Shown piece after piece: positions 1 through 64,000 of a stretch of DNA of 64,000 nt. The notes under the pieces were generated by a model that was not told the DNA's origin, did not search any database, and was given only the letters and a program-made list of their open reading frames with translations. The stretch is from Promethearchaeia archaeon (GTDB taxonomy: Archaea > Asgardarchaeota > Lokiarchaeia > Sigyniarchaeales > SOKP01). The translations under genes and the position numbers were made by a program. The stretch spans positions 32,001 through 96,000 of the forward strand of contig JAHQWK010000012.1 in the NCBI GenBank assembly GCA_029856145.1, read 5' to 3'. How positions within the stretch are numbered: the first letter of the stretch is position 1; each line of letters starts with the position of its first letter.

Positions 1-852
1 ATTAAAGATGAGCAATTTAATGCTCAATTTGTTTCATTAATTTCTTCAGGTTTCTTAGAAATTGCTCCCTTTCTTAAACCAAAATACGAAGAAGAGATCC
101 AAATTATAGGTGATAAAATCCCAATAAAGGAGATATTATTTATCAAAAAAGAAACACAACCACCTCCTAGATATACTGATACATCATTGCTTAAACTAAT
201 GGAAAAAAATCACTTAGGCACGAAATCAACTAGACCTGTTATAATTAAGCTATTACAGACTCGTGAATTAACAGAACGAATACAATATCATTATCATATC
301 ACGAATTTAGGCAAATTTATTATTGAAAATTTAATTGAAATATGGTTACCATTTTTAAAACCAGATTTTACTAAAAAAGTGGAAGGAAAACTTGAAGAGA
401 TTAAGAATAAGAAGAAAAATATAAAAGAGGTAGTAGATGAAATAAGAATGGAGTTTTTGCAACTATTTGACAAGTTCTTGATAAATAAACATAAACTAGT
501 TTCTAAAATTAATAATTATAAGATTGATTATACCATCCCACTTACATCTTCAAATTGCCCCTTTTGTAATAAAAATCCTATGAAATTCATTAATATAAAA
601 AATAAACGTTTTTTAGTTTGCTCTGATGATAATTGCAAACAATTTTTATCATTACCTAAGAATGGAAAATTACAATTATTAGATTCAATTTGTTCAATCT
701 GTAATTTTAATATTTTCAAAATTACTCTTATGAAATATAAGAAACCTTATACTTACTACTTATGTCCTAAATGCTGGAATGAAGATCGTTCCAACTTTTG
801 TTCTAATTGTAAAGAATTTAAAATTTATAAGGGACAATGCACAAAAAAATAA
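1..852 (+). CDS. topA: Type IA DNA topoisomerase, C-terminal part with zinc-ribbon domains (5' truncated by window)
   Basis: Frame 1 is open from base 1. It contains TQPPPRYTDTSLLKLMEKNHLGTKSTR, typical of topoisomerase IA domain IV, followed by several CxxC zinc ribbons. Confidence 0.9.
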   Translation: MKDEQFNAQFVSLISSGFLEIAPFLKPKYEEEIQIIGDKIPIKEILFIKKETQPPPRYTDTSLLKLMEKNHLGTKSTRPVIIKLLQTRELTERIQYHYHITNLGKFIIENLIEIWLPFLKPDFTKKVEGKLEEIKNKKKNIKEVVDEIRMEFLQLFDKFLINKHKLVSKINNYKIDYTIPLTSSNCPFCNKNPMKFINIKNKRFLVCSDDNCKQFLSLPKNGKLQLLDSICSICNFNIFKITLMKYKKPYTYYLCPKCWNEDRSNFCSNCKEFKIYKGQCTKK

Positions 853-861
853 GCTATTTAT

Positions 862-1200
862 CTAAAAGAAATGCGTAGAATCAAATCTATAAGCTGCTCT
901 TGTTAGCCCGACATAGTTATCATTAAGTTTATACAGCATTTTTCCATTTATAATTTTTTTCTGCAGATAATTGTTTTTAATATAATGATTCAACGATGAT
1001 ATCATCGTGCCCAAAGTGACAGCTCCGATAAATTCATGTCGCTTTTTTGTAGCTCTTATCAATTCTAGTTCAGAATGCCATTGCCCATCAAGAAGTGCTA
1101 TCAATATTTCATTTTTTATAGGAGTATTGATATCTTTAATTTTATTGAATAAATTAGAATAACTTGGCTTATAGTGCGGATTTTCTTCAAAATCTTCCAT
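862..1200 (-). CDS. Hypothetical winged helix-turn-helix protein
   Basis: 112 aa. The pattern EILIALLDGQWHSELEL...LGTMISSL...YLQKKIINGKMLYKL fits a wHTH (helices then a beta-hairpin wing). Confidence 0.55.
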   Translation of the reverse strand: MEDFEENPHYKPSYSNLFNKIKDINTPIKNEILIALLDGQWHSELELIRATKKRHEFIGAVTLGTMISSLNHYIKNNYLQKKIINGKMLYKLNDNYVGLTRAAYRFDSTHFF

Positions 1201-1240
1201 ATTTAATTATCTCTTTAAAAATAATGAATTTAATATGAAT

Positions 1241-1292
1241 TAATATTGAGATTTTTTATTTAACAAAATGTATGATCTCAGTATTATTTAGA
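1241..1292. repeat. Intergenic inverted repeat containing the dispersed motif TGATCTCAGTATTATTT
   Basis: TAATATTGAGAT (1241-1252) pairs 11/12 with ATCTCAGTATTA (1275-1286). The 17-mer at 1273-1289 recurs exactly at 14831-14847. Confidence 0.6.
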
Positions 1293-1320
1293 TATTTCCT
1301 CAGTAATTCAATATAGATAT

Positions 1321-2442
1321 TTATAGTAAATTTGGTGGTATTCCTTCATTATAATACTTCACCCGCGTAATCCAATTCTGAGAAAATTCTGGAATGGTAC
1401 CAAGTATAGAGCCACCCACCCACACAGAAAATGTTCTCTCCATCGGAGCGATAATTCTGATTCCTAGATTTTTTTTCTTTCTCCTTGCTAATTCTAATTC
1501 TAATTCTTGATAAATACGCGATTTTATATTAGGGAACATTGAGGATCCTCCTGAAAGAAAAATATTATTCAATAAATCTGGACGAATATCTAAATCACAT
1601 GCATCTATAACGTCCATAATGGCTACATGTAACGAATCTTCTTCCAACTCTGAAGATGGTTTAAATAATAATTCTGGTACCATAAATCGTTCTTTATTAA
1701 GTGAGATAGTTGAACCATCAGGCAAAGAGTATTCTTTCTCATATTGCTCAATACGTTTCAGATCTTCATTATAATCTAATGAGACAAAACAAGCTTTCTC
1801 CTTTAATGCCCTTACTAATTCTCTACGAATTGAAGAATCAACAGACCATCCAATGGATTCTAAAGTCTGTTCCATATAACGAGTTAATACTCTTCCACCT
1901 ATGTCTAAAATCCGTACTGCATGTTCTAACTTATATCCTTCATAGATCGGGACAATTCTTGTATTACTATCTCCAATCTCTACAATCAAACCTGTTTGAA
2001 ATCCTCCAGAGTAAAGAGTTAACATAGAATCTAAGACAGGATAAAATGCCATACATTGATATCGTTCTAAAAACAATTCAAAAATTTTCTCTAAATCTTT
2101 ATATGGAAATAAAGGATGTACCGCAAATAGTACATTAACAAGCGTTGGGTCTACTCTTAAGTTATAAAAGATATAATCAATAATATTTGCTAAATGGTTC
2201 CAATCTACGACAATTCCCTTTTCAATTGGATGAAAAATTTTATACAATCCAATTGATTGAATTTCGTCTCCTACATATATTTCATCTTCACGAGACTCTT
2301 TGCCCCCATAATTGACACCAACATCTTGATATTTAGGTTTTCCAACCATTGTAAGGAATACTTGGGAGGGTGTATCTTCACCCGCGAATCCAATTTTTGT
2401 TGAAAATTGACCGATATCAAGAACAACTGTAAGATTTCCCAT
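1321..2442 (-). CDS. Actin family protein (divergent actin-related protein)
   Basis: 373 aa, colinear with actin: VLDIGQFSTKIGFAGED, YVGDE, PIEKGIV, IVPIYEGY, YSLPDG, KERFMVPELLF, LSGGSSMFP, SVWVGGSIL. Confidence 0.95.
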   Translation of the reverse strand: MGNLTVVLDIGQFSTKIGFAGEDTPSQVFLTMVGKPKYQDVGVNYGGKESREDEIYVGDEIQSIGLYKIFHPIEKGIVVDWNHLANIIDYIFYNLRVDPTLVNVLFAVHPLFPYKDLEKIFELFLERYQCMAFYPVLDSMLTLYSGGFQTGLIVEIGDSNTRIVPIYEGYKLEHAVRILDIGGRVLTRYMEQTLESIGWSVDSSIRRELVRALKEKACFVSLDYNEDLKRIEQYEKEYSLPDGSTISLNKERFMVPELLFKPSSELEEDSLHVAIMDVIDACDLDIRPDLLNNIFLSGGSSMFPNIKSRIYQELELELARRKKKNLGIRIIAPMERTFSVWVGGSILGTIPEFSQNWITRVKYYNEGIPPNLL

Positions 2443-2567
2443 GCCTTAATATTTCTAAATTTAATTGAAGATAATTACCCTAAATAACTATATCTAATAT
2501 ATTATTTTAATTATTTAAAAAAATTCTATGCAATTTATCAAAAAAAAGAAGAAAAATCTTAAGTTTC

Positions 2568-3233
2568 TTATTCTCCTCTCATGATTTTCTTCAGACGATT
2601 TAGCTCATCCAACATCTCATCTCGAAGAGAACCTAAGCCTCCACCAACTTTTGGAGCTACTGAGGGTGCTGCTGGAGCTGGAGGTCCAGGTCTTTTTGCA
2701 AATGCCGGTGCTGCTGGAGGTCCTGCACTTGGAGGGCCACTAGGTGCTTTAGGAGGTCCACCGCCAGCAGGAGGTAATTTCGGAGCTGGAGGTAAATTAG
2801 GTTTTTTGGGAGGTCCGCCACCACTTGGTGCAGTAGGTGGGCCTGCTTTCTTAGGAGGACCCGCACCGGGAGGTTTAGGTGCAGAAGGAGGTCCCCTGCC
2901 AGGAGGTGCAGGAGCTGCTGGGACGGTAGCTGTTGGTGCTGCTGTTGGTGCTGCGGCAGGACTTCCACTACTTAATAAAGAGAATAAGGTACTTGCTGCT
3001 GCGGTTTTAGCTTCACCACCTGTTGGGGCAACAATTTTTTTAGAGGAAGTACTCACAGTTTGAACATCTTCAACAACAGAAACTTCCTTCAAATCTTTCT
3101 GAGCTTTAGCCAATGATTTAATAAAGTCGTTTATTCCTTTTACAGTATCTCCTAAATCATCTGCTAAAGAAGTTAAACCTTTTTTCATAAAATTAATTAC
3201 TCGTTCAATCTTTTTCTGTTCTTTTGAAACCAT
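2568..3233 (-). CDS. Proline-rich protein with N-terminal coiled coil and C-terminal amphipathic helix
   Basis: 221 aa with an ATG start. Helical N-terminus of about 50 aa, about 100 aa of P/G/A/K low complexity with GPP repeats, C-terminus GGGLGSLRDEMLDELNRLKKIMRGE. Confidence 0.8.
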   Translation of the reverse strand: MVSKEQKKIERVINFMKKGLTSLADDLGDTVKGINDFIKSLAKAQKDLKEVSVVEDVQTVSTSSKKIVAPTGGEAKTAAASTLFSLLSSGSPAAAPTAAPTATVPAAPAPPGRGPPSAPKPPGAGPPKKAGPPTAPSGGGPPKKPNLPPAPKLPPAGGGPPKAPSGPPSAGPPAAPAFAKRPGPPAPAAPSVAPKVGGGLGSLRDEMLDELNRLKKIMRGE

Positions 3234-3504
3234 GTTCTACTCAATTCCTCTAATATTATTGTAAAATTGATTAAAATTAAAATTAAAATTACTATTTATA
3301 ACCTTTATATTTTTATTATATTAATATGTATTTATATTTTTATTCCATTCTTTTTCAACTCTATAAATCCCAATATTACGTACATCTAGAAAAAACATTA
3401 ATTATTAAAAAACCTAAACTAATAATATTATATAACATATTTCATTAGTAAGTTTAAAAATTATTAAAAACTCAATTAGAATAAATTTAAAAGGTTTGCA
3501 TAAA

Positions 3505-3771
3505 ATGCCTAAGCGAGAACTATTCATTAAGCGGGTTTATGAAATAGTAAATGAGCTTAAAATTCCCCTAATCGATGAAAGAGTCTATGATAGTGTTAAA
3601 TTCAGTACGGGGGCAGCTGTAGCAGCGGTTATTTTCAGATTTGAGGAGGATGAATCAGTAATACGTGGATTTCTGGGTCTTGCTGAATACTTTCACACAG
3701 TAGTGATAAAGAGAAAGGATGAGTTCTATATTCCCCACGCTTCCATTCTCTTCAGACTTATAAGTGCTTAG
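3505..3771 (+). CDS. Small hypothetical protein of unknown function
   Basis: Globular-looking 88 aa ORF. The ATG at 3505 is more likely than the TTG at 3496. Followed by a T-rich tract. Confidence 0.7.
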   Translation: MPKRELFIKRVYEIVNELKIPLIDERVYDSVKFSTGAAVAAVIFRFEEDESVIRGFLGLAEYFHTVVIKRKDEFYIPHASILFRLISA

Positions 3772-3945
3772 GGTAAGCTATCTATTTTTAATCCTCTCTT
3801 TCTTTTATAAAAATCTTTTTTTTACTTTTCTTCAATGTCATTAATTTCAAGAGCAATAATTTGAAATTTATCTTTGAAATTAAAAAAAAACTATTATATC
3901 TATGGAATTGAATTTTAATGTTTGGTTTATATTCAGACTAAAGAT

Positions 3946-4644
3946 TTAAATGTTTATTATGTAATATTTAGAACTGTTTATTATCTCTAATACCTCTGTT
4001 TCAGGTACATCATACCAATGTCTATAAGCATCAGCAACAGCAAACCAAAATGTATTCCTTATATTAGGGCAAATAATCTCATAAACTTCATTTTGTATTC
4101 TTTTGATAGTTCTTAAGGGAGCAGTTGGTACGGCAATATAGATTTTATTTGGATTATATTTTTTTATCATTTTGATTCCAGCTAACATTGTAAACCCTGA
4201 GGCTAATCCATCATCGAGTAAGACAATATTTTTATTTTGTATGTTTTTAACATATTGTTCTTGTAAATTCAATTCTCTTCTATAATATTTGATTCTTTGT
4301 TGTATCTCTTCTTTTGTAGTTACAATTGAATCATTTATCTGTTTTTCAGAAAGGTTTAATTGGCTCAATAGAGGTTGGTTAAATAACACAGTGCCATCTG
4401 TTGTAATTGCACCAAATCCCGCTTCAGTATTATAGGGAATTTTTAATTTCCTGACAATTAAAATATCATAGTGAATATTAAATTGCGAACAAAATCCTTC
4501 TGCTATTGGAACTCCACCATTTGGAATGGCAAAGCAGAAAAAATCTTTAGGATTTTGTGAAATTTGAATATAAAATTCCTCATTATTATCTTGAATATAT
4601 TCTGTGAGTATTTTTCCTGCTATAAATCTAGATTCATACTTCAT
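3946..4644 (-). CDS. Phosphoribosyltransferase family protein
   Basis: PRPP-binding loop VLLDDGLASGFT, plus AIPNGGVP, IVRKL and AVP motifs. Confidence 0.9.
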   Translation of the reverse strand: MKYESRFIAGKILTEYIQDNNEEFYIQISQNPKDFFCFAIPNGGVPIAEGFCSQFNIHYDILIVRKLKIPYNTEAGFGAITTDGTVLFNQPLLSQLNLSEKQINDSIVTTKEEIQQRIKYYRRELNLQEQYVKNIQNKNIVLLDDGLASGFTMLAGIKMIKKYNPNKIYIAVPTAPLRTIKRIQNEVYEIICPNIRNTFWFAVADAYRHWYDVPETEVLEIINSSKYYIINI

Positions 4645-4823
4645 GGAATTTACTATTAAATAGTAGTATATTTATAATTAATAAAATTCCTTTTGTTTCA
4701 GTTATTGAGGTTCTTAGTCTTATATTTAATAAAGGCAATTATCTGATATATTTATATATATGCAGTAGGATTAGTATTGTAACTTTATTATATTAATAAC
4801 CCAAAAATAATTGATGAGAATAT

Positions 4824-5645
4824 ATGAAGAAGTCTCTCATAATTTTAGTATGCTTATTAGGCCTCTTTTTCTTTTTACCATTTATAAATTTCTCTATGGC
4901 AATTCCTCCCGATTATATTGGAGTTCAAGTAGGGGAAGAATATACTTGGACTTTTAGAGTAAACGTAAATACATTTACAGAGTACGCAACAGATATGGGT
5001 CAAACAGTTCCAGCAGAAATCTCAATGTTTGAAACTATGAGTTCAGTCCAATTGAAGGGTATAGTAGCGTCGATTAGTGATGAAATTCCCGGAATATCTT
5101 ATGATTATGTTATAATTAATTTATCCTTATACATGAATGTACCGGGATATGGGTGGATGGACTTTCAGGATTTTGGAGAGTATCTACCTGTTTTTGTGTT
5201 GAGCAATGAAACATCTAATTATTTTAATAGTACTATGAATGCAATGGAAACTGAAATGTTACCTCCCCCTATTGGTTTTGCCTTACCATTTTTAATTGTC
5301 CCTCATAATCTAAACTGGACAGATGCAGTCCAAGGCTTAAATGATGTAGTTCAGGATTTTACTGGAGGAGTTACTGGATTGGCTTTAGAAGAATTTGGAA
5401 ATGGTTTTAAAATAACAATACCTGCACAAACTATTAATACTTTTGCTATGCAACAAATGGACTATATTGCTCAATGGAATGATAAAGGGGTTTTTGGCCA
5501 AGGTCAAATACTCTATGGAGGTGCAACCATGATGTCTATTAATGTACCTGAAAGTGAAATTCCCGGATATGAAATCACAATTCTTCTTGGCGTACTTGGT
5601 GTCAGCACATTAGGATTATTTTATTATATAAAGAAAAGGAAGTAA
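4824..5645 (+). CDS. Secreted/surface protein with Loki-CTERM-type C-terminal sorting signal
   Basis: N-terminal signal peptide. C-terminus has IPGY, a transmembrane helix and the basic tail KKRK. Confidence 0.85.
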   Translation: MKKSLIILVCLLGLFFFLPFINFSMAIPPDYIGVQVGEEYTWTFRVNVNTFTEYATDMGQTVPAEISMFETMSSVQLKGIVASISDEIPGISYDYVIINLSLYMNVPGYGWMDFQDFGEYLPVFVLSNETSNYFNSTMNAMETEMLPPPIGFALPFLIVPHNLNWTDAVQGLNDVVQDFTGGVTGLALEEFGNGFKITIPAQTINTFAMQQMDYIAQWNDKGVFGQGQILYGGATMMSINVPESEIPGYEITILLGVLGVSTLGLFYYIKKRK

Positions 5646-5730
5646 TACCCTAAATTAAAAATCTTTTTTTTTTTAATATTTTTTAAATATTATTATAATA
5701 GAAATTATATAATTTATCAATCAGATTAAC

Positions 5731-6006
5731 ATGGAACTTTTTGATTCGATACTATTTATTTTCTTTATTTTAATTCTATTGTGGGTTATTAAAGCCGACT
5801 TTCTATTCATAATTTTAGGGATTGCTGCATTTTTATATTTTCTAATTATCCTATTCTCAGAAAATCCTTTAACAGTTACACTTTCCATTCTGAATTTTAT
5901 TTTATTAAATCCTTTAGGATTATTACTGATTTTTACTCCATTAATTTTGTATATCTTAAAAGAAGGTATGAAAAGATATTTAAGTCAAAAGAGAGAAAAA
6001 ACTTAG
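5731..6006 (+). CDS. Small membrane protein
   Basis: 91 aa, mostly hydrophobic, with a basic C-terminus. Confidence 0.55.
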   Translation: MELFDSILFIFFILILLWVIKADFLFIILGIAAFLYFLIILFSENPLTVTLSILNFILLNPLGLLLIFTPLILYILKEGMKRYLSQKREKT

Positions 6007-7659
6007 TTACTCAATTTTATTTAATTTTCTAATACCTAAATATATCATTAATAACGCTATTATACCGGAAACTCCTAGATTGACTAACAGGATATATATT
6101 ATACCTATTGAAGCAGTAATGAAAGGGGATAGATTTGGCATAACAATAAAGAGAGTTATTAGTAATGATAATATCTGAAATACGAGAATAAGATAAATAT
6201 TAAAAAGAACATCCTTACCTCTTTCCTCAAATAAAGGTTTAATACATTGTATTGCTAATGCTTCTAAAAGAATTTCTACACTATATATCATAAACGCAAG
6301 AAAAAACACTAAAACCAATAAAAGGTCAATTTGAAATAGAAAAGCAAAGAATATTGTTAAGCTGATATCCAGAAAGAGGATTAATATAAATATAACAAAT
6401 AAATAAGAAAAAACTAATGAATTTATTCCGCGAGGTGATTTCTTGTATACAAATAATAGTTCTTTTGATCTGATCAAAATTGAAATTCCTATTAAGATAC
6501 TAAAAATTAAGCTTCCAATCCATGCTATTATTAATACTAATAAAAATCTATGCTGAAGAATTTCCATAATCAAACTTATACCTAACGGATTATCTTCAAG
6601 AATTATAGTAGATTGGCTTAAGGAAACAGATAAAAAAACACCGATAAATCCAATAAAAACAGTACTATAAATTAATTTAGCATAATTCTCTTTTTTTCTC
6701 AAAAATTCTTTAAAATGGATAATTACTAAGCCTGTCCATTTACTCGGAGTAATCTTTCTTATAAATTGATAAAATTTACTTTCCTTATAGATTATTTTTG
6801 ATTTTTTTTCAATATTTCTTTCTAAATTGTAAAAAACATTAGCCTTTTTATAAGATATATAAAATATTAATAGAGGTATGATGATTGCTAACCCAAGATT
6901 AAGCCAAATATTTAAAATATATGGAACTACTAATGATGGGTTTATAATATATAAAATAATATTAGAATACCAAAAAGAAGGAAAAAAAAGCATCCAGACT
7001 TTGAAGTTTGGATAATTTGTGATAAACTCAAATAGAAAATGGAAAATATAAAATATTGAAATTACTATAAAAGATAAAATTACAAATACCCAGTTATCAA
7101 GTTCTCTTATCTTTTTACTTTTATAGATTCTGTTTTCAATCCAATTAGATAATATGGTTCCCACTAATAGAGCAAACATTGATAGTGTAAAAGTAATAAT
7201 ATAAAATCCAATATAATGAAAGAATGCCATTTCAGGATTTATCTGTCTCAATAAACTAGTTCCTAATGGGCCAATTCCTAATAAAAATAGGAAATAAAAA
7301 GGCAATTGACCAACAAATTCACCTGTAAAAATATCTCCTGGTGTAATTGGAGAAGCAATGATCGTATCTTTTAAACCAATTTCGGCTTTTCTATATAGAA
7401 GGAATAAAGGATAAATTGTGTACATTACAAATAACATCATAAATGAATATTCTAAGATTAGATTTATAAGAACTTCAAATTGTGCAGAGTAAAACTTTAA
7501 AAGCTCAGGTAGTATTTCATCGAATAAAACCGGACCTAAGAAAGCTGCCCAAAGCAAGAAAAATGTATAAATCAAAATGAAAAATAGTCTACGATTTTTT
7601 CTTACACGAAAAGTCTTTAATCGGATCTCATTTTTCGCTATTATCTTCCAAAGAGGCAA
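6007..7659 (-). CDS. Polytopic membrane protein, ABC-2/exporter permease-like
   Basis: 550 aa with about 12 TM helices in two repeats (IIAKNEIR..ASPI and IIHFKEFLR..KSP). No ATPase gene adjacent. Confidence 0.65.
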   Translation of the reverse strand: MPLWKIIAKNEIRLKTFRVRKNRRLFFILIYTFFLLWAAFLGPVLFDEILPELLKFYSAQFEVLINLILEYSFMMLFVMYTIYPLFLLYRKAEIGLKDTIIASPITPGDIFTGEFVGQLPFYFLFLLGIGPLGTSLLRQINPEMAFFHYIGFYIITFTLSMFALLVGTILSNWIENRIYKSKKIRELDNWVFVILSFIVISIFYIFHFLFEFITNYPNFKVWMLFFPSFWYSNIILYIINPSLVVPYILNIWLNLGLAIIIPLLIFYISYKKANVFYNLERNIEKKSKIIYKESKFYQFIRKITPSKWTGLVIIHFKEFLRKKENYAKLIYSTVFIGFIGVFLSVSLSQSTIILEDNPLGISLIMEILQHRFLLVLIIAWIGSLIFSILIGISILIRSKELLFVYKKSPRGINSLVFSYLFVIFILILFLDISLTIFFAFLFQIDLLLVLVFFLAFMIYSVEILLEALAIQCIKPLFEERGKDVLFNIYLILVFQILSLLITLFIVMPNLSPFITASIGIIYILLVNLGVSGIIALLMIYLGIRKLNKIE

Positions 7660-8061
7660 TTATGATTTTCTCTTTTTCTTTATTTTTCAATTATATTAAA
7701 TTAAATAATGATTAAGAATAATTTTTTTTAAATAAATTTGTTTAATAAATTAGAAATTGAAAAAAGGCTTTTTAATTTATTTGCTTTTATTTATATATTT
7801 TTAGTTTATTTTACTAATTTAGCAATTTTAATCACAAAAAAAAGTATAATCTTTAATAGATTTTACTTTTAATCAAGTTGTGAACATAAATTATATAATA
7901 AATTTGATGAATTTAGGTTTAACTAAATATTTAAATAAGAAAATATTTAATTATCTTAAATAGAGATCAACAAATTTTAATTAAAATATCCCCTTAAAAT
8001 ATTAATAAAAGATGGCTCAAAATCAAATTTCTGAAACAACAGATTCTGATGAGGATGGCAT

Positions 8062-8616
8062 ATGGAGAATCAAGACTCTAAAAGTAAGATTGTTAAAGAA
8101 ACATTCCCATCAGAACTTATATCTATTATTGGAGATATCCTAGCAGGTATATTACTCTCACTTTTAATTTTGCCATTTAATAGTTTTCCGGTTTTAATTT
8201 TAATGGTTCCAGCACTTCTCTCTCTTAGAGGTAATTTGAGTGGGCCATTCATAGCCAGAACATCTCGGGATTTGATTATAGGAGATTTTTCTAAGAGAAC
8301 TTGGATTGAAAATGTACTAGCAACTTATACTCTATCAATATTTACAGCGATTTTCATAGGGATATTTTCCATAATTCTAAATTTTGCGTTTTTCAAATTA
8401 TTTATACTCCCCACTGTGCATTTTATTCTAATTCCAATCATTTCAATTGTTTTAACTTTATTAATTTCAATTCCTTGCTCAACTGGATTGAACTATTTAG
8501 CTTTCAAAAAAGGTTTAAACCCAAATAACATAGTAAATCCTGTTATGACCGCGATTGATGATTTTTCTACTGTATTTTTTTTTCTTTTAACAATAATAAT
8601 GCTGGGGGTGCCTTAA
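8062..8616 (+). CDS. MgtE/SLC41-type divalent cation transporter membrane domain
   Basis: Motifs PALLSLRGN and LNPNNIVNPVMTAIDD. Confidence 0.85.
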   Translation: MENQDSKSKIVKETFPSELISIIGDILAGILLSLLILPFNSFPVLILMVPALLSLRGNLSGPFIARTSRDLIIGDFSKRTWIENVLATYTLSIFTAIFIGIFSIILNFAFFKLFILPTVHFILIPIISIVLTLLISIPCSTGLNYLAFKKGLNPNNIVNPVMTAIDDFSTVFFFLLTIIMLGVP

Positions 8617-8628
8617 ATTAAATATTAT

Positions 8629-9168
8629 ATGAAAATTTTCAAAGAATCAATAATTATCGTGATTATCTCTTCCTTAATGGGTTTAATTTCCGGCACACTT
8701 TTATCATTTAATGAAGATCTATTATATACAATTCCTATAATGCTCTTAATAATTCCCGCATTGAACTCTTTGATAGGGGATTTATCAACTGTTTTAGTCT
8801 CTAGATTAACTACACATCTTTATATTGGAACAATACCTCCAAAAATTCAAAAATCAGAAAGATTAATAGAAGATTTTTATGGATTAATCATAACCCTTTT
8901 ATTAAGCTTAGCATCTCTGTTATTTCTAGGATATTTAATTGGAATAATATCAGGTATCAGAATTGTAAATCCATTATTAATGATTTTAATTATTGTTGCT
9001 ACAATTTTATTAATTTTTTTCATAATGTTCTTAACATTGTTTATAGGCGCCATATTCTTATTTAAGCGAGGTAAAGATCCAAATAATTTTTTAATTCCAT
9101 TTGTTACCTCTTTAGCGGATTTTCTAACGCCTTTTTTCTTAATACTATTTATAATAATATTTATATAA
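8629..9168 (+). CDS. MgtE/SLC41-type divalent cation transporter membrane domain (second paralogue)
   Basis: Motifs PALNSLIGD, SRLTTHLYIG and DPNNFLIPFVTSLAD. Confidence 0.85.
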   Translation: MKIFKESIIIVIISSLMGLISGTLLSFNEDLLYTIPIMLLIIPALNSLIGDLSTVLVSRLTTHLYIGTIPPKIQKSERLIEDFYGLIITLLLSLASLLFLGYLIGIISGIRIVNPLLMILIIVATILLIFFIMFLTLFIGAIFLFKRGKDPNNFLIPFVTSLADFLTPFFLILFIIIFI

Positions 9169-9205
9169 AATCAAATTTATATGAAAAATGAGTGAATAAA
9201 ACAAT

Positions 9206-10453
9206 ATGACTAAACCTAGGAAAAAATTTAAATATAAACCACTTTCCCTTAAAGATATAATCCGGGAAATGAAGCAAAATATTGATTTAATGATAGATTG
9301 GGCTTATAGTGCAATTAAATTTGGAAGTAAAGAACTTGCTGATGAAGCTTATAAAATGGAACAAAGAATTCATGAGCTTACATTTTTACTCAATTTCCAA
9401 ATTATTCAAGCACATCCAATAGGACTGGATGGAGCAAAAAAATTAGAGCCTATTGTAGTTATGGGATATGCTATTGACAAAATTTCTGATGCTTTATCAG
9501 ATATTGCTAGAGTCGTGTACATTAATAAAGATATATCATATTTTATTCAATTGTTTAGTGATATTAGTTATGTGCCTGAACCAATAGTTAAAATAATTGT
9601 AAATAAAGGGTGTGACTTTATTGGACAAATTAGAAAAGATGTACATTTTAGATCTAAACATGGAGTCGATTTAATTGCAATACATAGAGGAAATAAATGG
9701 TTATTTGAAAGAGATGAAGTAGTATTAACAGATGACATTTTAATTGTTAAAGGAGAGATTCAACCTATTATAGAATTGAAAAAATTGAGTAATGATTTGG
9801 AACCTTTTTCTTTTGATATTGGAGAAAAGGAGAAAGAACAAATAATTGATCTTGATAATGTAGAAATTTGTGAAAAAGTTGAGGAAATTCAAAGAAATTA
9901 TGTTTTAATAACAGATATTTCAGAAACTATGATTGAATTAGCATTAGTAGCATTATTCTTTAATAATGAAGAACTAGCAGAAGATGTTCTAGAAATGGAG
10001 GAATTAATGGATGGGTTAAATATCGCATTAGAAAAAGATCTTTTAGATTTAGCAAAACTGGTAGAAACCCCTCGCGATCTCACAGGAATAATGAGAATTG
10101 TATTTAGCTGTGAACTAATATCTGATGCTGCAGCTCATATTGCAGAAATAATCCTTAAAGGATTTGAACCACATAAGATTTTACAACAAGCTATTCGAGA
10201 AACTGCAGAAATAGTAGTACGAGAAACATTATCTGAAGATTCTTATTTTAAAGGTAAAACATATGACGAATTACAAGATAAACGATATAAACGAGGATTT
10301 CGTATTATTGCTTTAAAGCGAAAAGATAAATGGATTTATCGATTTAAACAGGATTTCATTTTTGAAGAAGATGATCTACTTATAGGGTTAGGACCTTTAG
10401 AAACTGTTATGCAATGGCGAAAATGCGTGAATCCAGAAAAATATAAAGAATAA
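9206..10453 (+). CDS. Tandem PhoU + TrkA-C (RCK_C) domain regulatory protein
   Basis: Two repeats of PhoU-like helices (LMIDWAYSA / MIELALVA) each followed by RCK_C (VDLIAIHRG, RIIALKRK). Co-oriented with the MgtE pair. Confidence 0.85.
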   Translation: MTKPRKKFKYKPLSLKDIIREMKQNIDLMIDWAYSAIKFGSKELADEAYKMEQRIHELTFLLNFQIIQAHPIGLDGAKKLEPIVVMGYAIDKISDALSDIARVVYINKDISYFIQLFSDISYVPEPIVKIIVNKGCDFIGQIRKDVHFRSKHGVDLIAIHRGNKWLFERDEVVLTDDILIVKGEIQPIIELKKLSNDLEPFSFDIGEKEKEQIIDLDNVEICEKVEEIQRNYVLITDISETMIELALVALFFNNEELAEDVLEMEELMDGLNIALEKDLLDLAKLVETPRDLTGIMRIVFSCELISDAAAHIAEIILKGFEPHKILQQAIRETAEIVVRETLSEDSYFKGKTYDELQDKRYKRGFRIIALKRKDKWIYRFKQDFIFEEDDLLIGLGPLETVMQWRKCVNPEKYKE

Positions 10454-10486
10454 TTAAAATAAAAATTTGAATGCTTCAAGAAATTC

Positions 10487-10882
10487 ATGAATAATTTATT
10501 AGAAGTCAGGTTTATATCCGAGAAGAGGGGTAAAGGAGTTTTTGCGAAAAAGAATATAGAAAAGGATACAATTATAGATTTTGCCCATATCGTCCCAATT
10601 CCAAATAGAGATTATAAAAAAATTAAAAAAACAATTTTATTTAATTATTGCTATATTTGGGAAGATCCAAAACATAAACCCGAATTTACAAATGCAATTT
10701 CGCTCAGTATAAGTCAATTTATAAATCATTCTTATGAACCAAATGTTAAATATATGTACGATTATGAGAATAAAGCAATAGAATTTTCTTCAATTAGACA
10801 TATTTCTCAAGGAGAAGAATTACTTGTAAATTACAATGGATTAATTAATGATAAAAGTCCTGTTTGGTTTGATGTAGAATAA
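10487..10882 (+). CDS. SET domain lysine methyltransferase family protein
   Basis: GKGVFA, FINHSYEPN, GEELLVNY. Confidence 0.9.
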   Translation: MNNLLEVRFISEKRGKGVFAKKNIEKDTIIDFAHIVPIPNRDYKKIKKTILFNYCYIWEDPKHKPEFTNAISLSISQFINHSYEPNVKYMYDYENKAIEFSSIRHISQGEELLVNYNGLINDKSPVWFDVE

Positions 10883-10996
10883 TCTATATACCTAATAATA
10901 TAATTGTTTTAATTAAGAAATCACAATTATGGTAAAAAATTTAATTAAAAAACCTCCTATTATAACTATATAATTTGTCAGTGTGGTGAAGTCTCA

Positions 10997-11395
10997 TTGA
11001 ATAAGCTAATAGAGGTAAAAAATATCTCTGCAAAAAAAGGGAAAGGAGTATTTGCTAAAAAGAATATAGGAAAGGGAACAAAGATAGATATTGCTCATAT
11101 CATCCTTATTTCTAATAAAGAATGGGATTTAATTGAAGACACTGTTTTATCTAATTATTCTTATGAATGGGACGATCCTAATTGTAAAGGAGAATATGAA
11201 TCAGCAATATCCTTAAGTGTTAGCCAGTTTATAAATCATTCTTATAATCCGAATGTGAAATACGTCTACGATTATAAAAATAAATGTATTGAATATATTA
11301 CAATTCAAGATATTTCTAAAGACGAGGAAATAACAGTAAATTACAATGGAGAACCCTTGAATAAATCTCCTATATGGTTTAAGGTAGAAGAATGA
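10997..11395 (+). CDS. SET domain lysine methyltransferase family protein (tandem paralogue)
   Basis: GKGVFA, FINHSYNPN, DEEITVNY. Confidence 0.9.
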   Translation: MNKLIEVKNISAKKGKGVFAKKNIGKGTKIDIAHIILISNKEWDLIEDTVLSNYSYEWDDPNCKGEYESAISLSVSQFINHSYNPNVKYVYDYKNKCIEYITIQDISKDEEITVNYNGEPLNKSPIWFKVEE

Positions 11396-12277
11396 TTATT
11401 TTTTTCTTAACGATTTAAGTGTTTTCAAATTCATAATATCTTCCTTCAAATCTTTGCCTTTCGGAGTTTCTAAAATACCTGGCATATTTCTAAATCTTTC
11501 ATCATTAATGAAAAAACCAAATGGTTCTTTTCCTATTTTTCCTTGACCAATATGAGTATGTCTATCTACTCTCGAGCCACATTCCTTATCTGTATCATTT
11601 AAATGAAATGCAAAAAGATATTTTAAACCAATAATATCATCAAATTCATTCCACATTTCTTCATACCCTTTTTTTGTTGTAAAATCGTATCCTGCGGCAA
11701 AGACATGAGCAGTGTCAAAACAGATTCCAATTCTATTTTTATTTTGTATTTTAGCTATTATCGTTTTAAAATGATGGAATTTATTACCTAAACCTTTCCC
11801 TTGACCAGCAGTAGTTTCAAGTAGTATAATAACTTTTGAGGATATTGTTGACTCTATCAATTTATTTATATGATCAGCAATTTGAGTCAATGCTTCTAAT
11901 TTAGTAATTTCCTTTTTATCACTTATAGGAATAACTCCAGGGTGCATATTTTCGTATTCTATAGTTAACTGATCTACTTTTGTTAGCTCGTCAATCATAG
12001 CATTATATGATTTTTCTAATTTTTCCTTGTCTAAGCTAGCCAAGTTTACTAAATAACTATTATGAGAAATAACAGGCCATATCTCATCTTTCAATTCTTC
12101 CTTCTTATTTATAAAATCACCAATCTCTTTTTGCTTTAAGGGGCCAGAGGTCCAACCACGTACATTTCTAACAAAAACTTGAATTGCTTCACAACCTAAT
12201 TCTTTGCCGCTCTCGAATGCCATATATTTTCCTCCTGAAACACTCATGTGTGCGCCAATTCTCAATAAAATCACCAA
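11396..12277 (-). CDS. nfo: Endonuclease IV (AP endonuclease)
   Basis: IGAHMSVSGG, LETTAGQG, CFDTAHVFAAGYD, HLND, DRHTHIGQG, ILETP. Confidence 0.95.
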   Translation of the reverse strand: MVILLRIGAHMSVSGGKYMAFESGKELGCEAIQVFVRNVRGWTSGPLKQKEIGDFINKKEELKDEIWPVISHNSYLVNLASLDKEKLEKSYNAMIDELTKVDQLTIEYENMHPGVIPISDKKEITKLEALTQIADHINKLIESTISSKVIILLETTAGQGKGLGNKFHHFKTIIAKIQNKNRIGICFDTAHVFAAGYDFTTKKGYEEMWNEFDDIIGLKYLFAFHLNDTDKECGSRVDRHTHIGQGKIGKEPFGFFINDERFRNMPGILETPKGKDLKEDIMNLKTLKSLRKK

Positions 12278-12390
12278 ATTGATTAGTGTTTTTTGTTTAG
12301 TATATTATATATACTTTATTTTCTTTTTTATTGATTAAATTTATTTGATAAATCCAATTTTAATTAAATAAAAGAAAATATGCTTTCAAA

Positions 12391-13038
12391 TTGATTATGA
12401 GTGAATTTTATCATCTTAAACATTTGCAAAAAGACCAAATTGAAGCAGCAAGTAGAGTGGCCGCTCGTGCATTCTACAATGATCCTTTATTCGTTTATTG
12501 TTTTCCAGATCCTATTGAAAGAAAGATTAAAAGTGTTACTCACTGCGAATTGCTGATTTTAGCTGGAATTTTATCCGGTGAAGTATATATTACATCAAGT
12601 GATATTGAAGGTGTTGCTGTGTGGCATCCTCATGGAATAAAAGATCAGAAAATGGGGAAACAATCCAAGGAGATCATTAGAAGATTGCGAAAAGTCAAAA
12701 GAGAGAATCTTTCAGATCCTTTATTTATAGAGAGAATGGGTATCTTTAATGAAATTGTTAATTCATTTCAAAATGAACATGTGAATTTTTCTCATTGGTA
12801 TTTAAGCATTATTGGCCTAGATCCTATACATCAAGGAAAGGGCTATGCCAGTAAGTTATTAAAAATGAAACTTGCTGAAATTGATAAGCAAAACTTACCT
12901 TGTTATTTACATACTGAAAATGGAAAAAATATTCAAATCTATGAGCATTTTGGATTTGAACTTGTTGGAAAAACAAAGGTTCCTAATTCTAATTTTTATT
13001 TTCATGGAATGCTTCGAAATAAGAAAAAAGTTGATTAG
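12391..13038 (+). CDS. GNAT family N-acetyltransferase
   Basis: WYLSIIGLDPIHQGKGYA acetyl-CoA motif, and YEHFGF. Confidence 0.9.
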   Translation: MIMSEFYHLKHLQKDQIEAASRVAARAFYNDPLFVYCFPDPIERKIKSVTHCELLILAGILSGEVYITSSDIEGVAVWHPHGIKDQKMGKQSKEIIRRLRKVKRENLSDPLFIERMGIFNEIVNSFQNEHVNFSHWYLSIIGLDPIHQGKGYASKLLKMKLAEIDKQNLPCYLHTENGKNIQIYEHFGFELVGKTKVPNSNFYFHGMLRNKKKVD

Positions 13039-14765
13039 AAGTTATGTTCATCTAATCTTTTCCAAAAATTTTCTAATTCTGCTTTTTCAAAAGTAAACTT
13101 CAAACCTATTGGTTCAGACTGTTCTTCTCTGAAAAATTCAGGCACTTTATTCATTTCTTGTGTAATCCCTGCCTTGTTATTAAACTTAATTTCAGTTTTT
13201 ATAATTTCTATTCCAATTTTGATTACATCATCTCTAGTTAAAGTTAAATTATACATGGCATTAATTGCATTCGCTATTATTTCCATGTTTTCATAGCTTG
13301 GGCCAATAAAATAACAACAGCCCATAGAATCCAAAATTGCTGTATAAATCTGTAGTTCGAAAGATAAATCAAGTTTATTCTCATTTTCAGTTAATTCTCC
13401 ATAGTTTTTATGTTGACTTGGAACTCTTCCGGCAATAGCTGCTCCAGCAGTATGGTCTGCTCCTTGAGGGGAGGTTACGTAAGTAACTCCCATTGCTTTA
13501 AAGACTCTACTATCATAAGCGGAAATTCCTTGCCCTTTAACTTGAGGAATTCGCTTTGCATTAAGTTTTTCTCCAATAATTTTAACACCATTGCTATATA
13601 ATTGCCCTTCTTCCGTATTATTTCTTATTTCATCATCCAAGATTTTAAAAACTTTTTCGGCATTTCCCCACTCTACTTTTCCACAATCCATAGCAACACC
13701 AACTGTTCCACCAAACTCAATTGTATCAAGCCCTAAATCATCACAAAGATGATCAATTTTAGCTAAACTATCTAAATCGTCAATCATCAAATTACTGCCA
13801 TTTAAAGCCATTGTTTCATATTCTAGACTTGATGTAAGATGATTCCCTTGCTCATCAACAACTAGATTTGAACATTTTATTACACATGTGGGAGAACAAG
13901 CTAATCTCTTTTTACCTCCTCTCGCAACTACAAGTTCATGAAGTCTTTCTCCTGAAATATTATCAATTTTATCATAAGATCCCATTTGAAAATTTTTTGT
14001 AGGTATACCTCCGTATCCACTCATACCCTTCATCATTAAAGAGGTACCAAATGTAGAAAACACTTCTTTCGAAGAAGCCAATTGTTTAGCAAATGGTTTA
14101 GATCCTTCTCTGAATTTTTTAATATCATGCATTTTTACTTTGGAAGTTTTTGAGGGAATTATCACTATTGCTTTAATTCTTTTAGAACCCATTACAGCTC
14201 CTAATCCACCCCTAGCAGCATGTCTACTTGGGTATCCTTCCAAATCATTTGCCGCTACTGTAGCTGATTTCATCAAATGTTCACCCGCAGGGCCAATAGA
14301 GTAAATACCAATATTTTCTCCATATTTTTGTTTTAATTTCGAATATAGTTCATAATTACCTAAACCTTTATATTCTTCTGCTGACAGAATCTTAATACCA
14401 TACTCATCAATTAAGATAAGTTTTAATAGTAGTGATATATCTTCTAGCACTATTGCTCTAATACCATGTCTTGCTAACATCATGGCAGGTCTTCCCCCTA
14501 CATTGGCTTCTTTTATCCCATTAGTTAAAGGACTTTTCGCTCCTACTGATGTACGTGCAGAACAAGGAAATGGACTGCCAGCAAGAATTCCATTGGCAAG
14601 AATTAATTTATTTTCGTTTCCTAAAGGATTACATAATGGTGGTACTTCATCATGAATAATCTGAGAACTCAACCCTCTAGCACCACGTAATAAATATTTT
14701 GAATTTGGAGTAATTTCTTCAAATTGAATATCTTCATTCTCAATGTTTATTCTTACTATTTTCAT
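13035..14765 (-). CDS. aor: Aldehyde:ferredoxin oxidoreductase (tungsten-pterin family)
   Basis: KSPLT, IGPAGE, ARGGLGAVMGSK, CSPTCVIKC, LEYET, CDDLGLDTIE. Confidence 0.92.
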   Translation of the reverse strand: MKIVRINIENEDIQFEEITPNSKYLLRGARGLSSQIIHDEVPPLCNPLGNENKLILANGILAGSPFPCSARTSVGAKSPLTNGIKEANVGGRPAMMLARHGIRAIVLEDISLLLKLILIDEYGIKILSAEEYKGLGNYELYSKLKQKYGENIGIYSIGPAGEHLMKSATVAANDLEGYPSRHAARGGLGAVMGSKRIKAIVIIPSKTSKVKMHDIKKFREGSKPFAKQLASSKEVFSTFGTSLMMKGMSGYGGIPTKNFQMGSYDKIDNISGERLHELVVARGGKKRLACSPTCVIKCSNLVVDEQGNHLTSSLEYETMALNGSNLMIDDLDSLAKIDHLCDDLGLDTIEFGGTVGVAMDCGKVEWGNAEKVFKILDDEIRNNTEEGQLYSNGVKIIGEKLNAKRIPQVKGQGISAYDSRVFKAMGVTYVTSPQGADHTAGAAIAGRVPSQHKNYGELTENENKLDLSFELQIYTAILDSMGCCYFIGPSYENMEIIANAINAMYNLTLTRDDVIKIGIEIIKTEIKFNNKAGITQEMNKVPEFFREEQSEPIGLKFTFEKAELENFWKRLDEHNF

Positions 14766-14830
14766 AGTTGAACAATAATAGCTAAAATTATTTTATCTTT
14801 TCTCTTATATCTTTTATGTATGGATGAAAT

Positions 14831-14902
14831 TGATCTCAGTATTATTTTACTTTTTAAAAATAATTCGAGATTAAAATATCGAGAGATCTCAGATTATTTA
14901 GA
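14831..14902. repeat. Cluster of ATCTCAG(T)ATTATTT-like half-sites upstream of aor
   Basis: Exact 17-mer at 14831-14847, an inverted variant AAATAATTCGAGAT near 14858-14871, and a direct variant GATCTCAGATTATTTAGA at 14885-14902. Confidence 0.5.
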
Positions 14903-14934
14903 ATTATCTGTGAAAGTAATCTATTCTTCTGTAT

Positions 14935-16068
14935 CTATTTGATTCTTCTTATTTTTCCATAATCTTTGTCTTCTTTCCTTTGTTCTTGAAGAAAGGCTTT
15001 TCTCTTAGAAATAGCTTGGTACAATTCTGGAAGATTTTCAGGAGGTATAGATTCTGTTGATTTTTTTACTAACTGTCGCGCTTTATTAGGACAAGTTGGG
15101 ACACAAACTCCACATCCAATACAATAGCCTAGATTAACTTCACAAATCCCATTCTCATTAATTTTATTCGCGTCCATATGGCATCTAGTAATACATTCGT
15201 TGCATCCTGAACATTTCTTCTCATCAATTTCTACGAAATAATTTGAATTAATATATTGAGCGGGATTGACATATTTTTTAAGATTATTGAGGACCACACA
15301 AGAACATCCACAACAGGAACATATCATAAATGGTTTTTGGGCATTACTAGGGCAAATTACCATTCCCTTGTCTTGTGTCATTCGCAATATTTCAAGTGCT
15401 TCTTCTTTTGTAATCTCACGACCTTGTTCAAGAAAAATCCGTGGATTAACACCAATTGAAATACAAGTTTCTATTGGATGATCACAACCTTGTCCTTGAA
15501 CTTCTTTTGATTGTCTACATATGCAAGGGCATAAGTATAATGTTTTATCAACCTTATCTATTATAGTTTTAATCTCATCAAAATTAGAAACATTATATTC
15601 CAGACTGATACTTTTCTCTATGGGAATGGTTCTCATTTGTATAATACCATTTTCTAACATTGCAGATACAAACCCTTCATCCATGTATTGGTCAAGATCT
15701 TCAGAAAAATCTTTAGTTAGTTTATCTATTTGATAATCATAAAATCCTACCATTAAAAAAGCGATAGAATAATAATTTGTTCCATCTCTTCTTCGAATCC
15801 AATTAATTGATCCTTTTTTCGCTAATGTTAGAAGTGCTTCCGAGAATTGCTCTATTGTCCAACCTTTCTTTTTGAAAGGTCTAAACATTGCCCTTGGTTC
15901 TTGAGGTATAATCTTTAGATTTAACGCAATTTCAGCTTCTTGAGGAGTAAATAGATGTTTTAAAATCCTAATTTCTACACCAGATTTCGTCTCTGGATAA
16001 TCAATTGGAAGAGAATCTAAATATTTCTGAAGCTTTCGATAAATTAATTCTTCACTATTGGAACTCAT
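14935..16068 (-). CDS. 4Fe-4S dicluster domain protein with N-terminal HTH-like region
   Basis: CICR, ICSCCGCSC and two C-terminal CxxCxxCxxxC ferredoxin motifs. Confidence 0.88.
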   Translation of the reverse strand: MSSNSEELIYRKLQKYLDSLPIDYPETKSGVEIRILKHLFTPQEAEIALNLKIIPQEPRAMFRPFKKKGWTIEQFSEALLTLAKKGSINWIRRRDGTNYYSIAFLMVGFYDYQIDKLTKDFSEDLDQYMDEGFVSAMLENGIIQMRTIPIEKSISLEYNVSNFDEIKTIIDKVDKTLYLCPCICRQSKEVQGQGCDHPIETCISIGVNPRIFLEQGREITKEEALEILRMTQDKGMVICPSNAQKPFMICSCCGCSCVVLNNLKKYVNPAQYINSNYFVEIDEKKCSGCNECITRCHMDANKINENGICEVNLGYCIGCGVCVPTCPNKARQLVKKSTESIPPENLPELYQAISKRKAFLQEQRKEDKDYGKIRRIK

Positions 16069-16261
16069 AGAAATTACTTATTTTTTATTTTATAAAAATT
16101 TGTCACTTAGATTTCTTTTGATCTAAATTCTAATAATTGAAATTATTTTATTATTAGTTCAATTTTAGATGAATATTTTCCCATTATTTTCCCCTAATTA
16201 ATAAAATTGAAGAAGTATTTGTATCTTTTTTTTCAAAAAGTATTAAAAATTTTCAGATCGT

Positions 16262-16277
16262 AACAAAGATTTATAAA
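16262..16277 (+). promoter_or_regulatory. Putative BRE/TATA box of tfb
   Basis: Purine-rich AACAAAGA followed by TTTATAAA (16270-16277), about 110 nt upstream of the ATG. The AT-rich background limits certainty. Confidence 0.4.
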
Positions 16278-16388
16278 GCCAACTTTCGTATATTAGCATA
16301 TCACGGATATTAAATTATTATTAAAATTTTAATAACAGTGATGTGTGTAGTTGACGCTTTTTTAGCAACTTATTACTTGTGAAAAATC

Positions 16389-17315
16389 ATGAATGAACAG
16401 TATCGTACTTTTTTGAAAAATAACAAAATCGATGAAAATTCAATCCCTCAAACTAAATGTTGTAAAAATCCATTTATCGAATCTAGGGATGGCAATAAAG
16501 TTTGTTTAAATTGTGGGGTAATCTTTGAGAGAACCTACGTTGGAAATGAACGAAGAGCCTACACAATTGAAGAAATACAGAGCCGTCGCAGAACAGAACC
16601 GCGCTGGAGGGATTTTGGACCCAGAACTATGCTCCCGACGACTAAAACAGATAGTAAAGGCAAAAGTATTGGCGCTAAGGAGCAAGCTCTTTTCTCTCGT
16701 CTCTCGAAAATTCAGAATTCGCTAATTTCAAGTATTGAAAGAAACTTTTGGGAAGCAAAGCCAAAATTAAAAATGTTAACATCGAAACTCAATGTACCCG
16801 AATATATAGCAGAAACAGCTTGGAAGATATATAGCTTGGTTGCAAAAAAGAAATTAACAATGGGGAGATCAATAAATGGATTTATTTCAGGATCGCTATA
16901 TGCTGCTATTCGCGTTCATGACTTTCCACGGCTTTTAGATGAAATATGTGAAGCATCATTAACTCCAAGGAGGACAGTTCATAGAAGTCTAGCGATGATT
17001 ATTCGTGAGGTATTACCTGAGCTTAAATTAAGATATCAACCAATTACTGCTGAATGTTTAGTATTCCGTTTTGGTAATGAATTAGATTTACCGATATCAA
17101 TACAAAAAAACGCAATAAATATGTTAAAAGATGCATCAAGAAATGGTTTAAAACGAACTGGGAAAGATCCAAAGGGTTTAGCTGCTGCTTGCATATATAT
17201 CGCAGCTAAGAATGGTTTAATCCGTAAAACACAATCACTCGTAGCTAACGTAGCAAAGATCACAGAGGTTACATTGCGATCTCGTGCTAAACAAATAAAG
17301 AGTAAATTATCTTAA
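16389..17315 (+). CDS. tfb: Transcription initiation factor IIB (TFB)
   Basis: Zinc ribbon (CC...VCLNCG), ERRAY, two cyclin repeats (MGRS, GKDPKGLAAACIY, TEVTLRSR). Confidence 0.95.
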   Translation: MNEQYRTFLKNNKIDENSIPQTKCCKNPFIESRDGNKVCLNCGVIFERTYVGNERRAYTIEEIQSRRRTEPRWRDFGPRTMLPTTKTDSKGKSIGAKEQALFSRLSKIQNSLISSIERNFWEAKPKLKMLTSKLNVPEYIAETAWKIYSLVAKKKLTMGRSINGFISGSLYAAIRVHDFPRLLDEICEASLTPRRTVHRSLAMIIREVLPELKLRYQPITAECLVFRFGNELDLPISIQKNAINMLKDASRNGLKRTGKDPKGLAAACIYIAAKNGLIRKTQSLVANVAKITEVTLRSRAKQIKSKLS

Positions 17316-17338
17316 ATTTTTTTTGTTATTTTGATTAT

Positions 17339-17908
17339 TTAATCATGTTTTTCAGCTTCTTCTTGTAAGAGAGACCATTTTATACCAACTGCAGTTATGC
17401 ATAATCCAAGAAGTAACAAAAAGCAATTCACTGAAATAAAGAAAACCCAAAATATCGCGGGCATAATTGAGGTGATAGAAATACTAAAAAGAGCATTTTG
17501 AAACGAAATAGTCGTAAACGTTGTGCTGATATTAGTTTTCCCTAATAACACTAAGAAGTCCATTTTAACAAAAGCTCCTAATAAACCTACCATCCCGATG
17601 ATAATAATAAGCTTTGTTAATGGCTTGCTTTCAATATTTTTTTTTGAAGAGACTTTAAATATGAAAATCCCCAGAATTAAAAAACAAAACATTGAGATAA
17701 TTACAAATAACCATAATAATGTCCCTGAAAATGGAAAGATCGTGGAAGAGTAAACAAATTCCGATAATAAGATGGTATTTCCATCCAGAATAAAGGGCGT
17801 AAAATTTAATAATACTATATAAGCTACCTCGATTAAAGAAATTATTATTAATATTGAACCAACGATTTCAAGAAATTTAAGAACTTTTTCATATTTCATA
17901 TTTAACAC
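17339..17908 (-). CDS. Four-TM hypothetical membrane protein
   Basis: Four hydrophobic segments in 189 aa. Confidence 0.7.
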   Translation of the reverse strand: MLNMKYEKVLKFLEIVGSILIIISLIEVAYIVLLNFTPFILDGNTILLSEFVYSSTIFPFSGTLLWLFVIISMFCFLILGIFIFKVSSKKNIESKPLTKLIIIIGMVGLLGAFVKMDFLVLLGKTNISTTFTTISFQNALFSISITSIMPAIFWVFFISVNCFLLLLGLCITAVGIKWSLLQEEAEKHD

Positions 17909-18049
17909 ATTTAAATCTTTTAAAAAAGCAAGAAAATTTTTTATGTAATTATACTTATTATTGTTTTTGAAATTAATAAAAATTTTTAATATTATTGTTT
18001 TTTAATCAAATCTATTTAATTATAATTAATCTTTCATAAATGTTTTATA

Positions 18050-19015
18050 TTGAAAAAGAAAAAAAAATCTGATTCGGAAATCTCAAATTGTTCTCATAAA
18101 AATATGAAACAAGACAGTGGATTTATTGTTTGCCAAGATTGTGGACTGATTATGGAAGATAATGTAGCTTTTGAAGATACCGTATCAACCAGTGATTTTT
18201 TTACAGATTCCCAGAGAGATTACGAAAGAAGAATCAGAGTAAGTGATTCAAAAGCACTCCAAGATCCTGTCATTAAAGAGAAATATGACCGAATTAAAAC
18301 TCTTGAAAAATGGTTCAGAGACTATGAATCTGATTTTACTGAACAAAAAAAAACAATTGAATTACTAAAAAGCCATGGAATTGGATTAAACATTGATAAC
18401 GTTAAAAATAAGGAAATTAAGGATCGATATTTGAAGTATAATAAATATCACCGCCATAATTATCAAAATATGGTGATAATTTTTCTAGCAATTGTATGGA
18501 TGCAAATAAAGGACACTACAAATATTAGGATTGAGCAATTCATTAATGTTTCTAGGGAATTAGGTCATAAAATAAATAAAAAGATGTTAAATAATGCTAT
18601 GTTAAAAATCAAACGAACTGAAAAGATATTTAAAGAGAAGAAGAGTACTAAAGAACTAGAGAATGAGATTAAAAATAAAATCAAAATTGTCTTTCAGAAA
18701 GACTTAAATCATATTCCGTACGAGAAAGTCCAAGAGTTTTTTTTCAATAAAGGTGAATATGAAAAAACTAAAATCGATATGCAGTTATTAGCTGACAAAA
18801 TATTGAATAAAATCTCTTATCGCCAGATTCAGAGTCTTAATTACAAAGCTTTTACTGCTGGATTAATTTATTATATAGGGCAAACTCTTGAAAACAGAAA
18901 AATTTTCACTCAAAGTCTAGTAGAAAGTACTAGTAAATTTTCAAGTACGACAATTCGGAAAAGATATCACGTTCTAAAAGATCTCTTAGGAGATCCTCAA
19001 GCACTTAACATCTGA
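18050..19015 (+). CDS. Divergent TFIIB-like protein
   Basis: CSH...VCQDCG zinc ribbon and a C-terminal cyclin-like repeat (AGLIYY...TQSLV...SSTTIRKRY). Confidence 0.75.
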   Translation: MKKKKKSDSEISNCSHKNMKQDSGFIVCQDCGLIMEDNVAFEDTVSTSDFFTDSQRDYERRIRVSDSKALQDPVIKEKYDRIKTLEKWFRDYESDFTEQKKTIELLKSHGIGLNIDNVKNKEIKDRYLKYNKYHRHNYQNMVIIFLAIVWMQIKDTTNIRIEQFINVSRELGHKINKKMLNNAMLKIKRTEKIFKEKKSTKELENEIKNKIKIVFQKDLNHIPYEKVQEFFFNKGEYEKTKIDMQLLADKILNKISYRQIQSLNYKAFTAGLIYYIGQTLENRKIFTQSLVESTSKFSSTTIRKRYHVLKDLLGDPQALNI

Positions 19016-19099
19016 TTTGAATAACAATTTCTTAAGCCTAAATCCTTAATAACCTTACAAACAATATTAAATAATATTTATATTAGAATCACAGTTTAA

Positions 19100-21979
19100 A
19101 TGATTAAGATGTCATTATCTGAGAAACAAAATGAAGTCTATTATTATAATCAACCAATTGAGGATTTAGTAAAAAATTTTAATACTAATATTGAGAAAGG
19201 ATTAAATTCCTCCGAATTACATGAAAGATATCAAAAATCAGGGTATAACGAATTACCAAAAATTAAAAAATCTATTTGGAAAATTTATCTTGCTCCAATC
19301 TTCAATTTTTTAATTGTTATTCTCATTATTGCTGGGATTATAATTGTAATATTAGGGTCTCCAAGTGAAACAATAATAACTTTCACAGTAGTGATAATTA
19401 ACTCAATTACAGCTATAGTTCAACAATTTCGTGCACAAAAAGCTCTAGAATCCTTAAGAGAAATCTCTGCCTTAAAAGCAACCGTTTTAAGAGACGGAAA
19501 GCAGATCGAAATTAGAACAAAAGAATTGGTTCCAGGAGATATCGTAATGTTAAGCCAAGGAGATAAAATACCAGCAGATAGTAGAATAATTGAATTTATG
19601 GATTTTAGTGTTGATGAAGCTCCTCTCACAGGAGAGAGCGAACCTGTAGAGAAAAATAGTTATATTATAGAGAAAAAAGATATACACCTCCAAAATCAAT
19701 CAAATATGATATTTATGGGAACATATGTACGAACAGGAAGGGCTAAAGGATTAATTACAGGAACAGGCGTAAAAACGGAAATTGGAAAAATTTCGCAGAC
19801 ATTAAATGAAATGGGAAGTATTGAAGATATTCCATTAACCAGAAAGTTAAATCGTTTAGGGTATATTCTCGGAACGATTGTGATAATAAATCTTATTATA
19901 TTATTAACTTCTAAACTAATGATTCTAGGTATTGAAGGGAATTTGATCCAAAATGAAATAATTGAAGCAATTACAGATTCAATAATTAGGTCAATGAATA
20001 TAGTACCCATAAATTTACCTTTACTTTCAACTCTAGTTCTTATTACAGGCGTTTTAATCATGGCTCAAAGTGGAGTAATTATTAAAAATTTGTCCGCTAT
20101 CGAATCTCTTGGACGAGTATCGGTTATTTGTTCTGATAAAACAGGAACTATCACCAAAAATGAAATGACAGTGGAAAAGTTCTGGATAAATGATCAAGAA
20201 TATGAAGTTTCAGGATCTGGATATGATGCTACTGATGGTTTAATCTTTCAGAACCACAAACCAATTAATTTAACTGAAAACGAGACATTCATGAAGTTTC
20301 TTAACTCTATAGTAATAAATAATAATGCTCGTTTAGAATTTGAAGATATTAAAGTTAGATTAAAGAATATTAAAGAAAAGGCGGTAAGAAGGGCGCTAGG
20401 GTCCCCCACAGAAGCGGCATTATTAGTATTAACTGAGAAAGCTGGTTTACATCCTTATGATATTAAAAATAATTATATAATTACTAAAGAATTTTCATTT
20501 AGTTCTGAAGATAAAAGAATGACAACTATATGTAAGCCTTTGGGAGATAAGGATGAAATTTTTGCCTTTTCAAAAGGCGCACCTGAAAGAGTGTTAGAAG
20601 TATCTTCACAAATTGAAATTAACGGAATTTTGAAGGATCTTAACCAGATATATAAAGACTCAATTCTAGATAAAATCGATGAGCGAGCAAATCAAGGCTT
20701 TAGAACTTTAGCAATTGCATATAAAAAATTAAATAAGATTGATGATCTAAAAAGAGAAGAAGTTGAAAATAATTTAGTTTTCTTAGGTTTTGTTTCTATT
20801 ATGGATCCTCCACGACCAGGAGTTAAAAAATCTGTTGAAGAGTGCCAAAATGGAGGTGTAAAAGTAATAATGGTCACAGGAGACCATCCAGCAACAGCAA
20901 AAACTATTGCATCACAGATGGGGATTTTTAGAGAAGGAGATTTGGTCGCAACAGGCAATCAAATAGAAAATATTCCTCTCTCAGAATTCAATAAAACATC
21001 AGTATTTGCTCGAGTTGAACCTAATGATAAACAAGTAATAGTAGAGACTTATCAAAAACAAAAATTAATATGTGCTATGACAGGGGATGGCATCAATGAT
21101 GCTCCTGCTTTAAAACTAGCAAATGCAGGAGTTGCGATGGGGATTACTGGTACCGATCTTGCTAAAGAAGCCTCTGATATGGTAATTACAGATGATAATT
21201 TTTCTTCAATCAAACAAGGTGTTAAAACAGGAAGAGGAATCTTTGCTAAAATCAGGACAATTATTTTTTTCTTTATTTGCACTAATATTGTAGAAGGGAT
21301 AATATTTTTTACTTTCGAGCTTATAGCACCTTTCATAGGATTCGAACTTTTTGCATCAAACTGGCAACATATTTATATCTTTGGTATAGTCCATTCTCTT
21401 CCAGCTTTAGCTTTAGTAATTGATACACGTCCGAAGGATATAATGATTGAACCACCTAGAGACGAAGAAGAATTATTAAATAAGAATATGTGGATTATGC
21501 TATTAATTCAAGCTTTTCTAATTGGTTTAGGATTAATTCTTTCTTTGCAACTGACTTTAAATGGATTTATTCCATTAAATGAATGGAATTTAAACCCAAA
21601 TATTAGTTATATCGTCTCAGGACAAGAATTGGCTCAAAAAGCAAGAACAATGTTTATTACTACAATATTCATTGTTGAAACCAATTTCATATGGACCTTT
21701 AGAAGACCAAATAAATCTCTTTATAGAAGTATCAAAGAAGAATTAAGCCTTTCTTTATTGGTTATATGTTTATTTACGTTAGCCATACATATATTGTACA
21801 TTTGTTTTTCCCATATCGTTAATTTTTATGTGAATGATGTATTTGGGTTGAATCTACAGATAAATTTCATGTTTCTTAGTGGTACAGATTGGTTATTTTG
21901 TATTTTGCTAGCATTACCAGGAATAGTTGGTATTGAAATTTTTAAATACTTTGCTCGAGGTAGAAATATTCATTTTTAA
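19100..21979 (+). CDS. P-type ATPase, P2A-like scaffold with atypical transport site
   Basis: TGES, CSDKTGT, KGAPE, DPPR, MVTGD, TGDGINDAPALK. M4 reads PINLP instead of PEGLP. Confidence 0.95.
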   Translation: MIKMSLSEKQNEVYYYNQPIEDLVKNFNTNIEKGLNSSELHERYQKSGYNELPKIKKSIWKIYLAPIFNFLIVILIIAGIIIVILGSPSETIITFTVVIINSITAIVQQFRAQKALESLREISALKATVLRDGKQIEIRTKELVPGDIVMLSQGDKIPADSRIIEFMDFSVDEAPLTGESEPVEKNSYIIEKKDIHLQNQSNMIFMGTYVRTGRAKGLITGTGVKTEIGKISQTLNEMGSIEDIPLTRKLNRLGYILGTIVIINLIILLTSKLMILGIEGNLIQNEIIEAITDSIIRSMNIVPINLPLLSTLVLITGVLIMAQSGVIIKNLSAIESLGRVSVICSDKTGTITKNEMTVEKFWINDQEYEVSGSGYDATDGLIFQNHKPINLTENETFMKFLNSIVINNNARLEFEDIKVRLKNIKEKAVRRALGSPTEAALLVLTEKAGLHPYDIKNNYIITKEFSFSSEDKRMTTICKPLGDKDEIFAFSKGAPERVLEVSSQIEINGILKDLNQIYKDSILDKIDERANQGFRTLAIAYKKLNKIDDLKREEVENNLVFLGFVSIMDPPRPGVKKSVEECQNGGVKVIMVTGDHPATAKTIASQMGIFREGDLVATGNQIENIPLSEFNKTSVFARVEPNDKQVIVETYQKQKLICAMTGDGINDAPALKLANAGVAMGITGTDLAKEASDMVITDDNFSSIKQGVKTGRGIFAKIRTIIFFFICTNIVEGIIFFTFELIAPFIGFELFASNWQHIYIFGIVHSLPALALVIDTRPKDIMIEPPRDEEELLNKNMWIMLLIQAFLIGLGLILSLQLTLNGFIPLNEWNLNPNISYIVSGQELAQKARTMFITTIFIVETNFIWTFRRPNKSLYRSIKEELSLSLLVICLFTLAIHILYICFSHIVNFYVNDVFGLNLQINFMFLSGTDWLFCILLALPGIVGIEIFKYFARGRNIHF

Positions 21980-22102
21980 ATTTCTCTTAGATAGAAATAT
22001 TTAATTTTTTAAATCATGATTATTATAGGTTATTTATTATATTGATAAGAATTTTGAATTCACTTATCATTAATTATTCTTAAAAATTGTGGAAGAACCA
22101 CT

Positions 22103-24991
22103 ATGGAATCTACAGAAAAGAATTACTATAATCTTCAATTAGAGCAAATTTATGAAAAATTTCAAGCTAACCCTGATAAAGGTTTAACTGAAAAAGAAGC
22201 TAATAAGAGATTAGAAAAATATGGTTTTAATGAAATCCCCAAAGTATCAAAAGGTTTTATTAAAATCTATTTAGCGCCACTGTTCAACTGGTTAATAGTT
22301 ATTTATCTAATTGGATCTTTGATTTTATTTTTAGCAGCGATCTTTGGAGGAGAAGGAAATCTATTCTTTGTTGGCTTAACTTTAGGAGTTGTATTACTGA
22401 ATTGTATAGTTGCAATTATTCAACAATATAGAGCAACAAAAAAGTTAAAGGCTTTACGTGAGTTAACTGCTCCTACTTCAACTATAATTAGAGATGACCA
22501 AAAGAAAGAAATTCCGACTAAAGAAATAGTTGTAGGAGATTTATTAGAACTAAATCAAGGTGATAAAATACCAGCAGATGCTAGAATTATTGAATCGTAT
22601 AACATGGTGGTAAATGAAGCCTCATTAACTGGAGAATCTGAGCCTGTAAGAAAATCAGAATCGGGAAAACCATTACATAAAAAAGAGATTTCAATAGGAG
22701 AACGCAGTAATATGGTATTTTATGGTACTTACATTAGTACAGGAAATGGTAAATCAATTGTTGTAAAAACTGGGGGAGATACTGAAATTGGTAAAATTTC
22801 TCATGGGTTAGAAGAAGCTGGTACAAGCGAGATTCCAATACGACAGAAAATGAACCATTTTGGAAAATGGCTGGGTTTAATAATTTTTATCTTTTGGTTT
22901 ATTACATTGATAATTCTTTGGGTAGCAAGAGGGTATGTTGATATAGTAGGAAGTATGAATTCTGCTCTCGATTTGATGCCCCTTAATATTCCGCTGCTTT
23001 CAACTATTGTTTTGATAACAGGAGTCTTAGCTATGGCACATCATGGTGTTATTATAAGAAACCTCGCTTCAGTTGATAGTTTAGGCCGTGTAAGTGTAGT
23101 TTGTTCGGATAAAACTGGCACTTTAACTAAAAACCAGATGTCTATACAGCATATTTGGACAAATGGGTCAATATTTAGAGCTACTGGTAGTGGGTATGCT
23201 CCAGATGGAGATATTATTTTAATGGATGATGTAAAAAATCCTCTTTATGTTAAACACATGGATGAATACCCTTATCTGAAATTATTGTTAACAGCAGGCT
23301 TTTTAAATAACAATTCAGCATTGATTAAAAATGAAATTGAAATTTCGGGTAGAATAATTCCCAAATGGGATGTCGTTGGTTCTCCTACAGAAGGAGCACT
23401 AATGGTTTTATTTCAGAAAGGTATGGGTGATTATCTTCTCGATGATTTTGAAGCGATTACTGAATATCCTTTCGATTCTTCAGTAAAGAGAATGACTAAA
23501 CTTTATAAACGAGAACAGTCATATTATTCATTTACAAAAGGAGCAAGTGAAGTTCTAATCCCACTTTGTACAAAGATCTTATATAATGATAGTGAGATCG
23601 AATTCAATGAACAAATTAAAAACAAAGTAATGGAAATTGTAAATCTTTATGCAAATCAAGGTTATAGAATATTAAGTCTGTGCTATAAAGTAATGGATAT
23701 AATTCCACCTGAAGGAGATGAAGGAAGAAAAGTAAGTGAATCAAATATGGTTTACATTGGTTTTGTAACAATTCTGGATCCTCCAAGAGAAGGAGTTAAA
23801 GAATCTGTAAATCAATGTCATGAAGCGGGTGTGGATGTTATAATGATCACAGGAGACTCTCCTGCTACTGCGCGCGCGATTGCTTCACAAATTGCTATTG
23901 CAACAGATGAGAATAAAACTGCTGTAGAAGGTAAAATGGTTAAGGATATTGAGTCATATGAAGAATTCAATCCAATTAGAGTATTTGCAAGAGTTTCTCC
24001 TGAACATAAAGAGGATATTGTTGAAAAATATCAAGAACAAAAAAAAGTAGTCGCGATGACTGGAGATGGTGTAAATGATGCTTTGGCACTAAATATGGCT
24101 GATGTAGGAATCGCAATGGGTATTACGGGAACGGATGTAGCTAAAGAAGCTTCCGATATGGTCATTTCAGATGATTCTTTTAATTCAATTGTTACAGGAA
24201 TCCATCAAGGAAGAGGAATATTCGCAAGAATTCGTGCTGTTGTCTTCTTTTATATTTGTATTAACATTTTTGAGGGAATAGTACAATTTATTTTATTTGT
24301 AATTTTGGAATTGCCATATTTCTTAAATGAAGCCTTTTATTTCCAATGGATATTTCTCACCATAACAGTTCATACATTTCCAGGATTAATCCTTACTTTT
24401 GATACTATTTCTAAAGATGTTATGAAAGAAAAACCACGGGATTCTGAAGAGATTCTTTCAAAAAATACATTTGGATTATTATTTATATTTGGTATTCTAC
24501 TTGCAATAAGTATGGTTATTGTTTATTCTATAACTATGAGCGGAATATATCCAGTTGTTCCTGGAAATTATCCCCAAGATTATCTTTATTTCATTAAAGA
24601 CCCTGAATTAATACCCCCCGATATTTTTGGGTTACCAATAGAAGAAATTAGAAAAATCGGAAAAACATTAACCATGCTGATGGTAACGTTATTTTTCTGT
24701 GAGACTTTTCTTGTAATTCAGATTAGACGGCCGAATAAATCCTTAATTAAGAGTCTAATTGAAGATCGAAATAAATTTATGTTTTTTCTAATTGGCTTTT
24801 TATTTTTTGTGTTGATCGCTTTAATATATATTCCCGGTGTTCAAGTTACATTAGCATCATGGGGTATTAATTTTATGTTCATGTTTTTGACAGGTTTAGA
24901 TTGGTTAGTGTGCTTCTCAATTTCATTAATCTGTATTGTTTCCTTTGAGATTGTCAAATTTGGCGCCCGTAAAATGGATATAAAGTTCTAA
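22103..24991 (+). CDS. P-type ATPase, P2A-like scaffold with atypical transport site (tandem paralogue)
   Basis: TGES, CSDKTGTLT, KGASE, DPPR, MITGD, TGDGVND. M4 reads PLNIP. Confidence 0.95.
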   Translation: MESTEKNYYNLQLEQIYEKFQANPDKGLTEKEANKRLEKYGFNEIPKVSKGFIKIYLAPLFNWLIVIYLIGSLILFLAAIFGGEGNLFFVGLTLGVVLLNCIVAIIQQYRATKKLKALRELTAPTSTIIRDDQKKEIPTKEIVVGDLLELNQGDKIPADARIIESYNMVVNEASLTGESEPVRKSESGKPLHKKEISIGERSNMVFYGTYISTGNGKSIVVKTGGDTEIGKISHGLEEAGTSEIPIRQKMNHFGKWLGLIIFIFWFITLIILWVARGYVDIVGSMNSALDLMPLNIPLLSTIVLITGVLAMAHHGVIIRNLASVDSLGRVSVVCSDKTGTLTKNQMSIQHIWTNGSIFRATGSGYAPDGDIILMDDVKNPLYVKHMDEYPYLKLLLTAGFLNNNSALIKNEIEISGRIIPKWDVVGSPTEGALMVLFQKGMGDYLLDDFEAITEYPFDSSVKRMTKLYKREQSYYSFTKGASEVLIPLCTKILYNDSEIEFNEQIKNKVMEIVNLYANQGYRILSLCYKVMDIIPPEGDEGRKVSESNMVYIGFVTILDPPREGVKESVNQCHEAGVDVIMITGDSPATARAIASQIAIATDENKTAVEGKMVKDIESYEEFNPIRVFARVSPEHKEDIVEKYQEQKKVVAMTGDGVNDALALNMADVGIAMGITGTDVAKEASDMVISDDSFNSIVTGIHQGRGIFARIRAVVFFYICINIFEGIVQFILFVILELPYFLNEAFYFQWIFLTITVHTFPGLILTFDTISKDVMKEKPRDSEEILSKNTFGLLFIFGILLAISMVIVYSITMSGIYPVVPGNYPQDYLYFIKDPELIPPDIFGLPIEEIRKIGKTLTMLMVTLFFCETFLVIQIRRPNKSLIKSLIEDRNKFMFFLIGFLFFVLIALIYIPGVQVTLASWGINFMFMFLTGLDWLVCFSISLICIVSFEIVKFGARKMDIKF

Positions 24992-25080
24992 AACTCTCAA
25001 TTTTTTCTTTTATTCTTTTAAAAATCTTAAATCTAAATAAAACAATTAATTTTTTATTTTGACATTAATTTCTTTCTTCT

Positions 25081-25626
25081 ATGTTAAGAGGAGAGAGAGT
25101 AAAATTATGTCCTATTAAAAGGGAATATATAGAATTCTTTCTTAAATGGTTTAACGATCCAGAAATTACTCAATATCTTGTACAATATCGTCCAATGACT
25201 CGAATGATGGAAGAAGAATGGATGGAGAATCTTAAAAACCGTAAGGATAATATTCATTTGTCTATTGTAATTCCTCATGATGATGGTTCAGAAAAGCTAA
25301 TTGGAAATTGCGGACTACATAATATTGACTGGAAAAATAGAGTGGCTGAAGCTGGAATAGTTATTGGAGAAAAAGAATATCAAAGTAAAGGATTTGGAAC
25401 TGAGGCGATGGAATTATTATTAGATTATGGTTTTAAAACTGTGAATTTAAACAGAATCGAATTATATACATATGCTTTTAATGTTCGAGCTTTAAAATCT
25501 TATAAAAAAGTTGGATTTATAGAAGAAGGAAGAAAAAGACAATTTATCTGGTCTAATGGAAGATATCATGATGCAATAATGATGGGGATTTTAGCAGAAG
25601 AATGGAGTGAGAGAAAAAAAAAATAG
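25081..25626 (+). CDS. RimJ/RimL-type GNAT acetyltransferase
   Basis: IDWKNRVAEAGIVIGEKEYQSKGFGTEA and YKKVGFIEEG. Confidence 0.9.
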   Translation: MLRGERVKLCPIKREYIEFFLKWFNDPEITQYLVQYRPMTRMMEEEWMENLKNRKDNIHLSIVIPHDDGSEKLIGNCGLHNIDWKNRVAEAGIVIGEKEYQSKGFGTEAMELLLDYGFKTVNLNRIELYTYAFNVRALKSYKKVGFIEEGRKRQFIWSNGRYHDAIMMGILAEEWSERKKK

Positions 25627-25636
25627 GTAAAAATGG

Positions 25637-26719
25637 TTATCTTTCCAATTCTTTAAAGTAGGGGATAATTTCATCCCGAAAGATTTCATAAACCCGATTA
25701 ACGTCAGGACCTCGGTTCATAAGAATCATTGAAGTCGCGCCTGCTTCTTTAAATTTTTCTATACTTGAAATAACATCATCTGTAGAACCTAAACAGTTAG
25801 TATCTTGAAGGATTGTTTCAGGAAGGTTATCTACACATGATAATTGCTCATTAATATCCTTTACTTGCATGTCAAAATTATGAATTGTATAATCCGTTGG
25901 AAGACATAAATCGGGGTATATTTGATTAGTTTTTGTTGGATTCAGAACATATGAAACTCTAAAGAATTCACAGCGTTTAACAGCATTTTCCGGAGTTTTA
26001 TTATCTATAGCCACAAAGCAATTATAAGTATAATCAATTTCTTCTGGATTTCGACCTATTTTTTTAGCTGCATCAACAATTTCTTTTTTATTTTCTTTAA
26101 ATGTTTTAGGTGACTCTACAAAGGGATACCATCCATCTCCTAATTCACCAGTCATTTGACGAGTTTTAGGACCGTTTGCTGCAATATATATAGGAGGAGT
26201 ATTTTGAATAGGTTTAACTTGGATATAAGCGCGGCGTATATTACCCCAGAAATCACTTTTTCTACTTACTTTGCGTTTTGTCCAAAAATCTCTTAATAAC
26301 TCAATATATTCTCTTAATTTCGTTATAGATTTATCACGATTCAATCCATACATATCAACATTCATTTTTTCACCTGCACCGAGACCTATCATAGCTCTTC
26401 CATTTGAAATTTGGTCGAGAGTAGCAACTTTTTGAGCCATTAGTGCAGGATGAAACCGATGAGGATCAGAAACACCAGTACATAATTTAGCTTTAGTAGT
26501 GATCATTGCGATTGAGGTGAGAAACATAAAAGCATCAAAACAAGTACCTGGTCCTGGAGGTAGCATTACTGTATGATCTGCATAAAATACATATTCAAAA
26601 CCGCATTGCTCGGCTTTTTTAGCTCCTTCATACATATAATCAAGCCGAGGGGTGGGAACTGGGATTGAAAATCCAAACTTCATAATAATTAAAATTGTTT
26701 GAATCTTAAAAACTTCCAT
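25637..26719 (-). CDS. LLM-class (luciferase-like, probably F420-dependent) oxidoreductase
   Basis: ADH, HPALMAQKVATLDQISNGR, GLGAGE, ELGDGW. The true start may be the downstream Met (MKFGFS). Confidence 0.9.
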   Translation of the reverse strand: MEVFKIQTILIIMKFGFSIPVPTPRLDYMYEGAKKAEQCGFEYVFYADHTVMLPPGPGTCFDAFMFLTSIAMITTKAKLCTGVSDPHRFHPALMAQKVATLDQISNGRAMIGLGAGEKMNVDMYGLNRDKSITKLREYIELLRDFWTKRKVSRKSDFWGNIRRAYIQVKPIQNTPPIYIAANGPKTRQMTGELGDGWYPFVESPKTFKENKKEIVDAAKKIGRNPEEIDYTYNCFVAIDNKTPENAVKRCEFFRVSYVLNPTKTNQIYPDLCLPTDYTIHNFDMQVKDINEQLSCVDNLPETILQDTNCLGSTDDVISSIEKFKEAGATSMILMNRGPDVNRVYEIFRDEIIPYFKELER

Positions 26720-26803
26720 GTTCTCCTTACATTTGGGTTAGATTTTAAACTAAAAGGGCAAGCTATAAATTATTATTAGATAATATATTTTTAGAATCAA
26801 TTT

Positions 26804-27949
26804 TTGGAAAGTGATATTATGGATATTAGTGATATAAAAATTGGTACTGAAGGAAGTTTCATTGGCCCTCTTGAAAAAGGAATTGCCCAAGTAAAAAGGA
26901 TAGAAGAGAACGGGTATGATTCGGTATGGTTTGCGGACCATTTGATGGGATGGACACCAGATAGTATATGGACACCTGATATTCTTAGAGCTGCTGAATT
27001 TGTAGATAGCCCACATATATTTCATGAAGTATATTCAGTCATGGCTGCTGCTGCTTGGAATACAAATAAAATTAAACTAGGTACAAGCGTGACTGAAACC
27101 TTTCGAAGACATCCTGCTGTTTTAGCTCAAACATTACTAACCCAAGATCACATCTCAAAGGGAAGAGTAATATTAGGTATCGGAGCTGGAGAAGGTGAAA
27201 ATGTAGTACCTTATGGTATTAAATGGGAGAATCCTGTAGGTAGATTAGACGAATCTATTCAAATAATTAAGTTATTGTGGAAGAGCGATAAGAAAGTAAA
27301 CTTTGATGGAAAATTTTGGAAATTGAAAAATGCTGTTCTTAACCTGAAACCATTCGAAAAAGGTAAATATCCTCCTATTTGGATAGCTGCACATGGACCC
27401 AAAATGCTTGATTTAACCGGAAGATTAGGGGATGGTTGGTTACCTGCATATTCTGATCCAGAATCATATAAATTTAGACTAAATCATATCAAAAATTCAG
27501 CAAAAAAAGCAAACAGAGATCCAAATGAAATTGTCCCAGCACTATTTAGTTTCCTACTAATCGATGAAGAACATAATGTCTGTGATGATATGCTTGAAAA
27601 CCCCGTAATTAAAAATCAACTATTAACTATGCCTCCTTCAATGTATAAAAAGTATGGAGCAATTCATCCTTTTGGAGAAGATTTTTATGGACTACTTGAA
27701 TATATCCCGACAGAATATGATAGAAAAACAGTATTAGAAGCAATAGATAAAATCCCCGCAAAAATGTGTGATGATAATACTTTACATGGGACACCTGATG
27801 AAGTTATCAGTAAAATTGAAGAATATGCTAAAGTGGGTCTAAAACATATTGTTTTTTATAATACAACTTATTTAGCGGATATTACTAAAATTAAAAGTTC
27901 ATTTGGCTTATTGAAAAAAGTCCTGCAATATTTTCACGATGAGAAGTAG
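26804..27949 (+). CDS. LLM-class (luciferase-like, probably F420-dependent) oxidoreductase
   Basis: WFADH, RHPAVLAQ, GIGAGE, GDGWLP. The start is probably the ATG near 26819. Confidence 0.9.
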   Translation: MESDIMDISDIKIGTEGSFIGPLEKGIAQVKRIEENGYDSVWFADHLMGWTPDSIWTPDILRAAEFVDSPHIFHEVYSVMAAAAWNTNKIKLGTSVTETFRRHPAVLAQTLLTQDHISKGRVILGIGAGEGENVVPYGIKWENPVGRLDESIQIIKLLWKSDKKVNFDGKFWKLKNAVLNLKPFEKGKYPPIWIAAHGPKMLDLTGRLGDGWLPAYSDPESYKFRLNHIKNSAKKANRDPNEIVPALFSFLLIDEEHNVCDDMLENPVIKNQLLTMPPSMYKKYGAIHPFGEDFYGLLEYIPTEYDRKTVLEAIDKIPAKMCDDNTLHGTPDEVISKIEEYAKVGLKHIVFYNTTYLADITKIKSSFGLLKKVLQYFHDEK

Positions 27950-27955
27950 AAGAGG

Positions 27956-28801
27956 TTGATAGACTTGTATATTGATTGTCATGCTCACATATTTTTTAGC
28001 CCGATCCCTAAAGAAGCTATTGATAAAGATATCAAGGGTGAAATACCGACACCTACCATAGACTTTATAAATAGAATGATATCTAATGCAAAAAAAAAAG
28101 GAGTAAGCCATATTGTTGGAGTTATTAGTAATCCAGACGAGTTCCCAAGATATAAAGAACAATTGAAGCTTGAAAATATTATAAATATTATTGGTATCTC
28201 AAGAAATAAATCGCTAGAAGACCAAGCATATATGATTTCGTTATTAAGAAAGGAAATTGAGAGAAAAATACCTCATGGGATCGGAGAGATTGGATTGGAA
28301 TATCCCTATGATTTTGATAAGTTAAAGGAACATGAAGAAAAAGAAATTAAGAAAAGACAGCAGGAATTATTTAGAAAACAAATTCAAATTGCTAAAGAAA
28401 TTGCGATTCCTATTGTCGTTCATGCTGGATATGGTACAGATAAAGATATTGTGAAAATGTTAAAACAAGAAAAAGCAGATGATGTAGGGGGCCAAATTCA
28501 TGGCTATATGTCTAATAAAGAGTTAGTTAGTGAATTACTTGATCTAGGCTTTTACTTTTCGTTTGGATATTTCCATCCGAGAGAAGAGGAATTACGAACG
28601 ATTATTGAGATAACTCCAATAGAAAAGATCCTTATTGAAACAGATTCTCCATATCATCTAATAGAATCTCCTAAAAGATTTATTCTTCCAGAGGATGTGG
28701 TGCCAATTACAAAGGAAATTGCTAAATTAAAAGAAGTTAATCCTAAAACTTTTGCTAACCAGGTAATGAAGAATAGTAAGGAACTTTTTAATTTCAATTA
28801 A
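27956..28801 (+). CDS. TatD family hydrolase
   Basis: IDCHAH, GIGEIGLE, VVH, ETDSPY. Confidence 0.9.
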   Translation: MIDLYIDCHAHIFFSPIPKEAIDKDIKGEIPTPTIDFINRMISNAKKKGVSHIVGVISNPDEFPRYKEQLKLENIINIIGISRNKSLEDQAYMISLLRKEIERKIPHGIGEIGLEYPYDFDKLKEHEEKEIKKRQQELFRKQIQIAKEIAIPIVVHAGYGTDKDIVKMLKQEKADDVGGQIHGYMSNKELVSELLDLGFYFSFGYFHPREEELRTIIEITPIEKILIETDSPYHLIESPKRFILPEDVVPITKEIAKLKEVNPKTFANQVMKNSKELFNFN

Positions 28802-28804
28802 TTT

Positions 28805-29137
28805 TTAGAAAACTGTAGTATGTTTTAGAAACACATTTTTTATCCTTTTCAACATCGATCCTTCTGCACCCCATGTTACTCCTAATAATCCATGTCTTCC
28901 TCCTGCAACAACAATAACAATTTGATATCTATTCTCATCAATAGGATCAATTATTATTGTCGCTGCTAAATTTGATTCAATTCTAAAATAAAATTTTTCG
29001 GCTACAAGTACAATTGTACCACCATTATTCGTTTCGTATCGAGACAGAGTATTAGTCTCTTGGCGAATATCTGCAATTATGCCATCTAATTCCATTCGGT
29101 TAATTATAAATTTATCACTTTCCATTTTTAAACTCAA
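28805..29137 (-). CDS. Hypothetical protein (DUF6054-like)
   Basis: EKFYFRIES...AGG...WGAE pattern recalled for DUF6054. Confidence 0.6.
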   Translation of the reverse strand: MSLKMESDKFIINRMELDGIIADIRQETNTLSRYETNNGGTIVLVAEKFYFRIESNLAATIIIDPIDENRYQIVIVVAGGRHGLLGVTWGAEGSMLKRIKNVFLKHTTVF

Positions 29138-29236
29138 TTTGATTGTTTAAGCCCTTAGGTTAAATATAAAATTTTAGGATTAAAAACTTAATGTTTGTGT
29201 GAAGGATAGATTTAGCATTGATTAATATAAAAAAAA

Positions 29237-30034
29237 CTATTTAAATCCCTGACAGAAAGCATCCACATTTTTGGGCAATACAGAATGATTATATCCTCCT
29301 TCAAGTAAGGCATAACGTCTCCCTTTACATAAGTTTTCTGAATATTGTTTCATTAGCCTACCTAATTCAGTATAATCTTCGGGATATAATTTATGTCCCC
29401 AATCGTCAATGCCTTCATCGAATCCAGCGCTAGCTACAAATATATCGATATTATCTAGGTTTTTCATATAAGATTTGACTTCTTTGATATAACCTGTCCT
29501 CCCACTTGAATAAGGATTAAGAATCTTTACTTTAAAATCATCATTTCTATTAGTTAATATATTTATATTTCCATCCCCCGTGTGAAGATCAAAATCAAGT
29601 ACAAAAGCTGACTTGATTTTTTTTTCAGAATAGAGCTTTAAAAGGCTTATACTAATGTTATTGAAGTAACAGAAGCCCCAACATGAGTCTGACGAGGCAT
29701 GATGACCCGGAGGTCTTATTACCGCAAAAACTGGACTACCCTTAAATGCTTCTTCAGCAGCCATTATTGCTCCACCAGCAGCTAATGAAGCTAATTCATA
29801 TAATAACGAATTACTTTTTATGTTTTGAAGATGCCTTTTGGTATGAACTCTTAGAATAACTTCATCTGTTGCAGGATTCGGGGTTATAATCTCATATTCT
29901 TTGTTTTCTGAGATCACTTTCATAATACCTTCCAAGCGCCCCACGGCTGCAGCTGGGTCCCAAGCATACTCAGAATTATAATATTTTTCATGAAATACAA
30001 TTTTCATAGTTTTTTCATCAATATTTAATTGCAT
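29237..30034 (-). CDS. Histone deacetylase family (Zn-dependent) protein
   Basis: RPPGHHA, GFCYFNN, DFDLHTGDG, SAGFD, LEGGY. Confidence 0.93.
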   Translation of the reverse strand: MQLNIDEKTMKIVFHEKYYNSEYAWDPAAAVGRLEGIMKVISENKEYEIITPNPATDEVILRVHTKRHLQNIKSNSLLYELASLAAGGAIMAAEEAFKGSPVFAVIRPPGHHASSDSCWGFCYFNNISISLLKLYSEKKIKSAFVLDFDLHTGDGNINILTNRNDDFKVKILNPYSSGRTGYIKEVKSYMKNLDNIDIFVASAGFDEGIDDWGHKLYPEDYTELGRLMKQYSENLCKGRRYALLEGGYNHSVLPKNVDAFCQGFK

Positions 30035-30105
30035 TTAAAAAAGTATATGATGAATATTATTTTAATTATTTTTTTAAATTAAAAAGCAGTTTTAGGAAAA
30101 TTGAA

Positions 30106-31200
30106 ATGATCAATGAAGAATTGGATATATATCGACATTTACAAAAACATTTAGATCAATTCCCAATAGGTTATCCTGCAACTACAACTGGAATTGAATT
30201 AAAAGTTTTAAAACATCTTTTTACTGAAAAAGAAGCGATTATTGCTACAAAATTAAGTTGGTCATATGATCCACTTGAGAATATCTATCTCCGAGTTAAA
30301 GATGTGGAAATTTCATCTGAGCAATTGGAACTAATACTTAATGATATGGTTAACAAAGGAACAATTAAATATAAAATTGAAAATGGCAAAAAACTATATG
30401 CAAATATTCCACTTGTAGTTGGAATGTTTGAATATCAAGTAAATAAGCTTACAAAAGAATTCTTAGAAGATTTTGAAGAATATTTAATGACTTCTTTTGG
30501 TGCTGAATTAGTAGGGACAAAAATCTTTCAATTTCGCACGATTCCTATAGAACAAGGCATTAAACATGATCAATACATAGCAAATTATAATGAAATTAAA
30601 CAAGTCATTGAAAACATTGAAGAACCAATTGGAGTAACAAATTGCCTTTGTCGCCAAGGTAAAGAACTTATTGGAGATCCATGTAAGAAAACATCACTCA
30701 AAGAAACATGTTTTTATTTTGGGAAAACAGGACAATTATTTATAAATGAAGGATGGGCACGTGCAATAAGTAAAAAAGAAGCTCTTCAAATTTTAAAAAA
30801 AGCAGAAATTGATGGCCTAGTACTCCAATCTGAAAATACAATAAATCCTGAATTCCTCTGTAGTTGTTGTGGATGTTGCTGTGAGATCTTAGCAAGATTA
30901 AAGTTTATACCTCGTCCATCCAGAATAATAACAAGTAATTATTATGCGGAAATCGATAATGATTTATGCGTAGGATGCGGAACTTGTGTAGATAGATGTC
31001 ATCTTAATTCTATAAAACTTGTTGATAATATAGCCAAAATAAATCTTAAACGATGTATTGGATGTGGCGTATGTGTTCCAACTTGTACGGAACAAGCTAT
31101 TCAACTGAAGAAAAAAGAGGACGAAATAATTCCTCCCCAAAACCCTGAAGAACTCTATACAAAGATTATGGATAAGAAACAGCAACTAAGAAAAAAATAA
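30106..31200 (+). CDS. 4Fe-4S dicluster domain protein (paralogue of 14935..16068)
   Basis: Same architecture: CLCR, LCSCCGCCC and two ferredoxin motifs. Confidence 0.88.
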   Translation: MINEELDIYRHLQKHLDQFPIGYPATTTGIELKVLKHLFTEKEAIIATKLSWSYDPLENIYLRVKDVEISSEQLELILNDMVNKGTIKYKIENGKKLYANIPLVVGMFEYQVNKLTKEFLEDFEEYLMTSFGAELVGTKIFQFRTIPIEQGIKHDQYIANYNEIKQVIENIEEPIGVTNCLCRQGKELIGDPCKKTSLKETCFYFGKTGQLFINEGWARAISKKEALQILKKAEIDGLVLQSENTINPEFLCSCCGCCCEILARLKFIPRPSRIITSNYYAEIDNDLCVGCGTCVDRCHLNSIKLVDNIAKINLKRCIGCGVCVPTCTEQAIQLKKKEDEIIPPQNPEELYTKIMDKKQQLRKK

Positions 31201-31237
31201 ATGAATAATAAATGAATCAATGCCTTAACAAAAGGTA

Positions 31238-32065
31238 TTATTTAGAGCCAAATGCAAAAATTACAGATTTCTGAAAAATATATTCTCCTTCTTTTTTAAA
31301 AGTTTCAACCCCTTGAGGTAAGATGTTTTTCTTAAGATCATTAAGCTTATTGGGATCATGATTTAGGGTATATCTCATTATCCACGCGGAATTTTCCATT
31401 ATTTCCCACCATTCCTCAATAGATTTATAAATTATTTGAAAATCTTTCGAAAAAATTCTTATCTTGTTAAACCCTGCGTCTTCCATAATTAATTTAAACC
31501 CTTCAACTGACTCTTTGCTATAACTGATGGATATGTTCTCAATTTCATCAAGTTTTTTAATATTTTTATATATGAGATATTTTTGGAATAATCCTCTTGC
31601 GGTTTCTATATCTTGTTGGTATGCCCATGTACTAAAAGCAGCTTCTCCTCCTGGTTTTAATACTCTAAAAATTTCTTTCATTTTTGCATTTTTATCGATA
31701 AATCGATTACTTTCAAAATCAAAGACATCACTAAATCCTATGAATCCACAAAAAATGTTGTCAAAACTATTATTTTCGAACTTTAGATTGGTTGCATCCA
31801 TAATCTGGAATTTTACATTTTCTATAGCAATATCTTTAAATTTATTTCTTGCTTGGGATATTTTATTCCCATTTTTATCAATACCAAATAATTGACAATT
31901 CTCACCCAAATTTTCAGCAACCGCAACTAAACAAGCCCCACCTCCTGTACCAACATCAAGTATCTTTCCATCAAGTGTTAGAGTTGCTAATTTTACTAAT
32001 TCTTTAGCAAAATCGGACCAATAATTTACGCTTACAGTTGACAAAGAGTTAGTTTCTTTTTTCAT
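31238..32065 (-). CDS. Class I SAM-dependent methyltransferase
   Basis: ILDVGTGGG, MDA, FD, RVLKPGG. Confidence 0.9.
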   Translation of the reverse strand: MKKETNSLSTVSVNYWSDFAKELVKLATLTLDGKILDVGTGGGACLVAVAENLGENCQLFGIDKNGNKISQARNKFKDIAIENVKFQIMDATNLKFENNSFDNIFCGFIGFSDVFDFESNRFIDKNAKMKEIFRVLKPGGEAAFSTWAYQQDIETARGLFQKYLIYKNIKKLDEIENISISYSKESVEGFKLIMEDAGFNKIRIFSKDFQIIYKSIEEWWEIMENSAWIMRYTLNHDPNKLNDLKKNILPQGVETFKKEGEYIFQKSVIFAFGSK

Positions 32066-32116
32066 TTATTCGATTTTTCGTTGATTTCATTAAATAAATT
32101 AAAACTAAAAAAAAGT

Positions 32117-33076
32117 CTATAATCGTTTTTTACTTAATATTTCGATCATATCTTTTGTCATCGCTTCAAGGTCGTACTCCGGATTCCAGCCCCATTCTTC
32201 TCGAGCAAGCGAATCGTCAATTGTTTTAGGCCAAGAATCGGCAATTGCTTGTCTAAAGTCTGGCTTATACTCAATTTTAAATTCAGGAATATGTTTCTTG
32301 ATCTCTGCTGCGATCTCACCAGCGGAAAAACTTATCCCAGTTAAATTGTAAACTCGGCGTTTTAATTTTGAATTATCTGCTTCTAAAAGATCTATCATAC
32401 ACTTGTTACAATCTGGCATAAATAACATAGGTAATACAGTATCTTCTCTTAGAAAACATGTATATTTTTTGTTTTTGATAGCTTCATAGAAAATCTCCAC
32501 AGCGTAGTCAGTGGTTCCGCCTCCGGGTAAGGTTTCACTGCTTATTATACCTGGTAATCTCATGGATCTTATATCAAGATTGTATTTATTGTAATAATAT
32601 TCTGCTAAGAGTTCTCCCGCAACTTTGGTTATACCATACATCGTAGTCGGTTGTAGCACCGTAATATTAGGAGTATTCTCTCTGGGGGTTGTAGGACCAA
32701 AAGCAGCTATAGAGCTAGGCCAAATGACTCTATCAATTTTGTAACTTCTCGCAACTTCTAGAACATTAATTAACCCATTTAGATTTATATCCCACGCTGT
32801 TTGAGGCATTTTCTCTCCTGTAGCTGATAAAATTGAAGCCATGTGAAAGATTGTGTCAATTTCATACTCAAAAATAACTTTGGCTATAGAATTCTTGTCT
32901 AAAGCATCCAAATAGATGATTGGTCCCGATTTTTTAATAGCTTCGGGAAGTGGTGTTCTCCTACCAGTAGCTATTACATTTTCTCCACCATATTTTTTTC
33001 TTAACGCTGGAACAAGTTCACTCCCAATTTGACCTGCAGCACCTATTACAAGTATTTTTCTACTCATATTCATCAA
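32117..33076 (-). CDS. tdh: L-threonine 3-dehydrogenase (SDR type)
   Basis: GAAGQIG, SSIAAFG, MYGITK, PGGGTTDYA. Divergently adjacent to kbl. Confidence 0.9.
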   Translation of the reverse strand: MMNMSRKILVIGAAGQIGSELVPALRKKYGGENVIATGRRTPLPEAIKKSGPIIYLDALDKNSIAKVIFEYEIDTIFHMASILSATGEKMPQTAWDINLNGLINVLEVARSYKIDRVIWPSSIAAFGPTTPRENTPNITVLQPTTMYGITKVAGELLAEYYYNKYNLDIRSMRLPGIISSETLPGGGTTDYAVEIFYEAIKNKKYTCFLREDTVLPMLFMPDCNKCMIDLLEADNSKLKRRVYNLTGISFSAGEIAAEIKKHIPEFKIEYKPDFRQAIADSWPKTIDDSLAREEWGWNPEYDLEAMTKDMIEILSKKRL

Positions 33077-33249
33077 CTTTCATATTCATAATTCTAAGTA
33101 AATATAATGACATTCATAATTCACCCAATTAAAAAAGGTTTATCCATTTTTAACCCTTTTATTTCTTATAGGAAAAACTAATATAGGTTTCTATATACAC
33201 TTAATTTATTAATTTACTCACATATTTCAAAAAAATTTAAGGTGATATT

Positions 33250-34437
33250 ATGAAAAGAGATCCGGTCGCTTTTCTTGCTTCGGATATGATCGAATTAAGG
33301 AAAAACAATCTGGAATGGATTATTAGATATTTAGAAGGAGGTTCTAAGCCACACTGCATTGTAAATGGAAAAGAAGTCTTAATGCTTAATACTAACAACT
33401 ATCTTGGTTTAGCAACACATCCAAAAATAATTCAAGCAGCAATTGATGCTACAAAAAAATATGGTGCTGGTGCTGGTGCTGTTCCAGTTATCGCGGGTTC
33501 TTTTGATTTAACTAAGCAATTCGAAGAAAAATTTGCTGAATTTAAAGAAGTAGAAGCATCTATTCTTTGTCAAACTGGATTTGCTGTTAATTCAGGGTTA
33601 ATTCCCATGTTAGTTGGTAAGCCCGATATGGTTGTTTCAGATGAATTGAATCATGGATCTATTATTGATGGTGTTAGATTGTCTGGTGCTAAACGTATTA
33701 TTTATAAACATTGTGATGTGGGAGATTTAGAAAGACAATTAAAAGAAACGGAGAAAGTGGGTGCTAGAAGAATTTGTATAATTACTGACGGTGTTTTTAG
33801 TATGGATGGTGATATAGCACCACTAGATGATATCACTAAGGTTGCTGAAGATTTTGGAGCTATGATCTTCGTTGATGACTGTCATGGAGAGGGAGTGCTT
33901 GGAGAAGGAAGGGGTATTGTAGCTCATTTTAACCTACAAGGAAAAGTTCATGTAGAAGGTGGGTCAATGAGTAAAGGATTTGGAGTTTTTGGAGGAACAG
34001 TTGCGGGTTCAAAAGATTTAATTGAGTTTTGTGCGAATAAAAGTAGGACATATCTGCTTAGCACAGCACATCCCCCTGGTGTTGTAGCAGCTAATAAAGC
34101 TTCTATTGAGGTTGTTGAGAATGAACCAGAGCATGTAAAAAGAGTATGGGAACATACTAATTACTTTAAAAAGGAGGTTCAGAGTATGGGTTACAATACA
34201 GGAAACTCACAAACACCTATCATTCCATTAATCATTGGTGATCCTGGTAAAGCCCAAGAGCTCGCTAGAATTCTTTTTGAAGAAGAAAACATATACGGAA
34301 CACCAATAGTATTTCCAATGGTGGCAAGAGAATTATCACGAATACGAGTTCAGATGAACGCATTACTAACTAAAGAAGATTTATCTCTGGCATTAAGTGC
34401 TATAGAAAAAGTTGGAAAAAAGTTAGATGTTATATAA
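33250..34437 (+). CDS. kbl: 2-amino-3-ketobutyrate CoA ligase (glycine C-acetyltransferase), PLP-dependent
   Basis: NNYLGL, SDELNHGSIIDG, DGVFSMDGD, DDCHG, MSK. Adjacent to tdh. Confidence 0.85.
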   Translation: MKRDPVAFLASDMIELRKNNLEWIIRYLEGGSKPHCIVNGKEVLMLNTNNYLGLATHPKIIQAAIDATKKYGAGAGAVPVIAGSFDLTKQFEEKFAEFKEVEASILCQTGFAVNSGLIPMLVGKPDMVVSDELNHGSIIDGVRLSGAKRIIYKHCDVGDLERQLKETEKVGARRICIITDGVFSMDGDIAPLDDITKVAEDFGAMIFVDDCHGEGVLGEGRGIVAHFNLQGKVHVEGGSMSKGFGVFGGTVAGSKDLIEFCANKSRTYLLSTAHPPGVVAANKASIEVVENEPEHVKRVWEHTNYFKKEVQSMGYNTGNSQTPIIPLIIGDPGKAQELARILFEEENIYGTPIVFPMVARELSRIRVQMNALLTKEDLSLALSAIEKVGKKLDVI

Positions 34438-34469
34438 TTTTCCTTAATTTTTTTTTATTATTTTTTAGA

Positions 34470-35054
34470 TTATAGAGGTTTAGCTAAAATAGCTTTAACT
34501 CTAAGTTGATCAAAGAAACTAGTAGGCATTGGTTTGATCCAGCAAACTGTATCTGCTCCACGTCCAGTGCCACCTATAGAAATCACATCTTTCTCTAAAT
34601 CTTTTATCAATCCCGCATCAGCAGCCATACTCACAATTTCCATACAAACTTTAACACCCTGACTAAAGTTGGTTCTAAGATATTTGGCCAAAATTTCAAC
34701 AGGCGACCACTGATTCAAGGATTTACGCATACTCCTCTCAATACCTGCCATAGAATGAGTCCCTGAGAAAATCTTTAAACCCTGTTCTCTTAAATTTTCC
34801 ATTAAATCTTCTGAAAATTCTTGTCGATTGTTAATACCAGCAAAATAGTAAGAATGAGTAATAATTACAATATTATACTTTTTTGGATTGAAAAATTCTA
34901 ATGCTTTAGATGCAGCAGTACCTGTAGTACTAGCAATAACTATCTCTCTAATATCGAATTGATCAGCATATTTTTTAGCAATTTCTAATGCTTTACTGGT
35001 GTTATGTGGTCCACCTTTCTCAAAATAAGTGACCTCAATATTTAAATCAGCCAT
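34470..35054 (-). CDS. Pyruvate kinase C-terminal-like alpha/beta domain protein (archaeal conserved)
   Basis: YFEKGGPHNT, IVIASTTG, QGVKVCMEI, AADAG, GGTGRGADT. Confidence 0.85.
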   Translation of the reverse strand: MADLNIEVTYFEKGGPHNTSKALEIAKKYADQFDIREIVIASTTGTAASKALEFFNPKKYNIVIITHSYYFAGINNRQEFSEDLMENLREQGLKIFSGTHSMAGIERSMRKSLNQWSPVEILAKYLRTNFSQGVKVCMEIVSMAADAGLIKDLEKDVISIGGTGRGADTVCWIKPMPTSFFDQLRVKAILAKPL

Positions 35055-35248
35055 ATTCTATCAAATTTCTTAATTTTTAATATTAAAAATAGTATTTTTT
35101 TTCTTAAGTTAAAATATGATTCTAATTAAATGAATTTTATTGAGATATTGTTATTTTATATAAGATTTATATAGTTTTAAAAAGATCAAAATCTAAATAC
35201 ATTTAATCATAATTTATTGTAAATTTAATTATAAACTAGGGATATTAC

Positions 35249-36664
35249 ATGAGTGAAAGAAAATTATCTTTAAAAGAAAGAATATTATTTGGTACGAGCG
35301 CCTTCCCGGATCAATTGACTTATCAAGCATTTACCATCTATGTCTTTACGTTTTATTTTGCAGTTGTAGGTTTATCAATGCTTGAAATGTGGCTCGGATT
35401 CGTTCTATGGGGTGTTTGGAACATGTTTAATGACCCTCTTTTAGGTGCATTAAGTGAAAAAACAAAACAGAAAGGTAAATTGGGAAAAAGAAAGTTTTAT
35501 TTATTGATATCTTTTTTCCCTTTAGCATTAATAATGATTTTTCTTTTTACTGTACCTGCTGATTTTAAGTTCTGGTATTTTTTGTTCATTATATTTACTT
35601 TTGAATTCTTTTATACAATGTTTTCAGTAAATACAAACGCCATTTTCCCTGAAATGTTTCCAACAGAAAAACAGAGAGGGGATGTAAATGTATTTATAAA
35701 AAGTTTTACTATGATTGCAGTAATTTTGGCATCTCTTATTCCTACTATTATTGTTTCTCCTTTAGTTCCAACACTTGATCCTCTAGACCCAGGTTACCCA
35801 GCAGAAGTTGCTCTCATTCAATCTAATTATATTATTGCAGGTTTAATTATGGGCATAATAGTTTTGATTATGGCAGTATTATTCATTTTCTTTGGTATAA
35901 AAGAAAAAGAAGAACAATTGAGTGATTTTGAAAAGAGACCAGGATTTTTTAAATCTATAAAACTGACTTTCTCAAACAAGACTTTTATAAAATTTACCTT
36001 TGGAAATATGTTAATTTGGTATTGTTTTAATATATTATTAACAGTATTTCCTCTCTACTCGGTTTATGTACTTGGAAGAACTGAAGGTGCTTTTTTAATT
36101 GGAGTAACATTGATGCTAGCACTTCTATCTGCTGCACTACTTATGCCTATTCAAGCTAGGATTAGAAAGAAATTCGGGACTCGTAAAGGATTAATGATGG
36201 GGATGGGTATATGGATTATCACTTTATTTCCATTAATCTTTTTATCTAATAATGATATTAGTAGGACATTATCTATGGTCATTTTTATTACAATAGGTTT
36301 CGGGTTATCAGCTGCGCTATTTTTTATCGATTTAATTCATGGTGATGTTATTGATCAAGACGCTCTTAAATTTGGCGTAAAAAGGGCTGCTAGCTATTAT
36401 GGTGTAAATGCTTTTATTCACAGATTTTCAATGATTCTTGGTATCACCACTATTGCGCCTATATTCGCAGGAGCAGGATGGAGTACCTATACACCTATTC
36501 CATCTGACCCATTTTTAATTGACCTTGGCTTAAAAGCATTAATGTTTCTATTTCCCACATTAGCACTTATAGGATCAATTCTTATCTTTAAATCTTACGA
36601 TTTGCATGGTGTAAAGCTCAAAGAAATGAGACAGGAATTAGATAAACATCCTGAATTACATTAA
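35249..36664 (+). CDS. MFS transporter, glycoside-pentoside-hexuronide (MelB-like) family
   Basis: WNMFNDPLLGALS, FPEMFP, DVIDQD and about 12 TM helices. Confidence 0.88.
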   Translation: MSERKLSLKERILFGTSAFPDQLTYQAFTIYVFTFYFAVVGLSMLEMWLGFVLWGVWNMFNDPLLGALSEKTKQKGKLGKRKFYLLISFFPLALIMIFLFTVPADFKFWYFLFIIFTFEFFYTMFSVNTNAIFPEMFPTEKQRGDVNVFIKSFTMIAVILASLIPTIIVSPLVPTLDPLDPGYPAEVALIQSNYIIAGLIMGIIVLIMAVLFIFFGIKEKEEQLSDFEKRPGFFKSIKLTFSNKTFIKFTFGNMLIWYCFNILLTVFPLYSVYVLGRTEGAFLIGVTLMLALLSAALLMPIQARIRKKFGTRKGLMMGMGIWIITLFPLIFLSNNDISRTLSMVIFITIGFGLSAALFFIDLIHGDVIDQDALKFGVKRAASYYGVNAFIHRFSMILGITTIAPIFAGAGWSTYTPIPSDPFLIDLGLKALMFLFPTLALIGSILIFKSYDLHGVKLKEMRQELDKHPELH

Positions 36665-36698
36665 TCTTTTTATTTATTTTTTATTTTAAAGTTTTTTT

Positions 36699-37610
36699 TT
36701 ATAATCCTAGTTTTAATTTCGCTTCATCAACAGTAGCCGGCTTTCTTCCAAGTTCCTTGGCTAATCGAACCATTCTTTTTACTAATTGAGTATTACTTTC
36801 TACAAGCTCCCCTTTTTGATAATAAAGGATATCTTCAAGTCCAGTTCTTACATTTCCGCCCATACAGAGAGTAATTGTTGTCGTACGAAGATTTAATTTG
36901 CCTACTGTAACTACTTGCCAAGTAGATCCTTCAGGTAATAAATCTACCATGTTTAATAGATTTCTAATTGTTACTGGTGCACCACCCCCAATTCCTAAAA
37001 CAATACTGAAGTGTAAGGGAGGTTTAAGAACCTTAAATCTTGAGACTAATGTTTCAACATTAATAATATGACTTGTATCATATACTTCAATCTCAATACC
37101 AAACCCTTTTTTATTACAACCCTCAACGTATCTTTTGTTAAAAGAGATTGGATTATTAAAAGTATGGTTTCCATATTTTGTTTGAAATTCAAAGGTACCC
37201 GCGTTAATAGTGTGCATGTCTGGTGGAGGATCTATATTTAGAAGATTTAACCTTTCTTTAAGAGTAGGCATAACTATAGCTTGCCCGTATTTTCGCCCTT
37301 TACTACTTGTTTTAACTCCATATGCTATTTTAGCACCAATACCATTCCCTATTTGAACAATAATTGGACACTTTTCGCGTATAAGTTTGACAGTTTTATT
37401 ATAATACTTTAAATCTGGTGTATTTTGCCCATCCTCACCACGAACATGGAGATGTAATATTGAAGCACCCGCTTCATAGCATTCTAACGCGTCTTGAGCT
37501 TGTTCTTCAGGGGTGATAGGAATTGCAGGATTTGCCCATTTTCCTTGAATCCCTCCTGTAATCGCAGCAGTTATAATTACCTTCTCATCTGTCAACAAAT
37601 TAGGTTTCAT
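36699..37610 (-). CDS. kce: 3-keto-5-aminohexanoate cleavage enzyme family (BKACE/DUF849)
   Basis: IITAAITG, PITPEE, AGASILHLHVR, NVRTGLED. Confidence 0.88.
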   Translation of the reverse strand: MKPNLLTDEKVIITAAITGGIQGKWANPAIPITPEEQAQDALECYEAGASILHLHVRGEDGQNTPDLKYYNKTVKLIREKCPIIVQIGNGIGAKIAYGVKTSSKGRKYGQAIVMPTLKERLNLLNIDPPPDMHTINAGTFEFQTKYGNHTFNNPISFNKRYVEGCNKKGFGIEIEVYDTSHIINVETLVSRFKVLKPPLHFSIVLGIGGGAPVTIRNLLNMVDLLPEGSTWQVVTVGKLNLRTTTITLCMGGNVRTGLEDILYYQKGELVESNTQLVKRMVRLAKELGRKPATVDEAKLKLGL

Positions 37611-37718
37611 AAAATTCTTACCTCTTCATTTCATAAATTCTTTTTTATTGTTCTTTAATTTTAAAATTAGCTTTTTGATGTTATTATATTATATTGGTTT
37701 GAAATAATTGGGATAATC

Positions 37719-38573
37719 TTAATATTTTGCTTTTTTTGGTTTTTTCCATGTGTAGAAACCCTTACCAGATTTCATTCCAAGATCTCCCTTTTCAACCATA
37801 TCCTTAAGTTCATCCGGGGGTTTATCTCTAGAATCACCACTTTCATGATAATAACTCATTTGAACGGCATAAACTGTGTCTAAACCAATCGCATCCATTA
37901 ATACAAAAGGCCCCATTTTCATCCCTGTAAAAGTTTTCCATGCTAAATCTATAGTTTCAATATCTGCACATCCTCCTGCCCAAATTTTAAGAGCTTCTTT
38001 TCTAGCAGCATGCCACATTCTATTGAATACAAAACCATGACATTCTTTTTTCAATATAATTGGATGACATCCAAGACTTTCAATCCATCTCTTTCCAATT
38101 TCAAATGTTTTATCGCTTGTTTTAGTACCTCGCATAATATCTGCCATTGGACGTCGAGGAATGGGGGGATAAAAATGAATATTTAAAACCTTATTTTTTC
38201 TACTTACAGCTTCTTCAATCTTAGAAACTGGAATTGAAGAACTATTAGTAGCAATTATAACATTTTTAGGAGCGCTCTTTTCAATTTGGGAGAACACTGC
38301 TTTTTTCAGTTCAATATTCTCTGGTATTGCCTCAATAGCTAAATCTGCTTCTTTAACAGCCTCTTCGATATTATTAAAATAATTAACATTATTTATTAGT
38401 TCATTTTTTTTATTTCGTTTTAGAACACCATTGATATACTTTTTTGCTTCTTCCAATATTTCTAAGTTTATATCGAAAATGCTTACATTATAATTATGTA
38501 AAGCCGTGATTGCTGCTATTTGTTTGCCCGTGAAACCAGCACCAATCACTGAGATACTTTTAATTTCTGTCAT
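37719..38573 (-). CDS. 3-hydroxyacyl-CoA dehydrogenase family protein
   Basis: VIGAGFTG, EAIPE, ATNSSS, HF, GFVFNR, MGPF, GMKSGKGFY. Confidence 0.92.
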   Translation of the reverse strand: MTEIKSISVIGAGFTGKQIAAITALHNYNVSIFDINLEILEEAKKYINGVLKRNKKNELINNVNYFNNIEEAVKEADLAIEAIPENIELKKAVFSQIEKSAPKNVIIATNSSSIPVSKIEEAVSRKNKVLNIHFYPPIPRRPMADIMRGTKTSDKTFEIGKRWIESLGCHPIILKKECHGFVFNRMWHAARKEALKIWAGGCADIETIDLAWKTFTGMKMGPFVLMDAIGLDTVYAVQMSYYHESGDSRDKPPDELKDMVEKGDLGMKSGKGFYTWKKPKKAKY

Positions 38574-38786
38574 ATTATTCTATTCTTGTATTTTTTATAT
38601 TACACTAGAGTTAGTATTGATAAAATAAGTTCCCTTAATTTATAAGGTTAAATCTGTTTTTTAATAATCTCTGGTTGGATCAGGATTGAAATTATAATTT
38701 TATAACAAAGAGCTTTAAAATATAATCTTTTTAAACTTATAAGACAATATTTAATTAAATTACTTTTAATTAGGAGATATAGAAAA

Positions 38787-39020
38787 TTGACTATATGCTT
38801 TGTTTTAATGAATACACAAGCAGGTTTTGTAGAATCTGTTGTTCATGGTTTACAGGAAATAGAAGAAGTTATGGAAGTTTACCCAGTAACGGGTGGTATT
38901 GATATAATTGTTAAAGTAGAAGGGCAAGATGTTGAAACTATAGCCAAGACTATTCTGGCTAAAATTCATAGTTTAGAGGGAGTTTCCCGTACAGAAACTC
39001 ATATTGTTGTCCCACTCTAA
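38787..39020 (+). CDS. Lrp/AsnC ligand-binding (RAM) domain protein
   Basis: EVYPVTGGIDIIVKV...GVSRTETHIV, with no HTH. Confidence 0.85.
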   Translation: MTICFVLMNTQAGFVESVVHGLQEIEEVMEVYPVTGGIDIIVKVEGQDVETIAKTILAKIHSLEGVSRTETHIVVPL

Positions 39021-39034
39021 ATAATCTTATTTTA

Positions 39035-39619
39035 TTAAAAAATCTTAAAAATTATACTATTTAAAGTACGTTTTGGTACGTGCATTTGACCATTATTATC
39101 CTTCCAATAGTTGAAAGAATCTTTATAGGGTTCGATAACAGAATTTTCATCTGGGTATCCGAGACTGATTACATGTTTTATATCATAGTGATCAGGTATT
39201 TCTAGTAATTTTCTAATTTTCTCTCTATTAATTGAACCCATCCAACAGCTACCTATTCCAAAATTCACAGCACCTAACAAGATGTTTTCAACAGCAGCAC
39301 CGACATCAAAATCAACATAAGCATTTTTTATTTTTGTGTTTACAAGCACTATGATATATGCTGTAGGTTCTCTTCCTTTTTCGGGAGTTCTTTGATCTTC
39401 AGGAAGAGATTGTGCCCAATTTACTAATGGAAACAATTTTTTTTTCATTTCGGCATTATAAACAATAATAAATTCAAGACCCTGAATGTTTCTAGCCATA
39501 GGAGCAACTCGGGCAAAATCAATTAATTTTCTTAATTTCTCCAAACTGATTGGATCTTGTCTGAATCTTCGGATTGTTCTTCTCTTATATATTATTTCTT
39601 CGAATTCCATACTAAACAT
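39035..39619 (-). CDS. Nitroreductase family protein
   Basis: RRTIRRF, APMARNIQ, GIGSCW, LGYP. Confidence 0.9.
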   Translation of the reverse strand: MFSMEFEEIIYKRRTIRRFRQDPISLEKLRKLIDFARVAPMARNIQGLEFIIVYNAEMKKKLFPLVNWAQSLPEDQRTPEKGREPTAYIIVLVNTKIKNAYVDFDVGAAVENILLGAVNFGIGSCWMGSINREKIRKLLEIPDHYDIKHVISLGYPDENSVIEPYKDSFNYWKDNNGQMHVPKRTLNSIIFKIF

Positions 39620-39630
39620 TTTTTAAGTAG

Positions 39631-40674
39631 TTATTCTCTGGTATTTATTAAGGTTTCAGCTAAATTAAAGAAAATTTCTTCAACATTTTTACCAGTCAAA
39701 GCAGAGATTTCTATATATTTTAAATTAAGTTGTTTTGCTAATATTACCGGTTCTTCAGGATTAATTTTTCTCTTATTAACTAAATCTTCCTTATTACCTA
39801 TAATAAAACCAATTATTTCATCTTCAATAGGGATAATATTTTTTATAACATCTTTATACCAATTTGAAATACTTTCATATGATTTCGGATTTGTTAAATC
39901 AAAGATTAAAATTACTGCTTCTGCTCCTTTATAAAAATGTCGTCGCATTGCTTCGAATTTTATTTGCCCGGCAATATCCCAAATAATCAATTTAATTAAG
40001 ATATTCTTAATTTTAATGTTTTTCTCAGATAGATTCACTCCTAGTGTAGGAATATATGTTCTTGTAAATGCATCATCCGTAAATCTTAAAATTGTAGAAG
40101 TTTTACCGACTCCAGGATCCCCAAGCACAATTATTTTAAAATTATAAGCAAATTGTCTCTTCTCTTCAACCTCTTCTTCAGGAAAAGCCTCTAATTCAGA
40201 GATCGACCTTTCTTTTTTCTGTAAGTCGTTCAGTATTTCTAAAATGGTAAGATATAGATTATTTATCTCATAAAAAATATTATCTGATTTTGCTTGTTTA
40301 TATTTTAACTCTAAAATTTTTTGCGTACTATCGGAAAAGGCGTTTTCAAGATAATCTATATATTTATAAAATATAAGATCATCGGCTTCATTAAATAAAA
40401 CGGTAATAGTTGATAATGATCTTCCTCCCTTGGATGTGGCATCTTCTCTTTCTACATACTTTACAATTCCTTTTAAATTGAATGAAGGAAAAGGTAAAAT
40501 TACTAATGACTTAGGTATAATACCTTGATCGGTTGTTAGCATTGTAATAGATTTAATAGCAACTGACATACGAAGCTTTTCTGACAAATCAATAGGATTC
40601 CAAAGTATGGGATTAGGTCCGGATCCTTCATTGAGTTCAGTGTAAACTATGGCTTTAATTATCTCTTCTGACAT
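39631..40674 (-). CDS. uDENN/longin-like domain fused to Rab-like small GTPase
   Basis: G1 GDPGVGKTS, G2 PTLG, G3 WDIAGQ, G4 NKED, G5 SAL, Rab-like FYKGA/IFDLT. About 170 aa N-terminal domain with EGSGPNP. Confidence 0.88.
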   Translation of the reverse strand: MSEEIIKAIVYTELNEGSGPNPILWNPIDLSEKLRMSVAIKSITMLTTDQGIIPKSLVILPFPSFNLKGIVKYVEREDATSKGGRSLSTITVLFNEADDLIFYKYIDYLENAFSDSTQKILELKYKQAKSDNIFYEINNLYLTILEILNDLQKKERSISELEAFPEEEVEEKRQFAYNFKIIVLGDPGVGKTSTILRFTDDAFTRTYIPTLGVNLSEKNIKIKNILIKLIIWDIAGQIKFEAMRRHFYKGAEAVILIFDLTNPKSYESISNWYKDVIKNIIPIEDEIIGFIIGNKEDLVNKRKINPEEPVILAKQLNLKYIEISALTGKNVEEIFFNLAETLINTRE

Positions 40675-40838
40675 TATTAGGTAAAAAATAGGACTGTATA
40701 TATTCTTCTGTTTTAGACCAAAACTCTTTATAAAATAGAGGAACTTTAAGTTATTAAAAATTTGTAAATCTAATGGCTTTTCTTTCTTACTATTGCAAGA
40801 TCGTGAAACTCAACTTTCACGAAGATAGTATGATATAA

Positions 40839-41882
40839 TTATAAACGTGATTTAAGCAACAAGTCAGCAATTGTAGAAAAAGCATTATCCACGTTCTCTC
40901 CTAATAGTGCTGAAGTTTCAAAAAATCCCAACTCCAATTGATCTGCTAATTTTTTTAACATTTTAGATGTTATTTTCCGCCCCTCTGTTAGATCTCTTTT
41001 ATTTCCAATAATAAAACCTACTAACTCTTCAGAACGATTTTTTAGCTGTTCGACAACGTCTGAAAACCATTTTGGAATATTGTTAAAAGATTCAACTCTA
41101 GTTAAATCAAAAACTAAAAAAACAGCGTCAGAACCTCGATAAAATTGCTGTCTCATTGTTTGAAATTTTTGCTGTCCTCCAATATCCCAGAGAGTTAATT
41201 GTACAACAGAATCTTCAATTTTAAAGATCTTGTCCGATACCATAACACCTAAAGTGGGTACATAATTTCTTCTGAATGCATTGTCAGTATATCTTAAGAT
41301 TAATGATGTTTTGCCAACATTCGGCTCTCCAACCAAAATTACTTTAAACTGGTAATCAATTAAACTTCTATCTTTAATCTTTTGTTCAGGAAATGCTTCA
41401 CCTTCTTGTTGTGTAATCTCTTGTTGTTTCAGTTCTTCTAAAAGGGTTGAAATATTAAACTCAAGATGTTCTATCACTTCCATATATTCTTTTCTAGAAG
41501 CTTTTGATTTTTCTAGATTTATTATTGCTTGAGTGAGATTATTAAACGGAATCGAAAGATCATTAATATATTTATAGAAAATCACATCATCATTTTCTTG
41601 AAATAATAAAACGATAGCAGATTGACCAATTCCTCCCCGTCTTGATTCATCATCCCATTTTATAAATTTGATTAATCCTTTTAAATTCATTGAAGTAAAT
41701 GGAAGAATTACTAATGATTCTGGAATGAGCCCTTTCTCTCCAGTTAAAACAGTTAAGGCTTTTATGCTAAGATGCATAAGTTCCATTTGAGTTAATTTAG
41801 AAGGAAGCCATGCTACTGGATTTGGTCCGAGTTCATCATTCATTTCAATGTAAGCAATTCCCTTTATTATCTGTTGCGGCAT
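40839..41882 (-). CDS. uDENN/longin-like domain fused to Rab-like small GTPase (tandem paralogue)
   Basis: G1 GEPNVGKTS, PTLGV, WDIGGQ, FYRGS, VFDLT, NKRD, TSAL. N-terminal DELGPNP. Confidence 0.88.
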   Translation of the reverse strand: MPQQIIKGIAYIEMNDELGPNPVAWLPSKLTQMELMHLSIKALTVLTGEKGLIPESLVILPFTSMNLKGLIKFIKWDDESRRGGIGQSAIVLLFQENDDVIFYKYINDLSIPFNNLTQAIINLEKSKASRKEYMEVIEHLEFNISTLLEELKQQEITQQEGEAFPEQKIKDRSLIDYQFKVILVGEPNVGKTSLILRYTDNAFRRNYVPTLGVMVSDKIFKIEDSVVQLTLWDIGGQQKFQTMRQQFYRGSDAVFLVFDLTRVESFNNIPKWFSDVVEQLKNRSEELVGFIIGNKRDLTEGRKITSKMLKKLADQLELGFFETSALLGENVDNAFSTIADLLLKSRL

Positions 41883-42004
41883 AATTACAAGAAATTTTCT
41901 TTGATGAATTAATATTATGTTTATAATCTGTAAATATTTCGCTTTTAACTAATAATATGATTTTTATATATAAAAAATAATCGCTGAAAAAAAAAGAATT
42001 TAGA

Positions 42005-42715
42005 TTATATTTTTAATCCGAAATACATGAGCCAGAAGCTACTTAAATACCCAATTCTAACTATAATTCCTAAAAATCCCGGAGCAGTTAATCCCTCTAA
42101 TAATCCAAATATACAAAACAATATAGAACCCACTGATAGGAACAAAAAATTTTTACGAATAACACCTGTAGATTGAAATCCTTTATATAAAAATCCAAAT
42201 CCGAGGAATACGAGAACCGATAATAAACACGCACCCATTAAAATTCCCGCTAGTGAAGTTAATTTTACATTATAATCAATTAAATTTATAGTCGGTGGAG
42301 TATATGGAGTCGGATTAAAATTAAAAGAAGATAAGGGATAAAGAAATATAATAATTTCGAAGAATATTGTAATAACCAGGAATATAATTGTAATATGTCT
42401 TTTTATTTTCGGTGTCAATGATTGTGCACCTATATACATCGCTGTTACTATTGCAGGAGCAAACCAAATGTATGATAATATCGCGACAATACCATTATTA
42501 GGCATATTTTGTTGAAATATAAAAACAGAGAGAAAATCCAAGAATACACCTAAGAACATAAGGCCAGCAAATAAGGTTGTTAAACCTAAATATGTAAGTA
42601 GCTTTGCATTTATTTTTCTAGATCTATAAATAAAGAATAAACCAAATAATATACCAAAGATCACTACTCCTGAAGCAGTGATACCATCAATCCAACCGGT
42701 AACATCTAAAGGCAA
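42005..42715 (-). CDS. Seven-TM hypothetical membrane protein
   Basis: About 7 hydrophobic helices in 236 aa, TTG start. Confidence 0.7.
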   Translation of the reverse strand: MPLDVTGWIDGITASGVVIFGILFGLFFIYRSRKINAKLLTYLGLTTLFAGLMFLGVFLDFLSVFIFQQNMPNNGIVAILSYIWFAPAIVTAMYIGAQSLTPKIKRHITIIFLVITIFFEIIIFLYPLSSFNFNPTPYTPPTINLIDYNVKLTSLAGILMGACLLSVLVFLGFGFLYKGFQSTGVIRKNFLFLSVGSILFCIFGLLEGLTAPGFLGIIVRIGYLSSFWLMYFGLKI

Positions 42716-42877
42716 ATTAAATTTTCACCATATTTTATACTTTTAATCATTGGAAAAAGAAATGATTATCTGTTAATAATATTATCTTCCCGATTAATAA
42801 ATAATATACTATAGTGGAAGGATGCTGATCAAAAGTAAATTTTATAGCAAAGAAATTAAAAAATTGATCAGATTAAA

Positions 42878-43153
42878 TTAATCTTTAACATTTTCTAAGA
42901 TTGAGATAATTCGGTAAATTGTAGTGCGGGCATGAAAAGGAATATTCGGATCTTGTGAGAGATCATCCACCATGTACATTACATTACTGGCAAGAACGCC
43001 CGGAGTTTCATCTTCCTTAAGTAATTCATTTATGCCTCTTTGTGCAACTCTCTTAATATTTCTGGGCACGCTGCGGTCATTTATCATTCCATTTAAAAGG
43101 TATTCAACATTTTCAAAGGCTTGTTTTTCTTCATCAGTTATTGCCCTTGGCAT
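42878..43153 (-). CDS. UPF0147 family protein
   Basis: DRSVPRNIKR and DPNIPFHART motifs. Confidence 0.9.
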   Translation of the reverse strand: MPRAITDEEKQAFENVEYLLNGMINDRSVPRNIKRVAQRGINELLKEDETPGVLASNVMYMVDDLSQDPNIPFHARTTIYRIISILENVKD

Positions 43154-43247
43154 TTAAAAATTCACCAAAAGAAGTGCATATAATAGATAGGAAATTAAAA
43201 AGTAAAATTTTTTTTTAAATATAATTTTTTTGATTTTAAACTAATAT

Positions 43248-46160
43248 TTAATAAATCCCAAATTCACGAATTTGTCTTTTTAGTGTAGGGATATTTTCAT
43301 CAAATTCCTTTATTTTAATTTGATATTGATGAAAAAATTCACTAAATCTCTTTATTTTTCCATGTTCAATTTCTTTGACAAAATCATGAGAGGTTTTTTG
43401 TACACTATTGAAGATTAGATTAAATTGTTCAGTTGAGGAAAAAAGTTTTTGATTTACTTCTTTGCCTTGCTTTCTTACCATATTCCGAAGTTTACCACGA
43501 GGAATTCGAATTTTTTCTAACAATCTATCACATTCACTGAGAAATTTATAAGATTGAGTTTTATTTTCATCATCCAGTTTAGCTTCAATTATTTCAGTTC
43601 TCCATGTGTTTATTCTTCCTCTAGCAAATGTATCAAAGTTCAAAGAAATGGAATCAATCCCTTCTCTTACCAAAAATCTAAGAAATTCGGGGTCATCACT
43701 TGGAGCCTGACCACATATACCCACTTTTCTACCAAATTGATGAGCTGTTTTAATTAAATGACTTACTGATCTCCTTATTGCTTCACTGTTAGTGTTATAA
43801 TTGTAATTATTCATTAAAGGTATCATTTTTTCATTATCTCTTCCGACACCATATGTTAATTGAGTTAAATCATTAGATCCAATTGAAAATCCGTCGAAAT
43901 ATTGGCTAAATATATCAGCACAAATTATATTAGAAGGAATTTCTGCCATTACATACACCTTTAATCCATTTTGACCTCGAATCAGACCTTCACTTTCCAT
44001 GATTTCTATGATCTTTTGGGCTTCCTCTGGACTTCTACAAAATGGTAGCATAGGAATAATATTTGATAATCCCCAATCTCTAGCTTTTTTAATCGCTCTT
44101 AATTCTAAAATAAAAGCTTGTTGAAATTCATCATGAACATAACGAGAACAACCTCTAAAGCCTAACATAGGGTTATTCTCTTCGCTCTCATAAATCCACC
44201 CACCCATAAGATTAGCATATTCATTTGTTTTGAAATCTGAGAGTCGTACAACGCATTCAGCTATATTTCCATCAGATAATATTTTCCACACTCCAGCAGC
44301 AATTGTAGCAATTCCTTCTGCTAATTTCTGCACATAGAATTCTTCTTTATCAGAATAACTGATTGTAAGTTCCCTAATTTTATCTAGGGTTTGTTTTAAC
44401 CTTAAAATTTCCTGACTAAAAGGATCTTTATGATATAGATCACTTTTCTTTATATTTTCAATTTTTTTTCTTTGTTCTAATAGAATATCATACCTCATTA
44501 TTAGGGCTCCAAAATCAATTAATGCATTTGGATGGATCTGAATTTCATCATTTATAATGAATTCAAGTCTAGCCAATCCAGTGCCGTCTGGATGCTTTCC
44601 TGCAGATAATGCTCCTTTAGGAATTCCCAAATTAACCAAAACTTTAGTTTTTGTAGAGGGAAGTTTTGCGAATTCAATTGTATCAAAATCATATTCTACA
44701 TCTTTAAGCCAGATGCGCGGTTCTCCTTCACTACAATCAATTGTTACGTATTCTAATCCATTACGTTGTTGTTCTTTCATTATTTGAACAATATTATCTG
44801 CTCCTACTATAGAAGCAATATTCAACTCCCTTGAGACTATTGCTGCATGACATGTAGGACCTCCTCTCTCTGTAATTACACCTCCTAAATTTTGCATATA
44901 TGAAGTCCAATCAGGATTGGTTTCTTCTGTTATAAGGATATCTCCTTCTCGTAATAGATAAGCATCATTTATAGATTCTATTATTTTAACTTTTCCATAA
45001 CCAATTCTTCGACCAATGGCAATACCAGTGTTCTCAACGAATAATCCTTCTTCCATTAATTTATCTGGATCTTCTAAAAGATAAAATATCTCTTCAACAT
45101 CACCTTTAATACTATGAACAGTTTCAGGACGTGCTTGAACAATATAAATCTTACCATTATTCCCAATGGCCCATTCAATGTCCATTCTTCTACGATAATG
45201 TTCTCTAATTTTTTGAGCATATTCGGCTAAAGTTAAGACCTCATCTTCTGTTAAACAGTATTGCATTTGTTTTTCTTGTGGTACAAGGACTACTTCTGTG
45301 CCTATTTGTTCTCTACTCTTAGAAAAAATCATCATTTTTTCTTTTTTCACAAGCTCATGTCGAATTATTCTAAGTTGCTTTGGATCATGTTTAAAAACAA
45401 TAAACTCATCCCCTTTTTCAATTCCTTGTACGATTAATTCTCCCAAACCCCACGTACCTCTAATAACAAGAACGTTTGGATTGCCTGAATCTGGGTCTTC
45501 CGTGAACATTACACCAGATGCTTTTACACCTCCTCGTCCACCAGCCATTTCTTGGACTCCCACTGAAAGTTTTACGTCAAAATGATCAAACCCAGCTCTT
45601 TCTCGGTACATAGTTGCTCTTGTAGTGAATACAGAAGCCATATCTTTTAGAATATATTCTAAGATTTCTTTATCACCAGAGATATTCAAATGTGTATCTT
45701 GCTGTCCTGCAAATGATGCATCGGGTAGGTCTTCAGCTGTAGCAGAGCTTCTTACAGCAAATGTAGAGTCTTCTCCAATTTTCTCAATCAATTTGCTATA
45801 AGCGTCTAATATCTCATCAGCTAAAGAATCAGGAATTTTTGATTGCTCAATGATATACCTAATATTTGCGCAAAATTTATCAACTTTTTCGACTGCCTTG
45901 ATATCCTCTAACTTTAATTCATTTGATATTCTGTTAATATCTCTTGCAATCAATTCTCGAAGTGAAACTTCTTTTTCTTTAATTGTATAAAAGTTGGTAT
46001 CTAATACATAATCGAAGGCTTCTGAAGTTACAGCAAAACCAAGCGGAACAGAAACTCCAAAACTTAATAATTCTCCTAGAGATGCGTTTTTCCCTCCTAC
46101 GAGAGGAACATCACTTATTCTAACATCTTCAAAGAACTTAATATATCTATAATCTTTCAT
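43248..46160 (-). CDS. ppsA: Phosphoenolpyruvate synthase (pyruvate, water dikinase)
   Basis: VGGKNASLGE, AVRSSATAEDLPDASFAGQQ, QARPETV, GGPTCHAAIVSRE, EIPSN, SIGSNDLTQ. Confidence 0.95.
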   Translation of the reverse strand: MKDYRYIKFFEDVRISDVPLVGGKNASLGELLSFGVSVPLGFAVTSEAFDYVLDTNFYTIKEKEVSLRELIARDINRISNELKLEDIKAVEKVDKFCANIRYIIEQSKIPDSLADEILDAYSKLIEKIGEDSTFAVRSSATAEDLPDASFAGQQDTHLNISGDKEILEYILKDMASVFTTRATMYRERAGFDHFDVKLSVGVQEMAGGRGGVKASGVMFTEDPDSGNPNVLVIRGTWGLGELIVQGIEKGDEFIVFKHDPKQLRIIRHELVKKEKMMIFSKSREQIGTEVVLVPQEKQMQYCLTEDEVLTLAEYAQKIREHYRRRMDIEWAIGNNGKIYIVQARPETVHSIKGDVEEIFYLLEDPDKLMEEGLFVENTGIAIGRRIGYGKVKIIESINDAYLLREGDILITEETNPDWTSYMQNLGGVITERGGPTCHAAIVSRELNIASIVGADNIVQIMKEQQRNGLEYVTIDCSEGEPRIWLKDVEYDFDTIEFAKLPSTKTKVLVNLGIPKGALSAGKHPDGTGLARLEFIINDEIQIHPNALIDFGALIMRYDILLEQRKKIENIKKSDLYHKDPFSQEILRLKQTLDKIRELTISYSDKEEFYVQKLAEGIATIAAGVWKILSDGNIAECVVRLSDFKTNEYANLMGGWIYESEENNPMLGFRGCSRYVHDEFQQAFILELRAIKKARDWGLSNIIPMLPFCRSPEEAQKIIEIMESEGLIRGQNGLKVYVMAEIPSNIICADIFSQYFDGFSIGSNDLTQLTYGVGRDNEKMIPLMNNYNYNTNSEAIRRSVSHLIKTAHQFGRKVGICGQAPSDDPEFLRFLVREGIDSISLNFDTFARGRINTWRTEIIEAKLDDENKTQSYKFLSECDRLLEKIRIPRGKLRNMVRKQGKEVNQKLFSSTEQFNLIFNSVQKTSHDFVKEIEHGKIKRFSEFFHQYQIKIKEFDENIPTLKRQIREFGIY

Positions 46161-46270
46161 ATTAACGAGAAACCCCTAATCAATGGAATTATGCGAAGTT
46201 CTCTAATAATAATAATTATTCTTCTAATTATAAATTAAACGTTAATAAAAAAAGTAACGTCAAAACTTGA

Positions 46271-46789
46271 TTAATTTAACTCCTTTTCAAAAACCTCAAA
46301 ATCAGAAGTAGTAAATAGGCAAAAGATCACTTTCCTAATTTGAGTTTTTCCTTGTAGGTATTCTTTGGTTATTGTAATCATAATTTTAGCACATCGATCA
46401 ATAGGATATCCAAAAATACCTGTCGAGATGGCTGGAAATGCGATTGTTTTAAGTTGATACTCATCCATTAATTTTAAACTATTAAGTGTTGCATTCTTTA
46501 GTTTAAGATCTTCATCTCCTTCTCCTATTCGTGGTCCTACAGCATGAATTACATGTTTAGCCTTAAGATTTCCTCCGGTTGTTATAACTGCACCTCCAAC
46601 AAAAGTACCACCTATTTTATTACATTCCTGCTGAATTTTTGGACCTCCTTTTTTCTTGATAGCTCCAGCTACGCCTCCCCCTAATATAAGTTGAGCATTA
46701 GCGGCGTTAACGATAACATCAGTATCTAATTCAGTAATGTCACCTTGAACTAAGCTAATTACTGAATTTCCCACTTTTAATTCTTTCAT
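46271..46789 (-). CDS. Macro domain protein (O-acetyl-ADP-ribose deacetylase/ADP-ribosylhydrolase)
   Basis: GDIT, VNAAN, GGGVAGAI, HAVGP, ISTGIFG. Confidence 0.92.
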   Translation of the reverse strand: MKELKVGNSVISLVQGDITELDTDVIVNAANAQLILGGGVAGAIKKKGGPKIQQECNKIGGTFVGGAVITTGGNLKAKHVIHAVGPRIGEGDEDLKLKNATLNSLKLMDEYQLKTIAFPAISTGIFGYPIDRCAKIMITITKEYLQGKTQIRKVIFCLFTTSDFEVFEKELN

Positions 46790-46844
46790 AACTAATGTTA
46801 ATTCTTATTTTTAATAAGATAAGAAATAAAAATAAAATTTGAAT

Positions 46845-47555
46845 TTATTTTTCTTCACTGCCTTTTTTGAAGATTTCATCTAGTTTAGCCCTATCGTCAT
46901 CAGACATTTTACTCATAGCTTCCATGTTTTGTCGCATTAAATCTATCATAATTTTTTGTGAAATCATTTGATTCAAGACAGGTAAGGCAATTCTCATTCG
47001 AGTTAATTCATAATGCATAGTCTTTGCAGTATCTCGCATCTCTTTTAATTCTTCGGTGGTCATTTCTTCTTCACCAATACCTGGACAATCAGCATCAACA
47101 ACAATAAAGTTTTTACCATCAAACTCAAGTGGATATGTACGACAACTTAATGGACGATTATCATAAATCAAACACTTTTTATCATCTTTATTATATAAAG
47201 GGCATTTAACATTAAGCAACTCTTCTATGGGTACAGTAGCAAATGGATCTTTCATATCCTTTTTTTCTTCACCTTCTTTTTGAGGAGGTGGTAAGGGTTT
47301 TAAGATTAAATCAATCCCAGTGTCAGGCTTGTTGTATATATCTAAGTATGGCATAAAATTAGCTAAAACACCATTTTTTGCCCACATCTCTAAATCCCAA
47401 AATGTAATAGGAATTGGACCACGGGAAAGACAGCAAGAATCACATTTGGTGCATTTAAAAGTAAATTTTGCTTTAGGTTTTTCTTTTTCACCATCTTCCT
47501 GTTTTTCAGCTTCTTTTACTTCTGAAGCCTGAGTTTCTTTTTCTTCATCTACCAT
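46845..47555 (-). CDS. YkgJ family cysteine cluster (CxxCxxCC) protein
   Basis: CTKCDSCC, CPLY, CLIYDNRPLSCRTYP, CPG. Confidence 0.88.
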   Translation of the reverse strand: MVDEEKETQASEVKEAEKQEDGEKEKPKAKFTFKCTKCDSCCLSRGPIPITFWDLEMWAKNGVLANFMPYLDIYNKPDTGIDLILKPLPPPQKEGEEKKDMKDPFATVPIEELLNVKCPLYNKDDKKCLIYDNRPLSCRTYPLEFDGKNFIVVDADCPGIGEEEMTTEELKEMRDTAKTMHYELTRMRIALPVLNQMISQKIMIDLMRQNMEAMSKMSDDDRAKLDEIFKKGSEEK

Positions 47556-47674
47556 TTAAAATCTCACTTAATATATGTTTATAAAGATATAATATTATAA
47601 AATCAGTTTGAGAAAGAAGAATTCAATCTAACAAAAAAATTTTATTTTTATTCTTAATAAATATATTTGAAACT

Positions 47675-48274
47675 TTATGATACAATAAATAATTTTTCAT
47701 CATTCAGTAAACGTCCAAGATTCACCAACGCCGGTTCGATGACTTTTTTTTCACTTACTCCTGTAAAAACTATTTTACCCGTACTAAATATCAAAAAAAC
47801 TGATTTTACTGGAGTGGATGAATGATATATTAATCCGGGGAAAACTTCTGGTTCATAAATATTATTATCAAGTCTTAATGCTGCTCGATCCAAATTAATT
47901 TGTTTGTAGAAGTTCGCAGTTATTACAATATTTACTACCTTAGGATGTATTGAATTTTTATTGATATTGCTCTCAAGAATTTCATTAAGCTTTAAAATCA
48001 ACCGGGCTAAAGCCAAATTGATGTGATCAAATGATTTTAATCCCGTTAAAATCAGTTTTCCATTCTTGAAAAGAATTATTACGCATTTTGGATGTTTAAT
48101 TCTAACAAAAAGCCCTGGAAAGCGTTCTGAATCATATTCAGCATTCTTTAATTCCTCTGAAACCTTGTTTAAATCAATATCCTCTCCCAGATCCAGCGAT
48201 GTTTTAACAACAATATTCTGAATAGTATAAGTTAAACTTCTAATATCATCTTTTTGTGTTATGTCAAGATCCAT
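47675..48274 (-). CDS. tbp: TATA-box binding protein (divergent paralogue)
   Basis: Two repeats: NIV...YDSERFPGL...LFKNGKLILTG and NIV...YEPEVFPGL...IFSTGKIVFTG. Confidence 0.92.
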   Translation of the reverse strand: MDLDITQKDDIRSLTYTIQNIVVKTSLDLGEDIDLNKVSEELKNAEYDSERFPGLFVRIKHPKCVIILFKNGKLILTGLKSFDHINLALARLILKLNEILESNINKNSIHPKVVNIVITANFYKQINLDRAALRLDNNIYEPEVFPGLIYHSSTPVKSVFLIFSTGKIVFTGVSEKKVIEPALVNLGRLLNDEKLFIVS

Positions 48275-48585
48275 AAATGGACTCCTAAAGTTTTCTTCCG
48301 CCTAAATTATTACATTTAGATATTAAGTTGCCATTCTATTTAATTCTACTTTTTCAATTAAAATCAATCAAAAATTCTTAATGAGGGAAGTTTCTTCATT
48401 TTTGTGTGTGTTTTAGATGAAATTTAAAAAAAGTGAACAAAATAAAAAAATTACAGTTTTTTTAACTACTTCAAAAATGATATAATAATTAAAATTAAAT
48501 AGATTAGCAACATAACCTTTCTAATAAAAATTTTTAATGAAGCATAATTTGTACCTTTATATAAGAGTCTTAATAAACATCCATC

Positions 48586-48819
48586 ATGAAGCAATTAACA
48601 TTGAAAAAAATATTAATCTGGGTAATGTTGACAATTAACTTATTATTTGCATTTTTTATTGGTTTAACAATTCCCTTATTACAATCAGAGAGTTTTATGA
48701 ATCTTGGATTTATAATGATTCCATTATTAATTATTCTTAATTATGTAATCTTAGATAGGTTTCACTATTATTTGAAGCATACAACCCAAGAAGAGGATAG
48801 AACAGATGCAAAAGCTTAA
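48586..48819 (+). CDS. Small two-TM protein overlapping the archaeosortase start
   Basis: Two hydrophobic helices and a 14-nt overlap with the next gene. Confidence 0.6.
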   Translation: MKQLTLKKILIWVMLTINLLFAFFIGLTIPLLQSESFMNLGFIMIPLLIILNYVILDRFHYYLKHTTQEEDRTDAKA

Positions 48820-49675
48820 GGAATGGTCCAATCTAAAGAAGCCTATTATTGAATATAATGAAAAAAAATATATTTTTTCTATAAGATCTCTGATTTTGTT
48901 CGCTATCGGAGCACCAATATCTGCTTATCTTATATATTTGTTTTTTGATTTGAGAATCAATTATTGGTTGCATGAAATTGTCGTAAAGCAGACAGTATAT
49001 TTTCTAAATTTGTTTTTCAATATGAGCGCAGAAGCTCAATTCGTTCCAAGCGGGATATATGATTGGAGATTTTTTATCCCTGGCAAAACTCCCATCTATT
49101 TTGAAACTTTTTGTACCGGAATTCAAGCAATCTGTATTTTTGCAGGAATTATAATTTTCACGCCCCATAGTCAAGACCCAACTACAAAAGAGGATATCAT
49201 ATGGAGGAAAACAAAAGCACTTATAGTATCATCAGTTATCTTTTATGTTGTGAATATTATACGAATGTTAATTCAAATAGAATTATATCACATCGATTAT
49301 GAATGGAATGATATTCACGTATCAATAAGTGCAGCTTCTTCTTTTATTGCGGCAATTATCGTCTTGTTGATGCACAAGTGGATTCCAGAATTTATAATAT
49401 CAATAATATATACTGGAACTCTCGCAAGTGAGCCCATAAAGCAAAATAGGAAAAAAAAAGTGAAAGAAATAGTGGAAAAAACAAATAAAGTTAAAATGAA
49501 GATAATGCGTAAAATTTTAAGAATAGAGAAAAAAAATTTTTCACGAGATATTTCTGCTTGGTCAAAAGATTTTGGATATATCATTGACGGAGATGATTTA
49601 GTTATTTCGCCTGAAAAAGTTTCAAAATTTATTGAATTATTAATGCAAGATAAACCTTTCAAAAAAGAAGCATAG
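48806..49675 (+). CDS. Archaeosortase (exosortase family, ArtH-like)
   Basis: Membrane protein with the Cys/Arg/His triad (FCTG, VNIIR, IHVS) and a soluble C-terminal extension. Confidence 0.85.
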   Translation: MQKLKEWSNLKKPIIEYNEKKYIFSIRSLILFAIGAPISAYLIYLFFDLRINYWLHEIVVKQTVYFLNLFFNMSAEAQFVPSGIYDWRFFIPGKTPIYFETFCTGIQAICIFAGIIIFTPHSQDPTTKEDIIWRKTKALIVSSVIFYVVNIIRMLIQIELYHIDYEWNDIHVSISAASSFIAAIIVLLMHKWIPEFIISIIYTGTLASEPIKQNRKKKVKEIVEKTNKVKMKIMRKILRIEKKNFSRDISAWSKDFGYIIDGDDLVISPEKVSKFIELLMQDKPFKKEA

Positions 49676-49733
49676 TAAATTTTATCTTCTTTTTAATATT
49701 GAATTTTACTAATAAACGTCCTTTTATTGAATT

Positions 49734-50636
49734 ATGTTAAATATTGAAACTGAGCAAAAAGAAATCCAAATAGCTAATGTTAAATTTGGTGGTCCGCCAG
49801 GTAAAAATCCAATTGTTATGATAGCCACTGTTTTTTATACAAAACATGCCGCTTTGTTGGATGAAAAAACAGGTAAATTTGATAAATCTATTCTCGAAAA
49901 GGAATTAAATGATTTTACAGAAATTATTGAAGAAACACAATTACAAGGAGTAATTGATGTTGTTGGGGCATATCCAGATGCGCTTATAAAAGAATGTGAA
50001 TTTGTTGCTGATAATGTGGAATATCCTTTTTTAGTTGATGGGTTGAACGATTCATCTAGAATTCCTGCAATGAAAGGATTAGATGAAATGGGGTTATCAG
50101 ATCGAGCTATATTAAATAGTATCGATGAAAATACAACTGATGATAACTTAGAGAAACTGAAAGAAATTGGTGTAAAAAATGCTGTGTTACTAACATTTGG
50201 AAATAAATATCTTTTTCCACATCAGAAGTTAAAATTCTTAAAAGAAACCTTAATTCCTAAAGTTCAAAAAGCAAACATTGACAAATATATTGTTGATACA
50301 GCTGTATTAGACTTACCTTCAATTTCCATTAATTTTGAATCAACAAGATTAATTAAAAAAGAATTAGGATTACCAACCGGATTCGCTCCTGCTAATGCGA
50401 TATATGGATGGAGTTTTATTAAAAATTTTGGTGAAGTTGCTCGATGTGGAGCAATTGCTTCCATAATGACTTATTGTGCAACGGCTCCTAGTGATTTTAT
50501 TTTGTTTGGACCAATAAAATTTGCCAAATGCGTTATACCTGCAATTTCTTTAATTTCAGGGGTAAATTCTTACTATCAAAAAAGAGTTAAAAGACAAAAA
50601 GTATCTGATAGAAGTCCATTAAACATCATTTTTTAA
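49734..50636 (+). CDS. mtrH: Tetrahydromethanopterin S-methyltransferase subunit H-like methyltransferase
   Basis: VKFGGPPGKNP, TVFY, AILNSI, VDTAVLD, PTGFAPANA, DFILFGPI. Confidence 0.85.
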   Translation: MLNIETEQKEIQIANVKFGGPPGKNPIVMIATVFYTKHAALLDEKTGKFDKSILEKELNDFTEIIEETQLQGVIDVVGAYPDALIKECEFVADNVEYPFLVDGLNDSSRIPAMKGLDEMGLSDRAILNSIDENTTDDNLEKLKEIGVKNAVLLTFGNKYLFPHQKLKFLKETLIPKVQKANIDKYIVDTAVLDLPSISINFESTRLIKKELGLPTGFAPANAIYGWSFIKNFGEVARCGAIASIMTYCATAPSDFILFGPIKFAKCVIPAISLISGVNSYYQKRVKRQKVSDRSPLNIIF

Positions 50637-52135
50637 GCAATATACCTTAATAATAAATCTTGAGTGTATTTTAAGAATCCTTTCAATTCTGTTTTTATCT
50701 TTTCTTTTTTATTTTCATCATCTACTAAAAATAAAAAGAACATAATATTATCTTCAATTTTAATTCTTTGAAAAATAATTACAGAATTAGCAACTTTAAA
50801 TACTGCCTCATCTTGCTTTAATGCTTTAAATTTTGCAAAGATTTTAAATAATACAGCAAATTGAGGTGCTGAAACTTCAAAAACATTAATTACTTCTGAT
50901 TTTGGAATTTTAGTTAATTCCATTGCCTGGTTACTGTAATAATCAGCAAGAACTAATCCATCAACACTTAGTAATTGTGTCAAATAAGTATCTGTCATTA
51001 ATGAAAAATTTTTTAGATTATGATTTATCAAATCTCTATTAGGACTTAACTTTGAGATTCCTGAAGAGAATGCGCGCAATATAGTAAAGATTTGAAATAT
51101 TGTTGTTATGTAGATTTCAATTAGTTCAAATTGGCTAATTTCCTTTAATTTACTTTCGATAAATTCAATATTATCTTTAATTTCTTCTGAATCTAAGATA
51201 TCTGAGTCTCCTTTTGATAATATATAGATAATTGGTGTAGTTTGATTAAATTCTTTTATAACATCTTTTAAATTTTGGAGGTATTCAATACTTTCATCGA
51301 ATCTAGATTTATTTTTAATATCTATAAAGTAAAACATTAAATCTGCTTCATATAAATAAATTTCCGCTTTATCAATGTATTTCTCTCGAAATCTTTTTTG
51401 TCCACCCAGATCCCATAGAAATATTGTTGCCCCTAAAGCCTCAATAGATTTAATACTTGCCCCTACTGTGGGTTTAAGTCCAATTAATTTACTATATTTG
51501 CGATCTACAGAAAGTAGAAAGCTAGTTTTCCCACTATCGTCTAATCCCGCCATTAAAATCTTCATCTTCCTATGAGTTGTAATAGGGGTAGAAGGACTCT
51601 GTTCAATTTCAATTATTTTTGATAAAAGGTCTTGAAATTTACTTTGAATATCTTCACGTGGGGGATATGAATTACTTATTTCTTCGTCAAAATTCGTGAA
51701 AAACTCAAAAACTACTGGTTTGATTCGATTTATGTTGTTATATAAAAAGCTACGCCTATTTTCTTCTACTAATATTGAAAATGCTGTAGGTACCGCAGCA
51801 CTTTCAGAATTTATTCTTATAAAATGAAAATATGTAAGTGAAGTTGTTTTAAAATCAGGATAAGGTAATATCGCAAAATATTGAATTTTTCGAAGATCTT
51901 TTTCTTCAGTAATTATTTTATCACTGATAAACAGACTTAAGTTTTTTATCGAAATTTGAGTTATATCCCTATACGATAAAATAAGATCATCTTGGTTCCT
52001 TTGCTCAATAGTAAGTTCCTTTAATTCTTTCTCGGTAATATAATTAGGGAAAGAGTAAATCGGGGAAGGTCCTAACTCACCATATACGCTAAAGATAAAT
52101 CCTTTGACAATTGAAGTTCTAAGTAATTCTTCCAT
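50633..52135 (-). CDS. uDENN/longin-like + Arf/Rag-like GTPase + roadblock domain protein
   Basis: N-terminal GELGPSP. G1 GLDDSGKTS, PTVG, WDLGGQ, atypical G4 SKGD. C-terminal roadblock-like LSPNRDLI...DGLVLADYY. Confidence 0.82.
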   Translation of the reverse strand: MEELLRTSIVKGFIFSVYGELGPSPIYSFPNYITEKELKELTIEQRNQDDLILSYRDITQISIKNLSLFISDKIITEEKDLRKIQYFAILPYPDFKTTSLTYFHFIRINSESAAVPTAFSILVEENRRSFLYNNINRIKPVVFEFFTNFDEEISNSYPPREDIQSKFQDLLSKIIEIEQSPSTPITTHRKMKILMAGLDDSGKTSFLLSVDRKYSKLIGLKPTVGASIKSIEALGATIFLWDLGGQKRFREKYIDKAEIYLYEADLMFYFIDIKNKSRFDESIEYLQNLKDVIKEFNQTTPIIYILSKGDSDILDSEEIKDNIEFIESKLKEISQFELIEIYITTIFQIFTILRAFSSGISKLSPNRDLINHNLKNFSLMTDTYLTQLLSVDGLVLADYYSNQAMELTKIPKSEVINVFEVSAPQFAVLFKIFAKFKALKQDEAVFKVANSVIIFQRIKIEDNIMFFLFLVDDENKKEKIKTELKGFLKYTQDLLLRYIA

Positions 52136-52229
52136 TCTTTTAATGTTTGAATTTTAAGTTTTTAATTAGTTAATTACTTAACTTAATTTAAGCAAATTTA
52201 ATTATTAATAGCTTTATATTTAAATATAG

Positions 52230-53192
52230 ATGTTTCTTAAAAATATCGCTGAAAGCATTAGGAATAACAAATATATCATAGAAAAGAAAGAGATTAATCC
52301 CATTGTTCAATTTATAGATGAAAATTCTTTTAAAAGTTCTAAGATATTTTCGGATATAGGTGAAGATGCTGCAGCTGTTAAAGATAATAAGAAATTAAAC
52401 TTAATCACAACTGATAGAATAAGGACTAAATTTATCGAAAATTTTCCATTTGGAGCAGGTTTTAGCTCAATTTTAGTCAGTGTTGATGATATTTATGCGT
52501 GTGGGGGTACTCCACTAGCAGCGAGTATAATTATTTCTGTAAAAGACCTTAGAACATGTAGTGAACTATTAAAAGGAATTTGTGAAGGTTCAAAAAAATT
52601 TCAAGTACCTATTATACGAGGTCATACTAATGTTCGTAGTAAATGCTATGAGTTAAGTTCTACTATGATTGGGGAAATAAATAAAGAAGATTATATTTCT
52701 GCAGGTGGTGCTCAAGTGAATGATAATATTATCCTTGCAGTTGACTTTGATGGAAAAATAGGAAAAGCTAGTAAATTATATTATGATACTACTACATATA
52801 AATCATCAGAAGAAGTTCTCAATAAAAGAAAAGCTATGAATGTTGTAGCAAATAAACATTTAGCTAATGCCTCAAAAGATGTCTCGAATGGAGGAATATT
52901 TGGAGCATTATTACAAATGATTAAATATTCAGAAGTAGGAGCTGATGTAAATGTTAACAAAATTAATATTCCTTCTATTTTAATTGAGAGTGATTATAAT
53001 TTAGAAACTTATATTCAAATGTATTTAACTACATCCTTTATATTAACTACTCCAGAAGATAATTGTAATAAAACAATTGAAATATTTAGAGAGCATAAAA
53101 TGAATGCTCAAGTAATAGGAAAAATTATTAAAGAAAAAAATCTTTTGAAAATAAACGATGGTAATGAATCAATTGATGTCATAAGATTTTAA
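52230..53192 (+). CDS. AIR synthase (PurM-like) related protein
   Basis: GEDAA, DDIYACGGTP, RGHT, ASKDVSNGG. Confidence 0.85.
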   Translation: MFLKNIAESIRNNKYIIEKKEINPIVQFIDENSFKSSKIFSDIGEDAAAVKDNKKLNLITTDRIRTKFIENFPFGAGFSSILVSVDDIYACGGTPLAASIIISVKDLRTCSELLKGICEGSKKFQVPIIRGHTNVRSKCYELSSTMIGEINKEDYISAGGAQVNDNIILAVDFDGKIGKASKLYYDTTTYKSSEEVLNKRKAMNVVANKHLANASKDVSNGGIFGALLQMIKYSEVGADVNVNKINIPSILIESDYNLETYIQMYLTTSFILTTPEDNCNKTIEIFREHKMNAQVIGKIIKEKNLLKINDGNESIDVIRF

Positions 53193-53277
53193 ATATTTTT
53201 AGTATAATCTAATCCTAATTCTCCAAGATAAGTGTGCTTATAATAATAAAAAAATAAAATAAAAGAGTAAGATTACT

Positions 53278-53838
53278 ATGAATTTTGATTTTAAAAATAA
53301 ATTTAATGGTGTTGTTTCAGTAATTGGAGCAAGTGATATTAATAAAGATATTAAAGATAAAACTATCGAAATTGGAAGATTGATTGCAAAAAATAATTAT
53401 GTTATAGTATGTGGGGGGCTATCAGGTGTAATGGAAGCAGTATGTAAAGGTGCGAAGGAAGAAGGAGGTTTTACTGTAGGTATAATCCCCTCGGCAGAGA
53501 AATCAATAGCAAATAAATATATAGATTTAGTCATTCCATGTCCCTTTTCACAAGCTAGAAATATAGTTGTCGTTCTAACAGGTGATGTATGTTTAGCTAT
53601 AAGTGGTAAAGCTGGTACTTTATCAGAGATTTCATTTGCTTGGATATATCTAAAACCAATTGTCGCATTGACAGATGTAGAGGGTTGGTCTTCAAAAATT
53701 GCCAATCAAAAATTAGATGATAGAAGGGCTGATATGATTTATGGAGTGAAATCACCTCAAGAGGCAATCGAAAAAATAAATGAATTATTTAAAAAAGATA
53801 AATTGAAGGGAGATTTAAGTTTTACCAATAATTTTTAA
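53278..53838 (+). CDS. TIGR00725/LOG-like Rossmann-fold nucleotide-binding protein
   Basis: CGGLSGVMEAVCKGA, ARN, GTLSEI. Confidence 0.88.
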   Translation: MNFDFKNKFNGVVSVIGASDINKDIKDKTIEIGRLIAKNNYVIVCGGLSGVMEAVCKGAKEEGGFTVGIIPSAEKSIANKYIDLVIPCPFSQARNIVVVLTGDVCLAISGKAGTLSEISFAWIYLKPIVALTDVEGWSSKIANQKLDDRRADMIYGVKSPQEAIEKINELFKKDKLKGDLSFTNNF

Positions 53839-54590
53839 ATTTTTTGCAATCTTAAAAAGAAATATTCTTCCTCTAATTCTTGCTCAATTATCTTAAATCT
53901 TACAGTTTTTGCTAATTCAATAAAATAATTAATATCTTGTTCTTTATTCCAACGTGTTCCATAACCTGTTATTATTTTTTTATTTTTCATTTGAATTTTC
54001 ATTGGAATTACATAAATTTCTTTCTTTTCATTTGTTTTTTTTGGAAGTTTTAAATCCCATAATACCAATTCCCCTTCTTCTCTTAATACTCTATAAATTT
54101 CCTTAAATACTTTTTTATGATCACTTTTAGGTATATACATTATTGAAAAAAAAGCTGTAACCATATCAAAAGTGTTATCCAGAAATTTTAAATCTTTAGC
54201 ATCCATTATGATTTTAAGGCTTTCAATATCACCTGCCTCAAGAGCTTCTTCAAGTTCACTTTTTCTGAAATCTATTGAAACAACATTGTCTCCTTTCAAT
54301 TGACCTATTATACCTTCTCCTCCACCACCTATATCTAGAATTCTCCCATTTAAGTTTATGTTATTTAAATTAATCTCTTGAGGATTGGTAAAAAAGATTT
54401 TGATCCCCTCTTTTTTTCCTACAAATTCCTCAATATTTTCCTTAGGAGCATACCACTCTTCTTCAATTTTTTTTCCTTTCAGTTTTCCAGTTTCTAAATG
54501 ATTTCTAATAGTATCTTCAGTTTCTCCGCTTATGAACATTTCTGCAATTTCTAAAATATCGTAATATCTGACGTTATTTATTTCTCTCAT
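53835..54590 (-). CDS. HTH (excisionase-like) fused to class I SAM-dependent methyltransferase
   Basis: N-terminus ETEDTIRNHLETGKLKGKKIEEEW, then ILDIGGGGEG, MDA, FD, RVL. Confidence 0.8.
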   Translation of the reverse strand: MREINNVRYYDILEIAEMFISGETEDTIRNHLETGKLKGKKIEEEWYAPKENIEEFVGKKEGIKIFFTNPQEINLNNINLNGRILDIGGGGEGIIGQLKGDNVVSIDFRKSELEEALEAGDIESLKIIMDAKDLKFLDNTFDMVTAFFSIMYIPKSDHKKVFKEIYRVLREEGELVLWDLKLPKKTNEKKEIYVIPMKIQMKNKKIITGYGTRWNKEQDINYFIELAKTVRFKIIEQELEEEYFFLRLQKI

Positions 54591-54752
54591 ATTTACCTTT
54601 AAAATAGAGCATTTATTTATTTTTTTTTATTTATTTACAATCTAAAATATAATGCAAAATCTAAATAAAGGATGTTATAATTTTTAATTTACAAAAAGAA
54701 TATATTTATATACCAATTACTTTTATAACTTTAAAGTAGGTGAAATTTAACT

Positions 54753-55718
54753 TTGGAAAAGAATCTTAAACAATCAATCTTGTATCTAAAGAAGGAGGAA
54801 CCCACAAAACCCGAAGTTTCAAAAATAATGTTCACAGGCCTCGATGATGCAGGCAAAACAAGTATAATTTTATCACTTCAAAGAGAATTTTCCAAGATTG
54901 CCATTTTATCTCCAACAAGAGGGGCTCAGAGAAGGATATTCGACTTTTTGGGTAAAGAAATTTCGGAATGGGATTTAGGTGGACAATTAGCTTATCGAAT
55001 AGCCTATTTAAAAAACCCTGGTAAATATTTTGAAGGAACAGAAATTGCAATCTATGTAATTGATATTCAAAATAAACCGAGAATCGCTGAAGCTATAAGC
55101 TATTTTAAAGATGTAATAGAACAATTTAAAAAATTGGAAATTGAACCACCAATATATGTATTTCTTCATAAATATGATCCTGCTCTAAGAAGGAGTGCTC
55201 AAAACGAAATGGAAGCCGTAGTAATAGATTTAAAAGACAAACTAAGAGCTACTAAATATAAAGAAATTTATTATTATGAAACATCTATTTATGATTTTGG
55301 CTCAATTATGACCGCTATGTCTGAAGTTCTATTAAGTTTATATCCAAAATCAGAATTAATAGAAAAAACCATTGTTGAATTCGCTAAAAAAGTAGATTCA
55401 GAAGGAGTTGTCGTGATTGATGATAATTCCCTTATAATCGGTTCATATTATAAAGATGATGAAACAAGACACCTCCTAACGGCTTCAACTCCCTATTTTC
55501 TTACATTGCACGATTCATTTCAATACACCGGAGTGGAAGAGAGACATGAGAATCGGATGATTGTCCAGCGTTTTGGGAAAAACTTTATATTTAAACAAAT
55601 CGTATTAAAAAAGGAATCATCACCATATTATCTACTACTTCTTAAAGAAGACCCCGTTTTTCATAAAGAAGATCTTGAATCTTTTGCGAATCTATTAAAG
55701 GAGATTCTCTATAAATAA
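54753..55718 (+). CDS. Rag/Gtr-like (Arf-related) small GTPase with C-terminal roadblock domain
   Basis: GLDDAGKTS, PTRG, WDLGGQ, Rag-type G4 HKYD and G5 TSIYD, followed by a roadblock-like tail. Confidence 0.88.
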   Translation: MEKNLKQSILYLKKEEPTKPEVSKIMFTGLDDAGKTSIILSLQREFSKIAILSPTRGAQRRIFDFLGKEISEWDLGGQLAYRIAYLKNPGKYFEGTEIAIYVIDIQNKPRIAEAISYFKDVIEQFKKLEIEPPIYVFLHKYDPALRRSAQNEMEAVVIDLKDKLRATKYKEIYYYETSIYDFGSIMTAMSEVLLSLYPKSELIEKTIVEFAKKVDSEGVVVIDDNSLIIGSYYKDDETRHLLTASTPYFLTLHDSFQYTGVEERHENRMIVQRFGKNFIFKQIVLKKESSPYYLLLLKEDPVFHKEDLESFANLLKEILYK

Positions 55719-55911
55719 GAGAATTGATTGTGTTTTAATTCCGTTTGAATACGTTGTATCTTAGTTTTCCTATTACTAACATTAATAAAACTAGATTTTT
55801 ACTTATATTTTATAGAATAAAATCAAAAAAAATATAATTTCACTTTGTATATAATAAAATAAAATTGAATGAAAAGATTGACCAAGATACTCGCATAGTG
55901 GAGAAAATATA

Positions 55912-56982
55912 TTGATTATATGTCAGAATTGTGGAACTACAAATAATGAAGCAATTACCAATACTTGTAGGACATGTGGAGCATTACTACCCGTCTCTTC
56001 GAAATCCTCAAGATCGAGAAGAATAAAAACAGATAAAAAAAAGAAAGAGAAACAAAAACCTACTGAGCAACCACCAATTGAATCTGGTGAATTGGAAGAT
56101 ATTGGAGAAGAAAAATTGGAGCTACAAGAAATTCCAAAAGAAGAAAAATTGATTGGTGAAGAAGTTGAATTACAAGAGATTCCGAAGCCTTCAATTGAAG
56201 AAGTTGAAAGTAAAACTCCTCCAAAAAAGGAAGAAGTATCTGAAGCAACTAAATCAGAAATTTTGCAAGAAATTCCTGCTCAACCTTATAGAGGGACTAT
56301 TTTAAACTCACAAAGGGGCTTTCAACCACCACCTCGCTCCACGAATGCTATATCGGATGCTTTTATGGAGCTTAAAAATTCTGTTATAGACGGTCAAGAG
56401 AAAAAGCAGTCAGTTCCATTAACACCAATACCCTCAGAAACTACTGAAAGTAATGCAGCTGTTTTAAGACAGAAACAATTAGAAAAAGACATGACTAAAG
56501 TGTTAGGCTTCCTTTCAAAAAAAATTTCAGTAAAGAAATTAGAAATTCCTGAATCTGCAACTACAGGGAAAATAAAACAAAAGGAAGAAATACCTCCTTC
56601 TAGCATGAATGAAATTTTAAAACGATTAATTACATTAGATCTGAACATTGAAGCATCAGCAATTATTAAAACGGATGGGACGATATTGGCTTCAGCAATA
56701 TCAAGTAGAATTTCTGATTCTTTATTTGCAACTATAGGAATGAATCTTTCTATGATGGGTTCAGATATAATTGAAGGATTAGATGCGGGTAAATTGAAGA
56801 CTATTTCCGTCCGTGGCTCAGAAGGAGTTTTAGACCTTGCTCCTATAGATAAAGAAGATCTAAGTGTTAAAGATATGATTTTAATAATACTAAGTCATCC
56901 AAAAACTAAAAGTGGAATAATATCATTTGCAGTTAACATAGTAAAAAAACAAATAAAAGAGTATTTAGGTTTACAAAAGTAA
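55912..56982 (+). CDS. Zinc ribbon + acidic low-complexity linker + roadblock/LC7 domain protein
   Basis: CQNCG...CRTCG, ELQEIP repeats, C-terminal IEASAIIKTDGTILAS roadblock signature. Confidence 0.82.
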   Translation: MIICQNCGTTNNEAITNTCRTCGALLPVSSKSSRSRRIKTDKKKKEKQKPTEQPPIESGELEDIGEEKLELQEIPKEEKLIGEEVELQEIPKPSIEEVESKTPPKKEEVSEATKSEILQEIPAQPYRGTILNSQRGFQPPPRSTNAISDAFMELKNSVIDGQEKKQSVPLTPIPSETTESNAAVLRQKQLEKDMTKVLGFLSKKISVKKLEIPESATTGKIKQKEEIPPSSMNEILKRLITLDLNIEASAIIKTDGTILASAISSRISDSLFATIGMNLSMMGSDIIEGLDAGKLKTISVRGSEGVLDLAPIDKEDLSVKDMILIILSHPKTKSGIISFAVNIVKKQIKEYLGLQK

Positions 56983-57016
56983 AGAGCTTATAAGGAAACA
57001 GATAAAACTGGATTCA

Positions 57017-57808
57017 TTATAACCTTTGTTGTATACTCAATTTATTAATTTTAACAATTTTGAAATAGCATAAATTTTTATGCAATTCTTGTAAAAATGA
57101 ATTCAATTCATAAATAGAAACCAGAGGAATTTGATTGCTATTAATTTTGATGCTATTGTCTTCAACGGTAACCATCATTGGTATTAAAAGAAATGGTAAT
57201 CTTTTTTTTAAGTCTACTTTTGTACCTAATGAATCTTGAATAATTCTTGAGAAAACTTCAGGATTTTTTTTCAGCGCGATAGCCCGCCGATATTGTAGAT
57301 CTGCCGCTTTATTGATCGAACTAAATGAGTCTTTCCGTTTCCACTGTTTTGCATCAATAAGTAACACATATTTTAAATTAATTCCAATAATATCAATTTC
57401 ATATTTTTTTTGAGAAGTTTTAAATTTAAAATTGGATTTATCTGAGAACCTAAAATTCCTAGTAGTTTCATAACCATTTTTTGAAAGAATTTTTTGTACA
57501 AAAATCTCAAAACCACTATAATTTAAAATCTCTGAGATTTGTCTTATATCTAGTTCTAAAATTTTGAAAGCTTCTGTAATAAATAAAATCTTATTTATTA
57601 CAATATAGAATTGATAATTGCCTTTTTTAAGAGAAATAAAATTGAAATTTCCTATAAATTCCTTTAGGTCAGAATCATTAAACTGATTTAAAAAGGGAAT
57701 TTTTGAAAATTCTAACCAAATTTCGATAACATCTGTATTAGTTTCTCTTAATATATGAAAGATTTCAACAAAAAATTGCTTTAATAAATTCTCAGTGAAG
57801 ACTTTCAT
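57017..57808 (-). CDS. PD-(D/E)XK restriction endonuclease-like (Mrr/NERD) protein
   Basis: FE...EIDII...IDAKQWK. Confidence 0.75.
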   Translation of the reverse strand: MKVFTENLLKQFFVEIFHILRETNTDVIEIWLEFSKIPFLNQFNDSDLKEFIGNFNFISLKKGNYQFYIVINKILFITEAFKILELDIRQISEILNYSGFEIFVQKILSKNGYETTRNFRFSDKSNFKFKTSQKKYEIDIIGINLKYVLLIDAKQWKRKDSFSSINKAADLQYRRAIALKKNPEVFSRIIQDSLGTKVDLKKRLPFLLIPMMVTVEDNSIKINSNQIPLVSIYELNSFLQELHKNLCYFKIVKINKLSIQQRL

Positions 57809-57916
57809 TATTTTTAATAAGGAAATTTAGAAAAATAAAACATGGAGAGTAAGAAAATTTTTAAATTTAATCAGTTAATAATTTTTTTTTTTAAGGTTTA
57901 GAGATATTATTAATCT

Positions 57917-59719
57917 ATGGACTTATTACCAAAAGTATTTAGAACTGAAGGGAATATTGCAGAATTTGATTCATCCAAAATTTTTGAAAGTATTTTAAAA
58001 GAAACAGGAATGAGTGAAAAAGATACTAAATATATAACAGAATTAGTAGTTAGAAGAATAATAAGCTCAGGTATTAAATTTCTTTCTGGACCTCATATAA
58101 GAGAAATTGTTTGTTCAATTCTTTCAGAACAACATTTTGAAAATGAACGTAAATTATATACAAGAATAGGAATGCCATTAATGGATTACGAAGAAATTCT
58201 TGAAAAAGGTCAAAGCGATAAACCACATGAACGTATAAATCCAGAAAAAATACAACATTGGGCTGCAAATCAAATAGCTGAAGAATATGCCCATTTAAGA
58301 ATATTAAAAAATGAGGAATCAAAAGCGCATCTTGCTGGTGATATCCATATTAATGGTTTAAATTATTTTGTTCTAAGACCATTCAGTCAAATATGGGATC
58401 CTCGACTTATTCTAAAACATGGACTTCCCTCAATGAAAAACTTGAAGGGATATTATAAGCATAATCCTGCAAAAAATCTAAATTCTGCCTTGTATCAATT
58501 AACTAAATGGTTGGAAATGATACAAGATGAATTTTATGGGAATCAAAGTTTTAATTTTATCAGTACTTTCTTAGCACCATATTTAGATGATTTATCTGAA
58601 GAAGAAATAATTAAAGAAATTCAGAGTTTTATTTACGAAAACAATCTATTGCCTCTTACAATCGGACGAAAAGCTCCCCAAATATCGATTTTTTCATCAA
58701 TTTCTGTTTTCAAAGAACTATTAGATATTCCAGCAATAGTCCCGGGTGGAAAAATCAAAAATGTGTATGGAAATTATCATAACCAATGTAATCAGTTGTT
58801 TAAAGCTTTATTACTAGTTTTTAAAGAGATATCTCAGAAATATCCCCTTCTTTCATTACCAAAACATTACATATTATTAGATTATAAATTTATGAATTTG
58901 ATTGAAAATATTTACCCTAAATTCTGGGACGAAAATGAGTTGATAAACTCCTCTTATTTTTTGAAATTTCATCCCAATTCCTATAGATTTAAAAATTTAG
59001 AATATTTGGTAAGCGAAAAATATCACAATTATGGTATACTTCAAAATATTAGCTTAAATTTACCCAGATATGCGTTTACCACGAAAGATGAAGATAGATT
59101 TTTGGCATTATTAAGATCAAAGTTAGATTTATGCTCAAATATTTTGTTAAAAAAATATGATATAATAAAGAAAAGAATCCATTCAAACCATTTACCACTT
59201 TGTGGCACTGTTATTAATGGAGAAACGATATTTAAATTAGAAAATCAAGGTTTATCAATTAGTTTAGTAGGGCTAAATGAAGCAATTAGATATTTGACTA
59301 ATTACGATCTCCATGAAAACTTAAAAACAATTGAATTCGGTAAGAAAATCTTAACTGAAATAAATCAATTATGTTCAGAATTATCTGAAGAATATGATAA
59401 AATATTTTTATTAAGTGAAAATCTTTCAGAAAAAGCTATAAATAGATTTACTCAATTAGATTTAAAACAATTTCCAAAGGAAGTAAGATTTGTTTCCAAT
59501 AATAAAAACTATACTAATTCTGTTCATTTCCGTGAAGATGCGGATATAGATTTATTAGATAGAGTGAAAATTCAAGAAGATTTTCATAAACTCATTCATA
59601 AAGGGGCAATTACCTATATCTCCTTAAAAGACTTAAAAAGAAGCGAATTAAAAATTAAAGATTTCTTAACAAAAATTGCTAAGGAATCAAGGATATCAAA
59701 TTTAAAATTTCATGCTTAA
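57917..59719 (+). CDS. ATP-cone + class III ribonucleotide reductase (NrdD)-like protein, degenerate
   Basis: ATP cone (VFRTEGNIAEFDSSKI), YTRIGMP, AHLAGDIHI, SLNLPR, VGLNEA, YTNSVH. No C-terminal Zn/glycyl-radical domain. Confidence 0.8.
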   Translation: MDLLPKVFRTEGNIAEFDSSKIFESILKETGMSEKDTKYITELVVRRIISSGIKFLSGPHIREIVCSILSEQHFENERKLYTRIGMPLMDYEEILEKGQSDKPHERINPEKIQHWAANQIAEEYAHLRILKNEESKAHLAGDIHINGLNYFVLRPFSQIWDPRLILKHGLPSMKNLKGYYKHNPAKNLNSALYQLTKWLEMIQDEFYGNQSFNFISTFLAPYLDDLSEEEIIKEIQSFIYENNLLPLTIGRKAPQISIFSSISVFKELLDIPAIVPGGKIKNVYGNYHNQCNQLFKALLLVFKEISQKYPLLSLPKHYILLDYKFMNLIENIYPKFWDENELINSSYFLKFHPNSYRFKNLEYLVSEKYHNYGILQNISLNLPRYAFTTKDEDRFLALLRSKLDLCSNILLKKYDIIKKRIHSNHLPLCGTVINGETIFKLENQGLSISLVGLNEAIRYLTNYDLHENLKTIEFGKKILTEINQLCSELSEEYDKIFLLSENLSEKAINRFTQLDLKQFPKEVRFVSNNKNYTNSVHFREDADIDLLDRVKIQEDFHKLIHKGAITYISLKDLKRSELKIKDFLTKIAKESRISNLKFHA

Positions 59720-59870
59720 ATAAATTAAATAGTTTAGTAAAAAAAGTATTTAATAAGAATAACTTTTTTGATAATAGTAAAGTAATATTAGGATTTTATA
59801 ATATTTTAAAATTAAAAACCTAATGAACTATAATAAAGTAAGAATTTCCTAAAAAATAAATGGGGATCAT

Positions 59871-64000: not shown

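What the first reader, a model, noticed from the sequence alone, without database searches (positions are those of the whole stretch)
1321..3233. Actin-related gene paired with a coiled-coil / proline-rich / C-terminal helix protein built like an actin nucleation or elongation factor
Seen: 2568..3233 lies 125 nt upstream of the ARP on the same strand. It has an N-terminal amphipathic helix, about 100 aa of GPP/APP/LPP repeats, and ends GGGLGSLRDEMLDELNRLKKIMRGE. Established: WASP/WAVE/Ena-VASP proteins combine an oligomerising coiled coil, proline-rich tracts (profilin/SH3/EVH1 ligands) and a short actin-binding amphipathic helix followed by an LKK-type motif (WH2); the VASP F-actin-binding segment is recalled as [17 protein letters not shown]. 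Inference: the helix plus RLKKI is a WH2-like actin-binding motif, and the two genes form an archaeal ARP + nucleation-promoting-factor module. Caveats: there is no acidic-Trp Arp2/3-binding tail, and the proline runs are only 2 long.
Basis: partly seen in the sequence, partly recalled or inferred. Interest (0 to 1): 0.8.

Follow-up and report, generated by a model that had tools for sequence, protein, structure and literature searches.

The report
Asgard proline-arm adaptor with docking helix
The gene upstream of this actin-like gene encodes an undescribed Asgard-archaeal adaptor (coiled-coil stalk, floppy proline-rich arm, almost invariant end helix); that helix is a portable docking motif that may grip actin, but it is not a demonstrable WH2/VASP/WASP element, and the pairing with the actin-like gene holds in one taxonomic family only.

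Summary
Observation confirmed. Window 2568-3233(-) encodes a 221-aa protein: a 46-residue heptad helix, a short LFxLLSG helix, about 110 residues of GPPK/APP/LPP repeats, and an end helix GGGLGSLRDEMLDELNRLKKIMRGE. The 373-aa actin-family gene lies 125 nt downstream.

Interpretation partly supported. The protein belongs to a large, unnamed, Asgard-only family (more than 200 clusters).
- **Synteny:** its actin-paralogue neighbour is conserved in every locus checked in one GTDB family. It lies 44-273 kb away in the sister family, and other families have the protein but no orthologue of this ARP.
- **Transcription:** a T-run follows the stop codon, so the two genes are probably transcribed separately.
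- **WH2/VASP:** no WH2, VASP, WAVE or BRK1 signal. The family HMM scores the VASP FAB at 0.5 bits, and the "LKK" is not conserved.

New here:
- The end helix (LRxEMLxELxRL) is a portable motif. It also occurs in 1-3 copies in Ras-like GTPase, Zn-ribbon-like, roadblock-like and membrane-anchored Asgard proteins.
- An 88-aa orphan gene (3505-3771,+) is the deeper conserved neighbour.

Best reading is an oligomeric tether whose tip docks on a conserved partner. An actin-family groove, arcadin-2-like, is the leading candidate (about 0.35).

The scan reached similar conclusions before on other genomes. The L. ossiferum orthologue is annotated on the wrong strand in GenBank.

The parts
2568..3233 (-). 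c0: 221-aa coiled-coil / Pro-rich / docking-helix adaptor (P0001)
   Evidence: ORF. More than 200 Asgard homologue clusters, all 'hypothetical'. Conserved blocks. No Pfam or PDB sequence match.
3087..3224 (-). N-terminal 46-residue heptad helix (aa 4-49), probable oligomerising coiled coil
   Evidence: AF2 helix with pLDDT 80-94. The profile matches designed and keratin coiled coils only. Hydrophobic residues recur about every 3.5 positions (read from the sequence).
2970..3014 (-). Middle conserved helix AKTAAASTLFSLLSS (aa 74-88); L83 and L87 are invariant across the family
   Evidence: Alignments A1 and A4. Weak AF2 helix. Absent from the membrane-anchored variants.
2646..2969 (-). Disordered Pro/Gly/Ala/Lys arm (aa 89-196) with GPPK-type repeats, variable in length between relatives, and a conserved FAKRP
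   Evidence: pLDDT about 50-65. GC island of 54-58%.
2769..2795 (-). Single conserved linear motif LPPAPKLPP (aa 147-155)
   Evidence: Invariant in A1. Relatives carry LPAPPKMPP or LPPPPKLPP.
2571..2645 (-). C-terminal docking helix GGGLGSLRDEMLDELNRLKKIMRGE (aa 197-221): the portable 'LRxEMLxELxRL' motif
   Evidence: Invariant L203, E206, M207, E210, R213, K215. AF2 helix 200-218. 58 representative clusters in several architectures. Unique in this genome: 55 bits against 9 bits for the next hit.
2540..2556 (-). T-run (TTTTTCTTCTTTTTTTT) 12 nt after the c0 stop, followed by an AT-rich spacer: a terminator-like tract between c0 and the ARP gene
   Evidence: Sequence read. The function is inferred from what is known of archaeal oligo-T terminators.
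1321..2442 (-). Actin paralogue ('ARP', P0002), 373 aa, one of four actin-family genes in the genome
   Evidence: Pfam Actin 301 bits. 40% identical to the genome's Lokiactin-like gene and to eukaryotic actin. Substitutions S14Q, G15F, Q137D, D154E, G158S, H161R; 5-aa D-loop insertion; acidified plug.
3505..3771 (+). c1: 88-aa orphan alpha/beta protein (alternative ATG at 3496), divergently transcribed; the deepest conserved neighbour of c0
   Evidence: Adjacent to c0 in several families and classes in varying orientation. 386 homologues, none named. AF2 pLDDT 89. No fold match: Foldseek E>0.29, best VIA Z 4.4. Its phyletic pattern parallels cytosolic c0.
862..1200 (-). c3: 112-aa small protein that always follows the ARP gene in this family (winged-helix-like by eye; no Pfam hit)
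   Evidence: Synteny clusters. No Pfam match.

Best explanation
c0 is a member of an undescribed, Asgard-wide family of helix-tipped adaptors.

Shown:
- A long N-terminal heptad helix. In other classes this is replaced by a membrane anchor plus coiled coil.
- A flexible proline-rich arm carrying one conserved LPPAPKLPP-type motif.
- A nearly invariant 20-residue amphipathic end helix (Phi-x-x-LRxEMLxELxRL-x-x-Phi-Phi).
- That helix is a portable motif, reused in one to three copies in unrelated Asgard architectures.

Inferred:
- The stalk oligomerises, so several arms each present a docking helix to one conserved partner.
- The single most likely partner is the hydrophobic groove of an actin-family protein (Lokiactin and/or this actin paralogue). 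Arcadin-2 docks on crenactin, ParR on ParM and WH2 motifs on actin in this way.
- That would make c0 a multivalent tether that gathers or positions actin-family subunits or filaments.
- The N-terminal half probably works with the co-inherited 88-aa protein c1.

It works like a WH2- or arcadin-type docking protein but is not a member of those families.

Confidence split: the general architecture reading (oligomeric tether with a portable docking helix) is about 0.8. Actin-family as the partner is about 0.35.
For: - Architecture and conservation.
- Charged residues E206, E210, R213 and K215 are invariant. This indicates a specific protein contact rather than membrane binding.
- Portability: the same motif sits at the tip of membrane-anchored coiled-coil/Pro-rich proteins (L057, L059). 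It also occurs in Ras-like GTPase fusions, in Zn-ribbon-like plus roadblock-like proteins and in a triple tandem array. All named members are Asgard.
- Link to actin: c0 is followed on the same strand by the actin paralogue in 41/41 loci of family f1, in 12 of 13 genera (coordinates). In the sister family, c1 lies 8-19 kb from the ARP orthologue.
- The ARP keeps most groove residues: Y143, G146, E167, G168, Y169, L346.
- Precedent: arcadin-2 has a conserved C-terminal helix after an unstructured linker, is encoded beside crenactin and binds its hydrophobic groove. The same paper cites ParR-ParM (PMC5173319).
Against: - No binding was tested. AF-multimer was not available.
- Adjacency to the ARP is confined to one family, inside a block whose housekeeping genes are equally syntenic. 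It is lost in the sister family, and f4-f7 have c0 without this ARP.
- A T-run follows the c0 stop.
- Neighbours elsewhere are housekeeping genes.
- Domain fusions point to small-GTPase and roadblock-type biology rather than to actin directly.
- No statistical similarity to any known actin-binding motif.
- Profile hits of the motif are generic coiled coils.
Confidence: 0.35

Rival explanations
1. The docking helix binds a non-actin hub tied to small-GTPase signalling: a Ras/Arf-family GTPase, or a roadblock/longin-type regulator. On this reading c0 is a scaffold in membrane-traffic or signalling pathways, and its position next to the actin paralogue is inherited synteny.
For: - The motif is fused to Pfam Ras/Roc domains in P0277, P0314, P0325 and P0327.
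- It is also fused to CPxCG...CCxCF Zn-ribbon-like segments followed by roadblock/longin-looking tails in P0278, P0288, P0305 and P0308 (the tails were judged by eye).
- A Ras-family GTPase is the divergent neighbour of c0 in two genomes of genus g15 (L046, L047).
- ARP adjacency is not conserved beyond one family.
Against: - Fusion shows association with GTPase biology, not the identity of the binding partner. GTPase-regulated actin binders would give the same pattern.
- This genome has no such fusion protein.
- No structural or binding test was done.
Confidence: 0.3
2. One reading: a true WH2/VASP-type actin-binding motif. On this reading c0 is a nucleation-promoting or elongation factor forming a dedicated two-gene module with the ARP.
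For: - The same ingredients are present: an oligomeriser, a Pro-rich tract and an amphipathic helix with LKK.
- By eye the helix aligns with the VASP FAB at L-x-[DE]-E-M...L-x-R-x-[RK]-K.
- Tandem copies of the motif exist in relatives (P0311, P0278), as WH2 repeats do in Spire and Cobl (my own knowledge).
- Adjacency holds in family f1.
Against: - Pfam WH2 gives no match, even at E<=10 for 33 members or E<=1 genome-wide.
- The VASP FAB scores 0.5 bits against the family HMM.
- K215/K216 vary widely.
- The helix is continuous through LKKIM.
- There is no EVH1, no GAB, no C/A region and no Trp.
- No ARPC4 was found, though that search had no positive control.
- The ARP is closer to actin than to any Arp.
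- c0 occurs without this ARP, and the two genes are probably separate transcripts.
- Loki and Odin profilins were reported not to bind the VASP polyproline peptide (PMC8410842).
Confidence: 0.05
3. The end helix is a MIM1-like motif recognised by the MIT domain of Vps4 or of another MIT protein. LPPAPKLPP would then be MIM2-like, linking c0 to ESCRT-III remodelling.
For: - The genome's own ESCRT-III proteins end in look-alike helices...AELEKELNRLKSDE, beside Vps4, and ...QLKDEIDKLRKELEG.
- Asgard ESCRT-III C-termini share E-[LI]-x-[KR]-L-K.
- Asgard Vps2/24/46 are reported to carry Leu-rich MIM1-like C-terminal helices, and Vps20/32/60 Pro-rich MIM2-like motifs (PMC7240154).
- The genome has many MIT-like domains.
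Against: - The family HMM scores ESCRT-III C-termini at 5.2 bits or less, and mostly below zero.
- The upstream half is one residue out of register, and the hydrophobic L208 aligns with Glu.
- No ESCRT gene lies near c0 in any lineage examined.
Confidence: 0.08
4. The end helix has no external partner. It either self-associates, packing on the N-terminal coiled coil or on other copies, or it acts as a membrane-targeting amphipathic helix.
For: - Its best PDB look-alikes are coiled coils such as GCN4 NEVARLKKLM.
- Tandem copies could pair with each other.
- C-terminal amphipathic helices after flexible linkers are membrane-targeting sequences in MinD and FtsA (my own knowledge).
Against: - AF2 does not pack it on the N-terminal helix (pTM 0.22).
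- The helix has net charge zero and invariant acidic residues.
- Variants that already have a transmembrane anchor keep the motif.
- Hydrophobic spacing is 3-4-4-3-4 (3.6 per turn), a straight amphipathic face rather than a 3.5-periodic coiled coil (read from the sequence).
Confidence: 0.1

Closest known systems
Arcadin-2 of Pyrobaculum calidifontis (crenactin regulator; PDB 5LY3; PMC5173319)
   Same: An archaeal protein encoded beside an actin-family gene. A small conserved C-terminal helix is separated from the body by a non-conserved unstructured linker, and the last 17 residues alone dock in the actin hydrophobic groove. c0 has the same layout and, in one family, the same kind of neighbour.
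   Different: There is no detectable sequence similarity. Arcadin-2 is described as a monomer sequesterer and depolymeriser. c0 adds a long coiled coil and a Pro-rich arm with conserved linear motifs, and its helix is reused in GTPase and Zn-ribbon-like proteins. Binding of c0 to any actin is untested.
WH2-domain proteins and Ena/VASP (EVH2: GAB, FAB, tetramerisation coiled coil)
   Same: An oligomerising coiled coil, a proline-rich tract and a short amphipathic helix containing L-K-K. Relatives carry tandem copies of the helix, as WH2 arrays do.
   Different: The domain order is reversed (coiled coil first). There is no EVH1. Pfam WH2 is not matched. The FAB scores 0.5 bits. LKK is not conserved. 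The helix is predicted continuous for 19 residues. Proline runs are only two long.
WH2-like LKKT-type motifs of Asgard two-domain gelsolins (Loki LVDV, Thor LRRV, Heimdall LKHV; PMC9433394)
   Same: This was the only WH2-like element I found reported for Asgard archaea in the papers searched. It is a short actin-contacting segment.
   Different: It is an inter-domain linker inside gelsolin folds and is calcium-dependent in Loki. It has no coiled coil or Pro-rich arm and is unrelated in sequence to LRxEMLxELxRL.
MIM1 helices at the C-termini of ESCRT-III (Vps2/24/46) subunits
   Same: A charged amphipathic helix at the extreme C-terminus with an E-L-x-R-L-K core, reached through a flexible acidic or Pro-containing linker.
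   Different: HMM scores are at chance level. The upstream half is in a different register. There is no genomic link to ESCRT genes.

Membership tests
WH2 domain (Pfam PF02205) | Sequence matches the WH2 profile | tested here: not met
   No hit for P0001 or its last 40 aa at E<=10. None in 33 family members at E<=10. None in the six-frame genome at E<=1.
WH2 domain (Pfam PF02205) | Conserved LKK[TV]-type basic motif that lies extended, a few residues after a short (about 3-turn) helix | tested here: not met
   L214 is conserved, but the next two positions vary (KK, KS, KE, QR, KA, RE, RN, NK) across 62 motif instances. AF2 predicts one continuous helix 200-218 running through LKKIM.
WH2 domain (Pfam PF02205) | [quoted passage not shown] | not testable with these tools
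   No complex prediction or assay was available.
Ena/VASP | EVH1 domain, central poly-Pro region, and EVH2 with GAB, FAB and a C-terminal tetramerisation coiled coil | tested here: not met
   No Pfam domain at all. The coiled coil is N-terminal. The FAB peptide (PMC10340426) scores 0.5 bits, E 4.5e3, against the family HMM.
WASP/WAVE-type nucleation-promoting factor | WH2 + connector + acidic tail with a conserved Trp, acting on an Arp2/3 complex | tested here: not met
   The protein ends ...KKIMRGE with no acidic-Trp tail. There are no BRK1/WAVE/Abi-like hits for the N-terminus, only generic coiled coils. No ARPC4 match in a 97% complete genome, though that search had no positive control.
Arp2/3-type actin-related protein (for the neighbour P0002) | Orthology to Arp2 or Arp3 rather than to actin | tested here: inconclusive
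   The 60 best PDB matches listed are all conventional or Asgard actins (about 290 bits), not Arps. No tree was built. It is an actin paralogue with altered catalytic residues Q137D and H161R.
Arcadin-2-like docking proteins (functional class, not a sequence family) | Conserved C-terminal helix after a non-conserved disordered linker | tested here: met
   compared with the description in PMC5173319.
Arcadin-2-like docking proteins (functional class, not a sequence family) | Encoded in a cluster with the actin-family gene it regulates | tested here: inconclusive
   Adjacent in 41/41 loci of one family, but 44-273 kb apart in the sister family. c0 is present without this paralogue in f4-f7.
Arcadin-2-like docking proteins (functional class, not a sequence family) | Helix binds the actin hydrophobic groove | not testable with these tools
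   Needs AF-multimer/AF3 or biochemistry.
MIM1 (MIT-interacting motif 1) | C-terminal helix fitting (D/E)xxLxxRLxxL(K/R), or the Asgard ESCRT-III C-terminal consensus | tested here: inconclusive
   The E-L-x-R-L-K core is shared with the genome's own ESCRT-III tails. HMM scores are 5.2 bits or less, and the canonical spacing is not met.

The most novel reading that the evidence does not exclude
LRxEMLxELxRL is an Asgard-specific actin-binding module, a functional analogue of WH2 that arose independently. If so, c0 would be a multivalent actin assembly or tethering factor. The tandem-motif proteins with a Zn-ribbon-like segment (a layout reminiscent of Spire) and the Ras-like GTPase fusions would be GTPase-coupled actin nucleators or organisers that predate eukaryotes. 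They would have escaped notice partly because the gene is called on the wrong strand in Ca. L. ossiferum.
Probability: 0.15. Interest if true: 0.9.

Novelty: new variant of a known kind. Interest (0 to 1): 0.6.

Why it matters
In the papers I could search, Asgard actin regulation is described as resting mainly on profilins and gelsolins (10.1101/2025.11.30.690169). No nucleator, elongator or membrane tether is described there.

This family has the build of such a factor:
- It is present in several Asgard classes.
- Its tip helix is one of the most conserved short motifs I saw in these genomes.
- The same helix is wired into Ras-like GTPase proteins.

Whether the partner is actin or a GTPase-linked hub, identifying it would add a new node to the pre-eukaryotic cytoskeleton or trafficking toolkit. 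It is directly testable with a 25-residue peptide.

The GenBank wrong-strand annotation in the main cultured model organism means that searches against that annotation cannot contain the protein. I did not check the Prokka annotation used by the preprint, so whether its proteome and Lokiactin co-IP data could have detected it is unknown.

Tried and rejected
- **Pfam** on c0, its ends, 33 members and 15 N-termini: only sub-threshold coiled-coil noise such as DUF948, DUF1664 and MCPsignal. There was one lone CCDC53 hit in one member at E 0.012, which I did not pursue.
- **PDB sequence and profile searches.** Whole protein: a proline-rich stretch of NAA80 at E 7.7. Motif profile: GCN4 and M-protein coiled coils. 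N-terminal profile: designed coiled coils.
- **ESM Atlas** for c0 and c1: own Asgard clusters only; structural rows had TM<0.35.
- **c1 fold search.** Foldseek PDB best E 0.29. VIA-align wide best Z 4.4, to clamp-loader and histidine-kinase fragments. No fold assigned; a roadblock-like guess was not supported.
- **VASP FAB resemblance:** rejected statistically.
- **MIM1 resemblance:** kept only as a weak rival.
- **Neighbours of c0 outside family f1:** adenylosuccinate synthetase, Eco57I-type methylase, a KH protein, radical SAM, PhoU-like, NUDIX and LysRS. There is no theme apart from one Ras GTPase.
- **Co-IP table mapping.** I tried to map the L. ossiferum orthologue onto the published co-IP table. 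The table uses Prokka tags that I could not map, and GenBank annotates the antisense ORF.
- **Exact look-ups** of the sense ORFs of three f3 genomes failed.
Full report
**1. What is in the window**

The window is G000:C13:32001-96000 of a 3.55-Mb, 97%-complete, roughly 29% GC Promethearchaeota (Loki-type Asgard) genome.

On the minus strand, 2568-3233 encodes a 221-aa protein (P0001, "c0"). 1321-2442 encodes a 373-aa actin-family protein (P0002), and a 125-nt spacer separates them.

AlphaFold2 with a 33-sequence alignment gives the following:
- One long helix, aa 4-49 (pLDDT 80-94).
- A weak helix, aa 74-88.
- A disordered stretch, aa 89-199.
- A confident helix, aa 200-218 (pLDDT 85-91).
- No packing between these elements (pTM 0.22).

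The first helix has hydrophobic residues about every 3.5 positions. Its profile matches only designed and keratin coiled coils in the PDB. The proline-rich part is a 54-58% GC island and is not a recent DNA repeat.

**2. The protein family**

c0 has more than 200 homologous clusters of 213-247 aa. All are "hypothetical" and all come from Asgard MAGs.

Five blocks are conserved:
- the N-terminal helix
- TVSTSSK...AKTAAASTLFSLLS
- a single LPPAPKLPP
- FAKRP
- the end helix, which is letter-for-letter invariant across 24 sequences whose overall identity falls to about 66%

In 400 species genomes of the phylum the profile matches 173. These include 117/134 of the window's own GTDB family (f1), all other families of its class, and further classes with weaker scores. 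Pfam, the PDB and the ESM Atlas give the family no name.

**3. The actin-like neighbour**

P0002 is one of four actin-family genes in the genome. It is 40% identical both to the genome's Lokiactin-like gene and to eukaryotic actin.

Mapped on actin numbering:
- Substitutions S14Q, G15F, Q137D, D154E, G158S and H161R.
- Five extra residues in the D-loop.
- An acidified hydrophobic-plug region.
- Most hydrophobic-groove residues are kept (Y143, G146, E167-Y169, L346).

So it is an actin paralogue with a rewired ATPase site. Asgard "ARPs" of this general kind are already published (PMC9834061). Its best solved relatives are actins, not Arp2 or Arp3. No ARPC4 was found, although that search had no positive control.

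**4. Synteny test**

*Within family f1.* The ARP orthologue (at least 61% identity) lies downstream of c0 on the same strand, 0.1-6 kb away. This held in all 41 loci I examined and in 12 of 13 genera; in the 13th genus c0 sits at a contig end (coordinates). In many genera a PIG-L/LmbE-like deacetylase is inserted between the two genes. A small 112-aa gene always follows the ARP. The surrounding housekeeping genes are conserved in the same block, so this adjacency is not stronger than background synteny.

*Outside f1.* The link fails.
- In the sister family f3 an orthologue (48-58% identity) exists but lies 44, 71, 101 and 273 kb from c0. That family includes Ca. L. ossiferum, identified.
- Families f4-f7 have c0, but their best actin hit is at Lokiactin level, so they have no orthologue of this ARP.

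*In the window.* The c0 stop is followed after 12 nt by TTTTTCTTCTTTTTTTT and an AT-rich spacer. By what is known of archaeal oligo-T terminators, this suggests separate transcripts (inference).

**5. A deeper conserved neighbour**

The 88-aa gene at 3505-3771(+) ("c1") is next to c0 in f1, f5, f7 and f19, in divergent, convergent or tandem orientation.
- It has 386 unnamed Asgard homologues.
- Its AF2 model is confident (pLDDT 89; alpha-beta-beta-alpha-beta-beta-beta).
- It has no convincing fold match.

Its phyletic pattern is f1-f7, f19, f26 and f27. This parallels the cytosolic form of c0. It is absent from f9 and f28, where only membrane-anchored carriers of the end helix occur. I therefore infer that c1 works with the N-terminal half of c0, not with the end helix.

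In f3, c1 lies 8-19 kb from the ARP orthologue in four genomes. This is faint additional linkage among the three genes.

**6. The end helix is a portable motif**

Searching 1.84 billion representative proteins with a 36-column profile of the C-terminus gave 58 clusters at E<=0.001. Besides c0-type proteins they include:
- membrane-anchored coiled-coil/Pro-rich proteins ending in the motif
- Ras/Roc-domain proteins with the motif at the very end (P0314, P0326, P0327)
- Ras/Roc-domain proteins with one or two internal copies followed by a CPxCG...CCxCF Zn-ribbon-like segment (P0277, P0325)
- proteins with two or three copies, that Zn-ribbon-like segment and a roadblock/longin-looking tail (P0278, P0288, P0305, P0308; the tail was judged by eye)
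- three tandem copies (P0311)
- one TIR fusion (P0302)

All members that carry names are Asgard. Across 62 instances the consensus is Phi-x-x-L-R-x-E-M-L-x-E-L-x-R-L-x-x-Phi-Phi. In this genome the motif is unique to c0: 55 bits against 9 bits for the next hit.

**7. Tests of the proposed identities**

*WH2/VASP.* There is no Pfam WH2 hit at permissive thresholds. The VASP FAB sequence, confirmed from PMC10340426, scores 0.5 bits against the family HMM. The PDB profile search returns only coiled-coil look-alikes. The helix is continuous through LKKIM. In the papers I could search, the only WH2-like elements described in Asgard lie inside gelsolins (PMC9433394). Loki and Odin profilins were reported not to bind the VASP polyproline peptide (PMC8410842).

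*MIM1.* The genome's ESCRT-III tails (...ELEKELNRLKSDE...LKDEIDKLRKELEG) look similar. Asgard ESCRT-III C-termini share E-[LI]-x-[KR]-L-K (PMC7240154). HMM scores are at chance level (5.2 bits or less), and no ESCRT gene neighbours c0.

*Membrane or self-association.* This is disfavoured by the invariant acidic residues, by retention of the motif in variants that already have a membrane anchor, and by the absence of predicted packing.

**8. Best explanation**

c0 is an oligomeric tether whose proline-rich arms each end in a docking helix for one conserved partner.

The closest described layout is arcadin-2. It has a conserved C-terminal helix after an unstructured linker, is encoded beside crenactin and docks in the actin hydrophobic groove. 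ParR-ParM and WH2 motifs use the same hot spot (PMC5173319).

I take an actin-family groove as the single most likely target (about 0.35). A GTPase-linked hub is a close rival (about 0.3) because of the domain fusions. The architecture and the portability of the motif are shown. Oligomerisation, docking and the partner are inferred.

**9. Relation to earlier work**

Earlier follow-ups of this scan on other genomes reached a similar verdict and named arcadin-2. I checked that paper myself.

I also checked their claim about strand mis-annotation. In Ca. L. ossiferum the GenBank protein at this locus (UYP44328.1, NEF87_000613, "collagen-like") is the antisense ORF, and the sense ORF is absent from the protein collection. 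Searches against that annotation therefore cannot contain this protein. I did not check the Prokka annotation used for the published proteome and Lokiactin co-IP (10.1101/2025.11.30.690169), so whether that experiment could have detected it is unknown.

- the census of motif architectures
- the c1 co-occurrence analysis
- the f3 distances
- the terminator-like tract
- the explicit statistical tests against the VASP FAB and ESCRT-III tails

**10. Limits**

No complex prediction was possible, and no actin-family tree was built.

Noticed in passing
window 3496-3771 (+): The small orphan gene c1 is intact here. In several relatives the matching frame carries one in-frame TAG, TGA or TAA (G184, G198, G177, G204, G170, G175, G241, G151). 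Earlier scan notes on other genomes report in-frame amber codons and tRNA-type (BHB) introns in this same gene family.
   Followed up: partly
window 2581-3063 (+); L060:6381-7070 (+): A 160-aa Gly/Ala-rich ORF runs antisense to the Pro-rich part of c0. It is a by-product of CCN/GCN/GGN codons. In Ca. L. ossiferum the equivalent antisense ORF is the one annotated in GenBank (UYP44328.1), and the real gene is missing.
   Followed up: yes
window 1321-2442 (-): The actin paralogue has Q137D and H161R (the water-activating pair) and S14Q/G15F in the first phosphate loop. It also has a 5-aa D-loop insertion and an acidic 'plug'. ATP hydrolysis and filament contacts probably differ from those of Lokiactin.
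   Followed up: partly
L035:5082-5828 (-) and equivalents in L036, L037, L039, L040, L043, L045: A 248-aa PIG-L/LmbE-like deacetylase (AGHPDDE motif, recognised by eye) sits between c0 and the ARP gene in several genera of the family. It is absent from that position in this window.
   Followed up: no
window 862-1200 (-): A 112-aa protein with no Pfam hit always follows the ARP gene in family f1, sometimes duplicated. It looks like a small winged-helix regulator by eye.
   Followed up: no
L046:5241-5822 (-), L047:5227-5778 (-): In one genus of the sister family a Ras-family small GTPase (Pfam Ras, 131 bits) is the divergent neighbour of c0. This is interesting given the Ras-like fusions that carry the same end helix.
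   Followed up: partly
G000:C9:235159-238545 and G000:C31:25786-29214: Two giant ORFs (1525 and 2140 aa) each carry several MIT-like repeats.
   Followed up: no
window 1-852 (+): This is the 3' part of a topoisomerase gene (Pfam Topoisom_bac) with Cys-rich zinc-finger-like repeats at its C-terminus. It is part of the block that stays syntenic with the c0-ARP pair in family f1.
   Followed up: no

What the first reader, a model, noticed from the sequence alone, without database searches (positions are those of the whole stretch)
19100..24991. Tandem P-type ATPases whose transport site has lost the cation ligands and resembles a lipid-flippase M4
Seen: both pumps keep the catalytic core (TGES, DKTGT, DPPR, TGD, GDGxND). 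The M4 PEGLP motif is replaced by N-I-V-P303-I-N-L-P (20006-20020) and D-L-M-P293-L-N-I-P (22979-22993). In M6 the SERCA-type QLLWVNLVTDGLP becomes QHIYIFGIVHSLP and QWIFLTITVHTFP, so Asn796 is lost, Thr799 becomes Val and Asp800 becomes His in both. M5 NxxE and the M8 Glu are retained. Established: M4 Glu309 and M6 Asn796/Asp800 form Ca2+ site II, and P4 lipid flippases, regarded as eukaryotic, have NxxPISL with Ile replacing that Glu. Inference: these are not Ca2+ pumps but an uncharacterised subfamily with a different substrate (lipid, organic ion or H+-coupled transport), possibly intermediate toward or convergent with P4/P5 ATPases. The shared changes in two divergent paralogues argue for selection rather than decay. 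Caveat: the A-domain is TGES, not the P4 DGET, and no CDC50-like gene is evident.
Basis: partly seen in the sequence, partly recalled or inferred. Interest (0 to 1): 0.8.

Follow-up and report, generated by a model that had tools for sequence, protein, structure and literature searches.

The report
Asgard P-type pumps, histidine-rebuilt site
Two neighbouring, intact ATP-driven membrane pumps of an Asgard archaeon belong to an apparently undescribed, so far Asgard-only sister branch of the calcium-pump class. Their cargo site has been rebuilt around an asparagine and a histidine, so they probably move a small ion other than calcium, and they are not relatives of eukaryotic lipid flippases.

Summary
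Genes at 19100-21979 and 22103-24991 encode 959- and 962-aa P-type ATPases (42% identical) with a full catalytic core. M4 reads PINLP/PLNIP instead of PEGLP, and His replaces SERCA Asp800 in M6. The M5 Asn/Glu and the M8 Glu are kept. These residues are invariant in 121 + 120 orthologues.

The two genes are old paralogues. They belong to a monophyletic clade (32 clusters at 50% identity, support 1.0) that is sister to the PEGLP-type P2A-like pumps. About 90 of 151 sampled Asgard genomes carry the clade. None of 603 genomes from three other archaeal phyla do.

The flippase reading is not supported. The A-domain motif is TGES. The P4 and P5 models score no higher than they do on ordinary PEGLP pumps. 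Each membrane half matches no P4 or P5 chain in the PDB, and the 50 listed fold matches are all P2 pumps. No partner gene is conserved.

The genome also has a canonical PEGL/TDG pump, so the "Ca2+-ATPase" annotation of this pair is probably wrong.

Best reading (confidence 0.6): single-site pumps for a small cation other than Ca2+ (H+, Na+/K+ or a transition metal). The substrate is untested. No description was found in the literature searched. Earlier runs of this scan found the same pair in other Asgard genomes.

The parts
19100..21979 (+). Gene 1: 959-aa P-type ATPase of the PxN/His clade (PINLP subclade)
   Evidence: ORF. Pfam E1-E2_ATPase, Cation_ATPase_N, Cation_ATPase_C, Hydrolase. AF2 model pLDDT 84.9, pTM 0.78. 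120 orthologue clusters at 68% identity or more, all named ones Asgard.
22103..24991 (+). Gene 2: 962-aa paralogue, 42% identical to gene 1 (D-L-M-P-[IL]-N-I-P subclade)
   Evidence: It falls in a different subclade from gene 1 in the tree. 120 orthologue clusters at 70% identity or more.
19628..19639 (+). A-domain TGES of gene 1 (gene 2: 22628-22639)
   Evidence: G, E and S are invariant in orthologues; the first residue is T, or S in 10 of 121.
20006..20020 (+). M4 P303-I-N305-L-P307 of gene 1, replacing PEGLP
   Evidence: Pro303 and Asn305 are 121/121 conserved; position 304 is I, F or V. DSSP shows no helix at residues 300-305 of the model.
20135..20149 (+). DKTGT phosphorylation motif of gene 1 (Asp346); gene 2: 23108-23122 (Asp336)
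21278..21298 (+). M5 C-T-N729-I-V-E732-G of gene 1 (SERCA Asn768/Glu771 equivalents retained)
21383..21403 (+). M6 G-I-V-H765-S-L-P of gene 1: His at SERCA Asp800, Val at Thr799, Phe761 at Asn796
   Evidence: Alignments to LMCA1 and SERCA2. His is 121/121 conserved.
21671..21685 (+). M8 I-V-E860-T-N of gene 1 (Glu908 equivalent retained), followed by the clade-specific RRPN at 21701-21712
22979..22993 (+). M4 P293-L-N295-I-P297 of gene 2, preceded by an Asp at -3 that is invariant in this subclade
24257..24277 (+). M5 C-I-N-I-F-E-G of gene 2 (Asn/Glu retained)
24362..24382 (+). M6 I-T-V-H757-T-F-P of gene 2 (His at Asp800; Ser/Thr at the Asn796 position across its orthologues)
24695..24709 (+). 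M8 F-C-E867-T-F of gene 2 (Glu908 equivalent retained)
21980..22102 (+). 123-bp AT-rich spacer between the two genes
   Evidence: The same gene order with a short spacer is seen in 13 relatives of the same GTDB family and in NCBI record RDOA01000007.1. Four relatives carry a VTT/DedA gene in this spacer.

Best explanation
The two genes encode active P-type (E1/E2) pumps of a distinct, so far Asgard-only clade. In a tree rooted on archaeal P3A pumps, this clade is sister to the PEGLP-type P2A-like pumps. The chemistry is standard: ATP phosphorylates Asp346 (gene 1) or Asp336 (gene 2) in DKTGT, and the TGES loop dephosphorylates it. The cargo site is different. The SERCA 'site II' ligands are replaced by hydrophobic or small residues (Glu309 to Ile/Leu; Asn796 to Phe or Ser/Thr). 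The remaining pocket is formed by a new M4 Asn, the retained M5 Asn and Glu, the retained M8 Glu, and a His in place of the M6 Asp. I infer a single-site pump for a small cation other than Ca2+. The His would act either as a ligand or proton carrier, or as a built-in counter-ion. The candidates cannot be separated here: H+ (P3A-like logic, with His in place of Asp), an alkali cation, or a transition metal (a His/Glu/Asn site). The two paralogues differ at two site positions (Asn against Asp at M4 -3; Phe against Ser/Thr at the Asn796 position), so they probably differ in substrate, stoichiometry or affinity. What is shown: the anatomy, the conservation, the clade and its distribution. What is inferred: the substrate class and the role of His.
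For: The catalytic motifs are intact. The Pfam domain architecture is that of cation-transporting P-type ATPases. The best NCBIfam matches are PMR1/SERCA type, at about 60% of the cut-off. The AF2 model is confident, and the 50 listed Foldseek matches are all P2A or P2C pumps. Each membrane half alone matches P2 and P3 pumps in the PDB, with no P4 or P5 chain listed. The site residues are 100% conserved in 241 orthologues and at least 90% conserved across 47 diverse clade members. The clade is monophyletic with support 1.0 and is sister to 109 PEGLP-type representatives when rooted on archaeal P3A. The same genome has a separate pump with the full Ca2+ ligand set, PEGLI ... NIATDGIPA, so the pair is not needed for Ca2+. 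The Palmgren 2023 review (PMC10654040) gives precedents: a His serves as internal counter-ion in P1B-4 pumps, P6 pumps lack the M6 Asp, and more prokaryotic families are expected.
Against: There is no biochemical data for any member. AF2 coordinates could not be read, so the geometry of the Asn/Asn/Glu/His/Glu cluster is inferred from homology only. Loss of the M4 Glu and the M6 Asp is also what a non-ionic substrate would allow. In four related genomes a VTT/DedA gene (a family that includes lipid scramblases) lies between the two pump genes. No regulator or partner gene points to any particular ion.
Confidence: 0.6

Rival explanations
1. They are Ca2+ (or Ca2+/Mg2+) pumps after all, as annotated, using the retained site-I residues (M5 Asn/Glu, M8 Glu) with His substituting for Asp800.
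For: The nearest characterised relatives are Ca2+ pumps. Three site-I ligand positions are retained and invariant. Public annotation says 'Ca2+-transporting ATPase', and the Asgard transportome paper counts Asgard P-type pumps as putative Ca2+-ATPases (PMC7997004).
Against: Glu309 and Asp800 are the established core Ca2+ ligands, and both are replaced in every one of 241 orthologues. Acidic residues on M2 (SERCA Glu109/Glu113 positions) are also replaced, by Gln, Gln or Thr. All Ca2+-pump equivalog models fall far below their cut-offs. The genome keeps a separate pump with the complete ligand set.
Confidence: 0.08
2. They move a large or non-metal substrate (a lipid head group, a polyamine or another organic cation), convergent with P4/P5 ATPases.
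For: There is a hydrophobic residue where P2 pumps have the gating Glu, the M6 Asp is lost, and acidic M2 residues are lost. A VTT/DedA-family gene lies between the two pump genes in 4 of 17 adjacent pairs in the same GTDB family.
Against: The A-domain motif is TGES, not DGET. There is no M5 Lys. The P4 and P5 models score no better than on ordinary PEGLP pumps. No P4 or P5 chain appears among the PDB matches listed for either membrane half or among the 50 listed fold matches. The pocket keeps two Glu, two Asn and a His, all invariant, which is typical of an ion site. The VTT gene is absent from this window, from L013 and from 20 other Asgard ATPase loci, 15 of them from this clade. No CDC50-like partner was found.
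Confidence: 0.12
3. They are non-transporting or decaying paralogues (a regulatory ATPase or a pseudo-pump).
For: Canonical ligands are lost.
Against: All catalytic motifs are intact, and both proteins are very highly conserved: 68-91% identity over the 120 listed orthologue clusters of each, with the new site residues invariant. The pair is widely retained.
Confidence: 0.03

Closest known systems
P2A Ca2+(/Mn2+)-ATPases: Listeria LMCA1 (PDB 9euq, 6zhf), SPCA1/PMR1 (8iwp, 7yag), SERCA1/2
   Same: They share the 10-helix architecture, the Cation_ATPase_N and Cation_ATPase_C domains, and TGES, DKTGT, DPPR and TGDGxND. They are the best sequence, profile and fold matches. The M5 Asn/Glu and M8 Glu are shared with SERCA.
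   Different: M4 is PxN[LI]P instead of PEGLP. M6 has His instead of Asp800, and the Asn796 and Thr799 positions are replaced. M2 reads QQ instead of QE. Scores are about 60% of the family cut-offs. The clade is a separate branch, sister to the sampled PEGLP pumps and not nested within them.
P3A H+-ATPases (plant AHA2, fungal PMA1, archaeal homologues such as L113)
   Same: Both have a hydrophobic residue after the M4 Pro and rely on one protonatable M6 residue paired with an M2 Asn (motifs recalled from memory; the Asp684/Arg655 roles are from PMC10654040). The M3-M4 piece matches PMA1 at E 4.5e-5.
   Different: The M6 residue is His, not Asp. There is no M5 Arg. The M5 Glu and M8 Glu are retained. 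TIGR01647 scores 352 bits against a cut-off of 615.5. Archaeal P3A sequences fall outside the clade.
P4 lipid flippases (ATP8A, Drs2p, Neo1p)
   Same: Ile follows the M4 Pro in most members, and neither family has the M4 Glu or the M6 Asp.
   Different: The A-domain motif is TGES, not DGET. Asn, not Ser, follows P-I. There is no M5 Lys, no PhoLip_ATPase domain and no CDC50 partner. TIGR01652 scores 86-125 bits against a cut-off of 431, the same as ordinary PEGLP pumps. P4 pumps are regarded as unique to eukaryotes (PMC10654040).
Pumps with non-acidic residues at the core site: P1B-4 (His as internal counter-ion) and P6 CtpE (M6 Asp replaced by Ile)
   Same: They are precedents for a His, or for loss of the M6 Asp, at the canonical site of a cation pump (PMC10654040).
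   Different: P1B-4 pumps have an 8-helix heavy-metal architecture. P6 pumps keep PEGL in M4. Neither has the PxN motif.

Membership tests
P-type ATPase superfamily (HAD-IC, TIGR01494) | DKTGT phosphorylation motif, TGES-type A-domain loop, DPPR, TGD, GDGxND; score above the family cut-off | tested here: met
   All motifs are present. TIGR01494 scores 281 and 299 bits against a cut-off of 62.3.
P2A Ca2+-ATPase (SERCA/PMR1/LMCA1 type) | M4 PEGLP with the Ca2+-gating Glu (SERCA Glu309) | tested here: not met
   The motif is PINLP or PLNIP. Position 309 is I/L/F/V in 241 of 241 orthologues.
P2A Ca2+-ATPase (SERCA/PMR1/LMCA1 type) | M6 Asn796, Thr799 and Asp800 ligands | tested here: not met
   Gene 1 has Phe/Val/His at these positions. 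Gene 2 has Thr/Val/His; the MAFFT columns for its orthologues give S/T, L/V and His, with one-column uncertainty before the His. His is invariant.
P2A Ca2+-ATPase (SERCA/PMR1/LMCA1 type) | Score above the NCBIfam equivalog cut-offs (TIGR01522: 798.3; TIGR01116: 703.4) | tested here: not met
   The window genes score 483/464 and 476/428 bits. PEGLP controls score 688-823 on TIGR01522 and 700-732 on TIGR01116.
P2A Ca2+-ATPase (SERCA/PMR1/LMCA1 type) | Branches within the PEGLP-type P2A radiation | tested here: not met
   The clade is sister to all 109 sampled PEGLP-type representatives, with clade support 1.0, in a FastTree LG+G tree rooted on two archaeal P3A sequences. No eukaryotic P2B-D, P4 or P5 sequences were in the tree.
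P4 lipid flippase | A-domain DGET motif | tested here: not met
   The motif is TGES; G, E and S are invariant.
P4 lipid flippase | M4 PISL and the P4 profile or domains (TIGR01652, PhoLip_ATPase_N/C) | tested here: not met
   The motif is P-[ILVFW]-N-[LIF]. TIGR01652 scores 86-125 bits against a cut-off of 431, the same as PEGLP controls at 86-112. There is no PhoLip_ATPase hit.
P4 lipid flippase | CDC50-type beta subunit (P4A/P4C) | tested here: not met
   No such gene was found next to the pair or next to 15 other clade members, and no neighbour is conserved across families. A genome-wide CDC50 search was not run. P4B pumps lack the subunit, so this feature is weak.
P5 ATPase | M4 PP(E/A)LP and the TIGR01657 cut-off of 618 | tested here: not met
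   M4 has a single Pro before x-N. Scores are 226-253 bits, lower than PEGLP controls at 243-278.
P3A H+-ATPase | M6 Asp as proton acceptor, M5 Arg, TIGR01647 cut-off of 615.5 | tested here: not met
   M6 has His, M5 has Asn/Glu and no Arg, and the score is 352 bits.
P6 (CtpE-type) | PEGL retained in M4, with the M6 Asp replaced by a hydrophobic residue (PMC10654040) | tested here: not met
   PEGL is absent and M6 has His.

The most novel reading that the evidence does not exclude
The PxN/His clade is an Asgard-specific P-type family whose cargo is not an inorganic cation. It might be a polar lipid head group or an organic cation, arrived at independently of eukaryotic P4/P5 pumps. The VTT/DedA gene that sits between the two pump genes in some genomes would then hint at a role in membrane-lipid handling in the archaeal lineage closest to eukaryotes.
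Probability: 0.12. Interest if true: 0.85.

Novelty: new variant of a known kind. Interest (0 to 1): 0.6.

Why it matters
P-type ATPases are sorted into families P1-P6, and a 2023 review expected further prokaryotic families (PMC10654040). This is a large, strongly conserved clade, present in about 60% of sampled Asgard genomes and often as a conserved tandem pair. Its site chemistry (M4 Pro-x-Asn, M6 His) matches no characterised family.

The clade is annotated throughout public databases as 'Ca2+-transporting ATPase'. Asgard P-type pumps have been cited as support for Ca2+ signalling in the archaeal relatives of eukaryotes (PMC7997004). For this clade that inference is probably wrong, although separate canonical PEGLP pumps do exist in these genomes.

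Finding the substrate would show which ion, or other cargo, these energy-limited archaea spend ATP on. It would also add a new specificity solution to a very well studied transporter scaffold.

Tried and rejected
1. The search for related loci on genome contigs chose generic motifs (MTGDGVND and similar). Among the 80 loci kept, only L013 was identified as a clade member (65% identity, later confirmed); the other matches, at 30-37% identity, look like ordinary P2 pumps (nine were examined or used in later calls; none belonged to this clade).
2. The bit score against the clade profile first looked usable as a membership test. However, PEGLP pumps of other archaea also score 760-865 bits. I calibrated by fetching sequences: 15 of 15 hits above 1148 bits are PxN, and 5 of 5 hits at 875-909 bits are PE[GA]LP. 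I then used E <= 1e-285 as the threshold.
Gene context therefore came from the fetch from genomes plus my own ORF clustering.
4. I looked for conserved neighbours or an operon partner. Only local synteny within close relatives was found. The neighbours are a subtilase, ketopantoate hydroxymethyltransferase, a molybdopterin oxidoreductase, TFB paralogues and a GNAT.
5. Six literature searches (a seventh failed on a term-length error) found no description of the clade. The TCDB 'FUPA' survey (PMID 20962537) is not held, so I could not check whether a FUPA family has this motif.
Profile scores with PEGLP controls were used instead.
7. The AF2 coordinates are not exposed, so no groove or pocket geometry was measured.
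8. The ESM Atlas search gave only the protein's own Promethearchaeota-rich cluster and ordinary P2 clusters.
Full report
**What is there.** The window is low-GC (about 30%) and comes from an Asgard archaeon. The closest database proteins are named Promethearchaeota, Hermod-, Loki-, Thor-, Hod-, Odin- and Helarchaeota. Two ORFs on the + strand, 19100-21979 (959 aa) and 22103-24991 (962 aa), lie 123 bp apart. They are 42% identical over their whole length. Both carry Pfam E1-E2_ATPase, Cation_ATPase_N, Cation_ATPase (N domain), Hydrolase and Cation_ATPase_C. HMMER alignments to Listeria LMCA1 and to SERCA2 confirm the mapping: His lies under Asp800, Val under Thr799 and Phe/Thr under Asn796, while the M5 Asn-x-x-Glu is retained. 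A MAFFT alignment with PEGLP pumps places the M8 Glu under the Glu/Gln of the P2A M8 motif.

**Not chance, not decay.** I aligned 121 orthologues of gene 1 and 120 of gene 2, taken as clusters at 90% identity and 68-100% identical to the query. The following are conserved in 241 of 241: the M4 Pro and the Asn two residues later, the M5 Asn and Glu, the M6 His, the M8 Glu, and M2 Asn101/Gln108/Gln109 (SERCA has Gln108-Glu109). The G, E and S of TGES are also invariant. The paralogues differ consistently at two site positions. Three residues before the M4 Pro, gene 1 has Asn (113 of 121) and gene 2 has Asp (120 of 120). At the Asn796 position, gene 1 has Phe and gene 2 has Ser/Thr.

**A distinct clade.** A HMMER scan of 1.84 billion cluster representatives returned P-[IVLFW]-N-[LIF]-x proteins (plus a few variants such as PIMIP, PVSIP and PWSFP) as the best matches down to about 557 bits. 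A few more are interleaved with the first PEGLP pumps, which start at about 525 bits. These proteins share further signatures: M2 QQxRAQ, ESLGR before DKTGT, M6 H-[ST]-x-P and post-M8 RR[PI]N.

In a FastTree LG+G tree of 144 sequences rooted on two archaeal P3A pumps (L113 and L114, both above the TIGR01647 cut-off), the 32 full-length representatives form one clade with support 1.0. That clade is sister to all 109 other non-root sequences, nearly all PEGLP-type, including this genome's own canonical pump and five PE[GA]LP-type pumps from other Asgard genomes. Genes 1 and 2 sit in different subclades, so the duplication is old. The caveats are a single fast method, only the nearest 100 or so PEGLP clusters sampled, and no eukaryotic P2B-D, P4 or P5 sequences.

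**Distribution.** With the clade profile, 90 of 151 sampled genomes of the Asgard phylum have a hit at E = 0 (above 1000 bits). I calibrated the score by fetching sequences: 15 of 15 hits above 1148 bits are PxN-type, and 5 of 5 hits at 875-909 bits are PE[GA]LP-type. Several small-genome Asgard families have only the PEGLP type. At the same threshold nothing was found in 251, 201 and 151 genomes of three other archaeal phyla. These are the phyla of genomes whose record titles name Bathyarchaeia, Methanosarcinales and Methanobacterium. That means not found in those searched, not proven absent. One 2,992-bp contig encoding a 76%-identical protein is labelled only 'bacterium'.

**The tandem pair.** The pair, in the same order, is adjacent in 17 of 26 sampled genomes of the window's GTDB family (counting the window's own genome). 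It is also adjacent in NCBI record RDOA01000007.1, where the gene 1 orthologue is only 65% identical.

**Is it P4- or P5-like?** No.
- The NCBIfam ranking is PMR1 > SERCA > P2D > P2B > P2C > P3A > P3B > P5 > P1B > P4.
- As a control I scored four more clade members and five ordinary PEGLP pumps. The P4 model gives 86-125 bits on the clade and 86-112 on the controls. The P5 model gives 226-253 against 243-278. The clade is therefore divergent from all families rather than shifted toward P4 or P5.
- The M5-M10 half alone matches 49 PDB sequences at E <= 1, all of them P2 pumps.
- The M3-M4 piece alone matches SPCA1, MgtA, LMCA1, PMA1, SERCA and Na,K/H,K pumps, with no P4 or P5 chain among the 60 listed of 71 matches.
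- The AF2 model (pLDDT 84.9, pTM 0.78) shows no helix at residues 300-305 of M4, and its 50 listed Foldseek matches are all SERCA, SPCA, LMCA1 and Na,K/H,K pumps.
- The A-domain motif is TGES, and no PhoLip_ATPase domain is found.

The only shared feature is a hydrophobic residue after the M4 Pro. That residue varies within the clade (I/L/V/F/W). The invariant residue is the next one, Asn, where P4 pumps have Ser.

**Context.** Upstream lie a TFB gene, an unannotated 189-aa ORF on the opposite strand and a TFB-like zinc-ribbon gene. Downstream lie a GNAT acetyltransferase and two luciferase-like oxidoreductases. Across 15 clade loci from other Asgard families, no neighbour is conserved beyond close relatives.

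In four genomes of the window's family (G008, G141, G057, G121), a 268-272-aa VTT/DedA-domain gene lies between the two pump genes. It scores 33-34 bits against a Pfam cut-off of 33.9, and the copies are 68-73% identical to one another. It is absent from this window, from L013 and from 20 other loci. The window's genome has only distant VTT homologues elsewhere (35% identity).

The genome has two more P-type ATPases. One is a CPC-type P1B pump. The other is a canonical P2 pump with PEGLI, M5 N-F-D-E, M6 N-I-A-T-D-G-I-P and an M8 Glu, which is the complete Ca2+ ligand set.

**How it most likely works.** What is shown: both proteins have everything needed for the phosphorylation cycle, and a strictly conserved polar cluster at the canonical site (M4 Asn; M5 Asn and Glu; M6 His; M8 Glu; plus M4 Asp in gene 2). 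What is inferred: site II of the Ca2+ pump is filled in, and the remainder forms a single site for a small cation other than Ca2+. The His could be a ligand, which would favour a transition metal. It could be the proton carrier, by analogy with the Asp-Asn pair of P3A pumps. It could be a built-in counter-ion, as reported for a His in P1B-4 pumps (PMC10654040). Loss of acidic M2 residues also argues against a divalent alkaline-earth cargo. I put 0.6 on 'small inorganic cation other than Ca2+', 0.12 on a large or organic substrate, 0.08 on Ca2+ as annotated and 0.03 on a non-transporting protein. The rest is open.

**Novelty.** Searches of the held literature found no description of this clade. 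The Asgard transportome paper treats Asgard P-type pumps as orthologues of a putative Ca2+-ATPase (PMC7997004). The 2023 Palmgren review lists families P1-P6, states that P4 pumps are unique to eukaryotes, and expects more prokaryotic families.

Earlier notes of this scan describe the same tandem pair in other Asgard genomes and reached the same reading. I treated them as leads, and everything above was tested here. I class the finding as a new variant of a known kind: an undescribed P2-like subfamily with an unprecedented site.

Noticed in passing
G000:C24:37670-40555 (- strand; outside the window): The same genome carries a third P2-type pump with the complete canonical Ca2+ ligand set (PEGLI in M4, N-F-D-E in M5, N-I-A-T-D-G-I-P in M6, Glu in M8). 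It groups with PEGLP pumps in the tree. A 717-aa CPC-type P1B pump lies on C3.
   Followed up: partly
L117 225-1031 (+), L118 321-1139 (-), L119, L120 (genomes G008, G141, G057, G121): A 268-272-aa VTT/DedA-domain gene (the family includes lipid scramblases) sits between the two pump genes in 4 of 17 adjacent pairs of the window's GTDB family. The copies are 68-73% identical to one another. The gene is absent from this window and from 21 other loci.
   Followed up: yes
window 16389-17315 (+) and 18050-19015 (+): Two TFB-related genes lie just upstream of the pumps. One is a full TFIIB-repeat protein. The other is a 321-aa protein with only a weak TFIIB zinc-ribbon match and no recognised cyclin repeats.
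   Followed up: no
window 25637-26719 (-) and 26804-27949 (+): A divergently oriented pair of luciferase-like (probably F420-dependent) oxidoreductase genes, followed by a TatD-family hydrolase gene at 27956-28801.
   Followed up: no
window 13035-14765 (-), 14935-16068 (-), 43248-46160 (-): An aldehyde:ferredoxin oxidoreductase gene lies next to a 4Fe-4S dicluster protein gene. Further on there is a 970-aa pyruvate phosphate dikinase / PEP synthase-type gene.
   Followed up: no
proteins P0153, P0164, P0183, P0212: These are 1550-1700-aa proteins whose C-terminal half is a P2-type pump. A first DKTGT-like motif is preceded by CPA/SPA-type M4 sequences, so they look like fusions of two P-type ATPases.
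   Followed up: no
protein P0370: A 917-aa partial protein, 76% identical to gene 2, is labelled only '[bacterium]' in NCBI. It sits on a 2,992-bp contig, so this is probably an unclassified or mis-binned Asgard fragment.
   Followed up: no
L100 5420-6016 (+), L104 6329-6913 (+), L107 11469-12041 (+): A roughly 195-aa molybdopterin-binding oxidoreductase-domain gene lies next to the clade's pump gene in three genomes of two Asgard families. It is the only neighbour shared across families, and it was not seen in the other loci.
   Followed up: partly
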